Assembly (NCBI GenBank): GCA_963769025.1
Contig: CAVYKI010000012.1
Location: 320,001-384,000 of the forward strand
From: an uncultured Verrucomicrobiae bacterium
GTDB lineage: Bacteria > Verrucomicrobiota > Verrucomicrobiia > Chthoniobacterales > Chthoniobacteraceae
Length of the DNA: 64,000 nucleotides
Direction: 5' to 3'
Shown: positions 1 to 64,000 of the stretch, in pieces
Position numbering within the stretch: position 1 is the stretch's first letter
How the letters are laid out: each line of letters begins with the position of its first letter
The notes under the pieces: model-generated
Database searches by the model: none
Told to the model about the DNA's origin: nothing
Seen by the model: only the letters and a program-made list of their open reading frames with translations
Made by a program: the position numbers and the translations under genes

Positions 1-1
1 C

Positions 2-3000
2 AATGCCGGCCCGAACGGCACCTACGGCGATGGGGACGACGGGGTGATCTCGCTCTCGAAAGCCGACACCGGCGTGCTGATTCTAAGCGGGGCCAATACT
101 TTCAGCGGCAGCGTCTTCATCAATGAAGGCACCGTCCAGATCAGCGCGGAGAACAACCTCGGCGCATCGGGCAACGACGTGATCTTCAGTGGCGGCACGC
201 TCAGCATCACCGCGGGATTCACCGCCGGCACTGGAAAGGTTTTCACCGTGACCTCCGACCGGACGGGCACGCTCGACATCGCCTCCGGGCAGACGCTCAC
301 CCTCGGCAATGCCAGCGATGTGCTCACCACGGGCAACGCCGCGAGCGTGCTGTTCAAGGCCGGGGCGGGCGCATTGGTGATTCAGACCGCAAACCCATCC
401 TTCGATGGCACGCTGCAGATTGACGCCGGCACGATCGAACTGCGGAATGCCCAGTCGCTCGGCGATGCGGTCAACCCCGGCCGCGTCACCCTCAACAGCG
501 GCACGCTGAAGCTGCGCAACGATACAGGCACGAACTTCGCCAACAGCGTGACGGTCGCGGCGGATTCGGTGATCGACGTCGGCGGGCTCACCGGCACCAC
601 GCCCGCGGTGACACACACGCTCGGCGCACTTTCCATCGGGGCGAACACCCTCACGATCACCGGCAGCAACGGCGCGGCGCTGGTGTTCGGCGCGGTGACA
701 CTCACCGGATATGCGACGCTCAATCCCACCACGGCCGACGCGACGCTCGGTGGCGTTTCCGGCTTGTTTGGAATCACCAAGACCGGCGCCGGCACGCTAA
801 TGCTGAACGGCACCAGCAGCTACACGGGCGCGACCACGATCAGCGCGGGCACAGTGCGCCTGGGAGTCGCAGGCGGCGTGGCGTCCGCGTCGGCGGTCAC
901 CGTTGCCGGCGGCGCAACATTCGATCTCAGCAACTTCAGCGCGACCATCGGCTCGCTCGCGGGCGCAGGCAGCGTCGCTCTCGGCAGCGGGACGATCACC
1001 GCTGGCGGCAATAATTCGGGCACCACATTTTCCGGCATCGTCAGCGGCACCGGCGGGCTGACAAAAACCGGCAGCGGCGCTTTCACTGTCAGCGGCGCGA
1101 ACACCTACTCCGGCATCACCAGCGTCGCCGGTGGCACGCTGCGGCTTGGCAGCACGAGCGGGGTGCCGTCCACCTCGGCGCTCACCATCGCGGGCGGCGC
1201 GACTTTTGATCTGAACAATTTCAGCGCGACCACCGGTTCGCTCGCGGGCGCGGGCAGCGTCACGCTCGGCAGCGGCACTCTCACGACCGGCGGCGACAAT
1301 TCGAGCACGACCTTCTCCGGCGTCATGAGCGGCAGTGGCGGCTTCACGAAAACCGGAAGCGGTGCGCTCACACTCTCCGGCGCGAGTACGTTCACGGGCA
1401 CTTTTGACGTCAGCAATGGCACCGTCATCGCCCAGCACTCCTCCGCGTTTGGCGGCACGGCGGGCGGCACGGTCGTCGCCGCCGGAGCGGAATTGCAGAT
1501 CGCTGGCGGCATCGCCGTGGGCGCGGAGCCGTTGACGCTGCGCGGATCGGGCACGGGCGGCTCGGGTGCGCTGCGCCTGCTCAGCGGCGCAGCCTCGGCT
1601 GGCGGCAACATCACGCTCGCGGCCGCAACGACCATCGGCGCGGAAGGGGGGACGCTCACGCTCGCCGGTACGATCGGGACCGGTGGATTCTCCCTCACCT
1701 TCACCGGCGCGGGGAACATCCAGTCCGACGGCATCATCGGCGGCAGCGGCGGCATCGTGCAAAACGGCGCGGGCACGCTCACCTTGACCGCGTCGAACAC
1801 ATACACCGGGGCCACGACGATAAACTCCGGCGCGGTCGCCTTGCAAAACGGGATGGGCTTCGGCGCGGCGGGCACGGGCGCGGTGACTCTCGTAAGCGGC
1901 GCGGCGATCGTCATCAACAACGCGGGCGGCATCAACGTGGGTGACAAATCGCTGACGCTGAATGGCACCGGAATCAGCGGAACGGGTGCCATCGCCAGCA
2001 TCCTGGGAAACCATGGGTGGGCAGGCAGCATCACGCTCGCCTCGGACGTGACGATCGCGGTGGAGGCGGACAGCCTCACGCTTTCCGGGGCGATCGGCGA
2101 ATCGGGCGGCGCACGCGCGCTGACCAAGATCGGGGCCGGCACGCTCGTGTTCGACGGGAGCAATGCTTACACCGGCGCGACGCTGATCGACGCTGGCGCC
2201 CTGCAGATCGGCTCTTCCGAGCGCATCGGCAACTCCTCAGCCGTGACGGTGGCCGCGGGCGGGACGCTGGACTTGAACGACGCCGATGAAACGATCGGCT
2301 CGCTCGCGGGCGCGGGGATCGTCTCGTTCGGCACCGCCGCGACGTCATCGCTCACGACCGGCGTCGATGGCACGAGCACGGCTTTTTCCGGCGTCCTCAG
2401 CGGCAGCGGCGATTTCATCAAGACGGGCAGCGGCACGCTGACGCTGAGCGGCGCGAACACTTTCACCGGCACGGTTTTCATCAACGGCGGCATCCTTTCG
2501 ATCAATGCCGACACGCGCCTGGGCAACAGCGGCAACGGGCTCGATTTCGGAGGAGGCACGCTCAGGCTGACCGCGGCGATTACGACCAGCCGCGCGATCC
2601 ATCTGAGCACCGCGGGCACCGTGGACACCGCCGGGGTGAACTCCACCATCAGCAGTGCCATGAGCGGCAGCGGTTCGTTCACGAAGATCGGCGCCGGCAC
2701 ACTCAGCCTCACCGCGGCGAACACGTATACCGGCAGCACCACGGTGAGCGCAGGCACGCTGAGCCTCGGTGCCAGCGGCGCGATCGCGAGCTCCAGCGTC
2801 GGCGTCAGCAGCGGGGCGACGCTCTCCATCGTCAGCGGCGGCACCCTTTCCAGCAGCGCGGCGCTGACCGCCGATGGCGCGGTGAACTACAACAGTGCGA
2901 CCGCGACCATCGGTTCACTCAACGGCGCGGGCACCGGGGTGGTCTCGCTCAATACCACCACCCTCACGCTCGGCAGCGGCAGCTATGCGGGCATCGTGCA

Positions 3001-5641
3001 AAATGGCGCCGGCGCGGGCGGCCTGACCAAGACCTCCACGGGCACCCTCACGCTCACCGGCGCGAACACTTATACCGGCGCGACCACGGTGAATCTCGGC
3101 ACCATGGTCCTCGGCAGCGGCGGGTCGCTCGGCGGGACAGCCGTGACGGTGGGCAGCGGCGCGACGCCGACGGCCTCAGCCGGGCACGCCACTTTGCAGA
3201 TCAACGGAAACTACACCATCGGCACCGCCTCCGCGGGCGGACTCACCGTGCGGGGCGGCAACACCGGCGGCACGCCTCTGGGACAGGGAACGCTGAGCCT
3301 GCTGGACGGAACGATCAACACGCTGACACTGGCCAACACCTCGGCCACCACGAACCTCACGCTCGGAGGCGCGGCGGGGAATCCATCCATCCTCTACTTC
3401 GACCTTGGCAATGCCTCCACGGACTCGATCGCGGTGGGGAAAAAGCTGACGCTGAATGCGGGCGGCGCGATCATCCATCTCAACCAGCTTTCTGGCACGA
3501 ACATCGCCAACGGGACCTACACGCTGCTCAGCTTCACCGCCTTCGGCAGCGCACCCGCGGGCGCGTTCACCCTCGGCGCCGGGAGCACGAGCTTTGGCGG
3601 CCATAACTTCGCGCTCACCCCATACACCAGCATCTCCACGGTCGCATCGCTGGTCGTCACGTCCAATGTCACGCCGACGGTCGCGTACTGGACCGGGAGC
3701 CAGGATGCACTCTGGAGTTCGTTCGGCGTCAGCATGGCCAATACGAATTTCAGCACCGATGCCACGGGTGCCACGAATACCTTCCAGATCCCTGGAGGCG
3801 TCTCCGATGTCTTCGTTTCCGCAAACAGCAGCGCCAGCCTCAGCACCACGCTCGGGCTGGATTTCTCGATCAAAAGCCTGACGTTCACCGGCACCGGCAC
3901 GACGGCGGCCTCCAGTTCCGTGAGCATCGGCGGCGCGAACACCCTGACGCTCGGCACCGGCGGTATCACGGTGCAGGCGGGCTCCGCCGCCCACACCATC
4001 AGCGCGAGCGTCGCCCTTGGCGCAGCGCAGTCATGGACCAACAACAGCGGCAGCCTCATGACCGTGAGCGGCAACGTCAGCAACGGTGCGAATCTCCTCA
4101 CCATCGCCGGCAGCGGCAGCACGACCATTTCCGGCATCATCGGCAACGGCAGCGGCGGCGTGACGAAGACCGGCGCAGGCACGCTCACACTCTCCGGCGC
4201 GAATACCTACACCGGCGGCACCACGCTCAGCGCCGGCACCCTCGCGCTTGGAAGTTCCGGCGCACTCGGCAGCTCGGGGACCATCATCCTCGGCGGCGGC
4301 ACGCTGAAATTCAGCGCGAGCAACACCACCGACTATTCCGCGCGCTTCAGCACCGCCGCGGGTCAGGCATACAATTTCGACACCAACGGCCAGGATGTGA
4401 CTTTCGCCACCGCACTGACCAGTTCGGGCGCCACGCTCACCAAATCCGGCGCGGGCACGCTCACTCTGAGCGGCGCGAATACCTTCAGCGGTGGCTCGAC
4501 CGTGAGTGCGGGCACTCTTTCCGTGAACGGTTCGCTGGCCGGCGGAGTCACCGTCGGCAGTTCGGGCACGCTGACCGGCGCGGGCACCGTGAACGGCACT
4601 TTTAACACCGCCGGCACCCTCACGGTAAACGGCGGGGCCTTCACGATCGGCGGAGCCGGCAGCCATCTGAACAACACCGGCGCCGTCGCGATCCTGAATG
4701 GGACGCTGAACGTGGCCGGCAATTATGTGCAGACTTCAGGGAGCACCTCGCTGAAGAGCGGCACGATCACCGCCTCGACGATCCAGTTCAATGGCGGCAC
4801 GTTTGTGGATCCGGGCACGAGCACCTTGAACGGCGACGTCTCCAACAGCGCGTCCTTCCTCGTGAATGACAACAGCACGCTGAATGTAAACGGCCATTTT
4901 GCCAACACGGGCGCCGGGACCGTCAGCATTATCGAGAACAGCACGATGAACGTGACGACCGGCTTCAACATGACGAACGCGGGTGCGGTGACGATCGCCT
5001 CGGGCAGCTCGATCGCGCTCGCCAGCGGCAGCTACACGCAAAGTGCCGGCACCACGACGATCGACGGGACACTCGCCGCGGCGACGATCGCCATCAGCGG
5101 AGGGACCGTCGAAGCCAACGGCGCGGGCGCGCTCGGCAGCACCTCGGCGGTGACGATCAACTCCGGAGGAACGCTTCTCCTCCACGGCACCGGGGATCGG
5201 ATCAACGATGCAGCGGCCATCACGCTCGCCGGCGGCACCTTCAATACCGGCGGCCTCAGCGAAAGGGTCGGCCCCGTCACGCTGACCGCCTCATCGACCC
5301 TCGATTTCGGGACTGGCGTGAGCGTGCTCGAATTCAGCACTGCCGGATCGACCTTCGCGAATGGGCAGACGCTGACGGTCAATAACTGGAGCGGGAACGC
5401 AAACGGCGGCGGCACCGATCAGTTGATCTTCGGCCAGAACATGTCGGGCTATTTCAACCAGATCAGCTTCAGCGGATTCGGGGGCACGGGACAAGTCAGC
5501 TTGGGCGACGGACGGTTCGAGCTCGTCCCCGTCCCCGAGCCGGCGACCATTGCGGGCGCTCTCTGCCTGCTAAGCTTCGTGGCATTCCGCGAACGGGGAC
5601 GGCTGAGGCGGATCTGGGCGGCATCGCGAGCCGGAAAATAA
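2..5641 (+). CDS. Large surface protein A: passenger-associated (autotransporter-type) beta-strand repeats plus C-terminal PEP-CTERM anchor; 5' end lies outside the window
   Basis: Frame is open from nt 2 (NAGPNGTYGDGDDGVISLSK...), >=1,879 aa, Gly/Thr/Ala/Ser-rich. Many (L/F)TKxGxGTLTLSGANTYxGxTx repeats. Ends ELVPVPEPATIAGALCLLSFVAFRERGRLRR (PEP, TM helix, Arg cluster). No beta-barrel. Confidence 0.9.
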   Translation, partial: NAGPNGTYGDGDDGVISLSKADTGVLILSGANTFSGSVFINEGTVQISAENNLGASGNDVIFSGGTLSITAGFTAGTGKVFTVTSDRTGTLDIASGQTLTLGNASDVLTTGNAASVLFKAGAGALVIQTANPSFDGTLQIDAGTIELRNAQSLGDAVNPGRVTLNSGTLKLRNDTGTNFANSVTVAADSVIDVGGLTGTTPAVTHTLGALSIGANTLTITGSNGAALVFGAVTLTGYATLNPTTADATLGGVSGLFGITKTGAGTLMLNGTSSYTGATTISAGTVRLGVAGGVASASAVTVAGGATFDLSNFSATIGSLAGAGSVALGSGTITAGGNNSGTTFSGIVSGTGGLTKTGSGAFTVSGANTYSGITSVAGGTLRLGSTSGVPSTSALTIAGGATFDLNNFSATTGSLAGAGSVTLGSGTLTTGGDNSSTTFSGVMSGSGGFTKTGSGALTLSGASTFTGTFDVSNGTVIAQHSSAFGGTAGGTVVAAGAELQIAGGIAVGAEPLTLRGSGTGGSGALRLLSGAASAGGNITLAAATTIGAEGGTLTLAGTIGTGGFSLTFTGAGNIQSDGIIGGSGGIVQNGAGTLTLTASNTYTGATTINSGAVALQNGMGFGAAGTGAVTLVSGAAIVINNAGGINVGDKSLTLNGTGISGTGAIASILGNHGWAGSITLASDVTIAVEADSLTLSGAIGESGGARALTKIGAGTLVFDGSNAYTGATLIDAGALQIGSSERIGNSSAVTVAAGGTLDLNDADETIGSLAGAGIVSFGTAATSSLTTGVDGTSTAFSGVLSGSGDFIKTGSGTLTLSGANTFTGTVFINGGILSINADTRLGNSGNGLDFGGGTLRLTAAITTSRAIHLSTAGTVDTAGVNSTISSAMSGSGSFTKIGAGTLSLTAANTYTGSTTVSAGTLSLGASGAIASSSVGVSSGATLSIVSGGTLSSSAALTADGAVNYNSATATIGSLNGAGTGVVSLNTTTLTLGSGSYAGIVQNGAGAGGLTKTSTGTLTLTGANTYTGATTVNLGTMVLGSGGSLGGTAVTVGSGATPTASAGHATLQINGNYTIGTASAGGLTVRGGNTGGTPLGQGTLSLLDGTINTLTLANTSATTNLTLGGAAGNPSILYFDLGNASTDSIAVGKKLTLNAGGAIIHLNQLSGTNIANGTYTLLSFTAFGSAPAGAFTLGAGSTSFGGHNFALTPYTSISTVASLVVTSNVTPTVAYWTGSQDALWSSFGVSMANTNFSTDATGATNTFQIPGGVSDVFVSANSSASLSTTLGLDFSIKSLTFTGTGTTAASSSVSIGGANTLTLGTGGITVQAGSAAHTISASVALGAAQSWTNNSGSLMTVSGNVSNGANLLTIAGSGSTTISGIIGNGSGGVTKTGAGTLTLSGANTYTGGTTLSAGTLALGSSGALGSSGTIILGGGTLKFSASNTTDYSARFSTAAGQAYNFDTNGQDVTFATALTSSGATLTKSGAGTLTLSGANTFSGGSTVSAGTLSVNGSLAGGVTVGSSGTLTGAGTVNGTFNTAGTLTVNGGAFTIGGAGSHLNNTGAVAILNGTLNVAGNYVQTSGSTSLKSGTITASTIQFNGGTFVDPGTSTLNGDVSNSASFLVNDNSTLNVNGHFANTGAGTVSIIENSTMNVTTGFNMTNAGAVTIASGSSIALASGSYTQSAGTTTIDGTLAAATIAISGGTVEANGAGALGSTSAVTINSGGTLLLHGTGDRINDAAAITLAGGTFNTGGLSERVGPVTLTASSTLDFGTGVSVLEFSTAGSTFANGQTLTVNNWSGNANGGGTDQLIFGQNMSGYFNQISFSGFGGTGQVSLGDGRFELVPVPEPATIAGALCLLSFVAFRERGRLRRIWAASRAGK

Positions 5642-5663
5642 AACCGCGGCGCGTCGGCGGCCC

Positions 5664-7103
<1,440 letters not shown>

Positions 7104-7187
7104 GTGTGGACGTGGATTCTGTCCGGCGCGCAAGCGGAGGTGTCGAGCGGAAATGCCGCGACTTTTCGCCGCCAAGGGCAGGCGCGG

Positions 7188-7832
7188 CTAGTGCGCGCCG
7201 TTGCTGACGATGCGGCTGCCCACCGCGTAGCCGTTCTTGCGGTGGCCGTTCAGCGGCTTCGGAGTCTTCGTCTTGAAGAATTTCGTGACGAACATCGGCG
7301 GGACATTCCGCAGGCAGTACTCGCTCTCCGCATGGGCGAAATGGTCGCAGTGGCCGCGCGTGCGCAGCTCGTTCGTGACCTGATAGATGATGAACGCCGA
7401 GTGGGTCTGCGGCGCGAGCACCGAGTGGGTGTGGTCGAGGATTTCGCGCTTCTTCGCCTTGTCGAGGATGCTGAACGGGATGCCGGAGACGACGTAGTCG
7501 CAGTGCGGCAGGCCTTTCTTCGAAAGGACATCGGGAAGCCGAACGCAGTCCTCGTTGTGGACGCTGACGCGCGGATCGGACGCGAATTGCCTGCGCAGGT
7601 GCTCGCAAAGTTCGGCGTCGATTTCGAAGAGCATCAGGTGCGAGTCCGGGTGCATGCGCCGCGCGATTTCACGCGTGTGGCAGCCTTCGCCGGGGCCGAA
7701 CTCGGCGATCACCCGGGGGCTTGCGTGCTCCATTTTGTCCGAGACTTTGCGGATGAGCGTCTGGGAGCTCGGCATGATGGAAGCCACGCGCCAGGGGCAA
7801 CGTAGGAATCGTTTCAGAAAGAGTGCGCTCAT
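7188..7832 (-). CDS. Class I SAM-dependent methyltransferase, phospholipid N-methyltransferase (PmtA)-like
   Basis: 214 aa. [20 protein letters not shown]-terminus, motif [26 protein letters not shown] and RNVPPMFV, as seen in PmtA-like proteins. Confidence 0.75.
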
Positions 7833-7980
7833 TTAGGCTTTGTGCCGGGGAAAACTGGCGCGGACTCTACCGGCTGGCGGGTGCATGGCAAGCGTTCAGA
7901 CGCGGGACGATGCGGTCGAAAGCCGCAAACCCGCAAGTTCGCGCACTGGCTCCGCCACCGCTGCGGCAGCGGCCAGGCAC

Positions 7981-8015
7981 AAAAAGCGCGCGCCGTCGCA
8001 TGGCGGCATGGTCGC
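7981..8015 (-). terminator. Possible intrinsic terminator after gene B
   Basis: On the minus strand just past the stop at 8016: imperfect GC hairpin GCCGCC-ATGC-GACGGC followed by GCGCGC-TTTTT. Confidence 0.35.
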
Positions 8016-11000
8016 TTATTTGCGGGCGAGGCGGCTGCGGACCCCCGTGAACCGGCGGCGCTCGCGGTAACCGATGAGCGCGCACAGCGCGACCGCACCG
8101 ATGAGCGCCGTGGTCGCGGGCTCCGGCACCGGCACGATCTCATACATGGCTGCCAAACTGCACTTGCATGCCTTGGCCGAAGCCCGTGAAGTTGATCCCG
8201 GGGATGAGATTGCCATTCCCAAAACCGATATCACTGGTGAAAAGGAGGCGGCTTTGACCGTCGGCAAACGTGCCGTTGTCCGCCATCGTACCAATCCCGT
8301 AAGCGGAACCCGCCCAGTTGGCGATATTCAGGGTCGCTCCTCCCAGGGACAGCGTACTGAACACGAAGCTGTTGTCCGTCCCGCCGCCGAAGTCGAGGGT
8401 GGACGTTCCACTGAGCGTCAGCGACGCAAAGCTGTTCGTCACTCCCGTCTGCACGCCCACCGCGAGCGTGCTGCCGTCGGTGCCGGCGTAGGTCGTGCTG
8501 CCGGTGGTCCCGGTGAAGGTCTGGGCGAGCGCAGTCGGGGTTACCGTGCCGGTTCCGACGGTGTTGCTCGCAGTGCTGTTCAGCAGCATCGTGCCACTGT
8601 TATTCACCGCCGTCGTTCCGCTCAGGCTGCCGCCGGCCACCACTTCGAGCGTGCCGGTGGAGGTCACCGTGGTCGCGCCGTTGTAGGGGTTGCTGTTGCT
8701 CACCGTGGTCTTGCCGCCCGTGATGGTGAGGTCGGAGTTCGCGATTCGCACCGACGATCTGGCCGGTCACCGCGATTCCATTCGCGCCGCCATTGAGGGT
8801 GAGCGTGGTGCCGTTCTTGGTGAGCGTTCCGGAGAGCGTGAGCAGGCCGGTGCCGCTGTTCTGGATGGTGTCATTGCCGTTGCCGAATGCGGAAACGTGC
8901 TTGGCCAGCGTGGCGGCGCCGGTGCCGTTGTAAGCCAGCGTGCCGGAGGAAACGCCGGCCACACCGAGGTTCACCGCCGAGAACGCGGAGGCGGTGGACA
9001 CGGTCGTGTCCGCGTTCCCGCCGAGCGACTGGGTGCCGCTGGCCGAGGCATTGCCGGTGGAGAAGTTCAGCGTGCCCGCATTGACGAACGTCTCGCCCGA
9101 GTAGCTGTTCATGCCGGTCAGCGATGTCGTGCCGCCGGAGTTCGTGAAGGTGCCCGTTCCGGTCTGGATGGCGGCGTTGATCACCGTCGTGCCCGTGCTC
9201 GTGTTGGCGACGGTCAGGTTGGTGTTGCTGCCGGTGACGGTGCCGGCGCCGGTGGTCCCATTGACGGTCACCGTGTTCGCACTCGCATTCGTCCAGGTCT
9301 GCGCGGAACCGAGCACGAGATTCGCATTGAGCGTGAGTGCTCCCGAACTGGCATTGGTGCTGATGCCGCCCGCGCCGATGGTCAGATTGTTCACCGCAGT
9401 GCCGGCGTCGCCGATGGTCACGTTTCCGGTGGCCGCGTTCGTCAACGTGAGGCTCTTGATCGAGGTCGGCGCATTGGTGACGTTCGTGGTGAGGTTGGTC
9501 GCGGCCGGTGTGGTCGTGTTGAAGAACACATCCGTCAGCAAGGTCGGCGTAGCCTGGGTGTCCACGTCGGACGTGGCATCCGTGCGCCAGTTGGTCATGC
9601 CGGCGGTGTTCGTGTTCCAGTTTGCATCCGCCGTACCGGCCCAGTAGGCCGTGGTCGGAGCCGCGACGGTCACGTTGAGAGCGGTCTGCGTCGTGGTGTT
9701 CTGTGCCCCGGAGAGCGTCAGGGTGTAGGTCTTGCTGCCCCATCCACCGCTGAGGACGATGCTCGGGGTGCCGAGCGTGAAGTTGTTCGTGCCGGTGCCG
9801 ATGAATCCGCTGCCCGCATTGATGAGCGGGATGACGCCGAGCGGGATGCTCGTGGCACCGGTGAGGGCGTTCAGGGTGACGGTTCCACCCGTGGCGGCCG
9901 CGGCCCTGGAGGCAATGATGCGGTCGGCACCGGCATTGCCGATGTCGAAGGTCAGGGTCGTGGTGGCGGAACTCGTGGTGAAGCCCGTTCCCGTGCCGTT
10001 GCCCACGATGTTGAACGTGCCGATCGCGCCATCCACCATGGTGAAGAGGGAGCCGTTGCTCAGCGTCAGCGATGCACCGGCATTGGTCGTCGTCGCGTTG
10101 CCGATGTTGACGGTGTTATTCGTGGCAGGATTCGCTCCCGCCGCACTCACCGCCAGCGTCTGGCCGGAGGCCACCGTGATGGCGGTGTTTGCCAAGGTCG
10201 GAGTCTGCGCGGCGGTCTGGCCATTGGCCGGGTTGGTTGCCGTGGATCCGTTCTTCAGGGTCAGCGTGCCGCCGCTCACGGTGGTAACGCCGGTGTAGTA
10301 GCTCTGGCCGCTCAGGGTCTGGTTGTTCGTGCCGGTCTTGATCAGCGAGAGGTTCCCCGCCGTGGCCGCGACCAATGCGCCGCTGAAGTTGGCGTTCTTG
10401 GCGTTGCTGCCCGTGCCGATGGTCAGGGCGGCCGCAGGACCGCTGTTAGTGACGATGCCGCCGCCGGCGAGCGAACCAATCGAGAGCGCAGAGGCGTTCA
10501 TGTTGATTTGTGACGTGGTGCCCACGGTGTAGTCCGCGCCGTTGTTGCCCGCGCCGCCGAAAGCGTTGGCGTTGCCCATGGTGATCAAGCCACCGGTGAG
10601 CGTGACCGGGCCGGTGAAGGTGCTCGCCACGCCGGGCGTTAGGGTCAGGAGACCGGGGCCGGCCTTGGTGAAGCCGCCGGAACCGGTGATCTGGCCGGTG
10701 ATGTTGCTCGTCTGACTGGCAGTCGGGACGGTGAACGTCGGGGCCTGGCCGTTCAGGTTCATCGCACCGCTGAGGTTGACTGCGCTACCGCTGAATCCGT
10801 TTGCCAGAGTGAGATTGGTCGGGCCGGTAAAGATGGTCTGAAGCGCGATGCCGGTGTTGGCAGCGACGGAGGAAGCCAGGCCGATGTTGCCGCTGAACGA
10901 CAGAGCGCCAGCGGTACCAGTGTTCACGCCCAAGGCGGTCGCGTTGCCCACGAAGATCGAGCCGCCGTTGAGCGCCCATGTGAGCGAAGCCGCGTTGGCG

Positions 11001-14000
11001 TTCGGCAGGATGAGCGAACCGCTGCCGGTCTTGGTGAGCACGGCACCGGCGCCGTTCGAGGTGGTTGTACCGATGGCGTTGGTGGTGATCGCGGAGGCGA
11101 TGCTCAGGTCGTTGAGCGAACTGCCGGTGACGTTGATCGTCGTTCCTGTGGCGTTGCTGAAGTTCACCGTGCCGCCGGTGATCAGGGGAGTGAACCCTGA
11201 GTTGTCGTTGTTCACGCTGATCGCGGAGGCCGAGGAGTAATCCAGCAACGTGCCCACGTTCACCGTCGGCGCGGCATTGCCGCCCGTGTTGTTGATGGTC
11301 AGCGTCGTGCTGAAGCGGTTGGTGCCCACCAGGGTGAGGATGCCGCTGCCGTTGATGGTGACGGCGCTCGTCGAGGCGATCTGGCCCTGGTTGGTGTTCA
11401 TCGCCACCGTGGCACCGCCATTGATGACGAGGTTGCCCGGGATGACGATGGAACCCGGCAGGCCGCTCAGGTTGGTCGTGCCGCCGGCATACTGGTCGGT
11501 GGAGGAGTTGATCGTCGTCGTGCCGGTGTAGGCGTTGTTGATCGCGCCCACGGTGAAGGTGTTGGTGGCGCTAGTAGCCAGAGCGTTCTGCGACAGGGTC
11601 AGCGTGAAGCCGGTGGCATTCGTGCCGGCGACAGCGGTGATGGTGGTGCCGCCCGGGATGTTCGGGCCGCCAATGTTCATGCCGATCTGCGGAGTGAAGC
11701 CTGTGGCGAAGTTGTTCGCAGGAGTCGTCACGGAGTTGCTGCCGAGGGTGGTCGATGCGGTGGCAGTGAGGCTCGCCGGCGCGGCGAAGGTGATCTGTGC
11801 GGTCGCGGTATTCACCGTGGCGCTGGTGGCGGCGGAGAGGGTGATCACGTTTCCGGCAATGTTGGTGATCGTGGAACCGCCTGTGATTCCCGTGCCGCTG
11901 ACGGCCATGCCGATGAACAGGCCGGTGCTGTTCGGCACCGTGATGGTGGTCGAACTAATCGGGATCTGCGCGACGGTCAGGCTCTCGACCACCTGCGGCG
12001 CCAAGGTCAAGGTCAGGTTCCCGGTGCTGCGGGTCACCGAGAGGGCACCGCTGCCGCCGGACCAGAGGCCGGTGGTGCCGCTGAGGGTGGCACCGTTGTT
12101 CACGATCGGGGTGTTGATGGTCACCGTGTTCTGGGAGCCGACCTGCACAAAGAGGGTGGATGCCGTGTTGAGCGCGCCGGCCGTGAGGCTGCCGCCCTGG
12201 ATCGCAATCGCCTGGTTGTTCGAGTTGCTGACCAGGAGGCCGCCGCCTAACAGCACGAGCTGGTCGGTCGTGCCGTTCAAGCCCAGCGTGGTGGCCGCGG
12301 CGGGGTTGGTGAACGCCAAGGTGTTCAACGTCTGGCCAACGACGCTTTGGGTCGTCGCTCCCACACCGGCATTGGCCGCAGGGCCGCCGCCGAGCGCGCC
12401 GTAGTTCGCCGTGCCGTTGGTGTTCGGGATGCTGACGCCCGCCGTATTCGAGTAGGTCGCCCAGTTGAAATTGTTGGCGGTGCTGGAGACGACCAACTGA
12501 GGGCTGATGATGCCGTTCACCATGCTCGAGGCAGTGAAGGGCACGCCGTTCAACTGCGAGATAAAGACGCGGGCGTTGGCGGAGGTGAAGGCGCCCAAGC
12601 TGCCGCTAAACGGAGCCTCGATGTTCAGCGTTGAATTGTTGTTCACCACCAGGTTGGCAATGTTGAACGTCGGCGCCGAGCTGTTGGCGTTATTGCTGTA
12701 CTGGTTGATGTAAAACAGGTTCGATCCGCCGTTCAGGGTGACGGTGCCGAAGTTCTGGCTGCTCGTGGCCGAGGTGGAATTCACGCGGATGGCGCCGCCC
12801 GTCAGGTTCAGCGGGGCGCTGGCGGAGATGCGGGCGTTGTTGGTGCTCAGGCCCGTGTTATCGAGGATGAGTGCGGCAAAGTTGGCGTTAATGGCCGCAG
12901 TGCTCGCGATGCTCGCCGAGTCACGCAGGGTGATGCTGCCGCCGCGGATGGTGGTCGTGCCCGTGTAGATCTGCGGGGTGGTCAGGGTCATCGCCGTGTT
13001 GCCCGACTTGTCGAGGCTCAGGTTGCCGCTGAACTGGCCCGAGAAGACGCTCGCCGCCGCATTCGTGGAGAACGTGGCCGGCGTGGCACTGCTGTTGGTG
13101 ATGACGATGTTCGGGCTGCCGGCCGTGCCGCCGCCGTAAGGCAACTGGTTCGTGCTGGTCAGGGTGCCGACGAGCTGGTTGTTGCCGTTGAGGTCCACCG
13201 TGCCGTTGTTGACCGCCAGGTTTTCCGCGCTCGGTGCGCCGCCGCTGTTGATATAGACGTATAGCGGGTTCGTGCTGTAGGTGTAACCGCCCAAGGTGCT
13301 GGCGTTGGAGCCGGAACCGGTGCCGAGTTGCAGCGTGCCGCCATTGACGGTGACCGTCTGGGCGTTGTTGCTTGTGAGCGGCCCGTTGAGGACGAGCGTG
13401 CCGCCGTCCGCCTTGGTGAAGCCGCCAGTGGCACCGGTGATGATGGCATTCAGCGTCAGGGTCGAGCCAGTGAGGACGTGGTAGTCCGTCGTCACGCTAC
13501 CGTTTGCAAATGTGCCCGTCGTGATGTTGTTGCTGCCGGCCAGGTTCAGGACGCCGCCCGTCGTGCTATTCGTGAAGTTCAGCAATCCGCCGTTCGCGCC
13601 GAAGGGATTGGTCGCCACGATGGCTTGGTTGATGCCACCGCCGCTCTGGAGCGTGAGGGTGAGCGTGTTCGCGAAGCTGGCCGCAAAGTTGCCGGCCGCG
13701 AGCGTGTTGGCGGTCGCGGAACCGTAGGCCACGGTGCTGAGGCTCACGTTCGTATTGGCCGCAGTCGTCGTGATCAACGTGCCGGTAAGTTCCGTGCCTG
13801 GGTTCAGCGCACGGACGAGGCCTGAAACAGAGTCCACCGTCAGGAAGCTGGTGCCGTTGCCGCTGGCACTCGGATCCACGAGGATATCCGGGCGGATGCT
13901 CCGGGTCAGCGTGGCGTTGGCGCCGCCGCCGCCGAGCAAATTGGCACCCGGGAAGGTGCTTGCCGCACCGGCGGTCGCAAACGTAACAGCCGCGATATTC

Positions 14001-17000
14001 ACCCCCGCGGTACTGCCCAACCCGTCGCCGCGGATGAGCAGCGAGGTTGCAACGCCCTGGCCAGCGAAGGCCTGAAGCTGGACGTTCACGCCGCCCGTAC
14101 CGGCGGCGTTCAAGGTGACGATGCCGCCGCCGGTGAGGCCCATGGTGCCGAGGGCTTCGGTGACCGGCGTGCCGCTCGTGCCATTGATCGTCAGGTTGCC
14201 GCCCTGCATGTTGAGCGCGCGGATGGTCGGGGCCAAGGTGTTGGAGGTCGTGAAGAACGCTCCGCCGAGGCGGTTGTTCGTCGCGGTGGTGGCGTTGTCG
14301 AGCACGAGGTTGCCACCTGTGGGGAGCGTGTAAGTCTGGAAGCTGATGGCACCGCCGCCGGTGGCCGTGCCCAGGTTCACGATGCCGCTGGAGACGTTGA
14401 GTGTGCCGTTCGCGGTCGTCTGGGTGTTGTTGGTCAGGCTCCAGGTGCCGGTGCCGATCTTGGTGACGTTCAAGAGGCCGGTCGGGTAGGGGCTGGCGAA
14501 CGTGCCGGCGTAGGTGGTGGAGCTGTTGTCCAGGCCGGTGGTCAGGTTGCCCGCCGTGCCCTGCACGCCGTTCATGATGACCGCGGACGTGAGGCTGGAA
14601 GCGACCGAGCCGACCACCAGACCGCCGTAACCGGTGCCGGCATTGTTGCCGCGGGTATCGATGGTCGTATTGGCCGACATCACCACCGCGCTGCCCAGGA
14701 CGTTCGAGGCCGATCCAGTGCCGGTGCTCCAAGCGAGGCCGCCCGCGGTCAGGTTGAAGGTCGTGCCGACCAGATTCTGGCTCTGGCCGCCGAAGCCGAT
14801 GTAGCCGAGTCCGGTCTTGGTGAACGACGTGGCTGTCGCGAGGGCGATGTTGGCGTTGATGTTCAAGCCGATGTTGGCCGGGCTATATGTGGGGGCATCC
14901 ACATTGATGGTGGGCGTTGCATTGCCCAGGACGATGAACCCGTTGATGGTGGGAACCGTGAAGGTGGACGCCAGGTTGGTCGAATTGATGGTGCCATTGA
15001 TGGTCAGCGCACCGGCTCCGGTGAAGACCGTCGGGCCGTTTCCGCTGTTGCTGCCGCCATCATTGTTGAAGGTCAGGTTGTTGATCGTCTGCGTATTCGA
15101 CACCGTGAAGGCGTTCGGGCCCGGCGCTGAGCGTGCCTGAGCCCAGATTGAGCTGGGTGGCACCGTTCATGGTGATGTTCGCCGTCGGGGCAATTTGGTT
15201 GGCGAGCGACCAGTTGACCGTGGTCGAGTTGAACCCCAGCGAGTCCGCGCCGGCGCTGGTGCCGCCGGAGACGATGAGGTCGTTCGGGATCGCAGGCCCG
15301 AGCAGGCTGTTCAGGTTCAGCGGAGCACTGTTGAGATAGGTCGTGCCGCCGTAGGTGTTGGCGTTGGTCAGGATGATCGTTCCGCCCGCGGCGCCAGGGC
15401 CGGAAATGATGACGTTGTTGTTGGCACCGTTATCAATGATCTTGGAGTTGATCGTATTGTTGTTGGCACCGGCGTAGATGAAGAGGTCGTTGTTCGTCGC
15501 GCTGCCACCGTTGGAGATCGAGCCCGAGACAATCTGACCTGGGGTGGCGACCGAGCCGATCGCCTTGCCGTTGTTGTCGTTGCCGAAGAGGATGCCGCCG
15601 GACTGGACGAGAAGGGTATCGAAGGCGTTCGTGAAGCTCAACGTCGTGCCGTTATAGACGCTCAACGAATTGACGGTGGTGGTGGTCGCCACGTTCAGCG
15701 GGCCAGGGATCGTCGTGTTGGCCGATGTCATCGCGTTCACCCCTGCGCCGTAGGTGGCTGTGGGCTGGTATTGGAGGATGCGGACGCCCGCAGCCGGGTC
15801 ATACGTGGCGAAGCCGATGTTGGTGGCGGCGTTGCTGCTGGTCAGGCTGTTGACCGTGGCCCAGCCGCCGATGATGCCATTGGTGTTCGTGAGGCCGGTG
15901 ATGAAGTAGTCCGGGTCCGAGCCGGCGGTGTACGTGCCGGTGCCGAAGGTCAGCGTGCCGCCAGTGGCACGGGTGCCGAGGCCGCTGAAGGTGACCGATG
16001 CGGCAGAGCCCTGGCCGACATTCGAGACGTTGATATTGCTTGCGCCGGTTCCCAGGTTCAAGGTGCCGAGGCTGATGGCAGACGTCGGGTTCGAGCCGCT
16101 GCCGGCACGGGTGAGGAACTGGAGGCCGCCACCGGTGAGGGTGATTGGGGCCGTGGAGGAGAGACGGTTCGACACCGCCTGCACGCCCTGATCGTTCCAG
16201 ATGAGGGCCGCACGGGTGACGTTCACGGCGGTGGCGTTCTGGAACGTGCCCAGATCGACGAGGGTGGTGGCACCGCCCAGGATCGTCGCCGATCCGCTGA
16301 AGGTGTTCGGCGAGTTGACGGTCAGGGTGTTGTTGCCGTCGCGGACGAAGCTCAGCGCACCGCCGCTGGCCGCGCCGGTCAGGCCGATGGTGTTGCCGGT
16401 GATCGTGCCGATGGTCTGGCCGTTCGAGATATTCCCGGCCCAGGTCTGGTTTCCGTTCAGGGCCACATTCAGCGTGGCGGCCGTGGTGGCGCTGCTGTTT
16501 ATGATCGTGCCGCCCATGAGCTGGGTGCCGCTGCCGCTGCGGAGGTTGGCCACGGACTGCGTGGTGCCGTTCAGGTCGAGCGCGCCGCCGAAGTTCACCG
16601 TCAGGTTCTGGGCAGACACGGCTGCGCCGGAGTTACCGGGGGTGGGGGCGGTGTTGAAGGGCCGGAAGATGGTGTTCTGGCCACCCCCAAGTTTCAGCGT
16701 GCCGCCGTTGATGGTCGTATCACCCGTGTACACCTCCGCCGTGCCGAGGAGGAGCGTGCCGGCATCAGCCTTGGTCAGGCCGCTGCCGTTGCTGAAGATC
16801 GGGGCATTGACCGTCAGCGTCGTGCCTGCGCCGACGGTGTGGAAGATCATTTCGCGGTTCAGCGTGTTGCTGCCGGTGAGATACTGGTAACTGCCGCCGC
16901 TGTTGATTGTCGCGCTATTCAGGGCGAGCACGGCACCGCTGTCGAGTTGCAGGCCGGTCGCGATCGTGGTGACGTTGCTGGCGTTGTTCAGCGTCAGCGA

Positions 17001-20000
17001 GTTGATCAGCTGGGCCGCGCTGGCGATGCCAAAGCTGTTCGTCGCGCTGGTGGAGGAGATGTTCGCGTAGCCGGCAAGGCCAAAGACGAGGTTGCCCGCC
17101 ACAGCGGCCGCCGTATTACTGAGCACGATGGTCGTGCCATTGGTGATGCTCGCAATGGTCGTTCCGTTCGTCGGGATGGCCCCCGAAGAGACGCCTGCGG
17201 CAGTCACGCCCATGACGACTTGGCCGGCATACAGATTCGCGGTACTTGGAACGGTGATCGTCGTGGACGCTGCGGGAGTGACGGCTGCGAAAGTGGTCGT
17301 CGGGTTCGCGTAAACAATGGCCTGCGTGGTTGCCGTGACTCCGCCGTGGCGTTGGCGCTGATGGTGAACGTCGTGCCGCTGGCGATCGCGGTGATCACCG
17401 CGTTGGCCGGGATGCCGGTGCCGGTGATCAGCTGCCCGACGGACAGACTGGCCGTGCTGCCGACGGTGACCGTGGCGTTGGCGTTGGTGGTGTTGACGTT
17501 GAGCGCCGTGAGCGCCGGAGCCGCCGCGAGGGCGTTGTTCGCGTTGTTGGCGATCGACGAGACGCCGTAGATGTTGGACTGCAAGGCGCCGGTGTTGCCG
17601 CCGATGCCGCCGGTCCCGACGACGCCGTTGTAGCCGTTGTATCCCGCGAAGCCCGTGCCGCTGCCGCTGGCCGAGATGTCAGCCAGGGCCCACTGGTAGA
17701 TGAGGGCGTTCGGCGCGTTCCAGACGCCGGCCTGGCCGACCGCCTGCAGATTGTTGCCGCTGAGGCCCAGACTCGTGGCATTGCCGATGATGTTCGCCGA
17801 GTTGGCGCTGCCAGCGGTGAGCGTCCCGAGGCTGTCGCCGCGGAACAGCGCAGTGCTGGCCGCGCCACGGTTGAAGATCGAGGTGGAGGTGGACTGCGTG
17901 CCCGTGGTGATGCCCCCGGTACCGGCAGAGTTAAGTGTGATGGTGGCTCCGCCGATGCCGTTGGCCTGACCGATGTTGATGTTGCTGGCGCCACCGGTGA
18001 CGTTTTCCGTCACCGCGGTGTTGCCGTTTGCCAGGAGATTTCCGTTGATGACCAGGGTGCCCGTCAGGAAGGTGCCCGCCGGGGTGACCCAGCGGCTGTT
18101 CACCGCTGTGACGGAATTGTCCAGCGTGACCGTCGCCCCCTGGCGAATGATGGGAGCCGCGGTAAACGTTTCCTTCGCAGCGCCACTCAGGGTCACGCTG
18201 CCCGCCTGCACGTCGATGGTGGTGACCGCCGACGTGGCGTTGGTCAGCGTCAGGTTGTTGCCGCCGACCTTCGTGATCTGGAAGGCACCGGCGAACGTAC
18301 CGCTGAGGGTGATGCCGCCGTTGACGCCGGGTTGCAGGCTCGGGCCGCCGATTTGGGTCGTCGCGGCGAGGGTGATGTTGCCGGGATAGGTGGCTGGGGA
18401 GGCGCTGGTGTTGGTCAGGGCACCCAGGAGGTTCGCTCCGCCCTGGACGTTCACCAGACCGGCACCATTCAGCGTCAGGGGCTTGGCTGTCGTGACGGTC
18501 TGGCCGTTCAGATCCACCGAGGTGCCGACGGATCCCACCACAGCGTTCGTCACGCTGCTGGTGAAGCCATTGGGTCCGGTGAGCTGCACCATTCCGGAGG
18601 TGATGTTCAGGACACCAGTGAAGGTGTTTGTGTTACTGAGGATAAGGGTGTTCGGCCCCACCTTGTTCAACGGCGAGCCGGCGACCGAGTCCTGAATCGT
18701 GCCAAGGACACTGATGTTGCCGAAGCCACCGATGGAGGCGTTGACCGTGGCGGTTGCCGCACCGATGGAAAGTGTTCCGCCGACCGGGAGGCTGGCGGTG
18801 GTGGCACTGCTGTTGTAGAGGCCGGCAGGGGCATTGCTGCTCTTGGCAGCGGGGCCTGCGCCACCGTTGAGGATGATATTGCCGGTCGTGGACACCGTCT
18901 GGCCATTGAGGTCGAGGGTCACCGGGGTGGTGGTCGCCACGCCGATGGTAGTCGTGCCGGTGGTCAGGCCCGCGCCGTCCTGAAGCTGGACGAAGCCGGC
19001 GTTGATGTTCAGCGGGCCGGTGAAGGTCCCGGCGCTGGCACCGAGGATGACGTTGCCCACACCGGTCTTGGTGAGGCCGAACCCACTGTCCGTGACGCCT
19101 CCTGCGAGGACGAACGTGCCGGTGGTCGGGCTGACCGTCGCGCCTGCGGCGGTGATGGTCGTGGTCCCGGTGACGATGAAGGCGCCGTTGCCGGCCGAGC
19201 CCGCTGCGAGACCGGTGCCGTTGGCGACGGTGAGGATCGAGTTGTTGCCAAGGCTCAGGCTCGGGACGGCATAGTTGAAGTCCGTGCCCAGACCATCAAT
19301 CGTGGATGCGCCCGAGGCCGCGATGACGATCGGGTTGTTGAGGATGGCGGCATTCTGGTAGCCGTTCGCCGCGGTGTAGCTGGTCGAGTAGGCCAGATTG
19401 CTCAGCGCGATTGCCTGAAGCGAGCTGACCGGAGGCGTGCCGCTGAGGGTATTGGAAGCGGTATCCGGGCCGCTGTAGAGGATGAAGGCACCACCGCCGC
19501 CGCCTGCGTTGAAGACACGCTGAGTGATCTGGTGGGTACCCGCAGTGAGATTCACCGCCTGGAGGCCGGCCTGGCCGCTGATGCCTGTGGATTGCACCGT
19601 CTGCCCGTCAATGACGAGCTGATAGAAGTCATCATTTGCCTGGCCGAAGAAGTAGGTGCCGCCGGTGGTGACCGTCAGCAAGCCTTGGTACGTTGCGAGA
19701 GTATTGGTCAGGCCGCCGGTGTTGACGCCGGCGGGGGCATTCACAAAGAGACGGTCGGTGATATCGGCGCCTGCGAGAGTGCTGCCGGGGGCGACGCCGA
19801 AGTTGGCGGCGGCGAAAAGGGTGGTAGCCGCCGGTGTTGTAGTATTTCGCCGTCACACCGCCGAGGTGTATCCGGTGGTGTTCACGGAGCTGGAGTCGAG
19901 CGGCGAGATCTGCAGGGTGCCGCCGTCGTTGATCGTGATGGTGCCGGTGCCGAGCGGGGTCGTGCTCTGTGCCGCCGACGGAGACACGGACACTGTGCCG

Positions 20001-23000
20001 GTGATAGGCGAAGCGGCCACTGCGCCAGTGTTCGAGCCGCTGTAGAACAGGGTGCCGGGACCGATGTTCACGGGCAGGTTCGTGCCGACGGTGAAGCCGC
20101 CGGGCAGGATGAGTCCGACGCCGCTGCCGACGTTGAAGGTCGGGCTGCTGGTCGCGGACGTCAGGGTGGTGCCGGTGAACCGGAGCTTGTAGCTGTTGCC
20201 GCCGGTGACGTTAAGGCTGGTGCCCGGTGCCGGGTTGCCCGCGGTGGTGCTGGTGAAGGTCGTGCCGGCCACGGTGCCGTAGTCCAGCGTGCCCATGACG
20301 ATCGTGTTCGCGGTGTTGGCACCGGCGTTGTTGACGTTGATGTACGCATTGGCCAGCGCGGTGCTGATCTGCACATCGTTGCCGTAAGTGATGGGGCCGT
20401 TGCTGGTCACGACCGCTGTGCAGCAGGGAGAGCACGCCGCCATTGATGACGACCGGGCCGGTGCCGAGCGAAGATTTGCCCGCGTTCACGCCGGTGGCGA
20501 GCAAGGTGCCGGCGTTGAGCACGACACCACCGGTGAAGGTGCTCGCTCCGCCAATTTGGTTGGTCAAATTGAGGGTGCCGAGGCCGGTCTTCGTGATGCT
20601 CGTGCCAGCGCCGGTGATGAGGCCGTTGACGTCGCCGTCATGTTCGGCGCGTTGACGTTGAGCGTCGCGCTCGCGCCGACCGGCAGAGCGAACGTCGACC
20701 GGGCGGAGCCGATGGTCGAGGCTGACCGCGGCGGTGCCGGTGGCGTCGAAGTTGACGTTGCTGCCGGCGATGACGTTGTTGGTCGACCGGAGATTGGGCC
20801 CGTGCTGTAGAGCGTGCTGCCGCTCCCCATGCTGAGCGTGCCGGTGCCGAGCGGGCCCGCGTGATCGGGGAGCCGATGGTGTCGTTCGTGCTGTTGGCGG
20901 CGATGGTGAGATTCGTGCCGCTCGGCGAGGTTGATGCCGCCGGTGAAGGTGCTCTGGCCGGACAGCTGCAGGTTGCCGCCGCCCGCCACATTGATCGCGT
21001 TGCTGGCGTTGGTGAGGACGGAGGTGATGATCAGCGTCGGCTGCAACGGCGCGACGTTCTGGCCGTTGAAGGTGATCGGGTTGACGGTGATCGACGGCGA
21101 AGCGACGTCGTTCAGGTTCACCGTGCCGCCGGTCAGCGACGCGTTCGTCGATGGGTTGCTCGACGAGGCGGTGATCGAGCCGCTGGTGAGCGTGAGGATG
21201 CCGGTGTTGGATCGTCGGCGCGGTGGTGCCGCCGTTGTTGTTGTAGGTGAGGCTGGTGAGGGTGTTGTTCACCAGGAAATTCATCGTGTTCACGCCCTGA
21301 AGGACGCCCGCGCCGGAGTTGATGGTCACCTGGTTTGTCGCCGGGTTCACCGCGGTCACGTATTGCGCTTCCAGGGATGCCAGTGCCGGTCACGAGCTGT
21401 CCGACGGCGATGCCGTTCGTGCTGGTGACCGTGATGACGTTCGAGCCGAAGGCGTGGTGACCGAACTGGCATAGGCGAGGCTGGAACTTGTGTTCAGCGC
21501 GCCGTTGCCGGCGATGGTCGCGGATTGCGCGGAGGCGGTCCCATAATAGCCGCCGGCCGGCGAGTAGATGACGGAGCCAGCGGTCTGCGTGAGCGTGCCG
21601 CCATGCAGGAAAATGCCGCCCGTGCCGAGGGTGCTCTGGCCAACGGTGACGTTGCCGGCGTTGCCGAGCGTCACCGTGCCCTGATCGACGTACGTGCCGC
21701 CGGTGTAGGTGTTCGTGCCGTTCAGCGTGTAGGCGCCCGAGCCGCTCTTCACCACTGCCATCCCGTAACTGGTGATGGTGCTGTTGATGATGCTGGTGGC
21801 GCTGCCGGTCAGGAAGAGTTCCACCCCTCCCGAGGTCAGCGCGCCGTTGTTGGTGGAACTGCCGAGGGTCAGGGCGCCGGTGGTCAGCAAGCCGCCGCTG
21901 GCGAGCGTGAGGGCATTGGTGCTGGTGACGGTGCCGCTGGTGCCGAAGCCGATGGCGGTGGTGGCGGTGATGCGCAGGGAGTTGATCGTCTGGCCCAGGC
22001 TGTTCTGGGCCGTGTTCATGAGGTTCACTCCGGTGCCCCCGCCCATCGACACGTTGTCGGTCGCGACCGCGTTGTTGATCAGCAGCGGCGAATAGCCCGC
22101 AAAGCCGGTCGCGCTCAGCGCCCCGACCCCGTAGGTCGCGTTATAGCTGGCGAAGTCGGTGGCGTTCACGGTGTAGGCCCCGCCGAGCAGGCTGTTGTTC
22201 AACGTCGGCGCCAGTGTGAAGAAGATGTTCGGGTTGCTGCCGATCTGGCCCAGCGTGCCGCCGGTGTTCGTGAAGTTCACCGTCGAGCCCGCCGCCCGGG
22301 TGATGCCGCTGCCGGTGAGCGTTAGCTCCGCCTCGCTCAAGCCGGTGGTCTGCTGCGTCAGGCTGATGGTGTTGGCACCTTCCGTGGTGCTGATCTGGCC
22401 AAGCCGTTTCCGCCGAGATGTACTGGGTCCGGCCGAGGTAGGTGATCGTGCCGCCGCCGAGGGAGATCCCCAGGCTGGACGGCAGCCGGGTGGAGGAGTC
22501 CATCGAGCCCGTGTTGTCCAGGGTCAGGTTTGCGCGGTTGATGGTCAGGCTGCTGGAGCCCGTGGTGCTGGCGCTGTAGAGCGCGCCGCTGCCGACCAGC
22601 GTGAGGCTCATGCCGTTGACCAAGGTGGGGCCCGTGTAGGTCTGCGCCTGCGTGAAAACCTTCGTTGATGCCGCGGTCGAGGAGAGAACGACACCTTGGG
22701 TTCCGGCGATCACGCCGGTAAAGTTGCGGCTGGGCCCATCTCCCTTGAGCACCACCGACCCGCTGCCGTTCACCGTCGAGCTTCTGCCGAAAATGCCCAC
22801 ACCACCCGCGGCAGCGCTGTCCGAGAAAAGGTCGGTGAAAATCTGGGAGTTGCCGTTCAGGTTGAGGGTGGTCCCGGCACCCATCGTCATGTAGTTGGCG
22901 AACCGGATCGTGTTGTTGCCGGCATTGAGACCAGCGTGCCGGCGTTGAGAACGGTCTGGCCGTTATAAAACGCGGTGCCCGTCAACGTGAGGGTTCCGGC

Positions 23001-26000
23001 GTCCGCCTTGGTGAGACCCGCACCGGCGCCCCCCGCGCCACCGACGATGTTGCTGCTGATCGTGAGGTTGGCCACCGCGTGGATGATCAATTCATTGCCG
23101 CCGCCGGTGATTTGGCCGCCGGAAATCAAGTTGCTGACGGTATCCAGGAGAGGATGGCTTCGCCGAGGGCATTATTGGCAATCGTGAGGACGGTGTTCGA
23201 GTTCGGCTGCGTCAGGCTGGCACCGGCGCCCGCTTGGGTGCCGAGGGTCAGCGAGTTGATCGTCTGCGTGAGCGTGCCGGCCTGGCCGGTGGTGCCACCG
23301 AGACCGGTGTTGGCAGCCGAAGCCAGGGCGACGTTTACGCCAGTACTGCCGAAGGTGAGGAGCGAGGCGGCGGGAACGGTGGCAACGGCACTCAGGGTAA
23401 GGGTGCTGCCGGCGATGGCGGTGATGTACGTATTGGCCGCGATGCCGGCGCCGGTGATGGATTCACCGACATACAGGGATGCCGAGAGGTTGTTCGTGGT
23501 GGTCAGCGTAGTGGACGCGACGGTCGCAGTGCCGGAGAGCGTGTTGGCGGCACTGGCCGCGTTGGCATTCACGTAGTTGGCAAAGGCACTGTTCGTTTCA
23601 CTGGCCGCCAGATTGCGCAGGTAACCGCTGGCGCCGATGACAGTGGAGGTCGCGAGGGAGACCGTGCCGTTGTTGCTGACGATCGCCCAAGGCAGGATCC
23701 CGAGGTTCGCCGTGCCGGTCTGCACGGTGCCCGCGCCGACGAAATTCGCCGCCGTGGTGATCGGGCCGGTATTGATGGAGGCCGAGGCCGTGCCGGTGCC
23801 ACGGTGCCCGAAATCAGCGCCGCACCGACGCTGTTGAAACTGGCTGTCGAGAACGCGCTGCGCGTCCACCCGCCGCCGGTGCCGGTGAGAATCAGATTGG
23901 CAGGACCGCCGGTGGTGGGAGTGAGGTTGGGCGTGACGTTGAACGTCGTCTGGCCGCGACCGAGGGTCAATCCCGCCAGGGTTTCCGACGACGTTGCAGC
24001 GGCGTTGCCGATGAGATTCAGGGTGCCGCTGCCCGAGGTGAGGAAGGTGTGCGGTGCGACGCCCAGACCGCTGGTGGAAATATGCCGGTTTGGTCGGTGC
24101 CAGCATTGTCCAGGGTCACGGTGCCGCCGGTGAGGGTCCCGGAGCCGGTGGCGAGATCCCCGGAGCGGAGTTGGTCAGCACCTTGCCGCCAGTGCCGGAT
24201 GTCGCACCGCCGGTATTCAGCGTTCCATCAGAAGCGCCGATGTTCAGACGGCAGGCCGGCGGGCAAGGTCGTCGTCCCGGCCGTCGTTGTGAAGTTCAAG
24301 GTTCCGCCGTTCAAGGTGGTGACGCCAACGCCCGCGTTGTTAATCTGCGAAGCGGTGCCGGCCGAGGCGCTGATGATAATGGAGCCGCCCGCCTCGTGCC
24401 GCCGGTCCATGCGCCGATGCCGTTCAGGGTGAGCGAGCCGGTGCCGCCCACGACCGTGAGCTTGCCGGTGCCATTGGTCGTGCCCGTGAAGGTCAGGTTC
24501 GTGCCGGGGGCGACGTTGACGTTGGTATTGCTGCTGAGAGAATGCCGTTGTCGCGCTGATCGTGTTGTTCAGCGTCGCGTTATTGATGGCCGCCGCGGAC
24601 GCCCCCGTTGTTCATGTAGATCGTGCTTCCGGCGGTGCCGGTGGCGATCACGTAGCCGCTGGTGACGGGGTTCAGCGTCAGCGTGCCGACGTGTTGAAGA
24701 CCGTCCACGGTGACGGTTTGAATCGCCCCGTTCGTCGTGGCGAACGTGGCGTTGTCCCCGGCGAGTTGGGGCACCACACCGCCGGTCCAGTTGCCCGGCG
24801 TATTCCAGCTATTGGGGCCGGCCGAGGTCGGAATCCAACCCGCCGTAATGCCCGCATAGCTGCCGCTGATGGTGAGGGTGACGAAGCCGCCACCCGTGCC
24901 CAGGGCGTAGGTGATGCCCGTGGGCGCTGCGGACGTGACCAGGCCGCCGGCCCCGAGGGTCGGGGCGGCACCGCCGTCCTGGATGAGATTGTACGTGCCG
25001 GCGACGGTCGAGAACTGGCCGAAGGAGAGCGGGGTGACGACCGTGCCCGCGCCGAAGGAGTAGGTGCCGCCGAGAAGGTTGCCGACGGTGAGTTGATCGG
25101 CGCTGTTGCCGGTGGCGGTGTCGAACTGAAGGATGCCACCGCTCGCGGTCGTGAGGTTATTGATGGTCAGCGGCCCGGTCCCGATGATGCCGACGCCGCC
25201 GGGATTGATGATGCCGCCCGAATTGAGGCCCACGTTCCAGAACGAGCCGCCCGCGGGCGCGCTGCTCAGTATGCCGCCGGCGTTCAGCGCGATCGTGCCG
25301 CCGCTGAAATTGGTGATGCCCGTCGTCGTCGCGGCAAGGCCCGATGCCAGCGTGCCGCCGCCGGAGACGGTCGTGGTGCCGCTCAAGGCCCCCGACGCAC
25401 TGATGATCGTGACGTTCGTGCCGGTGATGTTCGCGCCGCGGGTGTAGCTCTGGGCCGCGCTGATATTCGTGACACCGCCGGAAAGGTTCAGGGTGAGGGG
25501 TCCCGAGAGGGCGTTGGCGGCTGTCGCGGCAACCATGCCGCCCGTCTGGGGCAGGCTTGCGGGACCGCCTGCGACGAGCGAGGGGAGCGCGCCTGCGGCC
25601 GAGAGGACGAGGTTGCCGTTGCCGAAGATCAGGGTGGTGGTGGCCGAAGGAACGCCGGTTCCGCTGGTGATGGTGATCGTATTGCCGTTGATGGCCGTGA
25701 TGAACTGACCGCTGGCGGGCATGCCAGGGCCGCTGACCGATTGCCCGACAATAAGGCCTGTCGCGTTGGCGACCGTCAAAATGTTCGATCCTGCCACGGT
25801 CGTGCCGATGGTGGAGACGTTCGTTCCGGCCACGCTCGTGCCGCCGGTGTAGTTGTTCGCGACGCTGAGCGTGGCGGTGCCGGCGCTGATGGTCAGCGAG
25901 TTCGTGCCAGTGAGGGAGTTGGCCGTGTTTTGAGTCAAACCCGCGAGGGTGCCCGTCAGCGAGATTGGGCCCGTGCCCGCGGCGCCCACGGCATTGAACG

Positions 26001-28537
26001 CGACCGTGCCGCCAGGAATAATCGTGCCGCCCTGATAGGAGTTGGTGGTCGAGAGGGTGAGGGTGCCGAGACCGGTCGTTGCACTGCCCGGGTCCGTGGT
26101 CAGACTCCCCACGCCGGAGATCGCGCCCGAGATCGTGCCGCTGCGTGGCGTGGCGTACGCATACCAGTCGCGCAACCCGATAGTGGCATTCGCGTTGAGG
26201 GTGATGGGACCCGAGAAGACGCCCGCGTTGCCGTTTTCAAAGCTGAGCACGCTCTTGGTTCCGCCGCTCACGGTGATCGCGTTCGGAATGCTCACCGCAG
26301 TGGTCCCTTGGACGATCAGTTCGCCCTGGTTGCCGATGTTGAACGTCGCACCAGCCGCGACCGCGCTGGTCAGTCTGGTACTCGACGCTGCCGCCCGCAT
26401 TGATGGTGATCGCGCCGCTGTAAGATTGCGTTCCCGTATTGAAGCGCAGATTCCCGGAGTTTGTGACCAGCGTGCCGCCGCTGGCCACCGTCAGGGGACC
26501 GCTGCCGATCAGAGTGTTGGCAGTGCTGAAAATAAGCTGCCCGCCGGCTACATTGATCGAGCCGCCGCTGGCGCCCACGGTGATCACGTGGGTATTGGTG
26601 AAGCCAGCAGTGGTCCTGAGCCGCTGTGGCGCCGTTCAAGCTGACGCCGGTGGCCGCGGCCCCGAGGTTGGCATCCGCGCCGATGGAGAGGGTGCCACCC
26701 GTGATCGAGGTGGTGCCCGTGTAGAGGTTCGTGCCGGAGAGGACGAGAGTGCCGCTGCTCACGTTGACGGCATTGACCGTGGCGGCGATAGCGCCCGTGA
26801 TCGTGGCCAGTCCGGCGCCGCTGTTGGCGTTGGTGATCGAGCCGGTGGTCGCGATGGCCCCGACGCTGATGCCGTTGCCGACGATCGTGTTGTTGAAGGT
26901 CAGGTTCGCCACGGCCGCGGAGACACCGCCCGTCAGGGTTACCAGGCCCGCGCCGGTGCTGTTGATGAATCCGAACTGGGTCGGAGTGAGCGCGGTGGTG
27001 ATGGTGAGGGGCGAGGTCCCGGTCTGATTGAGCGCCGTAACATTCGCGCCAACGGTGGCGATGGTGGTCGTGCCCGCGCCCGCGCCGCTGTTGGTGATGG
27101 TGCCCCCGTTATTCACCGCAACCGTGCTGAACGTGGTGCCGCCGGCAGCCACATTGTTGATGGTCAGATTGAACGCGCCGGTGACGCCGCCGCTGAGCGT
27201 GAGCGTGCCGGCTGCCGCCGCGCCAACGGTGGCATTGCCACCCAGAACGATCGCCCCGCCATAGCTGGCCGCGGTCGCGGAGCTGTTCGTAATCGCGCCC
27301 CTCGGCAAGGCCGTGAGACCCGTGCCCGCGATGTTCAGCACGTCGGTGTCGGTGACGACGAGGCCGTTCATGTCGATGGCGGCGCCGGACTGGATGGTGG
27401 TCCCCGCCGTGTTCGCGCCCAGTCCACCCGAAACGCCGCTGAGCTGCAGGGTTCCCGCCGCGACGGTGATCGTCCCGCCAAAGTTGAACTGCTGCCGCAG
27501 GATGAGTGTTCCCGTGCCCGTCTTGGTCAGCGCACCGCTGCCCTGGAGCTGCTGGGCGGTCAGGCCGGTGCCGGTGACCCCGGTGGTGCCATCGTCCACG
27601 GTAAATGTGCGGCCCGCATCCACATCAAAGGTGCCGCCTCCCGCCCCGATGTTGAACACCTGGCCAGCCGAAAGATTGGTCGCGGTCGGGACGTTGACGT
27701 TGTAATCGACAGCGGTGACGCGGAAAATTCCGCCATTGGTCAGCAGAATCTGCTTGTCGCCGTGGTGGAACCCCGGCCCAGCTGCGAGACAGTGGTGGCC
27801 GAGCCCTGGGTGTAAACGAGCGTGCCGCCATTGATGGCGATATCGCCGGTGAAAGTGTTGCCCGTGTTCGTCAGCGACACGACCGTGCCACTGGCAGCGC
27901 CGGTGCCGATGGTCAACCCCACCGTTCCTGTCGCCACCGTCCCCGAGATCAGCCCGCTGATCGTCGTCGCACCCGTGCCCGCGATAATCAGCGGATTGGC
28001 GCCAAGCGTCAGCGCATTCACGACGGTGAAAAGACTCGCCGAGTTATTCGTCCATGTCTGCGTGCCCCCCAGCGTGATCGCCGTGCCATTGGTCGCGTTT
28101 CCGATGGTCACCGCACCGGCACCGCCATTGATCGTGATGCCACCGGTCCCGAGCGTGAGGGCGCGCGTGGTGGTGGTGTCGCTCTGCAGGGTCGTCCCGC
28201 CCGTGTTGTTGAAGGTGATGCCGGCAATGGCGGTGGCGGCGTTCAAACTGATCGTCTCCAGGCCGTTGACGGTGGATTGATTGAAAACCACCGAATCCGC
28301 CGCCAAGGGAACCACGCCAGTGGTGCCACCGGTGTCCGGATCGTCAGACCAATTCGCACCCACCTGCCATGTGCCGGAGGCCGTGTTCCAGTAATACGAA
28401 ACGGCACCTGCCTTCGGAGTCGAGAACAGCGAGGCCGCGAGGAGCGCGATCGAGCCGGCGAGGATGCGGGAGCGACTGCCGGGATGTGCCTTGCAGGAAG
28501 TTTTGCGGCGGAGGAGGATGAGGCGGTTCATTTTCAT
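8016..28537 (-). CDS. Giant surface protein B (~6,800 aa if indels are corrected): signal peptide, passenger-associated beta-helix repeats, PA14-like domain, small inserted modules, PEP-CTERM; many frameshifts
   Basis: Only one N-terminal signal (MKMNRLILLRRK...ILAGSIALLAASLFSTPKAGA, 28537) and one C-terminal anchor (YEIVPVPEPATTALIGAVALCALIGYRERRR, 8016). Consecutive ORF pieces (27740-28537, 26370-27659, 24580-26400, 23126-24106, 22141-22890, 21390-22340, 19853-20443, 17204-19744, 15060-17213, 8600-15163, 8140-8751) all have the same repeat composition and join by frame switches. At ~8146 the paralogue C reads FGSQYEI, and an extra T here breaks it. Confidence 0.8.
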
Positions 28538-28689
28538 GGCTTGGGAGAGTGAGGACTGAAGGATTCTGAAACTAGCGGGTCGGAAGGGTGCGATGCGTGT
28601 CGATGCGAAGAGTCAATTCCAGCACGAGTGCACGACAGAACGTCGCGCTAGCACTGCACCGAGGTGGCTCGCCGGTGGGGGAAACCGGG

Positions 28690-28942
28690 AATTGGAGACG
28701 AATGAGTGATAATAACCTAGGGAGGGGGAAATGCGTTAATGAGTCGGAAAACGGTTAAGGAAAGCATGTCACCGTGGCTATTGGCAAGCGATTTGACGTG
28801 AAAACTACATTCTTTGTGTGGCGAAAACCACTACTCAGCCCATCCTCCCCTGATTCACATCAGATGAATCACAAATGACGATTTTGAAGGGTTCAGAATT
28901 TATCCATAAGTCACTTATGTAGAGTGTGTTATTTTAAGACCG
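28690..28942. promoter_or_regulatory. AT-rich leader/regulatory region between the start of gene B and the mini-array, with two palindromes
   Basis: Clearly lower GC than the flanking genes. TGATTCA-N7-TGAATCA at 28851-28871 and CATAAG-TCA-CTTATG at 28905-28919, just before the first repeat. Confidence 0.5.
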
Positions 28943-29110
28943 GTGGATCACGGGTCCGTTCGCAGTGATTTCGACGGCAGAACTGAAAGCGGATACAGTT
29001 TCGCCTCAGTGGATCACGGGTCCGTTCGCAGTGATTTCGACGGTTGGCGATCCGTGCGCGGGTGGCGCGGTTCAATGGATCACGGGTCCGTTCGCAGTGA
29101 TTTCGACGGT
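28943..29110. CRISPR. Orphan CRISPR-like mini-array: 3 direct repeats (36 bp) and 2 unique spacers (30 bp); no cas genes in the window
   Basis: Repeat consensus GTGGATCACGGGTCCGTTCGCAGTGATTTCGACGGT at 28943-28978, 29009-29044 and 29075-29110. The 34-bp core is identical in all three, the period is exactly 66 bp, and there is an internal stem ATCAC...GTGAT. Spacers: AGAACTGAAAGCGGATACAGTTTCGCCTCA (28979-29008) and TGGCGATCCGTGCGCGGGTGGCGCGGTTCA (29045-29074). Confidence 0.65.
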
Positions 29111-29463
29111 GGAAGCTGCCAGCCTACCACACACCCCTCGCTGCGTTTGGAATCGGAACCGAGCGCGGTAAAAAAGTGCACCGGACATCGCCGACATACG
29201 ACAGTTTCCACCGCCGCGCATGGTGTATTTTGAGCTTGGTGCGCACATAAAACGCCCGCTCGACCACGCATCCGCGGAGTGCGCGCCACCACCAAACCAC
29301 CCAGGAGTCCACTACGGATGCGGGTTCCGCAGGCATGGCACTCAGAAAATCTCGCATCCACGCAACGACTCCGGCATCCCCGCCCACCTCACGCCATTTC
29401 AAAAGAAGCCGTTGCGAGATGTCGATGATAATACTTTGATGAGCCTTCGCCGCACCGCTCCTC

Positions 29464-29500
29464 GAAAAGTCACGCGAGCCGCTGCGTGCGGAGGACTTTC
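29464..29500 (-). terminator. Possible intrinsic terminator after gene C
   Basis: Minus strand GAAAGTC-ctccg-CACGC-agcggctc-GCGTG-ACTTTTC: hairpin followed by a short U-run, about 10 nt after the stop codon at 29509. Confidence 0.35.
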
Positions 29501-29508
29501 GCCGCCAA

Positions 29509-32500
29509 TTACTTGCGGGCGAATCGCGCGCGTGTACCGGTGAAGCGGCGGCGCTCGCGGTAGCCGATGAGCGCGCACAGAGCGACCACACCGATGAGCG
29601 CCGTCGTCGCAGGTTCCGGCACCGGCACGATCTCGTACTGGCTGCCGAAGCTGACTTCCGCGGCGCCAAATCCGATCTGCGTCATGCCGCTGTCCGAGAA
29701 GAATGTGATGTTCGCGAGCTGCCCGGCGTTGAACCCGCTGCCCGTGCCGTTGAACAGGAACCGATCCTGGCCATCGCCGAGGCTGCCGGTGTCATTGGCG
29801 AAGCTGCCGACCGGGTAGCTGCCCGCGGTCCAGTTCCAGATTGCCAGCGTGCCGCTGGCAAAGGTCGCATTCTGCGCGAAGACCAGCGCGTTGCCCACCG
29901 TCCCGGTTCCGAAGTCCAGCGTCGAGGCACCGCTCAGTGTCAGCGCGCCGAAGGTCTGCGTCTTCGTCGTGTCGTTGGAGACGGTGGAACCAACCGCGAG
30001 CGTGCCGCCGGCGAGATTCATCGTCGCCGTGGTGTTCACGACGTTGCTTGCATTGTTGTTCATCACCAGCGTGCCGCCACTGTTCACCGAGACGCCGGTC
30101 GTGCCGCTCAGGCTGCCGCCGGTCGCCAGTTCGAGCGTGCCGGTGGAGGTCACCACGGTCGCGCCGTTATACGTGTTGTTGTTGCTCACCGTGGTAGTGC
30201 CGCCGCTGATGGTAAGGTCGGAGTTCGGATTCGATCCGACGATCGCGCCGGTCACGGCGATTCCATTCGCACCGCCAGCCAGCGTGAGCACGGTGCCGTT
30301 CTTGGTGAGGGTTCCGGCGAGCGTCAGCTTGCCTGTGCCGCTGTTTTGGACGGTGTCATTGCCGTTGCCGAGTGCGGTGATGTTCTTGTCGAGTGTGCCC
30401 GCGCCGCCGGTGTAGTTCAGCGTCCCGGAGGAGGTCGATGCGACGCCGAGCGTGACGGCATTGGCGCCGGTGTTCATGCCGAGCGACTGCGAAGTCGCAC
30501 CGGCTGCCACGGTGTCGATGTTCACCGTGCCGGCGTTGATGTTTGTCGCGCCGGTGTAGCTGTTGACGCCGGTGAGCGTCAGCGTGCCGCCGGTAGTCTT
30601 GACCAAGTTTGCGCCACCGTTGAATTCGTTCAGGTTCGCCAGCGTGCCCTGCCGCAGATTGAAATTGATCGGCGTGCCGGTGGATCCGATCTTGTTGCCG
30701 CCCATGTCGAGCGCGGCGGTGGCACCGTCGAGCGTGACGTTGGCGGTCGTGCGCGTGACGGTGGACCGGATGATGTCTCCCGCGAGCGTGGTGGAACCGC
30801 CGGTGATGTTCAGATTGTCGGTCGTGGTGACCACGCCGGTCGCCGCAGTGAGGTTGCCGAGCCGGATGGAGAAGACGCCCGTGGTGCCGATGTTCACCGT
30901 GCCTCCGGAGATGTTCAGGTTGCCGATGATCGTTCTCGCTCCCCCTGAGGTGTCCGTCACCGTTCCCATGCTCACGCCACTGGCACCAATGGTGACCGAG
31001 CCGCCGCCGATGGTCACGCTGGAAGTGGTGACGGGGCTGACGGTCGCGGTGGTGCCGAGCGAGGCATTCCCGATGACCATTCCGGTGGCGACCAGGATGC
31101 CGGTGTCAAATTTGAAGTCGTTGTTGATCGTGAAATTGCGCCCGCCGCCGCCGACGGTCAGGGTGCTGATGAGCAGGTCGGCGTAGCGCCCGGTAAAGTC
31201 CACGAGGTTATGTTGCCCCGCCGTACCGGTTCCGGTATTCGCCCCCGTGCCGACATTGACGCCGACCGCACCGGTCCCGTTGAGGGCGCGGAGGGTGATC
31301 GCGCCGTTGGTGGCAGCCGGGTTGAAAATCATCACTCCAAGGTCACGGGTGCCGCTTGCGACGTTCAGCGTGTTCACGTTCAGCGTGGTCAGACCGGAGC
31401 CGAGCTGAACCGTGTTCGCCGTGCCGCCGGAGCTGAAACCGGGACTGTCGCCCACGTTGAAATTGGTCGCGGTGATGGTGGTGACCGGAGTGGTCGCCGT
31501 CACCCCTGTCGGGATGGGCAGCAGGAAGGTGGCGACGTTCGCGGTCACGTTGGTCGCGTCGTTGTTATTCACGCGGAGCGTGCCGCTCCCGAGGCTGATC
31601 GTCGTCGTCGCCAGACCGGTCAGGTCGAGCGTGGCGGCGTTGCCCACCGAGCCGGTGGCACCGCCGATCTGGAGGGTTCCAGCCGCGGCGCTGACATTGA
31701 ACGCGCCGACGCCCGGGGTCGCCCCGGTGATGGTCAATTTGGTCGTGGCGGTGCTCGACGGGTTGAAGCCGACGGTCACGTTGCCATTCACGGCCAGGGC
31801 CTTGCCGCTTCCGACGATGATGGTGTTGGCGGTGGCGCTGCTGGTCTGCACGAGCAGCGTGCCGCCAAAGGTGGCGTTCGACGGTGTCGTGCCGAGGTCG
31901 AGCGTGCCCGTAATGGTCGATGCGGCCGCGGCACCGAAGGTCAGCCCGCCGGAGAGCGTCTGGTCCGCCCCGAACCGGAGGGTGCCCTGGCCGATGATGG
32001 TCGCGCCGGTGTAGGTGTTCGCCCCGCTCACCGTCATGATGCCGGTGCCGCTCTTGGTGATGCTCCCGGTGATGCCCGTGTAGTTGTTGATTGGCGTCGT
32101 GATGTTCAGGTCCGAAACCGGAGCCATGACGCCGATGGTGACATTGAAGATTTGCGAGGTGGCGTTCTGAATGGCGATGCCGCCGGCGGGATTGATCACC
32201 GCCGGATTGCCTGCGGCATCGGAGGTCGCGATCACCGCCGTGAATGGCGTCGCGTTGCTCAGCGAGTATGTCCCGCCGTTGTTGCCGGTCGAGGTGCCGC
32301 CCAGCGTGCCGCCGGTCATCGTCACGGGATTGGCCAGCGTGACACGGCTGCCGCTTCCGTCGTTGGTCACCGTGCCGCCATTGATGATCAGCGCGGCCGT
32401 GCCCGCAGTGTAGCCGAGCAGATCGTTCACCGAGCTCTGGAGGAGGAGCGTGCCGCCGCTGTTGACGGTGATGCTCGGCGTCCCCGCCAGGGCACCGAAA

Positions 32501-35500
32501 GCCGAGGCTGTCGCCGTGGAGGAGAGCCTCAAGGTGCCGGCGTTGATGACCGTCGCGCCCGAGTAGGTATTCGTGCCAGGGGCGCTGGTGATGTTGAGCG
32601 TCCCCGTGGTGCTGCCGCCCACGAGACCGACCGTCAGCGTGCCGCCCGCGCTGATGAGCGGCGTGGCGAGGAGGACCGTCTGGCCGTTCGGATCGAGCCA
32701 GAGATCCTGCCCCGCAGCAGTGCTGAACCGCGCGGAATAGTCGTTCGTATTCGCCGCGCTGGACTGGAGCGTGCCGCCAGTGAAGGTGAGCACGCCACCA
32801 TTGCCAAGGGGACCGGTGCCCGCGCCTTCGGCGACGCCGACATTCACGATGCCGCCGTTGATGACTGTGGCGCCGGTGTAAGTGTTTTGCCCGAGGAGGG
32901 TGAGGGTTCCCGTCCCGGTCTTGTTCAGGTTCGTGGCACCGGCGATGCCGATGGTGCCGCTTGCATTCTGGAAGGTGTAGGGGACGGCGCTGGAATTGTT
33001 CACCGTCACAGCGCTGGGATTCACGCCTGCACCGTCGATGATCACCGTGCCGTTGGTCACGTTGGCAGACGTGATCGTATTCGTGTCCTGGAAGATGACA
33101 GCCGAGCCTTCGCTATAGTCGCTGGCTGCCGGTGCCGGGGTCGCGAAGTTGTTGTGCCCGGCCGGGGTGGCGATCCAGACCGAGTTGGCAGCGCCCGTGC
33201 CATTGGTCTGGCCGGTCCACGTCACAAAACCGACCCCGGTGCCGACGACGATCTGCTCGATCCCCGACACGCTGGTGAGGGTCAACGGATAGCTGAGCGC
33301 GCCCACCGTGATGGAGCGGGTGTCCGTTCCATTGCCGAACTTGAACAGCGTGTTGCCTGCGGGGATGCCGGGGGCGGTGATGATGCTGTACGTCCCCGGG
33401 GTCAGGGACGTCCCCAAGGCCGTGATGGTGATGGTGTTCGTGCCGGAGATGACGGAAGCGACCGTGCCACCGCTGAAGATGATTTGATCGACGCCTGCAC
33501 TGCTCAGCTCAAAGTTGAAGTTCGCGGTGGCCAGCGTCAGCGCGGCGGTGGCGAAGGAGGCGTTCTGGACCACGTTGAACGTGCCGATCGCACCGTCCAC
33601 CATGTTCACGGTGCCATTGGCGGCGACATTCAACGATGCGCCCATGCCGGCCGTGGCTCCGTTGCCAGCGGTGTAGGCGCCCGCGCCGGGCAGCACGGCA
33701 AGTGTGCCGTTTGCCGCGATGGAGATCGCCGTGTTGTCGAGGCTGCCGCCGGTGAGCGCGAGCGTGCCCTGGGTGAGCGTCGTCGGGCCGCCGTAGGTGT
33801 GGTTGCCCGAGAAGGTCTGGACCGCCGTCGGGCTGGCCAGATTCAGCGTCACGCCGGTCGCCAGCGTCGTGGAAGGCGCCGGCTGCTGGATGCTGCCGCT
33901 GAAGGCATTCCCGCCTGCCCCGGTGATGGTGACGGTGCGCAGGGCGCTCGCGCCGGTGTTCAGGATGGTGCCGCCGCCGGCGAGGCCACCGAAGGAGTAG
34001 TTGCCGACGTTGTTGATGTCGAGGGTCGCGCCCGAGCCGACCGTCCATAGCCCGCCGTAGGCCGCGGCAGTGGTGATAAACCGCACCCGGGTTCCCGCGC
34101 CCGTGATGTTGGCGTTGCCAGTGAAGGTCGCATTGAATGCGGCCTGGAACGTGTTGCCGCCGATGACGTTCAAGGTGCCGGGGCTGGCCGTATTGCCGAT
34201 CGCCGAGGAAGAAGTGATGTCGCCCCCAGCCGTATCAATCGTGCCACCGCCGGCCTGGACGTTGATATTGAGCAGAGTGCTGATCGTGATCGGAGCCGCG
34301 GACCTGAGCGTGCCGCCGTTAAAGCTCAGCGCGTTGACGGTCGAGTTCGTGCTCGTGAGGTTGCCATTCGCGAGCAAGGTCCCGCCGAGAAGGTTGAGCA
34401 CACCGCCCGTGGCGCCTGCCCATGTGAGCGTCCCGGCATTCACGGTGCCCGAGGAATTGACGTTCACGATCCCATTGCCACCCGAAGTGAAGGTGATGGG
34501 CGAGGCGAGCGTGTTCGTGCCGGTGATGTTGAGCGTGCCGGCGCTGATGGTCGTGAGCCCGCTGTACGCGTTCGCGCCGCCGAGCGTCCATGCTCCGATG
34601 CCGGCCTTCGTCACGCCGGTCAGCGCGCCGATGCCGGTGTTGCTGTCCACGATGCTGCCGTTGATGGCGTTCGCGCCGGACGCGGCGAGCGCCGTCAACG
34701 TGAGCACCTGGGTGCTCGCCGCGGCGTTCGCGCCGGTCATGCTGCCGGAGATGATGAGCGCACCGGTGGCGCCGGTGGTGTCGATCCCGCCGCCTGCAGC
34801 CGTGGCTGCGTTGCCAAAGGTGAAATTGCGATCGGTCGTCTCCCCCGCGCCCGTGTATCCCAAGGTGCCGCCACTCAAGACCAGATTGGCCGCCGCATTG
34901 GACGAGGCTCCGAGGCGGCTCGGCGTTCCGCCCGCACCCGCGATGCCGATCGCGGACACCGAGAGGATGCCGCCGTTGATGGTGGTCGGCCCGGTGTAGG
35001 AGTTGCCCGCGTTGGCCAGGATCCAGGCGGCGGTTCCATTCTTGGTCACGCTCACCTGGCCGACCGCCGCGTCTCCAATCAGCGGGGCAAACGTGTCCAT
35101 AAGCACGTTGGTTCCCGCGCGGGCACCGGCGAACGCCAGGGTGCGCGCACCGCTGCCCGTGTAGGCAATGGCTGCGGAGTTTGCGAATGTCAGCACATTG
35201 GCCGCCGTGGTGTTGTCGCTGGAAAGGGTGCTCCCGTTTTCCGTGACGGTGAGCAGCCGATCCGTCGTCACCGCGCCGGACGTGTTGAGGACACTGTAGG
35301 TGCCCCCATCCAAAACGAGCGAGGCCGCGTTGGTCGCATTGGATGTCGGATCGCCGGTGCCGATGCTGCTGTTGGCGCCGATATTCGCGAGCGAGCCCAA
35401 ACCGCTGGAAACAAGGACGCCGCCCGAAATGATCACCGGCCCTCCGAAGCTGCTGTTGGCGTTCGAGAGCGTCAGGTTTCCTGCGCCCAGCTTGGTGAGG

Positions 35501-38500
35501 CCGCCGGTGTTGGTATTGGCGACCAGCGAGCCGACGGAGACCGAGGCGCCAGTGCCGCCACCGCCGCTCAGGTTGACAGTGGGGGCGACCGTGTATTCGC
35601 CGGGTGCGGTGATGACGATGCCCGTCACCGCGCCGCCGCTGATGAGCGCGTAGCCCGATGCCGGCACACCGCCGGCGGCGAGCGTCCCGCCCGTGAAGGT
35701 CACTGCCGGCGCGCCGACATATCCGGTGCCGCCGGTGACGGTCAGATTGGCTGCGTAAACGCCCGATCCGGCCACTCCATTCATCGGCTGGGTGATGGTG
35801 CTGTTAAAGCCGTTGCTGTCGAACTTCAGTCCGCCGGTGAAGTTCTGCGAGCTGTCACCCGTCGCAGCCGCGTTGTTGATCGCTCCAAAGATCTTCGCGA
35901 TCGTCGTGGTGTTGGTGGCGTTGCCCGGCAAAAGCGCCGTCACCGCACCCGTGGTCATGATGGTGCCGCCCGCCGCGTTGATGTAGGCAAACGCGCCGTT
36001 GGTTCCGGTATTGCTGGTAACCGTGAATGCAGTGTTGGTCTGGTAGGTCCCGGCGGCGAAGTTGACGATGCCGACGTTGCCGCTGCTGTTGCCGCTATTG
36101 CCAAACTGAATCCCCCTCCCGGCCGTCGTGGTCAGCAGCCCTCCGGTCACGTTCAGGATGCCGGTCGCCCCGGCGGTCGTCCAATACATGACCAGCGGAT
36201 TGGCCGTGCCATTGCGGTTGAATGTCCCGCCGGGCCCGACGGTGACCTGGCCGATGTTATTGAGGTTGTTGTAGGCGATCAGGAAATATTCCGCGTTCGA
36301 GATCAGAGTGCCGCCGCTGCCGACATACACGACGCCGACCGTGCCCGGATTCGTGGTGGTGCCCGAAGTGGCGACCGTCATGCGCCCGACCGCGTTGTTG
36401 AACGTGCCGCCGGTGATGTTGAAGTAGCCGTATCCGCCGTTGCCTGCCACGAAGTTGGTGTTGTTGGCCGTCTGCGTGGTCGTCGTGGTCACCGTGCCGC
36501 CGGTCTGGTTATAGACCGACACGGAGCCGGGATTGTTCGCGCCTTGATAGGCGTAATAGGTATTGATGTCGCCGCCGACGTTGACGACTGCGGTCTGGTT
36601 GGCGCCGTTGGTGACGATGAGCAGGGATCCGGCGTTGGTCACGCCGTTGCCGGTCAGCGAGCCGGTGAGGTTCAGCGTTCCGTCCACGACGGTCGTGTTC
36701 CCGGTGTAGGTGTTCGCTCCACTCAGGGTCAGCGCTCCCGGGCCGACCTTGATCAGTGCGCCCGTCGTGGCGGCCCCTGTGGCACCGGCCAGCGAGAGGC
36801 TGCCTGCAGCGTTGATGTCGAATGTCGCGGTGACGCCGGTGTTGATGGTGAAGGCGCGGTTGCTGGTGGAAATCGCACCCGTGTAGGACAGCGTGCTGTT
36901 GCCGGAGAACACCAGATTTGTCGCCGCGGAGGATGACTGGCCGAGCGTGCCGGGCGCACCGCCGTTGGTGAGGGTGGGCACGCTCAGCGTGGCGCCGGCA
37001 TTGATGGTCGTGATGCCGCCGTAGGTGTTGGCGCCGTTGGTGAGGGCGGTGGTTCCCGTTCCGGCGATCGTCAGGTTGAAATTGCTGCCGCCATCGCTGA
37101 CGACGCCGCTGATCGTGAGGGCGTTGGTGGAATTGTTCGTCCACGCCTGGTTGCCGCCGAGGATGACATTCGCGCTGATCAGGTCGGCCCCGGAACCGGC
37201 CTGGACGGCGATGCCGTTGCCGGCAGCGTTGCCGTTGAGCGCGGCCGCGTTGATCGTGAGGGCATTCGTGCCGGCGCCCGAGGCGACGGTCGAACCGGCG
37301 CTGTTGGCGGTGCCGGCGCCGGAAAACGTGAGGCTGTTAATCGTGAATGCCTGATTGAGCGCCGTGAGCAGGTTCATGCCGTTGTTCGCCGTCAGGATGA
37401 CGTTCGTGTTGGAGGCTGGCACGGCAAACGTGTCCGCCGTGCCGGCCGCCGTGGAGGCCCAGTTCGTCGGGACTCCGCCTGCCGAGCCGGTTGCCCAACT
37501 GGTTCCCAGCGCCCCGGTCCAGTAGGCAGTATTCGGTGCGGCAGCAGCTCCGCCGGTGGCCACGGTGAGCACCTCCGTGCCGGTCGTGCCGCTGAGGGAC
37601 AGATTGTAGAGCACACCGCCCACGAACAAGTTGGGCGACGCGAGGAAGAAGTGCGCCGGATTCAGCGTGCTTAAGCCAGCCGTGGCATTGATCAAAGTGT
37701 AGTTTCCGGGCGTCAGGAAGCCTGCGCCAGTCGCGGGATTGATCGCAATTGCATTCGCCCCGCTCGATGTCGCCTGGCCACTGCCCGGGATGTTGTTCAG
37801 GCGCACGTCGATCTGGTCCGCTGCCGTCTGGCCGATATCGAACGTGAGCGACCCGCCGTTAAACGTCGCCGCATTTCCGGCAAAGGTGGTGTGCTGGATG
37901 AGGACGAACGGGTTCACCGATCCGTCGGCAAGATTCAGCGTGCCGCCGGCGTTCAAGGTCACCCTCGCCCCAGCCGCTGCCGTTCCCGCATTTCCTGCAA
38001 AATAGCCCGAGGTCCCGGCGAGTGGCGACAGGGTGCCGCCGTTGTTGATGACGATGCCCGTATTGCCAAGGACACCGGAGCCCGCACCCTGTGAGAGGAT
38101 CAGGTTGCCGGCATTCACGTTGGTGGCACCGGTGTAGGTGTTGATGCCGGAGAGCGTCCACGTGCCCGTGCCATTCTTGGTCAAGGTCGTGGTGTTGGTC
38201 GTGGAGTTTTGGGTGATCGCACCTCCGATTTCACCGGTCCCGGAAGTCGAGCCTGTCAAAATGAAGGTCTTCGCACCCGCGCCGGGGGTCGCGAAGTTGC
38301 TGCTGAATTTCAGGAGCCCGCCTCCCGATTGGTCAATGGTAGCGCCACTCGTCGTGCCATTCAGGCTGATGATGCGATCCGTCGTCTCGCCCGGGCCGAC
38401 GTATTTCAGGATGCCGTTTGAATTCAGGAGGATCGTTCCATTGCCGGCCGTGACCGGTGCTCCCAAGCTGCTGCTCGCCGTGCCGCCGGTGACGCTGTTG

Positions 38501-41500
38501 AACGAGGAAACCTGAACAGTCCCCGCACCGTTCAACTGCACCTGCCCGGTAAAAGTGTTGGCTCCCGCCAGGATGACCGTGCCTCCCGCGGCGGAGTTGA
38601 AATCCATATTTTGGAGACTCGATGCGCCATTCGCGATGACCGCATTGATCGTCAGGATGGTGCCGTTGGACGCATTGTAGTCCGGTCCGTTGGCCGCGCC
38701 AGTCGTCGCGCCGAGGAAAATAGTGCCGTTGATCGTGCTCGTGCCCGTGGCGGCGACGTTGCCCAATCCCAGATTGGACAGGATAATCCCGCCTGGACCG
38801 GTATCCAGAATGCCGCCGCTGATCGTGATGTTCTGCGCGGTATTGGCACCGCTCAGGGTCACCGTGCCGGCGCCTGTCTTGTTAATCGTCAGCGGGGAAG
38901 CCCCGGTGCTGAAGTTTCCGGCGATCGCGCTGCTGACGACGATGTTGCCGGATCCGGTGAGCCCCAACGTCTTCGCGCCCGTGCCGGTGAAGGTGATGGG
39001 ATTGGTGATCGTGAGGGTTCCCGCGCCGGAATTGTCAATCGTGCCGCCGCCGGTGGTGCCAGCGAGATTGAAAACGCGGTCGGTGGTTTCGCCTGCGCCA
39101 GTGTAGGACAAGGTCCCGGTCGTGGCGCCAGATCCCAGTTGAATCGTCGCATTCGCGATCGTGGTGGGCGCACCCAAGGGACCACTGGCGGCTCCGACGT
39201 TGTTGATGGCGGCCACGCTCAGCGTGCCGTTCTGCACCCAGGTCGGGCCGGTGTACGTGTTCGCGGTACCGAGCATGAGCGTGTTCGTGCCGAGCTTCGT
39301 GAAGCCGGATGAGGTCGTGCCGCTGATATTCCCGATGACCGATGAGTAGGTGGCGTTGCCTCCGGTGGTATCGAGGGCCAGGGCCGTTCCGGTCGCGGCG
39401 AAGGAAAGATTGGTCGAGAATGTTCCCGCGAGGACGTTGGCGATATCGGCCGCCGTGAAAGCGCCTGCGCTCCCATAGGCGAGCCCGAGGGTGCCGCCGC
39501 TGGAGACGGCGATGACCGGGTTCCCGGATGGGTACCCGACCATGGAGGCGGCATTCTGGAAAGCAACGACGCCGGCGCTGATCGTGATGCTGCCCGTGTA
39601 GGCACTCGTGCCCGACAATACCAAATTCGATGTCGCGCTGTTCTGGGTGATGCTCGTGACATTCGCGCCGATGTTGGAACTGATGGTCGTGGTCCCCGCG
39701 CCCGTGCCCGAGTTGGTCAGCGACCCGGTGAAATTGAGGTTCGCGCCGGAAACGGTAATGCCTCCCGCGGCGTTGGCGTTGAATGTCAGTGGCTGTGTGC
39801 CGGTGAAGGTGCTCGCGTTCGAGAAAGTCCACAGCCCGCCACCGGTCGAGGTGAAGGTGTTCATGCTCGCGCTCAGGGGCACCACCGAGCTGACGGTGAA
39901 TGCGTTCCCACCCGCCTGCGAGATGGCGGTGATGCCGCCGCCGATGGCACCCGAAAGGGTCGCGACCGGGGCGCCGCTGGCGCCGATGTTCGTGATCGTG
40001 CCGGTCTGATTCTGGGGGCCGGAGAGATTGACCGTCGAACCGGCGGCGGTCCCGTTCAGCAGGATATTGCCAATGCCGGAGACCGCACCTGAGGCGTTGG
40101 TGATGAACGCGCTGCTGCTCGTATTTCTCAATTGCAACGTCGGGGTGCTCGCGCCAGCTGCGAAGGTAATCGTCCCCCCCGCGTTGACCGTGCCCGAGAC
40201 GGAGAGGACGGCCGTGCCTGCGGCGTTGGGGATCGTGACGTTGTTTGGAAGGGTAAAGGTCGCTCCCGCGTTGGTAAAAAACAGCGTGGCGCCAGGCGTG
40301 ATCGAGAGCGGCCCGGTTCCCAACGGATTCACGGTCGCGACGGCGGTGGTCGTGACGGTCAGCTGGCCGGCTTGAATGTTGATTGGCATCGCCCCTGAAA
40401 TGGCGGCGGTGCCGCCAAGGGTGCTCAAATTCAGGGTGCCCGCCCCGACCTTGGTGAGGACATTCGTGCCCGAAATGAGCGGGACGGTGGCCGTGGCACC
40501 GCCAAGGGTGATGTTGTTCGCGCCGCCAAACGTGAGCGGGCCGCCGGGCGCGATCGTGAGCGTTCCCGCCGTCAACACGCCTCCAGGGGTGATCGTCAGC
40601 GTCCCCGTGGTGGAGTCGATTCCGCCGCCGCCCGCATTGATCGTGAAGTTGCGGGAGAGCGTGGCCGCGCCACCGGTATAGACGAGCGTGCCCATGGTGC
40701 TGGCACCGCCGAGGATGATGTTACTCGTGGAATTTCCCAGGCCGCTGACGGTGGTCACCACCGGGGTGCCGGAGAAACTCAGCGTTCCCTGCGTGATGGT
40801 GGTCGTGCCGGTGTAGGCATTGCTCGCGCTGCTGAGGGTCAACTGCGAGGTCGCAGAGTTTTGCACGACATTCGTGACGCTCGAAGCAATGGCACCGGTG
40901 ATGGTCACGGTGCCGGGTCCCGCGCCGGAGTTGGTGAGAGTGCCGGTGCTGGCAATGCCCGCGGTGGACGTGATGCCGCCCGTGCTGTTGGCATTGAACA
41001 CAAGGCTGCCCGTGCCCGCTGCGACACCGCCGGTCAGCGTGAAAAGACCCGCGCCGCTGCTGGCGATGGTGAAGCCCAACTGGTTGACGGGGTACGCGGG
41101 CGTCAGGGTGAGCGGGCTCGTTCCGGTCTCGTTGATCGCCGTGATGTTCGGGCCGAGATTCCCGATCGTGGTCGTGCCGGAACCCGTGCCAGAGTTGGTG
41201 AGCGTGCCGGTGGTGGCGATGCTCCCGGTGACCGTGATGTTACCGGTGTTGTTGGCATTGAACGTGACAGGGAAGACTCCCGCGCTGATGCCGCCGGTGA
41301 GCGTCAACAGCCCGGTGCCCGTGTTGGTGAACGTGTTCATCGTCGCCGAGGGCGTGATCGCGTTCGTGATCGTGAGCGGGGAGACGCCAGCCTGGGTGAG
41401 GGTGGTGACATTGGTGCCCAGCGTCGTGATGGTGGTGAGGCTGGTCCCCGAGCCAGCGTTGATCACCGTCCCGGCGTTGTTGACGTTGGTGAACGTGAGG

Positions 41501-43425
41501 GCAGCCGCGGTCGGGCTGGAGATGACGAGGTTGTTCGTCCCCGTGATCGAACCATTGAGCGTGACTAGTGTGCCTGTATTCTGCGTGCCGATGGAAAGGG
41601 TTCCAGTGCCCCCGGCGGTCAGGACGATGGGATTGGCATAGGTGAGTTGCGAGCCGGCAATCTGCAACCGCGCGTCCGCACTGCCGGAGGAGTCGCCGAG
41701 ATTGATGGTATTGGCGGCGGCAAATTGCAGCACTGCCATAGTTCCTCCCATCACCAGCGTTCCCGCCTTGATGTTGATCGCGCCTGTGAGAGTGCCCCCC
41801 GTGGTGGCATTCAGGCTCACCGTGCCCGGGGTCGTCTTGTTCAGCCCATTGGATCCTGCCATCGGCGCGGACACCGTGCCCGATTGAAGATCGAAAGCCG
41901 CAGTGCTCGTGAGCACGCCGCTGCCGGTGATGGAACCGGACTTCAAGCTGACCGAGGCGACCGTGTCGGCATAGGTCGCCATGCCGAGCGTGCCGCCGTT
42001 GATGGTGACCGCCGTGGCGCTGTTCAGGGCGTTGGCGATGCCGAGGGCGAGCGTGCCGCTGTTGATCGTCGTCGGCCCGGTGTAGGTGGCGACTTTGCTA
42101 ATCGTCACCGTGGAAGCGCCGCCGCCGATGGTCAGCGCTCCGGCCCCCGCACCGTCCTTGATCGTCCCGGAGAAGGTGATCGCGGCACCGGGAACCACGA
42201 CGAGTTCATTATTCGCGCCGATCGTGATGTCGCCCGCGCCGATAATCCACGTGCCCGAAGGGCCGGCATTCATGAGGCCATTGACCGAAAAGAGCGTTGC
42301 GCCGGGAACCGTCGTAGACCCCGTATTGGCGTAACGAATCGTATTCCCCGAGAACGAGGCCGGTGCCGTCCCGTTCGCAGACGTCAATTCATAATTCACT
42401 GTTCCCGTCGTGTCCGTGAGGTTCGCGGGCGCGGCTGCCGTAGTACCGCCCGTGAATGCCACCACTTGGTTGCTGCCGTTCACGGTCGCGTAACGGAGCG
42501 TGGTCGTCGCCCCGACAGTCGCCCACGGGCCGAGGATGCCATTCACATTCGTATTCGATGTGGTGGCGATGACGCCGGTGGTCAGCGGAATCACGCTGAA
42601 ATTCAGCGTGCCCCCGGAAGTCTGCGCGATGGCACCGAGATTCAGCGTGAGCGAAGTCGCCCCGTTTTGCGTGAGCGTGACGACGCCCGATCCCGCGAGG
42701 GTGGTTCCGGCGAATGTCTGGGAGTTTGTGGCGCCGCCGGCACCCGTGAGCGTGAGCCGGCCGCCGTTCAGCACCAGCGTGGACGCGCTGTTGATCAGGT
42801 CGGTCGAGTTGGTCGCAAAGTTCAGATTGAGCGTCGCGCCGTTGCTGATGCTGGTGTCGCCGGTGTAGGCGTTCACCGCAGAGAGGTTCAGCGTGCCGCC
42901 GCCGTACACGCCGAGTCCGTCCGCGCCCGCGATGACGGAACCGATCGTCGTCGCGACCCCGGTGTTGACGAAGAGATTCGGTCCCGCCGAGCCGAGGGTG
43001 AGCTGCCCGCCGTTGAGCGTGTAACCGGTCGTGAAAAACTGCAGCGAACCCGTGTTCACTCCACCGCCGGCAAGCGTCACCGTCCCGGCCGTCCCGGTGA
43101 AGATGACCGTGTCGGTGGTGAGGTTTGGCCAGGCGGCGTCCGTGCCGGTCACCGTATTGAACCAGAGGAGCGAGGAGGTGTCCCACGCTCCGGTCCCGCC
43201 CAAATTGTTTCCGGTGTTGCCTGTCGAGTTGATCGACTGGCCCGCGTAGTTTCCAACCGTGCTTCCATCGGCGTCCCAGTAATACGTCGCAGCACCCACG
43301 TTCGTGGTCGGGATGAGCGCCGCGGCAAGGACGGCGACGGAGCCGGCGAGGATGCGCTTGCGGACTGCCCGACTGGCGGTGCGGGCAGGCTTGCGGCGGA
43401 AAAGGGTAAGGTGGTTCATCTTCAT
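29509..43425 (-). CDS. Giant surface protein C (4,638 aa): signal peptide, passenger-associated beta-helix repeats, PEP-CTERM; paralogue of B
   Basis: Single uninterrupted ORF. N-terminus MKMNHLTLFRRK...RILAGSVAVLAAALIPTTNVGA, many TKxGxGTxTLSGxNTYTGxTxI repeats, C-terminus YEIVPVPEPATTALIGVVALCALIGYRERRR. Confidence 0.93.
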   Translation of the reverse strand: MKMNHLTLFRRKPARTASRAVRKRILAGSVAVLAAALIPTTNVGAATYYWDADGSTVGNYAGQSINSTGNTGNNLGGTGAWDTSSLLWFNTVTGTDAAWPNLTTDTVIFTGTAGTVTLAGGGVNTGSLQFFTTGYTLNGGQLTLGSAGPNLFVNTGVATTIGSVIAGADGLGVYGGGTLNLSAVNAYTGDTSISNGATLNLNFATNSTDLINSASTLVLNGGRLTLTGAGGATNSQTFAGTTLAGSGVVTLTQNGATSLTLNLGAIAQTSGGTLNFSVIPLTTGVIATTSNTNVNGILGPWATVGATTTLRYATVNGSNQVVAFTGGTTAAAPANLTDTTGTVNYELTSANGTAPASFSGNTIRYANTGSTTVPGATLFSVNGLMNAGPSGTWIIGAGDITIGANNELVVVPGAAITFSGTIKDGAGAGALTIGGGASTVTISKVATYTGPTTINSGTLALGIANALNSATAVTINGGTLGMATYADTVASVSLKSGSITGSGVLTSTAAFDLQSGTVSAPMAGSNGLNKTTPGTVSLNATTGGTLTGAINIKAGTLVMGGTMAVLQFAAANTINLGDSSGSADARLQIAGSQLTYANPIVLTAGGTGTLSIGTQNTGTLVTLNGSITGTNNLVISSPTAAALTFTNVNNAGTVINAGSGTSLTTITTLGTNVTTLTQAGVSPLTITNAITPSATMNTFTNTGTGLLTLTGGISAGVFPVTFNANNTGNITVTGSIATTGTLTNSGTGSGTTTIGNLGPNITAINETGTSPLTLTPAYPVNQLGFTIASSGAGLFTLTGGVAAGTGSLVFNANSTGGITSTAGIASTGTLTNSGAGPGTVTITGAIASSVTNVVQNSATSQLTLSSASNAYTGTTTITQGTLSFSGTPVVTTVSGLGNSTSNIILGGASTMGTLVYTGGAATLSRNFTINAGGGGIDSTTGTLTITPGGVLTAGTLTIAPGGPLTFGGANNITLGGATATVPLISGTNVLTKVGAGTLNLSTLGGTAAISGAMPINIQAGQLTVTTTAVATVNPLGTGPLSITPGATLFFTNAGATFTLPNNVTIPNAAGTAVLSVSGTVNAGGTITFAAGASTPTLQLRNTSSSAFITNASGAVSGIGNILLNGTAAGSTVNLSGPQNQTGTITNIGASGAPVATLSGAIGGGITAISQAGGNAFTVSSVVPLSASMNTFTSTGGGLWTFSNASTFTGTQPLTFNANAAGGITVSGANLNFTGSLTNSGTGAGTTTISSNIGANVTSITQNSATSNLVLSGTSAYTGSITISAGVVAFQNAASMVGYPSGNPVIAVSSGGTLGLAYGSAGAFTAADIANVLAGTFSTNLSFAATGTALALDTTGGNATYSSVIGNISGTTSSGFTKLGTNTLMLGTANTYTGPTWVQNGTLSVAAINNVGAASGPLGAPTTIANATIQLGSGATTGTLSYTGAGETTDRVFNLAGTTGGGTIDNSGAGTLTITNPITFTGTGAKTLGLTGSGNIVVSSAIAGNFSTGASPLTINKTGAGTVTLSGANTAQNITISGGILDTGPGGIILSNLGLGNVAATGTSTINGTIFLGATTGAANGPDYNASNGTILTINAVIANGASSLQNMDFNSAAGGTVILAGANTFTGQVQLNGAGTVQVSSFNSVTGGTASSSLGAPVTAGNGTILLNSNGILKYVGPGETTDRIISLNGTTSGATIDQSGGGLLKFSSNFATPGAGAKTFILTGSTSGTGEIGGAITQNSTTNTTTLTKNGTGTWTLSGINTYTGATNVNAGNLILSQGAGSGVLGNTGIVINNGGTLSPLAGTSGYFAGNAGTAAAGARVTLNAGGTLNLADGSVNPFVLIQHTTFAGNAATFNGGSLTFDIGQTAADQIDVRLNNIPGSGQATSSGANAIAINPATGAGFLTPGNYTLINATAGLSTLNPAHFFLASPNLFVGGVLYNLSLSGTTGTEVLTVATGGAAAAPNTAYWTGALGTSWATGSAGGVPTNWASTAAGTADTFAVPASNTNVILTANNGMNLLTALNQAFTINSLTFSGAGTANSAGSTVASGAGTNALTINAAALNGNAAGNGIAVQAGSGADLISANVILGGNQAWTNNSTNALTISGVVSDGGSNFNLTIAGTGTTALTNGANTYGGITTINAGATLSVPTLTNGGAPGTLGQSSSAATNLVFSGNSTLSYTGAISTSNRAFTINTGVTATFDINAAGSLSLAGATGAATTGALIKVGPGALTLSGANTYTGNTTVVDGTLNLTGSLTGNGVTNAGSLLIVTNGANQTAVVNVGGDINTYYAYQGANNPGSVSVYNQTGGTVTTTTTQTANNTNFVAGNGGYGYFNITGGTFNNAVGRMTVATSGTTTNPGTVGVVYVGSGGTLISNAEYFLIAYNNLNNIGQVTVGPGGTFNRNGTANPLVMYWTTAGATGILNVTGGLLTTTAGRGIQFGNSGNSSGNVGIVNFAAGTYQTNTAFTVTSNTGTNGAFAYINAAGGTIMTTGAVTALLPGNATNTTTIAKIFGAINNAAATGDSSQNFTGGLKFDSNGFNSTITQPMNGVAGSGVYAANLTVTGGTGYVGAPAVTFTGGTLAAGGVPASGYALISGGAVTGIVITAPGEYTVAPTVNLSGGGGTGASVSVGSLVANTNTGGLTKLGAGNLTLSNANSSFGGPVIISGGVLVSSGLGSLANIGANSSIGTGDPTSNATNAASLVLDGGTYSVLNTSGAVTTDRLLTVTENGSTLSSDNTTAANVLTFANSAAIAYTGSGARTLAFAGARAGTNVLMDTFAPLIGDAAVGQVSVTKNGTAAWILANAGNSYTGPTTINGGILSVSAIGIAGAGGTPSRLGASSNAAANLVLSGGTLGYTGAGETTDRNFTFGNAATAAGGGIDTTGATGALIISGSMTGANAAASTQVLTLTALAASGANAINGSIVDSNTGIGALTGVTKAGIGAWTLGGANAYSGLTTISAGTLNITGTNTLASPITFTSGGNGIVNVNSSGTVNAGTLTWAGATGGVLNLLGGTLLANGNLTSTNSTVNALSFNGGTLRSAAPITISTLLNINVQAGGGTIDTAGGDITSSSAIGNTASPGTLNVIGGNTFQAAFNATFTGNANITGAGTRVRFITTAAAYGGLWTVGSGATLDINNVGNYSFGGLAGGGTILNTGASALRTVTITGAGGNAFSGSIQQPAPSTTLATGVTLNLASPTAVQTFSGNHTYGGPTTLTQGTLALTGGSLDNTAISIAANGTLAVLPGAGAYTAGNGATAGMGASLNVAANGTVNMVDGAIGTFNVVQNASFATAALTLATANFNFELSSAGVDQIIFSGGTVASVISGTNTITITALGTSLTPGTYSIITAPGIPAGNTLFKFGNGTDTRSITVGALSYPLTLTSVSGIEQIVVGTGVGFVTWTGQTNGTGAANSVWIATPAGHNNFATPAPAASDYSEGSAVIFQDTNTITSANVTNGTVIIDGAGVNPSAVTVNNSSAVPYTFQNASGTIGIAGATNLNKTGTGTLTLLGQNTYTGATVINGGIVNVGVAEGAGTGPLGNGGVLTFTGGTLQSSAANTNDYSARFSTAAGQDLWLDPNGQTVLLATPLISAGGTLTVGLVGGSTTGTLNITSAPGTNTYSGATVINAGTLRLSSTATASAFGALAGTPSITVNSGGTLLLQSSVNDLLGYTAGTAALIINGGTVTNDGSGSRVTLANPVTMTGGTLGGTSTGNNGGTYSLSNATPFTAVIATSDAAGNPAVINPAGGIAIQNATSQIFNVTIGVMAPVSDLNITTPINNYTGITGSITKSGTGIMTVSGANTYTGATIIGQGTLRFGADQTLSGGLTFGAAAASTITGTLDLGTTPSNATFGGTLLVQTSSATANTIIVGSGKALAVNGNVTVGFNPSSTATTKLTITGATPGVGAFNVSAAAGTLQIGGATGSVGNAATLDLTGLATTTISLGSGTLRVNNNDATNVTANVATFLLPIPTGVTATTPVTTITATNFNVGDSPGFSSGGTANTVQLGSGLTTLNVNTLNVASGTRDLGVMIFNPAATNGAITLRALNGTGAVGVNVGTGANTGTGTAGQHNLVDFTGRYADLLISTLTVGGGGRNFTINNDFKFDTGILVATGMVIGNASLGTTATVSPVTTSSVTIGGGSVTIGASGVSMGTVTDTSGGARTIIGNLNISGGTVNIGTTGVFSIRLGNLTAATGVVTTTDNLNITGGSTTLAGDIIRSTVTRTTANVTLDGATAALDMGGNKIGSTGTPINFNLRQGTLANLNEFNGGANLVKTTGGTLTLTGVNSYTGATNINAGTVNIDTVAAGATSQSLGMNTGANAVTLGVASTSSGTLNYTGGAGTLDKNITALGNGNDTVQNSGTGKLTLAGTLTKNGTVLTLAGGANGIAVTGAIVGSNPNSDLTISGGTTTVSNNNTYNGATVVTSTGTLELATGGSLSGTTGVSVNSGGTLVMNNNASNVVNTTATMNLAGGTLAVGSTVSNDTTKTQTFGALTLSGASTLDFGTGTVGNALVFAQNATFASGTLAIWNWTAGSYPVGSFANDTGSLGDGQDRFLFNGTGSGFNAGQLANITFFSDSGMTQIGFGAAEVSFGSQYEIVPVPEPATTALIGVVALCALIGYRERRRFTGTRARFARK

Positions 43426-43826
43426 GGCGAGGTGCAGCTTGGACTAAAGGGTTCCGGAGCGAGGCGGCTGGCAGGAGCGGCGCTGGCGCCTGCGCTGAAA
43501 ATTACCCGAAAGCCGCAGGCAGGAGATCCGTGCTGGTTCCGCGCGCAGAAGTCGAACTTCGGTACCGGATTCCAGCGGGGTTCAACAGAGGGCACAAACG
43601 GGAGAAAAATCGGGAAGGAATGAATATTGGGAGCCGGTTGAATGGCTCATTACGGTTTTGTCAGGGTTACGCAAGCGGTTTTCCATTCGGCGTGGCAAGA
43701 CGCAGCCCCACGTGCTCATCGAACGACTGGGACGCCGCACATCCGCCCAAAGCGCGCGGCGAAAAATCGCATTGACGGCACCACGCGTGCCACCAAAACT
43801 CGCGACCGTGAGCGACTCAACCACCC

Positions 43827-44225
43827 ATGAAAATTAACCGTCGTTCGTTCATCGGACTAGGCTCGCTCGCGGCCTGTGGAACTGCGCTCAACGTCCCCTT
43901 GCCCGCCGCGGTCACGCCGCATCCATTCCCTGGCGCGGCCCCGCTTTGCGCGGGTGGCGAGGCAGTGCTCGCGTATGTGCGCAGCTACACCGCGAATTTC
44001 CGCATCGTCAATGCATCGCAACCCGGCACGGACGGAAGGCACAGACTGCATCTGGTGACGGAACTGGCGGACGTGGAACATTGGCCCGCAGCGATGGCGC
44101 AGGTACCGTTCGCGAAGGTCCGCGCGGGCGGCAACACACTGGCCTTTGCGATCGACGGACTGGACGTGACGATCGAAAACCTCCCGCCCGAGGCCTTCGC
44201 CCACCGGCTGACTCTCCCCGCTTAG
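43827..44225 (+). CDS. Hypothetical protein with a twin-arginine (Tat)-like signal
   Basis: 132 aa starting MKINRRSFIGLGSLAACG (NRRSFI matches the S/T-R-R-x-F-L motif). Divergent from gene C. Weak TTGACG-N17-AAAACT promoter-like sequence at 43772-43800. Confidence 0.6.
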   Translation: MKINRRSFIGLGSLAACGTALNVPLPAAVTPHPFPGAAPLCAGGEAVLAYVRSYTANFRIVNASQPGTDGRHRLHLVTELADVEHWPAAMAQVPFAKVRAGGNTLAFAIDGLDVTIENLPPEAFAHRLTLPA

Positions 44226-44449
44226 TCCTCGCAGGCTTCTCACTTTCGCGGTCAAAACGCCTCGTCCCGCGAAGAGCGCCCGCAACCGTCTCCTCCGCCG
44301 CAGCAGATTCCCGGGGCGACGCGTAGTGAAATCGAATGCAGGCACCCGAATGGAATCTGAGCGACGCCAGATAGCACACTAGCGACGGCGCCCGCCGGCT
44401 CGCGGCGATTTTCCGGGGATATTTGAGACAAGTAGTTTCATTTTTTTTG

Positions 44450-44479
44450 TTGCCTGCCTTTTCCCGCATAGCATAGGCT
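44450..44479 (+). promoter_or_regulatory. Putative sigma70-type promoter of the tail-collar operon
   Basis: TTGCCT-N18-TAGGCT preceded by a T-tract (UP-element-like), about 55 nt upstream of the ATG at 44533. Confidence 0.35.
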
Positions 44480-44532
44480 CCGGCGCGTCGGCAGTTTTTC
44501 GGCAGACTAGGTCAACTCAACCCATTCCCACC

Positions 44533-45045
44533 ATGGCAGAACCCTTCCTCGCAGAAATCCGCATCATGTCTTTCAATTTCGCCCCGAAAGGCTGGGCGAT
44601 GTGCAACGGGCAACTGCTGCCCATCAACCAAAACCAGGCGCTCTTCTCGCTGCTTGGCACCACCTTCGGCGGCGACGGGCGGGTCAACTTCGGCCTGCCT
44701 GACCTGCGCGGGCGCACGCCGATCCACGTCGGCAGCGGTCACACGCTCGGCGAGCGCGGCGGCGAGCAGGCGCACACGCTTTCCGTCGCGGAACTGCCGA
44801 ACCACACGCATGTAGCGCAGGCCAACAATTCGGCGGCTGGGACGGCCGATCCGACGAACGCGTTCTTGGCCCAACCGCCAGCGGCATTGGGATCGATCTA
44901 CACCACGACGTTGAATCCTTTGGTCGCGATGAATCCGGCAGCGGTGACGACCGTAGGTGGCAGCCAGGCACACCTCAACATGCAGCCGTTCCTGACGCTC
45001 ACCTTCTGCATCGCCCTGCAAGGCATCTTCCCATCACCCAACTGA
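44533..45045 (+). CDS. Phage tail-collar domain protein 1 ('microcystin-dependent protein' MdpB-like family)
   Basis: 170 aa. AEIRIMSFNFAPKGWAMCNGQLLPINQNQALFSLLGTTFGGDG...FGLPDLRGR, LPNHTH, HLNMQPFL...IALQGIFP. Confidence 0.9.
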   Translation: MAEPFLAEIRIMSFNFAPKGWAMCNGQLLPINQNQALFSLLGTTFGGDGRVNFGLPDLRGRTPIHVGSGHTLGERGGEQAHTLSVAELPNHTHVAQANNSAAGTADPTNAFLAQPPAALGSIYTTTLNPLVAMNPAAVTTVGGSQAHLNMQPFLTLTFCIALQGIFPSPN

Positions 45046-45054
45046 TTCACGCAT

Positions 45055-45555
45055 ATGGCACAACCTTACGTCGGCGAAATTCGGATGTTTGCGGGCAACT
45101 TCGCTCCCGCGGGCTGGATGTTCTGCGCAGGCCAGCTCCTGCCGATCTCGGAAAACGAGACGCTCTTCAACCTCATCGGCACGACCTACGGCGGCGACGG
45201 CCAATCGACCTTCGCTCTGCCCGACCTCCGTGGCCGACTGCCCATCCATCAAGGCGACGGGTTCATTCTCGCCGAAACCGGTGGAGCGGAAGAAATCACG
45301 CTGACGGTCAATCAGATTGCAGCGCACAGCCACGCGTTCCTTGCTTCGAGCGGCACGGCGGGCACGGGGAGTCCTCAAGGCGCGGTTTTGGCCCAGCCGA
45401 CGGCCAGCATCTACAACTCGGGGACGAATCCGGTGAACATGGCTGCGCAGGCAATCTCCCAGGTTGGCGGCAGCCAGCCGCACAGCAACTTCCAGCCTTA
45501 CCTCTGCGTGAATTTCATCATCTCGCTCTTCGGCATTTTCCCTTCGCCGACCTAG
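45055..45555 (+). CDS. Phage tail-collar domain protein 2
   Basis: 166 aa. GEIRMFAGNFAPAGWMFCAGQLLPISENETLFNLIGTTYGGDG...FALPDLRGR, IAAHSH, HSNFQPYL...ISLFGIFP. Confidence 0.9.
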   Translation: MAQPYVGEIRMFAGNFAPAGWMFCAGQLLPISENETLFNLIGTTYGGDGQSTFALPDLRGRLPIHQGDGFILAETGGAEEITLTVNQIAAHSHAFLASSGTAGTGSPQGAVLAQPTASIYNSGTNPVNMAAQAISQVGGSQPHSNFQPYLCVNFIISLFGIFPSPT

Positions 45556-45606
45556 CCTCGGGCTTGCCGCAACCTCTTCACTGTCACCTTCCACTCTTAA
45601 CTTCCC

Positions 45607-46134
45607 ATGGCCGATCCATTCGTCGCAGAAATCCGCATCTTCCCGTTCAACTTTGCGCCCAAGGGCTGGGCGTGGTGCGACGGGCAGCTCCTGCCGCTCT
45701 CGCAAAACACCGCACTCTTCTCCCTGCTCGGCACCACTTACGGAGGCAATGGCAAATCGAACTTCGCACTGCCCAATCTGCAAGGCCGCGCGCCGATGCA
45801 TCCGGGACAAGGGCCGGGCCTTTCGCTGCACGACCTCGGTGAGACCGGCGGGTCGGAAATTGTGACTCTCCTGGAATCGGCAATCCCGTTGCACACGCAT
45901 GCGATGCGGGCTTCCAGCGATGTAGCGGATAACAACGTGACAGCCGGCAAAATGCCGGCAAAGCCGCTTGGGCGCGGCAACACCTTGTTCGTCACCACGG
46001 CCTCGCCGCTGGTCTCGATGGCGGACGTGGCGTTGGCGCCCGCGGGCGGCAATCAACCGCACAACAACCTGCAGCCATTCCTCACGTTCTACTTCTGCAT
46101 CGCGCTGCAAGGAGTCTTCCCGCCCCGGAGCTAA
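45607..46134 (+). CDS. Phage tail-collar domain protein 3
   Basis: 175 aa. AEIRIFPFNFAPKGWAWCDGQLLPLSQNTALFSLLGTTYGGNG...FALPNLQGR, IPLHTH, HNNLQPFL...IALQGVFP. Confidence 0.9.
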   Translation: MADPFVAEIRIFPFNFAPKGWAWCDGQLLPLSQNTALFSLLGTTYGGNGKSNFALPNLQGRAPMHPGQGPGLSLHDLGETGGSEIVTLLESAIPLHTHAMRASSDVADNNVTAGKMPAKPLGRGNTLFVTTASPLVSMADVALAPAGGNQPHNNLQPFLTFYFCIALQGVFPPRS

Positions 46135-46140
46135 AGGTTC

Positions 46141-46743
46141 GTGCAGGCAGTTGCCGGATATTTTCGCTCCGAAGTGCCGGCAGGCAGGTCGGGCGCGTGG
46201 GCGATCGAGAAGGTCGTCATCCCTGAACGTGATTACGATCCCGCGGCCGATCCGCGGCCCGAGTGCTTCAAGTTTCGGCCTGGACCTTACACGTGCCTCA
46301 GCCGCGGCTCGACGCAGTTCATGACGGACCTCTACGACGAGTGGTGGACGCAGCGCAGTGCGATCGCGGAGGCGGAAGCGCGCGGTGGTGAGATTTTGAT
46401 CACCGGGCTCGGCCTCGGTCTCGTTGCCGAAGCCATGCTGCATTCGACCCGGAGCAGGATCACCCGGATCACCATCGTTGAATTCTCCAGCGACGTAATC
46501 CGGTTGGTGGCGCCGTTCCTTGCCTCGCGCTATTCGGACAAGATCGAGATCATCCACGCTGACGCCTTCGACTGGAGACCGCCCGCCGGACAGCGTTTCA
46601 CCGTGGGCTGGCATGACATCTGGCCAGATCCTAATGCGCCGGAAAATGCAGAAGAAATGGAAAAACTCGGGGCACACCATCGTTCCTGGTGCGATTGGCA
46701 AGGCTATTGGCCGAAGGAATACCTCGAAGCACTAGCCGGCTAA
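46141..46743 (+). CDS. SAM-dependent methyltransferase / spermidine-synthase-like fold protein
   Basis: 200 aa, GTG start 6 nt after the previous stop. GEILITGLGLG (motif I), ITIVEFSSDVI, IIHADAFDW, WHDIW. Confidence 0.7.
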   Translation: MQAVAGYFRSEVPAGRSGAWAIEKVVIPERDYDPAADPRPECFKFRPGPYTCLSRGSTQFMTDLYDEWWTQRSAIAEAEARGGEILITGLGLGLVAEAMLHSTRSRITRITIVEFSSDVIRLVAPFLASRYSDKIEIIHADAFDWRPPAGQRFTVGWHDIWPDPNAPENAEEMEKLGAHHRSWCDWQGYWPKEYLEALAG

Positions 46744-46867
46744 TCCCCATGCGAACTGGGATGCTTCCGTGATTCCGAAGACTCACTGCGATCTGACGGT
46801 ACGCATGCCATCACCGGCAGGGTTGCGCCGGCCCGCCGTTGCATGACGGCGTGCGCGAACCCGGGAA

Positions 46868-47359
46868 ATGATCACCTTCCGCCCATCCAGCGATGCAGAC
46901 CGCGAATTTCTCCAAGCGGTATATGCAGGCACGCGCGCGGAGGAGCTGGCGGTCACGCGCTGGAGCGAGCACGAGAAGGCGCGGTTTTGCCAGCAGCAGT
47001 TCGCTGCGCAGGACGCGCACTACCGCCAGCATTATCCCGCCGCGACGTTTTCAGTGATCGAGCGGGATGGGTGGCCGATAGGGCGGCTGTACGTGGATCG
47101 TTCGGAGCAGGAGATCCGCATCATGGATATCGCGCTTCTGCCCGAGCACCGCGGCGCCGGGATCGGGACCAAGCTGCTGCGCGAATTGCAGGAGGAAGCC
47201 CGGAGCGCGCGCAAGGCCCTGAGCATCCATGTGGAGAAATTCAACCCGGCGCTTCGTCTCTACGAGCGGCTGGGCTTTTGCACGAGGGAGGACAAGGGCG
47301 TCTATCTCCTGATGGAGTGGCGCGGAAATGCGGACTGCGGAGCGCGGAATGCGGAATGA
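46868..47359 (+). CDS. GNAT family N-acetyltransferase
   Basis: 163 aa. IMDIALLPEHRGAGIGTKLL (acetyl-CoA motif A), LSIHVEKFNPALRLYERLGF. QQFAAQDAHY is typical of the GNATs found next to tail-collar genes. Confidence 0.88.
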   Translation: MITFRPSSDADREFLQAVYAGTRAEELAVTRWSEHEKARFCQQQFAAQDAHYRQHYPAATFSVIERDGWPIGRLYVDRSEQEIRIMDIALLPEHRGAGIGTKLLRELQEEARSARKALSIHVEKFNPALRLYERLGFCTREDKGVYLLMEWRGNADCGARNAE

Positions 47360-47405
47360 ATTCGCGGCTGCGCCTTTGCCCCTCCGCACGCCAGACTCCG
47401 CATTT
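47322..47405. repeat. Heptamer (GCGGAAT-like) tandem plus inverted-tandem element at the 3' end of the GNAT gene
   Basis: GCGGAAAT GCGGACT GCGGAGC GCGGAAT GCGGAAT, followed by the complementary arm CTCCGCAC...CTCCGCATTT. Confidence 0.6.
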
Positions 47406-47410
47406 GCCGT

Positions 47411-47710
47411 TCAGTTGAAGATGGCCTCGAAGTGCGAGGCGGTGGCGTCGGCTGCGACTTGGACGAGGAAGATTTCCATGGCCCCGAGTGCGGCATTTTC
47501 GAGGCGATAGATCCCTTGCGGGAGCCGGAGCGCCGGGGCGCCGTGGAAGGTCAGTGCGAAGGGGGCACGGGGCGCGCCGGGATAGGCGGCGCCGAGCGGA
47601 CGGACTTCCGCGAGCGTGAGGGCGATGGGGCCTGCGGCGGAGGGCAGTTCAAACGTCTGGCCCACGCAGGGCGCGAACTGGGCATGGGCGGCGATGGCGA
47701 GATCGAGCAT
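47411..47710 (-). CDS. Small DUF6916-like hypothetical protein
   Basis: 99 aa. F..CVGQTF, LTLAEV, PFALTF.G, LPQGIYRL, EIFLV and C-terminal FEAIFN, the pattern of the small protein that usually accompanies tail-collar/GNAT clusters (recognised by eye). Confidence 0.7.
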   Translation of the reverse strand: MLDLAIAAHAQFAPCVGQTFELPSAAGPIALTLAEVRPLGAAYPGAPRAPFALTFHGAPALRLPQGIYRLENAALGAMEIFLVQVAADATASHFEAIFN

Positions 47711-48207
47711 CGCGAAAATGTCGGGAGACGGCGGACAAATGTCGAATCCCGAATCTCATCCGGGACGTGCCCGCGGCAGGACGGGGGATGCCAGGCTCGC
47801 GCGGACCGATCCATCACGCGCCGGGGCCGTGCGACGAAGTTCCCCTTCCCGCGTTCCGGCAGCGGCGCGACTCGGTCGGCATCCGGTCCCGGCGCCCGAT
47901 CCCCGATAGCCCGACCGGATAGCAGCCATTGAGCGACGCGATGGTTTTCGGGCGGTTTTCACCTTGCCTCCGGCGACCAAAAAGCAATGCTCCCGCGCAT
48001 GGAAATGCGGACCTTCAGATCGCGCGCGCTGATGCCTCGGAACCGCGTGGGCGGCTTCTCCGGAGAATGCGCTTTGCGTCCCGTCCGGGACCTGCTGCGG
48101 GTCCGCATCGCGCGCGGGCCGGAACCCCTTTGAGCCGCCGCAATCCCGTGCCTTTCAGTCTTTCCTGCCTATCAAATCCCATCACCGTCAACACCCGTTC
48201 ACCGCTC

Positions 48208-51200
48208 ATGAAACGCCTGCGCCTCATCTCACTTCGCGTCCAACTCTCGTGGTTGCTCCTCCCGGTCCTCCTGCTTGCCACCGCGGGCCGGAGCGCAGCC
48301 GCGCCGACTGTCACCGCGACTAAGGACGACGGCGTCACGTCCGCGAGAAAGGCGGGCGACGTGGTCACCTACACGAACACGATTTCGAACACGGCGGCCC
48401 CGGCTGGGGGAGGCGTCAACGATGCGACGGGCGTGCAGTTTGCCGATCCGGACGTGGCGCACATGCCCTACGTCGTGAATTCGCTCAAGGCGACGCCGGT
48501 GGCCATCGACGACACGTATCCCGCCACGGTCCTCGCCAACACGGGCATCAACACCGCGACGAGCACGGGCTTCAGCGTGGTGACGAATGATTTCAAGGGT
48601 TACCTGGCCGGCGCGGCGGTCGCAGTGGGGGATGTCGCCCTCACGGTTTCAGCATTCGATGCCCTGACGACGGGAGGCGGCACCGTGGTCATGACCACCA
48701 GCGGCGCGAACGTCGGGAAGTTCACCTACACGCCCGCACCGGGTTTCACCGGGACGGACACGTTCACCTACACCATCGACAACACCGCGGGCGGAACTTT
48801 GGTCAGCCGGACGGCGACCGTGAGCATTCCGGTCGGCGGGCCCGTGATTTGGTATGTCAACAACACGGCTGGGCCCGGCAACGGGACGCTCGGATCGCCC
48901 TTCAATACCCTCGCGGCGTTCCAGGCGCTCAACAACGGCATGGGCAACAATCCCGCCGCAGGCCACTTTGTGTTCCTCTATGAAAGCGCGGTGGCCTACG
49001 TGGGCCCCGTCACCCTGCTCAGCAACCAAAAGATCCTCGGGCAGGACGCCACGGCGAGTTTGACTGCCATCACAGGAGCCATGCCTCCGGGGGATATCAC
49101 TACCGCGCTTCCCGCCATGAACAGCGGCAACGCCACGATCACGAAAATCACCAGCGCCGGCAACGCGATCAATTTGAACGGTGCCGGAACCACGAATCTC
49201 GTCCGCGGCCTCACGGTTGGGAACACGACGGGGATTGGCATTTCGGGCACGGGCTTCGGCACTTTGACGGTTGCGGACACGAGCCTCGCGGACACCGGCA
49301 CACGCACGGGGCAGGCATTGAATCTAATCACGGGCACCGTGAGCGGAACCATCGACAACCTCGTGTCGAGCAGCGCCGCCAATGGGGTGTTCCTGACCAG
49401 CATCGGCGGATCACTGACCATCACTGCCGGGTCGCTGAGCGCTCTCACTGGCGACGACTTCACCATCAACGGCGGCACCGGGAGCATCAGCTACGGCGGC
49501 ACGATTACAAACAGCACCCTACGCTCCGTCCTCGTCCTCAACAAGACCGCCGGCACCATCACTTTCGGCGGCCTGATCACCGACACCGCCGGCAGCACGG
49601 GCATCGGCCTCGACACGAACACCGGCGCGACCATCAACTTCACCGGCGGCATGAGCCTCACCACCGGCGCGAACGTGGCATTCACTGCGACCAACGGCGG
49701 CACGGTGACGGCCACGCAGAACAACACGACCATCGTCAACACGATCACGACCACTACGGCCGCGGCGCTCAATGTGACGAACACAACCATCGGCGCGGGC
49801 GGGCTCACCTTCCGCAGCATCAACAAGAACGGAGGGACCAATCTCGCGGTCAGCCTCGCGAATACGGGCGCGGGCTTCTTTACGGTCACCGGCACGGGCA
49901 CGACGGCGGGCACGGGTGGCACGATCGAGAACATCAGCGGGATCGACGCCATCCGCCTCGATAACACTGACGGGCTGGTGACGCTCCAAAACATGATCAT
50001 CGAGGACATCACGCACCCGAACGACGCGGCGACCGCCAGCGACAGCCGCAGCGGCGTGGACGCGATCCACGGCCAGCAGGTGGATGGCGGCCTCACCTTG
50101 AACAACGTCACGATCCGCCGCATCAGCGACAGCGGCATCAATGGAACGCTGTTCGCGACCGGCTTGGCGACCGTCTTCAACGGGCTGACCATCATCAATT
50201 CCACCTTCGAGGACACGAACCGCTTCAGCGTGGTGAACCGGGCGGATGCCACCGATGAGGGCGCCGTCCACATCCTGGGGCTCCGGGGGACCGTGTCCAT
50301 CACCGGCAGCCTCTTCCAGCGCGTCGGCCATGGGCTCAACATCCAGACCGACACGAGCGGCACGCTCGACATGACGGTGCAGGGCAGCAGCTTCCTCGAG
50401 GTCAACAAGGAGATGCCGAGCGAGGCGTTGAAGCGCGTCGGCCTCTTCGGCATCGACATCCTGCAGGTCGGCTCGCTCTCCTCCGCCATCCGCATCGGCG
50501 ATCCCGCCGAAGCCAGTGGGGCGCTCGGCAATATCTTCACGAACAACGCCCTCGCCTCGATCCGCGTCATCGCCGAGAACACTTCGACGGGCAATCTCAA
50601 CACGGTCATCTCGCGCAACACGTTCACCGTCACCGACCACTCCTCGCCGGGGACCTTGCCGGGGAGCATGGTCTTCGACTTCCCGCAGGGCGGCGTGCTG
50701 TTGCGGGCGCGCGGCACGGGCAATTTTGAGTCCATCTTCTCGCGCAACACACTAACCGAGGTGATGCACGCCGACGGCGGTCTCGGCCAGCTTACCATCC
50801 TGGCCGAACGGGGGACTTCTGAATACATCGTCCGCAACAACACCTTCTCGCTGGCGTGGGATGCGCCCGTCGAAATCAGGGCCGATGGCAATGCGGCACC
50901 GGGTGCGGTGACCGCGCTGGTGCAGTTCACGGGCAACACCTACATCGATGGTCCTGTGGGTGGCCCGACCGACGACCTCGGGGCGGCGTTCCAATCGCCG
51001 TATGTCCCGCTTTACATCCAGGCACGAAATGGCGGCCGGCTCGACCTCACGATGCAGAATGAGGCCACGCCACTGCCGCTCAATGACCCCGCTTCCGGCT
51101 TCCCGGAATCCTTCTACGCTCAAACGACCGCCAACCCGAGCGACATCATCAACTTGTTCCTCCAGAATATCCAGTCGCCCCGTGGTTTCCGACTGAACAA

Positions 51201-54200
51201 CAATGCCGGCTCCACGTTCAACCTGTTCCGCAACGGCTCGGCGGGCGCGACGCCGCAATTGGTCCTCCAGGACAACGGCAACCGTGGTGGCGCCGGGGTC
51301 GATACGACCAACCCGCCCGCCGTCGTGACGAGTGGCACCATCACGCTCTCAAACACCACACCCACGCTGCCGGTCGTCGCGGCGCCGCTCCTTTTTGCGC
51401 CGGGCGGCATCGAGAAGGCCCACGGCACCGCGCTTTCGATTGCGGCCGCAGACATTTCGGGGCCGCTTGCGAAGTTGGGCGGGCAGACCACAAACGGCGT
51501 TGCGGGCGATACGCTGACGCAGGCCCCCGCCGCTCCCGCCGTGCTCACGCAGGCGCAGCTCGATGGCGTCGTGTCCGCGGCGATGGCGCGCTGGGAGGCG
51601 ACGGGATTGACGAAGGAGCAGGCCGCGCTGCTGCGCGAAGTCACCTTTGAAGTCGCCGATCTGCCGGGCTGGTATCTCGGCGAGGCGGCGGGCCACCGCA
51701 TCCGCGTGGACAACAACGCCGGCGGCCACGGCTGGCACATGGACGCCAGCCCGGAGAGCGACGCGCTCTTCGGCACGATCGTCTCCCCGACGCGCCGCTA
51801 CACCGATCCCGCGAGCGCACCCGCCGGGCGCATTGATTTGCTCACCACGATCCTCCACGAGTTCGGCCACGCGCTGGGCCTCGAGGATTCCTACCTCGCG
51901 CAGGACCGCGAGAGCATCATGTTTGGCCAGCTCACCAAGGGCGAACGCCGCCTCCCTGCCACCGGCCAGGCCGTCGGCGCGCACCCGCATGACCATGGCG
52001 TCTCGCACTTCCTCGTCGCCCCGCTGAACCCGATCACCGTCGGCACGCTGCCTCCGGGGAAGAGCGTGATCATCACCTACAACGTGCAGGTGGAAACGCC
52101 GATCACCCCGGATACGACCATGCAGACGAGCAGCCAGGGCACGGTGAGCGGCACCAATTTCGCCAATGTGCTCACGGATGATACCACCTTGCCCGGCGGC
52201 GCGGCGGACCCGACGGTGACGCTCCTCGCCCCGCCGCCGAAGGTGACCAACGTCACTTCCACGGCCGCTAATGGCAGCTACACGGTCGCGGCCATCATCC
52301 CGGTGACAGTGACCTTCACAAGTGCGGTGACCGTGACCGGCACCCCGCAGCTCACGCTGGAAACCGGGGCGACCGACCGCGTCGTGAACTACTCCAGCGG
52401 CAGCGGGTCCAACACGCTGACCTTCAGCTACACCGTGCAGGCCGGAGACACCTCCGCCGATCTGGATTATACCGGCACCGGCGCGCTCGCGTTCAATGGC
52501 GGCACCATCATGGATGCCCCGGGCAACGACGCGATCCTCACCCTTCCCGCCCCGGCGGCGGCCGGCTCGCTCGGCGCCAACAAGGCCATCGTGATCGACA
52601 CGACCGCGCCGACGGTGACGAACGTCACTTCGACCAGTGCGGATGGCACCTATGTTCGTCGGCAATGTCATCCCCGTCACGGTGACGTTTAGCGAAGCCG
52701 TAACCGTGACCGGCACCCCGCAGCTCACGCTGGAAACGGGCGCCACCGACCAGGTCGTGAACTACGCCAGCGGCAGCGGCACCACCACGCTGACCTTCAA
52801 CTACACCGTCCAGTCCGGCGATGTCTCCGCCGATCTCGACTACATCAGCACCACCGCGCTCGCGCTCAATGGCGGCACCATCCGGGACGCGGCGCTCAAT
52901 GACGCCACCCTCACCCTCGCGGCGCCGGGTGCCGCGGGCTCCCTCGGGGCCAACAAGGCCATCGTCATCGACGGCGTGGCTCCGACGGTGACTAACGTCA
53001 CGTCCACGAACGCCAACGGCACCTACACCCTCGGCGCCCTCATCCCGATCACGGTGACCTTCTCCGAAGCGGTCATCGTGGACACGGCAGGCGGCACCCC
53101 GCAGATCACGCTCGAGACCGGGGCCACCGACCGCACCGTGGGCTACGCCAGCGGAAGCGGCACCACCACGCTGACGTTCAACTACACCGTCCAGACGGGC
53201 GATCTCTCCGCTGATCTCGACTACATCAGCACCACCGCCCTCGCGCTCAACGGCGGGAGCATCAAGGACGCCGCGGGCAACAACGCCACGCTCACCTTGG
53301 CTTCTCCGGGAGCGGCCGGATCCCTTGGGTTCAACAAGAACCTGGTGGTGGACGGCACAGCCCCCACAGTGACCGCCGTCTCCTCCACGAGCGCCAACGG
53401 CAGCTACCCCGCGGGCACTCTCATCCCCGTCACCGTGACGTTCTCGAGTCCCGTGAATGTGACCGGCACGCCGCAGCTCACGCTGGAAACCGGCGTCACC
53501 GACCGCGTGCTCAACTACGCCAGCGGCACCGGCACCGCGACGCTCACGTTCAACTACACGGTCCAGGCGGGCGACACCTCCGCCGATCTCGATTACGTGG
53601 GCACCACGGCGCTCGCGCTCAATGGGGGGACGATCAAGAACGGCACTGGCACGGACGCGGTCCTCACGCTGCCCGCTCCGGGAGCGGCCGGCTCGCTCGG
53701 GGCCAACAAGGACATCGTGATCGATACCACCGCGCCGACGGTGAGCGGCGTCTCTTCCACGAGCGCCAACGGTGCTTACGCCGTCGGTGCTCTCATCCCG
53801 GTGACCGTGACCTTCTCCGAGGCCGTGACCGTGACCGGCACCCCGCAGCTCACGCTCGAAACGGGCGCCGTGGACCGCGTCATCAACTACGCCAGCGGCA
53901 GCGGCAGCGCCACGCTGACCTTCAACTACACCGTCCAGGCGGGCGATGCCTCCGCGGATCTCGACTATCAGAGCACGACTGCGCTCGCGCTCAATGGCGG
54001 CACCATCAAGGACGCCGCAACCAACGACGCAACCCTCACCCTTGCCGCTCCCGGCGCCGCGACTTCGCTCGGCGCGAACAAGGACATCGTGATCGACGGC
54101 GTCGCGCCCACGGTGACCAACGTCACCTCCACCAGCGCCAACGGCAGCTACGCCATCGGCGCGATCATCCCGGTCACCGTGACCCTCTCCGAGGCCGTGA

Positions 54201-57200
54201 CCGTGACCGGCACCCCGCAACTCACGCTCGAAACGGGCACCGTGGACCGCGTCGTCAACTATGCGAGCGGCAGCGGCAGCGCCACGCTGACCTTCAACTA
54301 CACCGTCCAGGCGGGCGATGCCTCCGCGGATCTCGACTACGTGAGCACCACCGCGCTTGCCCTCAATGGCGGCACCATCAAGGACACCGCGGGCAACGAT
54401 GCCACGCTCACGCTTGCCGCGCCCGGAGCCGCCGGATCGCTCGGTGCCAACAAGGACATCGTGATCGACGGCATCGTTCCCACGGTGACCAATGTCACGT
54501 CCACCGTCGCGAACGGCTCCTACGTCCCCGGCAATGTGATCCCGGTCACCGTGACCTTCTCCGAAGCGGTGATTGTGGACACTGCGGGCGGCACCCCGCA
54601 GCTCACGCTGGAAACCGGAGCCACCGACCGCGTCGTCAGCTATGCCAGCGGCAGCGGCACGGCCACGCTCACGTTCAACTACACCGTCCAGACGGGCGAT
54701 GCCTCCGGCGATCTCGACTACGTGAGCGCCGCGGCGCTCGCGCTCAATGGCGGCACCATCAAGGACGCCGCGGGCAACAATGCCACGCTCACCCTCGCCG
54801 CTCCCGGTGCCGCCGGCTCCCTCGGCGCGAACAAGGACATCAAAATCGTCGAGGCCGTCACCTACACGGTCACCACGACGGGCAACCAAATTGTCGTCAC
54901 CGACGTCGGCGGCAATAGCGACACGCTCGCGATTTCCGAACCGAGTGCCGGCAACATCCAGTTCGACGTCGCCGGGCGCACGTTTGATGTGGATGGGACG
55001 CTCCTCACCGGCGGGTCGGGGGCGCTTTCGCTCACTGGGGTCACGCAGATCACGGTCAATGCGGCGGGCGGCGATGACACGATCGATGTGGGTGCCTTCA
55101 CGGTCGCGATGCCCGGTCTCACCATCCATGGCGGCACTGGGGATGACACGGTGAACCTCAATGGCGACATCATGTTCCTCGCGGGTGCGAGCCTCGACCT
55201 CGATCTGCAGAACGACAACGCGACGCCGGGCACGGACCGGCTGAATGTCGCGATGAACGCCAACATCCTGACCTCCACCACTGGCGCCATCACGGCGAAG
55301 GTGAGCAGGAACATCGCATTCGCCTCGGGCTCGAGCTTTGAGACGGAGGATGGCGGGCTCACGCTGGAGGCCAACCAGCAGGCGACCTCAGCGACGGGCG
55401 TTTTCAAGGGCGTCGAGATCAATGGCGCCATCGTCCGCAGCACCGGCGCGGGCGTGGTGACTGTCCTCGGCAAGGGCGGAGATTCCGCCTCCATGCGGGA
55501 GGGCGTTTCGGTTCTGAACGGCGCTTTGCTCAGCGGTGGCACCGCAGGGACGACCACGGTCAACGGCCGCGGCGGATCGGGGCCCGGGGGAGCTCACGCG
55601 GGCGTATTTCTTGCGGGACCGAATTCCCAGATCACCTCGGCGGGCAGCAATGTCTCGGTCACCGGCACGGGCGGCGGCGATACCAACCAGAACGAAAACC
55701 ACGGGGTCGTCGTCCGAAACAACTCGCAGATCCTCGCGGGCGGCGCGGGGACCGTCACCGTCATTGGAAACGGAGGCAACCTCGTGGGGACCGGGAGCGT
55801 CAATATCGGCGTGTTCGTCTTCGGGACGGGTTCGGCGATTACCTCGGGTGGCGGCGATGTCGCCGTGACCGGCACCGGCGGCGGTGCCGCGAGCACGCAG
55901 TTCAATCACGGCATGCAGGTGTCCGACTCCGCCGCAGTCACGGGGACCGGCACGGCGAAAGTCACCCTCATTGGCACGGGCGGCGGCGGCAATGGCGTCA
56001 ACGCCAGTCACGGCTTCCACATGGAAAACGTCTCCGCGGTCACCGCGGTCGATGGCAACATCTCCATCACCGGCACGGTCACCGACGGCACGGCGGTGAG
56101 CAGCGGCTTCAGGCTCTCGAATGCAGTGGCTGTCGGCTCGAAGGTGCAGACGACCGGCACAGGCACCATCACCGTCATCGCCGACACGATCGACATCAGC
56201 ACCAGCGGCGTGACGATCGAGGCGGGCGCGAACACCGTGACCCTCAAGCCGAAGACGCTCGCCCAGCTCGTTGACCTCGGGGCGGCGGACAGCGCCTCGA
56301 CCCTCGGCCTCACCGATGGCGAGCTGGATGTGATCACCGCCGGCACGGTGCAGATCGGCGACGCGCAGAGCGGGCCGATCGGCATCAGCGCGGCCATCAG
56401 CCCGGCGAACTACCGGACGCTCGCCCTGGCGCGCGACACGACCTTTGCCGCCAGCGGCGGGTTTGCCTCGGACATCGGGCCGACGGCGGCGGACATCGAG
56501 AAAATCACCATCACCGGCACGCTCAGCATCACCGCCGGGGCGACGCTCACCACGGCGGCCAAGGGCGGCTTCATGCCCGTGACCGGGCAGATGTTCCAGA
56601 TCATCACCAACGACGACGCGGACGCCATCACCGGCACCTTCAGCGGGCTGCCGGAAGGGCAGACCATCAACCCGTTCCTCGGCGTGGCCATCAACGCCCG
56701 CATCACCTACCTCGGCGACACGGGCAACGACGTGGTCATCATCACCAACACGCCGCCGGTCGCCAACCCGGTGTCGGTCGAGCGTTACCCCACGCAGAGC
56801 ATCAAGATCCCGATCGCCACCATCATGGCGCAGACTTCCGACCCGGATCCGGGCGACACGGTTTCCTTCGTGAGCGTCGGCACTCCCACGGCCCCCGCGC
56901 ACGGGACCGTGTCGGTGTCGGGCGGCTTCGTCTTCTACAAGCCGACCGGGCTGGGCACGCCAGGCGTGGACCAGAACCCCGAGCTCGGGTTCAGCTACAC
57001 CGTGCAGGACAACCACGGCTCGCAGACCGTGGGCACCGTGGTCATCGGCATCAAGGTGGACAACGCGCCTTCGCAGAACATCACCAAGCTCACCATGCAG
57101 CCAGACGGCTCCGTGGCCATTGACTTCTCCGGCATCCCCAACCGCACCTACGGGCTGCAGTTCAAGGTCATGCTTTCCGACCCGTCGTGGACCACCATCG

Positions 57201-57307
57201 GCCCCGTCACCGTGGACCAATACGGCGCCGGCCACTACGTGGACGGCCCCCCGCCCCACGCCTCCGCCAGCGGCTTCTATAGGCTCGTCTATCCTTACGT
57301 GCCGTAA
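48208..57307 (+). CDS. Giant secreted protein D (~3,030 aa): DUF11/Ig/cadherin-like domains, beta-helix, metzincin-like HExxH domain, 7 tandem Ig-like repeats, C-terminal FYRL domain; one +1 frameshift at ~52655
   Basis: Signal peptide [32 protein letters not shown] at ATG 48208. PVAIDDTY...[19 protein letters not shown] is cadherin/Big-like. [11 protein letters not shown] at 51856-51888. ORFs 47929-52692 and 52637-57307 join inside repeat unit 2, which is 373 bp instead of 372. Confidence 0.85.
52237..54850 (+). repeat. Seven tandem ~124-127-aa Ig-like repeats in protein D
   Basis: Units start at about 52237, 52609, 52982, 53363, 53735, 54107 and 54479. Consensus [83 protein letters not shown]...[23 protein letters not shown]. 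Confidence 0.9.
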
Positions 57308-57361
57308 AGAACATCACCACCAATCACCGCCGAGAAAGAGCCTGTCACCCAACCCATCGCT

Positions 57362-60300
57362 ATGAAGAAACCCATCCTGAGTTCACTGTTCCCCGTCGCA
57401 CTGCTCGCCATGAGCCTGATCACGCATCCCGCAGCCGCGGATGAATCGTTCACGTTCAACCTGGGAGGCGTGACGATCCCCGACGGCAATCCGACCGGCT
57501 ATGCGAATGTGCAGAACCCGGGCTCGGGCATCAACGTGATCACGGGCCTGACCGTGAACCTGAACATCACGGGCGATCCCTTAGGCGGGTTCAACGGCGA
57601 TCTTTACGCCTACCTGCGGCACGTGACGCCCGGCGGCACGGGATTCACCGTGCTGCTGAACCGCGTGGGTTCCACCGACGCTACGACAGACTTTGGCTAC
57701 GGCGACTCGGGGTTCAACGTGATCTTCAGCGACATCGCGATGAACGGGGACATCCACTTTTACCAGACCGTGGACCATGCCCGCCCCCATGAGTCCCGCT
57801 CAGCGGCGTGTGGCAGCCGGACGCGCGGAACATCAACCCGGATGTGGTCACGGGCGCGACTCCTCGCACGACATTCCTCAGTTCCTTCAACGGCCTGAGC
57901 GCCATGGGCGACTGGACGCTCTTCGTGGCGGACCTCTCCGGCGGATCGGTCATGACCATCGACAGCTGGGGCCTGAACATCCGGGGCGACCAGAGTTCCT
58001 TCTATTGGAAAGGCGCGACGGACAGCATGTGGAACACCATCGGCACGCCGATGTCCCCGAATTGGACCGCCGATCCCGACGGGATGACGCCCATCCTCGC
58101 GACTCCGAGTGCGCTTTCGGATGTGACTTTCTCAGCGTCGGGAGCCGATCGAACCAGAACACCACGCTCGGGGCGGACTTCACGATCCGCAGCCTGAGGA
58201 TTTACGATCCGGCGGCCGTGACGATCAACGCCGGCGGACCCTTCACGCTGACCATCGCGGGCGGTGTCGGGACGGGCATCGACGTGCAGGCCGGGGCGGG
58301 CCTCGTGACCGTCAACGCGGACCTGACGTTCGGCGGGGCGTCCGACACGATCAAGGTCGACAACGCGGCAGGGGCGATCGTCAACGGCACGATCGACGGC
58401 CCCAACGGGCTCATCAAGGCGGGCGCGGGCAAACTCACGCTGACCGGCGCAAACATCTACATGGGCGGCACCACGATCAATGGCGGGACGCTCGCCATCT
58501 CGAGCGATGGCAACCTCGGCAATACGGCCGGCGGCATCACTTTCGACAATAACGCCACGCTGCAAACACTGGCGGGCATCATGTTCGCCGGCACGCGGGC
58601 CGTCACCGTCAACCCCTTGGGTGGCAAGATCGACGTATTCGGCCAAAATTCCACGCTCAATGGCCAGGTCTCCGGGGCCGGAGTGCTCACCGTGACCGAC
58701 AGCGTCGCCGGGTTGGGGACGCTCACATTGACCGCTGACAACAGCGGCCTGACCGGCGGCTTGTCGGTGGACGGTCAGGCGACCGTGGCCGTGAGCGCGG
58801 ACAACAACCTCGGCGACCCGCTCGCGCCGCTCTCGCTCGCGAATAACGGAACCCTTCAGACGACCGCCACGTTCTCGTCTGGCCGGCCGGTGAATCTTCC
58901 CGCGCGATCGGCAACATCAACGTGGACGCAATGGTGACGACGACGCTCACCGGGCTCATGGATGGGCCGGGAATGACTTGCAGAAGGTCGGCCCCGGCTC
59001 ACTGGAACTGACGGTGACAACACGGCTATCTCGGCAGGCACCATCCTGAGCGGCGGCAGCCTCTTCGCCAATGTGAGCCCCGCCGGGCCGACGAACCAGG
59101 CGCTCGGCACAGGCTTGATCAATGTTCTCGTCCCCGGCGTGACCTTGGGCACGCATGTCGATGGCCAGGTGATCTCCAATCCGATCGAGGCGCAGGCGGA
59201 TTTCTTCGTCGCGCCGCCGGTGGGCGGCAATCTGTTCCTGAACGGCGATGTCAACCTCACCGGCGATCGCACCATTACGAGCCAGAACGACGGCTCGAAC
59301 ACGCATTTCGGCGGAGCAATCGGCGGAGCCTTCGCGCTGACCCTCGCGGACGCGGTGATGCCGCCGGGCTTCAACAGCTTCTTCTTCGAGGGCATGACCC
59401 CGAACACCTACACCGGCCTGACCACGATCCAGAATAACGCAGCCCTCCATCTGGCGAAAGCCGACGGCGTCAATGCGATCGCGGGCAATGTGCAGATCGA
59501 TATCGGCGGGGCGCTCATCTTCGATCGCGACGAGCAGATCGCGGACACGTCCACGGTGACGGTGAACAGCACCGGCATCGCGGGAGCCATGAATCCGGCC
59601 GGCTTCCTCCTGCAGGGGCACACTGAGACGATCGGCACCTTGCTCGGCAACGGCACGCTGGCGCTCGACGACAACGCGGGCGGCGCAGCGGGATCCCTCA
59701 CCGTGGGCGCGGGCATCTTCAGCGGCGTCATCTCCGACAGCAACATGGGCAATGGCCAGGTGACCAAGAACACCGGCGGCACGCTGACGCTGACCGGCGC
59801 GAACACTTACACGAGCCCCACAACGCTCAACGCCGGCACTCTGCAGGCGGGCAATGTGAAGGCGCTCGGCTCGGGGAACTTCACGATGACGGGCGGCACG
59901 CTGCGCACCACGGGCGGCCCGCTCGCGGTGGACATCGGCGCCGGCAACATCCTCTTCAGCGGCGGCACATTTGCAGTGAACGTCGGCGGTACCTCGCCCG
60001 GCGTGCTGCACGACCAGCTCAGGACCACCGGCACGGCGAGCACCGGCGGCGGCATCTTTGCGCTGACGCAACTGAATGGCTACATCCTCGCCCCCGGCGA
60101 CAAGATCCACCTCATCGTCGCCGCGGCCGGAGTCGCAGGCGGCACCGCCCTCGGCACCGTGGTGCCGGGATCGAACGTCACGGGCCTTGAAGCATTCAGC
60201 AACAACCCGCTGCTCGTGCCGACGGTGAACCTCTATCCGACGACCGTCACCCTCGAGCCGATGCAGGGATCCTTTCTCGCGCTGGCGGGCCGGTTGGGCT

Positions 60301-61475
60301 TTACGCCGAACCAGATCCGGACGGCTGCCGCGCTCGACAGCGTCGCCGCGGCCATCAACTACAAGACCGGCATCTTCCAGGAACTGAACTTCCTCGACAC
60401 GCAGTCGCTGAGTACGCTGCCGAGCAACCTCGACAAGATCGCACCCGAGGAATTGACCGCCATCCCCGCGGCCAGCATCTCGCTCGCTAACGTCCACAGT
60501 TCAAATCTCCTCAGCCATTTGGATTCGCTCCGCAGCCAGAGTTCGACGCCTTCCGCATCCACGCTCGCGGCCGCAGGCAGCGGCCCCAGCTACAGCGGCG
60601 GCATGAGCGGCCCGACCGGAGCGCGCAGCAAGGAGATCGCCCCGCCGACGCAGGATCGCTGGGGAATGTTCCTCACCGGCTCCGGTGAGTGGACGCGCGT
60701 GGGCAGCACGGCCAATGCAGCCGGCTTCGACCTGCAGACCGGCGGCGTCACCGGCGGCGTGGATTACCGCGTCACCGACAAATTCGCCCTCGGCCTCGAC
60801 TTCGGCTACGTGAACACGAACTCAAGCCTCGTAAACGGCGGCAATATCGACACCGACGGCGGCCGCCTCGGCGTCTATGGCACTTACTTCGACCGGAACT
60901 TCCATGTGGATGCGGCCGTCACCGGCGGTCTCAACAGCTACAAGACCCGCCGCACCACGCCGAACAACACCGCGGCCACCGCCAGTCCCGACGGCTCGGA
61001 AATCAACCTCCTCCTCGCGACCGGATACGACTGGAAAGTCGGAGCGCTGACCATCGGGCCGACGGCCACCTTCCAATACACGAACGTGCGCATGGATGGC
61101 TTCACGGAGACCGGCGCATTCGCCCCGCTCACCGTCAATGGCCAGACCTCGGAGTCCACCCGCACCTCGCTCGGCATTCGTGCGACCTACGACGCCAAAG
61201 TCGGCGGCGTCACCGTCCGCCCGGAGGTCAAGCTCGCCTGGCAGCATGAGTTCGGCGACAGCGCCTACTCCGTCACCTCACGCTTCGCGACCCTCGGCGG
61301 CAATCCGTTCACCGTCACCGGAGCCGATATCGGCCGCGACAGTCTGCTCGTGGGCGCCGGCGTCAGCATCCTCTGGACGCCACGTTGCGCGACCTTCGTC
61401 TATTACGATGGCGAAATCGGCCGCACGAACTACAGCTCGCACAGCATCTCCGCCGGCTTCCGCTTCCAGTTCTAG
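57362..61475 (+). CDS. Autotransporter E (~1,370 aa): signal peptide, proprotein-convertase P-domain-like region, passenger repeats, C-terminal autotransporter beta-barrel; several frameshifts between ~57775 and ~58985
   Basis: MKKPILSSLFPVALLAMSLITHPAAA signal. IPDGNPTG...ITGLTVNLNI...NGDLYAYLRH...VLLNRVG...LSSFNG..AMGDWTLFVAD. LIKAGAGKLTLTGANIY repeats. Barrel region WGMFLTGSGEW...GVDYRV...GFTETGAFAPL...LAWQHEF...ending in aromatic GFRFQF. Confidence 0.85.
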
Positions 61476-61486
61476 GCCCGCGCGGA

Positions 61487-62231
61487 TCACGCGCCACCGC
61501 AGACCGGACAGTCCTCGCGCCGCGCGACCTTCAGCCGGCGGAATTGCATCGAACCGAGGTCCATCGCCAGCAGCGTCCCGGCGAGCGGTTCGCCGATGCC
61601 GGTGAGCAGCTTCACGACCTCGATCGCGCCGAGGCAGCCCACCGTGCCCGACACCGCGCCGAGCACGGGAAATTGCCGCTTCCATTCCGGCGGCGGCTCT
61701 GGCGTGAGGCAGCGCAGACACGGCGTGCGCCCGGGGAGGATCGTCGTGATGTGCGCCTCCATCGCGAACATCGCGCACTCGACCATCGGCTTTCCCGCGC
61801 GCACGGCGGCGGCGTTCAGCGCGTAGCGTTCGGCGAAAAGCGGCGCGGCATCGACGACCACATCCGCCTGCGCGACGAGCCCGTCCGCATTATCCCCGCT
61901 CACATTTTCCTCCACCGCGACGATCTCCACGCGCGGGTTCAGCTCCCGCAGGCGCTTCACCACTGCCGGGCAGCCGCGGCTCGCCGATGCGATCGTGCGA
62001 CTGCTGCAGGTGCCGGTGAAGATCGCTCGGCTTCACTTTCCCTCCCATCGCCAGCACGAGCCTGCCGATGCCCGCCGCCGCGAGCTGGTACGCGACGACG
62101 CCGCCCAACCCGCCGACGCGCGAGATGAGCACCGACGCGCCCTTGAGTTTGCGCTGACCTTCCTCGCCGAAACCGGGAATCCACATCTGCCACTCGTAGA
62201 TGGCGCGCTCTTCCGGCGTCAGATCGCTCAT
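61487..62231 (-). CDS. moeB: HesA/MoeB/ThiF family adenylyltransferase; frameshift at ~61965
   Basis: FGEEGQRKLKGASVLISRVGGLG...LAAAGIGRL, SDLHR, LRELNPRVEI, PCLRCL and CPVC zinc motifs, GAVSGTVGCL. Last gene of a molybdate ABC operon. Confidence 0.75.
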
Positions 62232-62923
62232 GGCTGCGGCGCCCGCAGGGATTCGGAACCGTCAAACTCGCCGGACGTGACAGGCACCTCGCAGATGCGT
62301 CCGCCGTCGAGACGGAAGACGACATCCGCCAGCGCCGCGGCCTCCGCGCGGCTGTGCGTGATGTGCAGCGCGGTGATGCCGTGCTCGCGCTGCACGCGCT
62401 TGAGCAGTGCGGCGAGGTCGTCGCGGAGTTCCTCGTCGAGCGCGGAGAGCGGTTCGTCGAGGAGGAGGACTTGCGGCTTCGCAGCGAGCGCGCGTCCGAG
62501 GGCGACGCGCTGGCGTTCGCCACCGGAGAGGCGCTGCGGGCGGCGGTCGAGGAGATGCGGTGACGCCGAGCTCGTCCGCGAGTTGGTCGACGCGCGTCGC
62601 GATTTCAGTCGGCGGGACGGCGGCGCAGGCGCAGCGCGAAGCCGAGCTGCTCGCGCACGGTCAAGGTGGGAAACAGCGCGCCATCCTGCGGCACGTAGCC
62701 GACACCGCGCGCGGCGGGGAGTTCGTGCGTCACATCGCGGTCGCCGATGATCACGCGTCCCGAGCGCGGCGTGCGCAGGCCGCAGATGATTTCGAGCAGC
62801 GTGGTCTTGCCGCAGCCCGTGCGGCCCATGAGCACGGCATAGCTCCCCGCGGGCACGGTGAAGCAGACATTTTCCAGGCGGAATGTCGCCGGCACGCCAG
62901 GCGATGGAGTCGAGCTGAATCAT
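62228..62923 (-). CDS. modC: ABC transporter ATP-binding subunit (molybdate/tungstate ModC-like); frameshifted
   Basis: MIQLDSIAW start, Walker A GRTGCGKTT, VGYVPQDGALFP, signature LSGGERQRVALGRAL, Walker B LLLDEP, HITH switch. Confidence 0.75.
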   Translation of the reverse strand: MIQLDSIAWRAGDIPPGKCLLHRARGELCRAHGPHGLRQDHAARNHLRPAHAALGTRDHRRPRCDARTPRRARCRLRAAGWRAVSHLDRARAARLRAAPAPPSRRLKSRRASTNSRTSSASPHLLDRRPQRLSGGERQRVALGRALAAKPQVLLLDEPLSALDEELRDDLAALLKRVQREHGITALHITHSRAEAAALADVVFRLDGGRICEVPVTSGEFDGSESLRAPQP

Positions 62924-63815
62924 GCGAACGCGGAATGCCGAACGCGGAACGCGGAAAGAAACGGCGCGGCTTCGGCGCACTTGCACCGTTCCGCGTTCCG
63001 CGTTCCGCATTCCGCGTTCCTCATAACTTTTCCCCCACGAGCCGCACTGCCACGAGCACGACGAGCGCGAGCAGCGACCATGAGCAGGCTGACGGCGACG
63101 GCGGCTTCGAGCCGGCCGACGCTGAGCTCGAGAAAGACACTGGTCGGCAGCACCTCGGTCTTCATCCGCGTGGCGCCGGCGAAGACGAGAATCGGCCCGA
63201 ACTCCCCGAGGCTGCGCGCCCACGCGATGCTGAACGCGGCGAACATCCCGCGCCGCGCCGCGGGCAGCGTGACCATCCACACGGCCTGCCCGCGCGAGCA
63301 GCCGAGCGTCATCGCCACATCCTCCGGTCGCGCGGAGAGATGATCGAAGACGCCGCGCATCGTCCGCACGGCGAAGGCGGCGCCGATGACGAACTGCGCG
63401 AGCACCACGCCGGCGACGGTGTAGGTGAACGGGATCGACGCGCTCGATCAACTTGCCCGCGCGGCGTCTGGAAAAAGATGAGCAGGCAAAGGCCGACGAC
63501 CATCGGCGGCAGGACGATCGGAATGTCGAGCGCGGCATCGAGCAACGCCTTGCCGGCGAAGCGCCCGCGCGAAAGCAGGTAGCCGACCGGCACCGCGAGC
63601 GAGCAGCGCGAGCAGCGCGAGAGCGGTGCAGGTGACGAGGCTGAGGACGATCGAATAGCGGATCTCCGCGCGTGCCGAGCGACTTCCCAGATCTGCCGCG
63701 GCGAGGTGTAGGTCGCCGTCGCGCCGAGCAGCGCGACGAGGAAGGCGAGATACAGGCCGGCGACGAGCGCGAGCCCGATCCAGAATGGAGTGAGCCACGC
63801 GCGCGGTGCGCTCAT
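62920..63815 (-). CDS. modB: ABC transporter permease (molybdate/tungstate ModB-like); frameshifted
   Basis: LDIPIVLPPMVVGLCLL, EAA-like EDVAMTLGCSRGQAVWMVTLP, WARSLGEFG. ATGA overlaps with both neighbours (63812-63815 and 62920-62923). Confidence 0.75.
62924..63020. repeat. Heptamer (GCGGAAY) tandem plus inverted-tandem element in the modB 3' end
   Basis: GCGAAC GCGGAAT GCCGAAC GCGGAAC GCGGAA ... TTCCGCG TTCCGCG TTCCGCA TTCCGCG TTCC, able to form a long hairpin. Confidence 0.7.
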
Positions 63816-64000
63816 TTGTCCTTCAGCCAGTCGGGCACCTTGATGTCCTTGCTCGGGATCGCCGCTTCGCCACGCCACTCGAAGCCGGCCTGCTCAAACT
63901 CCGCGCGGTTGGCCTTCAGAAAGGCGAGCAGGCGGTGGCCGAGTTGCGCGTTCGGCGAGTCGGCTGCGCACCGAGAACGGCTGCACGGCCTTCGCTCCCT
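63812..64000 (-). CDS. 3' end of an ABC substrate-binding protein (ModA-like), truncated by the window edge
   Basis: ...DSPNAQLGHRLLAFLKANRAEFEQAGFEWRGEAAIPSKDIKVPDWLKDK*. Its stop overlaps the modB start (ATGA). Call rests mostly on operon position and the F...GF C-terminal pattern. Confidence 0.55.
   Translation of the reverse strand, partial: RERRPCSRSRCAADSPNAQLGHRLLAFLKANRAEFEQAGFEWRGEAAIPSKDIKVPDWLKDK

What the first reader, a model, noticed from the sequence alone, without database searches (positions are those of the whole stretch)
43827..47710. Non-prophage tail-collar triad plus methyltransferase, GNAT and DUF6916 cassette embedded among giant surface proteins
Seen: three adjacent paralogous ~170-aa tail-collar proteins, each with an HxH motif (NHTH, AHSH, LHTH) and no signal peptide. 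They are followed by a SAM-MTase-like gene, a GNAT and a convergent DUF6916-like gene, and flanked by giant exported proteins C and D. No capsid, terminase, sheath, tube, baseplate or integrase gene is present. Established: the collar domain and HxH metal sites occur in trimeric phage fibres (T4 gp12/gp37 type), and collar-triad/GNAT clusters recur in bacteria next to large surface proteins without a demonstrated function. Inference: a domesticated, possibly heterotrimeric, metal-bound fibre tip that is modified by the acetyl/methyl-transferases and displayed with or on the adhesins. This may be an uncharacterised surface-appendage or adhesin-maturation system.
Basis: partly seen in the sequence, partly recalled or inferred. 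Interest (0 to 1): 0.75.

Follow-up and report, generated by a model that had tools for sequence, protein, structure and literature searches.

The report
Bacterial three-part tail-fibre-tip module
Three small proteins resembling the tip of a phage tail fibre, an acetyltransferase and a small protein of unknown function form a gene set that recurs, without any phage, next to giant surface proteins in many bacterial phyla, and nobody appears to have described it.

Summary
Window 44533-47710 holds three adjacent Collar (PF07484) genes of 170, 166 and 175 aa. Each protein has one HxH motif and no signal peptide. They are followed by a methyltransferase-like gene, a GNAT, and a convergent DUF6916 gene. 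Giant proteins flank the set and no phage structural gene is present.

A scan anchored on DUF6916 shows this is a conserved module:
- 25 of 28 genome loci and 24 of 24 plasmid records carry colA-colB-colC close by, with a GNAT in most.
- A protein of at least about 900 aa lies directly beside the cassette in 14 of 15 loci outside Verrucomicrobiota and in most Verrucomicrobial loci.

The three paralogues are ancient orthogroups tied to gene position. Natural single-chain fusions usually hold one A, one B and one C unit (27 of 33). Together with a published virophage heterotrimer, this supports a 1:1:1 knob. Some relatives carry signal peptides, PEP-CTERM anchors or Ig-like domains, which argues for a surface role.

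The methyltransferase is a phage-type accessory insert, not a core part. The 132-aa ORF at 43827 is a truncated remnant of a longer family. The export route, the GNAT target and the role of DUF6916 remain unknown.

The parts
29509..43425 (-). Giant protein C, 4638 aa, transcribed divergently from the cassette. It is an autotransporter-passenger-type repeat protein.
   Evidence: ORF. Pfam PATR PF12951, 9 stretches, E 2.8e-45. It has no homologue next to the cassette in the other loci except a short match to L011.
43827..44225 (+). 132-aa ORF. It is the truncated N-terminal remnant, including the twin-arginine-like N-terminus, of a companion family of about 335 aa specific to Verrucomicrobiota.
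   Evidence: tblastn of 15 full-length relatives matches only their residues 1 to about 130, and nothing else in the window; alignment. No Pfam, NCBIfam or PADLOC hit. A full-length relative folds with mean pLDDT 85 and resembles class II CCA-adding enzymes (Foldseek best E 6.7e-7).
44533..45045 (+). colA, 170 aa. Collar domain, an HxH motif (NHTH), a variable middle part, and a conserved C-terminal strand segment.
   Evidence: PF07484, E 3e-28. H91 and H93 are invariant in 17 orthologues. It falls in the position-1 orthogroup. Conservation, as the share of sequences with the commonest residue, is 0.81, 0.42 and 0.81 along the chain.
45055..45555 (+). colB, 166 aa, HxH motif AHSH.
   Evidence: PF07484, E 2.4e-29. 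A profile of its orthologues matches the T4 gp12 collar (E 1e-4) and a phage long tail fibre, 8kec (E 1.6e-9). It falls in the position-2 orthogroup.
45607..46134 (+). colC, 175 aa, HxH motif LHTH.
   Evidence: PF07484, E 9.5e-27. H96 and H98 are invariant. It falls in the position-3 orthogroup.
46141..46743 (+). Methyltransferase-like gene, 200 aa, GTG start. It is an accessory insert of phage type, not part of the conserved core.
   Evidence: phrog_15480 methyltransferase, E 5e-24. Phage homologues are annotated as methyltransferase. The nearest ESM Atlas clusters are mostly viral. Among the 28 related genome loci it is present only in L010.
46868..47359 (+). GNAT N-acyltransferase, 163 aa. 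It is a core member of the module.
   Evidence: PF00583, E 4.8e-15. The best NCBIfam match is RimI, at 41.9 bits, below the cut-off of 86.4. A homologue lies between colC and DUF6916 in 25 of 28 genome loci, and next to DUF6916 in a further locus that lacks collars.
47411..47710 (-). DUF6916, 99 aa. A stand-alone small beta-barrel encoded convergently with the GNAT; a core member of the module.
   Evidence: PF21880, E 7.7e-28. AF2 model with mean pLDDT 95.3. No significant fold match in the PDB (best E 0.14) or BFVD (best E 0.034). Linked to collar triads in 25 of 28 genome loci and 24 of 24 plasmid records.
47929..61475 (+). Giant protein D, probable start 48208 with a signal peptide. It is read here as at least four consecutive ORFs (47929-52692, 52637-57307, 57777-58937, 59073-61475) and ends in an autotransporter beta-domain. 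It is the conserved giant partner of the module in Verrucomicrobiota.
   Evidence: Pfam Big_9, PATR and Autotransporter PF03797 (E 1.4e-63). Its first ORF shares residues about 120-600 and about 1100-1450 with the giants beside DUF6916 in 17-18 other loci. Cluster 3 occurs in 20 loci. Start and signal peptide.

Best explanation
The region is a complete copy of a conserved bacterial gene module that is independent of phages.

Core of the module:
- Three ancient paralogues of the receptor-binding tip of T4-type tail fibres (colA, colB, colC).
- A dedicated GNAT N-acyltransferase.
- A stand-alone DUF6916 beta-barrel.
- Genetic linkage to a giant secreted repeat protein. Here that is D; C lies on the other side.

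Proposed mechanism. One A, one B and one C chain intertwine into a single knob of about 55 kDa. Its conserved collar is held on the axis by a metal bound to the three HxH pairs. Its poorly conserved distal loops bind a ligand, probably a glycan or another surface structure. The knob works outside the cytoplasm together with the giant adhesin. Because a heterotrimer has no three-fold symmetry, it offers one unique face for a monomeric partner. That partner could be DUF6916 or a domain of the giant protein. The GNAT acylates an amine needed for assembly or docking. My preferred candidate is the N-terminal Ala, Ser or Gly exposed at the base of each collar chain after removal of the initiator methionine.

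What is shown and what is inferred:
- Shown: gene content, cross-phylum conservation, orthogroup structure, linkage to giant proteins, absence of phage genes, and the existence of A+B+C single-chain fusions and of exported or anchored relatives.
- Inferred: 1:1:1 assembly of this triad, metal binding, surface location of this signal-less version, the GNAT target, and the role of DUF6916.

Two genes at the locus are not core. The methyltransferase-like gene is an accessory insert of phage type. The 132-aa ORF is a truncated remnant.
For: Linkage:
- DUF6916-anchored loci carry colA-colB-colC-GNAT in 25 of 28 genome loci.
- All 24 plasmid records with DUF6916 have collars within about 5 kb. 22 were matched by coordinates and 2 by tblastn.

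Ancient, non-redundant paralogues:
- In a tree of 75 collars from 25 loci, the gene-position label needs 6 changes, against a shuffled mean of 36.2. None of 200 shuffles was as low.

Fusions as a Rosetta stone:
- The best 120 longer relatives of colB are tandem fusions.
- Of the 33 with exactly three units, 27 hold one A, one B and one C unit.

Precedent:
- Three consecutive PF07484 proteins of virophage DSLV2 co-purify as a heterotrimer of about 55 kDa and form 16-nm fibres (PMC12724248; passages read).

Tip-like anatomy:
- The collar and C-terminal segments are conserved at 0.81-0.87, measured as the share of sequences with the commonest residue.
- The 35-45 residues after the HxH motif are conserved at only 0.41-0.43.
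- The collar is homologous to that of T4 gp12.

Surface role in relatives:
- All three collars of the Tateyamaria triad have Sec-type signal peptides.
- 9 of the 120 fusions carry a PEP-CTERM motif. The two I read have signal peptides.
- P0355 combines six collar units with Ig-like and cadherin domains in a 1538-aa protein that has a signal peptide.

Giant neighbours:
- 14 of 15 loci outside Verrucomicrobiota have an ORF of at least 899 aa directly adjacent.
- 20 Verrucomicrobial loci share a D-type giant.

Not phage and not a known defence system:
- PHROGs; PADLOC.
Against: - The window's collar proteins, GNAT and DUF6916 have no signal peptide, and no export route was identified.
- DUF6916 has no recognisable fold relative and no fusion partner, so its role is a guess.
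- Three DUF6916 loci lack collars: L015, L017 and L031. Some triads lack DUF6916 or a GNAT: L033-L035, L037, L038 and L041.
- Six of the 33 three-unit fusions are not A+B+C by my HMM assignment. Some two-unit 'fusions' look like frameshift artefacts, for example P0277.
- The 27 Verrucomicrobial loci are related to one another, so they are not 27 independent observations.
- Giant proteins are common in Verrucomicrobial genomes.
- In the window, D is fragmented and the companion gene is truncated, so this particular copy may be decaying.
- A small second residue (A, S, G or T in 70 of 76 collars) is common in proteins generally.
Confidence: 0.6

Rival explanations
1. The three collar proteins form three separate homotrimers. 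These would be three alternative tips with different specificities, not one heterotrimer.
For: Phage fibres with this domain are homotrimers; T4 gp12 and gp37 are recalled examples, and the PDB hits are. Single-copy relatives exist on plasmids, in Aliiroseovarius, Hymenobacter and Burkholderia. All three paralogues keep their own HxH motif.
Against: The fixed A-B-C set is retained across phyla. 27 of 33 three-unit single-chain fusions hold exactly one unit of each type. The virophage triad is a heterotrimer by co-purification (PMC12724248).
Confidence: 0.2
2. The triad, GNAT and DUF6916 form a self-contained system that has nothing to do with the neighbouring giant proteins. It could be a cytoplasmic or released lectin-like factor of the RhiB/MrpB kind. 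On this view the adjacency only reflects islands of surface or accessory genes.
For: Sources name homologues 'microcystin-dependent protein'. COG4675 is the COG of RhiB (table in PMC6969944), and MrpB is described as similar to RhiB (PMC3328848). The giant neighbours belong to many unrelated families and sit in different orientations. In Azospirillum the nearest giant lies 5 kb away. There is no signal peptide in the window's proteins.
Against: A protein of at least 899 aa is directly adjacent in 14 of 15 loci outside Verrucomicrobiota, spanning five phyla or classes. That is far more than the few percent of genes this long would give, an estimate made from recall. One relative fuses collar units with Ig-like and cadherin domains in a single protein.
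Confidence: 0.15
3. The knob is a released antagonistic or protective factor. It would be a free receptor-binding protein that coats competitors' or the cell's own receptors, either like a bacteriocin or as a block to phage adsorption. The GNAT and DUF6916 would then provide self-protection.
For: The distal region is variable, as in receptor-binding proteins under diversifying pressure. Cross-phylum transfer is evident: the Aminobacter plasmid triad is 75% identical and nests among the Verrucomicrobial ones. Most carrier plasmids are large accessory replicons.
Against: There is no toxin domain, no lysis or release gene and no PADLOC match. DUF6916 and the GNAT are not arranged as a toxin-immunity pair.
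Confidence: 0.07
4. The cassette is the remnant of a decayed prophage, tailocin or eCIS, of which only the fibre genes survive.
For: The collar proteins match PHROG tail families. The methyltransferase-like gene is of phage type.
Against: - No structural, lysis or integration gene occurs among the 30 window ORFs.
- None occurs among 84 non-redundant neighbours of the 28 related loci.
- Phage relatives are under 40% identical and mostly single-copy, with 493 places in 451 records.
- A real phage context looks different.
- The module is conserved in order across phyla.
Confidence: 0.02

Closest known systems
Tripartite tail proteins of virophage DSLV2 and 44 related virophages (PMC12724248; passages read)
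   Same: Three consecutive, co-directional small genes, each with a PF07484 collar and a gp37-tip-like build. That paper showed them to form a 1:1:1 heterotrimeric fibre.
   Different: Those genes lie next to capsid genes in a virus and are 196-247 aa long. Here the set is chromosomal or plasmid-borne in bacteria. It has a GNAT, DUF6916 and a giant surface protein as partners, and no virion genes.
Receptor-binding tips of T4 short and long tail fibres (gp12, gp37)
   Same: Homologous collar domain (E 1e-4 to gp12). An HxH motif follows at a similar distance. gp12's 'SYHKH' corresponds to His445 and His447 by the chain numbering; their zinc binding is recalled, not tested here. A C-terminal segment is expected to return to the collar.
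   Different: There is no N-terminal shaft or baseplate-binding part: the proteins start at the collar. There are three distinct paralogues instead of one homotrimer-forming gene, and no phage context.
RhiB of the Rhizobium leguminosarum rhiABC operon and MrpB of Microcystis (COG4675, 'microcystin-dependent protein')
   Same: They carry the same COG name that sources give to homologues of colB (COG4675 = RhiB in a table of PMC6969944). Their function is also unknown.
   Different: They are single genes paired with rhiA/mrpA-type partners (PMC3328848), not a triad with a GNAT and DUF6916. Similarity to RhiB itself was not tested here.
Single-chain three-unit collar proteins, including PEP-CTERM-anchored and Ig-fused forms (P0270, P0293, P0348, P0355; uncharacterised database proteins)
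   Same: The same subfamily of collar units (41-65% identity to colB). Most hold one unit of each of the A, B and C types.
   Different: The units are covalently joined. Some of these proteins have signal peptides, PEP-CTERM anchors or Ig-like domains, which the window's separate chains lack.

Membership tests
Pfam Collar (PF07484) | A match to the family HMM above the gathering score of 24 bits | tested here: met
   98, 101.5 and 93.2 bits for colA, colB and colC.
T4 gp12/gp37-type tail-fibre tip | Collar domain followed by an HxH metal site on the trimer axis | tested here: inconclusive
   Collar homology to gp12 at E 1e-4. One HxH per chain, invariant or nearly so. The correspondence with gp12's HKH was judged by eye. 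Metal binding cannot be tested with these tools.
T4 gp12/gp37-type tail-fibre tip | The tip sits at the end of a long fibre shaft that joins a virion or baseplate, and is encoded among tail genes | tested here: not met
   The proteins are 166-175 aa and begin at the collar. There are no tail, head or lysis genes in the window or around 28 related loci.
Virophage-type tripartite heterotrimeric tail proteins | Three consecutive co-directional PF07484 genes | tested here: met
   gaps of 9 and 51 nt.
Virophage-type tripartite heterotrimeric tail proteins | 1:1:1 heterotrimer | not testable with these tools
There is indirect support from orthogroups and A+B+C fusions.
Virophage-type tripartite heterotrimeric tail proteins | Encoded beside capsid genes of a virophage | tested here: not met
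   No capsid-like PHROG or Pfam match in the window.
DUF6916 (PF21880) | A match to the family HMM above the gathering score of 27 bits | tested here: met
   96.9 bits, covering 89 of the profile's 91 positions. The family has 7262 cluster representatives at E <= 0.001.
GNAT acetyltransferases; RimI N-terminal acetyltransferase as a subfamily | GNAT HMM above cut-off; RimI equivalog score of at least 86.4 | tested here: inconclusive
   GNAT is met: PF00583 at 56.3 bits against 20.7. The RimI equivalog is not met: 41.9 bits against 86.4. The acetyl-CoA motif RGAGIG is seen by inspection.
Class I SAM-dependent methyltransferase | A family HMM match and a glycine-rich SAM-binding motif | tested here: inconclusive
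   No Pfam match. phrog_15480 'methyltransferase' at E 5e-24. NCBIfam polyamine aminopropyltransferase scores 17 bits against a cut-off of 472. A GLGLG motif is seen by inspection. Activity and substrate are unknown.
Prophage, tailocin or eCIS locus | Sheath, tube, baseplate, capsid, terminase, lysis or integrase genes nearby | tested here: not met
   0 of 30 window ORFs and 0 of 84 non-redundant neighbours in 28 related loci match such PHROG categories.
RhiB/MrpB (COG4675) | Sequence similarity to RhiB and a rhiA/rhiC-type operon context | not tested
   Only the shared COG name was seen. No RhiB sequence was available to compare.
Known anti-phage defence systems (PADLOC) | A match to a PADLOC model | tested here: not met
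   No match for 7 of the 8 proteins scanned. The methyltransferase-like protein gave a weak match to mad2 (E 3.9e-4).

The most novel reading that the evidence does not exclude
The module is a widespread 'plug-in tip' system that has not been described. A metal-clamped A:B:C heterotrimer derived from a phage fibre tip is made in the cytoplasm and N-acylated by its own GNAT. It is then handed over by the DUF6916 barrel and docks as the ligand-binding end-piece onto giant adhesins of many unrelated families. On this reading, bacteria in at least five phyla give different giant proteins an exchangeable, horizontally transferable specificity module. The knob would leave the cell by a route that needs no signal peptide.
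Probability: 0.15. Interest if true: 0.88.

Novelty: new variant of a known kind. Interest (0 to 1): 0.72.

Why it matters
If this reading is right, a fragment of phage machinery has been turned into a standing bacterial surface component. It is kept as three obligate paralogues with their own acyltransferase and a dedicated small partner, and it is coupled to the largest proteins these cells make.

- It would give DUF6916 its first functional context. The family has 7262 cluster representatives at E <= 0.001.
- It would do the same for the 'microcystin-dependent protein' COG, which is large and unexplained. Such proteins are detected in soil metaproteomes (tables of PMC5579227).
- It would offer a handle on what giant adhesins of soil and marine bacteria bind.
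- The natural A+B+C fusions and the cultured carriers make the question directly testable. The carriers are Chthoniobacter flavus Ellin428, Ruegeria sp. TM1040, Aminobacter and Ensifer.

Tried and rejected
Neither heterotrimer assembly nor DUF6916 binding was modelled.
- First locus scan. It was repeated with 7 closer sequences, which biased the 28 loci towards Verrucomicrobiota.
- DUF6916 fold. There was no significant match in the PDB (best E 0.14) or BFVD (best E 0.034). The weak hits to phage Mu gp44 and VgrG barrels are not evidence.
- DUF6916 fusions. None was found. The top 150 of 7262 representatives are almost all 79-158 aa, with one 237-aa tandem duplicate. The 'longer' search found only proteins of 177 and 200 aa.
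- ESM Atlas for the ~335-aa companion family: no usable hit.
- Regulatory and RNA elements in 43000-48500. There were no Rfam matches. No promoter-like site was found, and one terminator-like site against 4.6 expected.
- Gene calling. My first two gene-calling heuristics mis-called DUF6916 or dropped the enzymes. They were replaced by homology-guided calling.
- Literature. One search was wasted because it did not force the term 'tail collar'. Searches for DUF6916 (0 papers), PF07484 (4 papers), 'tail collar'+acetyltransferase+adhesin (1 unrelated paper), 'tail collar'+heterotrimer (only the virophage paper) and 'tail collar domain'+operon+Ig-like (0 papers) found no description of the bacterial module. 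Subscription journals are not covered.
- Toxin-antitoxin reading of GNAT and DUF6916. I considered and rejected it, because the two genes are convergent rather than in one operon.

Full report
**1. What is in the window**

The window has about 65% G+C. Between two giant genes lies a compact gene set:

| Coordinates | Strand | Gene | Main evidence |
|---|---|---|---|
| 43827-44225 | + | 132-aa ORF with an RRSFIG N-terminus | no family match |
| 44533-45045 | + | colA, 170 aa | Collar PF07484, 93-101 bits against a cut-off of 24 |
| 45055-45555 | + | colB, 166 aa | Collar PF07484 |
| 45607-46134 | + | colC, 175 aa | Collar PF07484 |
| 46141-46743 | + | 200-aa gene with a GTG start, 6 nt after colC | phrog_15480 'methyltransferase', E 5e-24 |
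| 46868-47359 | + | GNAT | PF00583, E 4.8e-15 |
| 47411-47710 | - | DUF6916, convergent with the GNAT | PF21880, E 7.7e-28 |

- Each collar protein has one HxH motif (NHTH, AHSH, LHTH) and starts directly with the collar domain, so there is no signal peptide.
- The 200-aa gene has no Pfam match. Besides the PHROG hit, it matches phage genes annotated as methyltransferase (best 3e-15), and its nearest ESM Atlas clusters are mostly viral.
- Upstream and divergent lies C (29509-43425, 4638 aa, PATR repeats). Downstream lies D, from 47929, with a probable start at 48208 followed by a signal peptide. D carries Big_9, PATR and an autotransporter beta-domain at 59073-61475.
- None of the 30 window ORFs scanned matches a phage head, packaging, connector, sheath, tube, baseplate, lysis or integration family.

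Homologues of the DUF6916 protein are named Chthoniobacter or Chthoniobacterales by their sources. The window therefore comes from a member of the Verrucomicrobiota.

**2. The set is a conserved module**

I anchored the search on the rarest part, DUF6916.

- Plasmids. A tblastn search finds DUF6916 in 24 plasmid records. All 24 have collar genes within about 5 kb. 22 were matched by comparing coordinates with the collar search. The other two were confirmed by fetching the loci.
- Genomes. A scan of one genome per species gave 28 loci, 27 from Verrucomicrobiota and one from Sphingomonas.
- Gene content. tblastn with the window's proteins finds colA, colB, colC and the GNAT, in that order and convergent on DUF6916, in 25 of the 28 loci.
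- Exceptions. L015 and L017 have DUF6916 alone. L031 has DUF6916 and a GNAT next to an ABC exporter, with no collars.
- The methyltransferase-like gene occurs in only one of the 28 loci (L010). Other loci carry different small inserts at nearby positions, namely GIY-YIG and PD-(D/E)XK nucleases. Some loci have a different middle gene between colC and the GNAT, either a 494-aa protein with a weak, sub-threshold FG-GAP_3 match or a periplasmic-binding-protein-like gene. The methyltransferase is therefore an accessory of phage type, not a core partner.

**3. The link to giant proteins is real**

In the Verrucomicrobial loci, a giant gene homologous to D lies beside DUF6916 in 20 loci (cluster 3).

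- D's first ORF shares two regions with the giants of 17-18 other loci: residues about 120-600 and about 1100-1450. These include giants whose remaining sequence consists of DUF11 repeats.
- The second shared region contains the metzincin-like motif [11 protein letters not shown]. The L007 homologue gave a weak Peptidase_M10 match.

Outside Verrucomicrobiota I examined 15 loci. In 14 of them an ORF of at least 899 aa lies directly next to the cassette:

| Organism | Adjacent giant |
|---|---|
| Aminobacter | protein from a 12.5-kb gene |
| Rhizobium bangladeshense | 1051-aa He_PIG/Big_9 protein |
| Rhizobium sp. 11515TR | 1880-aa ORF |
| Deinococcus sp. KNUC1210 | 914-aa 'VcbS' |
| Deinococcus ficus | 899 aa |
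| Pontibrevibacter | at least 2489 aa |
| Ruegeria sp. TM1040 | 1895-aa choice-of-anchor D protein |
| Paenibacillus | 1592-aa Ig-like protein |
| Comamonas | 3937-aa YDG-domain protein |
| Spirosoma | 1487 aa |
| Tateyamaria | 1002-aa FG-GAP protein |
| Tistrella | 1872-aa ORF |

The table names 12 of the 14. In Azospirillum the nearest such protein is 5 kb away.

The giants belong to unrelated families and sit upstream, divergent or convergent. What recurs is 'a giant surface protein', not one particular gene. From recall, only a few percent of bacterial genes are this long. I could not run a formal genome-wide control.

**4. It is not a phage remnant**

- Phage relatives of colB are all under 40% identical and mostly single-copy: 493 places in 451 records. 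Bacterial triads reach 75% identity, and nearly all close relatives come in threes.
- One weak plasmid hit that I opened is a true phage fibre of 343 aa. It lies among tail-assembly, tail and lysis genes. That shows what a phage context looks like.
- None of 84 non-redundant neighbour proteins from the 28 genome loci matches a PHROG of a structural, lysis or integration category.
- PADLOC gives no match to a defence system.

**5. One knob from three chains**

Three lines of evidence favour a 1:1:1 assembly.

- Orthogroups. In a tree of 75 collars from 25 loci with three clean genes, the proteins group by gene position, not by organism. The position label needs 6 changes, against a shuffled mean of 36.2, and none of 200 shuffles was as low. 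I left out 8 loci whose collars were split or mis-called. The triplication therefore predates the spread across Verrucomicrobiota, Alpha- and Betaproteobacteria and Deinococcota, and every lineage kept all three. Paenibacillus has the order B-A-C.
- Fusions. A search for longer relatives of colB found 1308 proteins at E <= 1e-10.
  - The best 120 are tandem fusions of two, three or six collar units.
  - I assigned units with HMMs built from the A, B and C orthologue alignments.
  - Of the 33 proteins with exactly three units, 27 hold one A, one B and one C: 23 in the order B-A-C and 4 in the order A-B-C. Six are assigned otherwise.
  - P0270 shows three complete units joined by short Gly/Ser/Pro linkers.
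  - Some two-unit cases, such as P0277, look like frameshift artefacts.
- Precedent. A 2025 paper on virophage DSLV2 (PMC12724248; passages read) reports three consecutive PF07484 proteins that co-purify through one tag, run at about 55 kDa on native PAGE, and appear as 16-nm fibres. That paper does not mention bacterial triads, acetyltransferases or prophages.

**6. Tip-like anatomy**

- A profile of colB orthologues matches the collar of T4 gp12 (E 1e-4) and a phage long tail fibre, 8kec (E 1.6e-9).
- By the chain numbering in that output, gp12's 'SYHKH' is His445 and His447. I recall these as its zinc ligands. The window's '...QIAAHSHA' resembles that stretch by eye.
- The two histidines are invariant in A and C and nearly invariant in B. 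All the collars printed (the window's three and those of the plasmid loci and L031) have exactly one HxH motif.
- Conservation, measured as the share of sequences with the commonest residue, is 0.81-0.87 over residues 1-95. It falls to 0.41-0.43 over the next 35-45 residues and is 0.81 over the last 36. This is the pattern of a conserved scaffold carrying variable binding loops.

**7. Where it acts**

The window's chains have no signal peptide, so their export is the main gap in the argument. Relatives argue for a role outside the cytoplasm.

- All three collars of the Tateyamaria triad begin with Sec-type signal peptides that end just before the collar domain. That locus has no GNAT.
- 9 of the 120 fusions carry a PEP-CTERM motif. 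The two I read (P0293, P0348) also have signal peptides and a circularly permuted start.
- P0355 is a 1538-aa protein with a signal peptide, two sets of three collar units, and Ig-like and cadherin domains.

**8. GNAT and DUF6916**

- The GNAT has no close characterised relative. Its best NCBIfam match is RimI, below the cut-off. Its best PDB match is an 'N-terminal acetyltransferase, GNAT family' at E 1.1e-5.
- In Spirosoma a formyltransferase-family gene takes the GNAT's place. The shared chemistry may therefore be N-acylation of an amine.
- The second residue of the collars is A, S, G or T in 70 of the 76 whose start I could place. That would expose a small N-terminal residue after methionine removal. 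This and the absence of a GNAT from the signal-peptide-bearing Tateyamaria triad are why I favour the collar N-termini as the target. It is an inference from few and related cases.
- DUF6916 folds confidently into a small beta-barrel with one helix (mean pLDDT 95.3). It has no significant structural relative.
- The DUF6916 family is large: 7262 cluster representatives at E <= 0.001. In most of the 150 best hits the matched stretch runs to the protein's last residues, and in the 17-sequence alignment A7 the final Asn is nearly invariant. No informative fusions were found.
- Its role as an adaptor or assembly factor is a guess.

**9. The 132-aa ORF**

- It matches only residues 1 to about 130 of a family of about 335 aa found in 20 Verrucomicrobial loci (17 full-length copies of 332-352 aa are aligned). 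That family lies either upstream of colA or between DUF6916 and the giant gene.
- A full-length member folds with mean pLDDT 85. It resembles class II CCA-adding enzymes (best E 6.7e-7; 53 hits at E <= 0.001).
- By eye, the usual catalytic aspartates are not conserved.
- The window's copy is truncated.

**10. Verdict**

It is one copy of a widespread, apparently undescribed bacterial module built around a domesticated fibre-tip knob. Within the module, heterotrimer assembly and a surface role are well supported by comparative evidence, but untested for this signal-less version. The acyltransferase target, the DUF6916 role and the physical link to the giant protein are open.

They cover open-access papers and bioRxiv only.

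Noticed in passing
window 47929-61475; 15060-28537; 5699-7608: Several long genes look broken. D reads as at least four consecutive ORFs; the first two overlap (52637-52692). A run of PATR-repeat ORFs on the minus strand (15060-28537) looks like one or two fragmented giant genes. A Lyase_1 gene is split into two ORFs. These could be assembly indel errors or real pseudogenes.
   Followed up: partly
L021:12355-13353 and 16 other loci; window 43827-44225: This is a family of about 335 aa with a twin-arginine-like N-terminus (RRSFL). Its predicted fold resembles class II CCA-adding enzymes, but by eye it lacks the usual catalytic aspartates. It is conserved beside DUF6916 or colA in Verrucomicrobiota. 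A nucleotidyltransferase-like fold behind an export-type N-terminus is odd.
   Followed up: partly
L001 (Aminobacter sp. SR38 plasmid pSR1) 8470-12393: The Aminobacter plasmid triad is 68-75% identical to the window's and nests inside the Verrucomicrobial clades. This points to recent transfer of the cassette between phyla.
   Followed up: partly
L038 (Tateyamaria omphalii plasmid) 6588-12619: All three collars of this triad carry Sec-type signal peptides. The locus has no GNAT. It does have a convergent 108-aa hypothetical gene, a carbamoyltransferase, a sulfotransferase, and a separate 405-aa 'tail fiber domain-containing protein'.
   Followed up: partly
L039 (Azospirillum sp. TSH100 plasmid p1) 3196-16309: Here the cassette sits inside what looks like a lasso-peptide gene cluster. 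The cluster includes a B2 protein directly upstream of DUF6916, an asparagine-synthase-related gene, an ABC transporter, a 2OG-Fe(II) oxygenase, an FkbM methyltransferase and an Asp/Asn beta-hydroxylase.
   Followed up: no
L031 (Sphingomonas sp. AOB5) 5398-7872: DUF6916 and the GNAT occur here without any collar gene, next to a 572-aa ABC exporter. The DUF6916-GNAT pair can therefore exist on its own.
   Followed up: no
L035 (Spirosoma oryzicola plasmid) 8436-15699: A formyltransferase-family gene replaces the GNAT after the triad. The three collars here begin MD, ME and MD, not with Met followed by a small residue.
   Followed up: no
window 51300-52300 (D residues about 1100-1450) and the giants of 18 other loci: The D-type giants share an internal region of about 300 aa containing the metzincin-like motif [11 protein letters not shown]. 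This suggests a protease domain embedded in the adhesin.
   Followed up: partly
L006, L010, L012, L016, L023, L029 (cluster 12); L010, L022, L027 (cluster 16): Small GIY-YIG and PD-(D/E)XK nuclease genes are inserted between DUF6916 and the GNAT or beside the triad in several loci. This spot appears to be a hotspot for small mobile genes, as it is for the window's methyltransferase.
   Followed up: no
P0293, P0348, P0372 (database proteins): The PEP-CTERM-anchored three-unit collar proteins are circularly permuted. They begin with the segment that is C-terminal in the separate chains (GGxQPHxNxQP...FPSR).
   Followed up: partly
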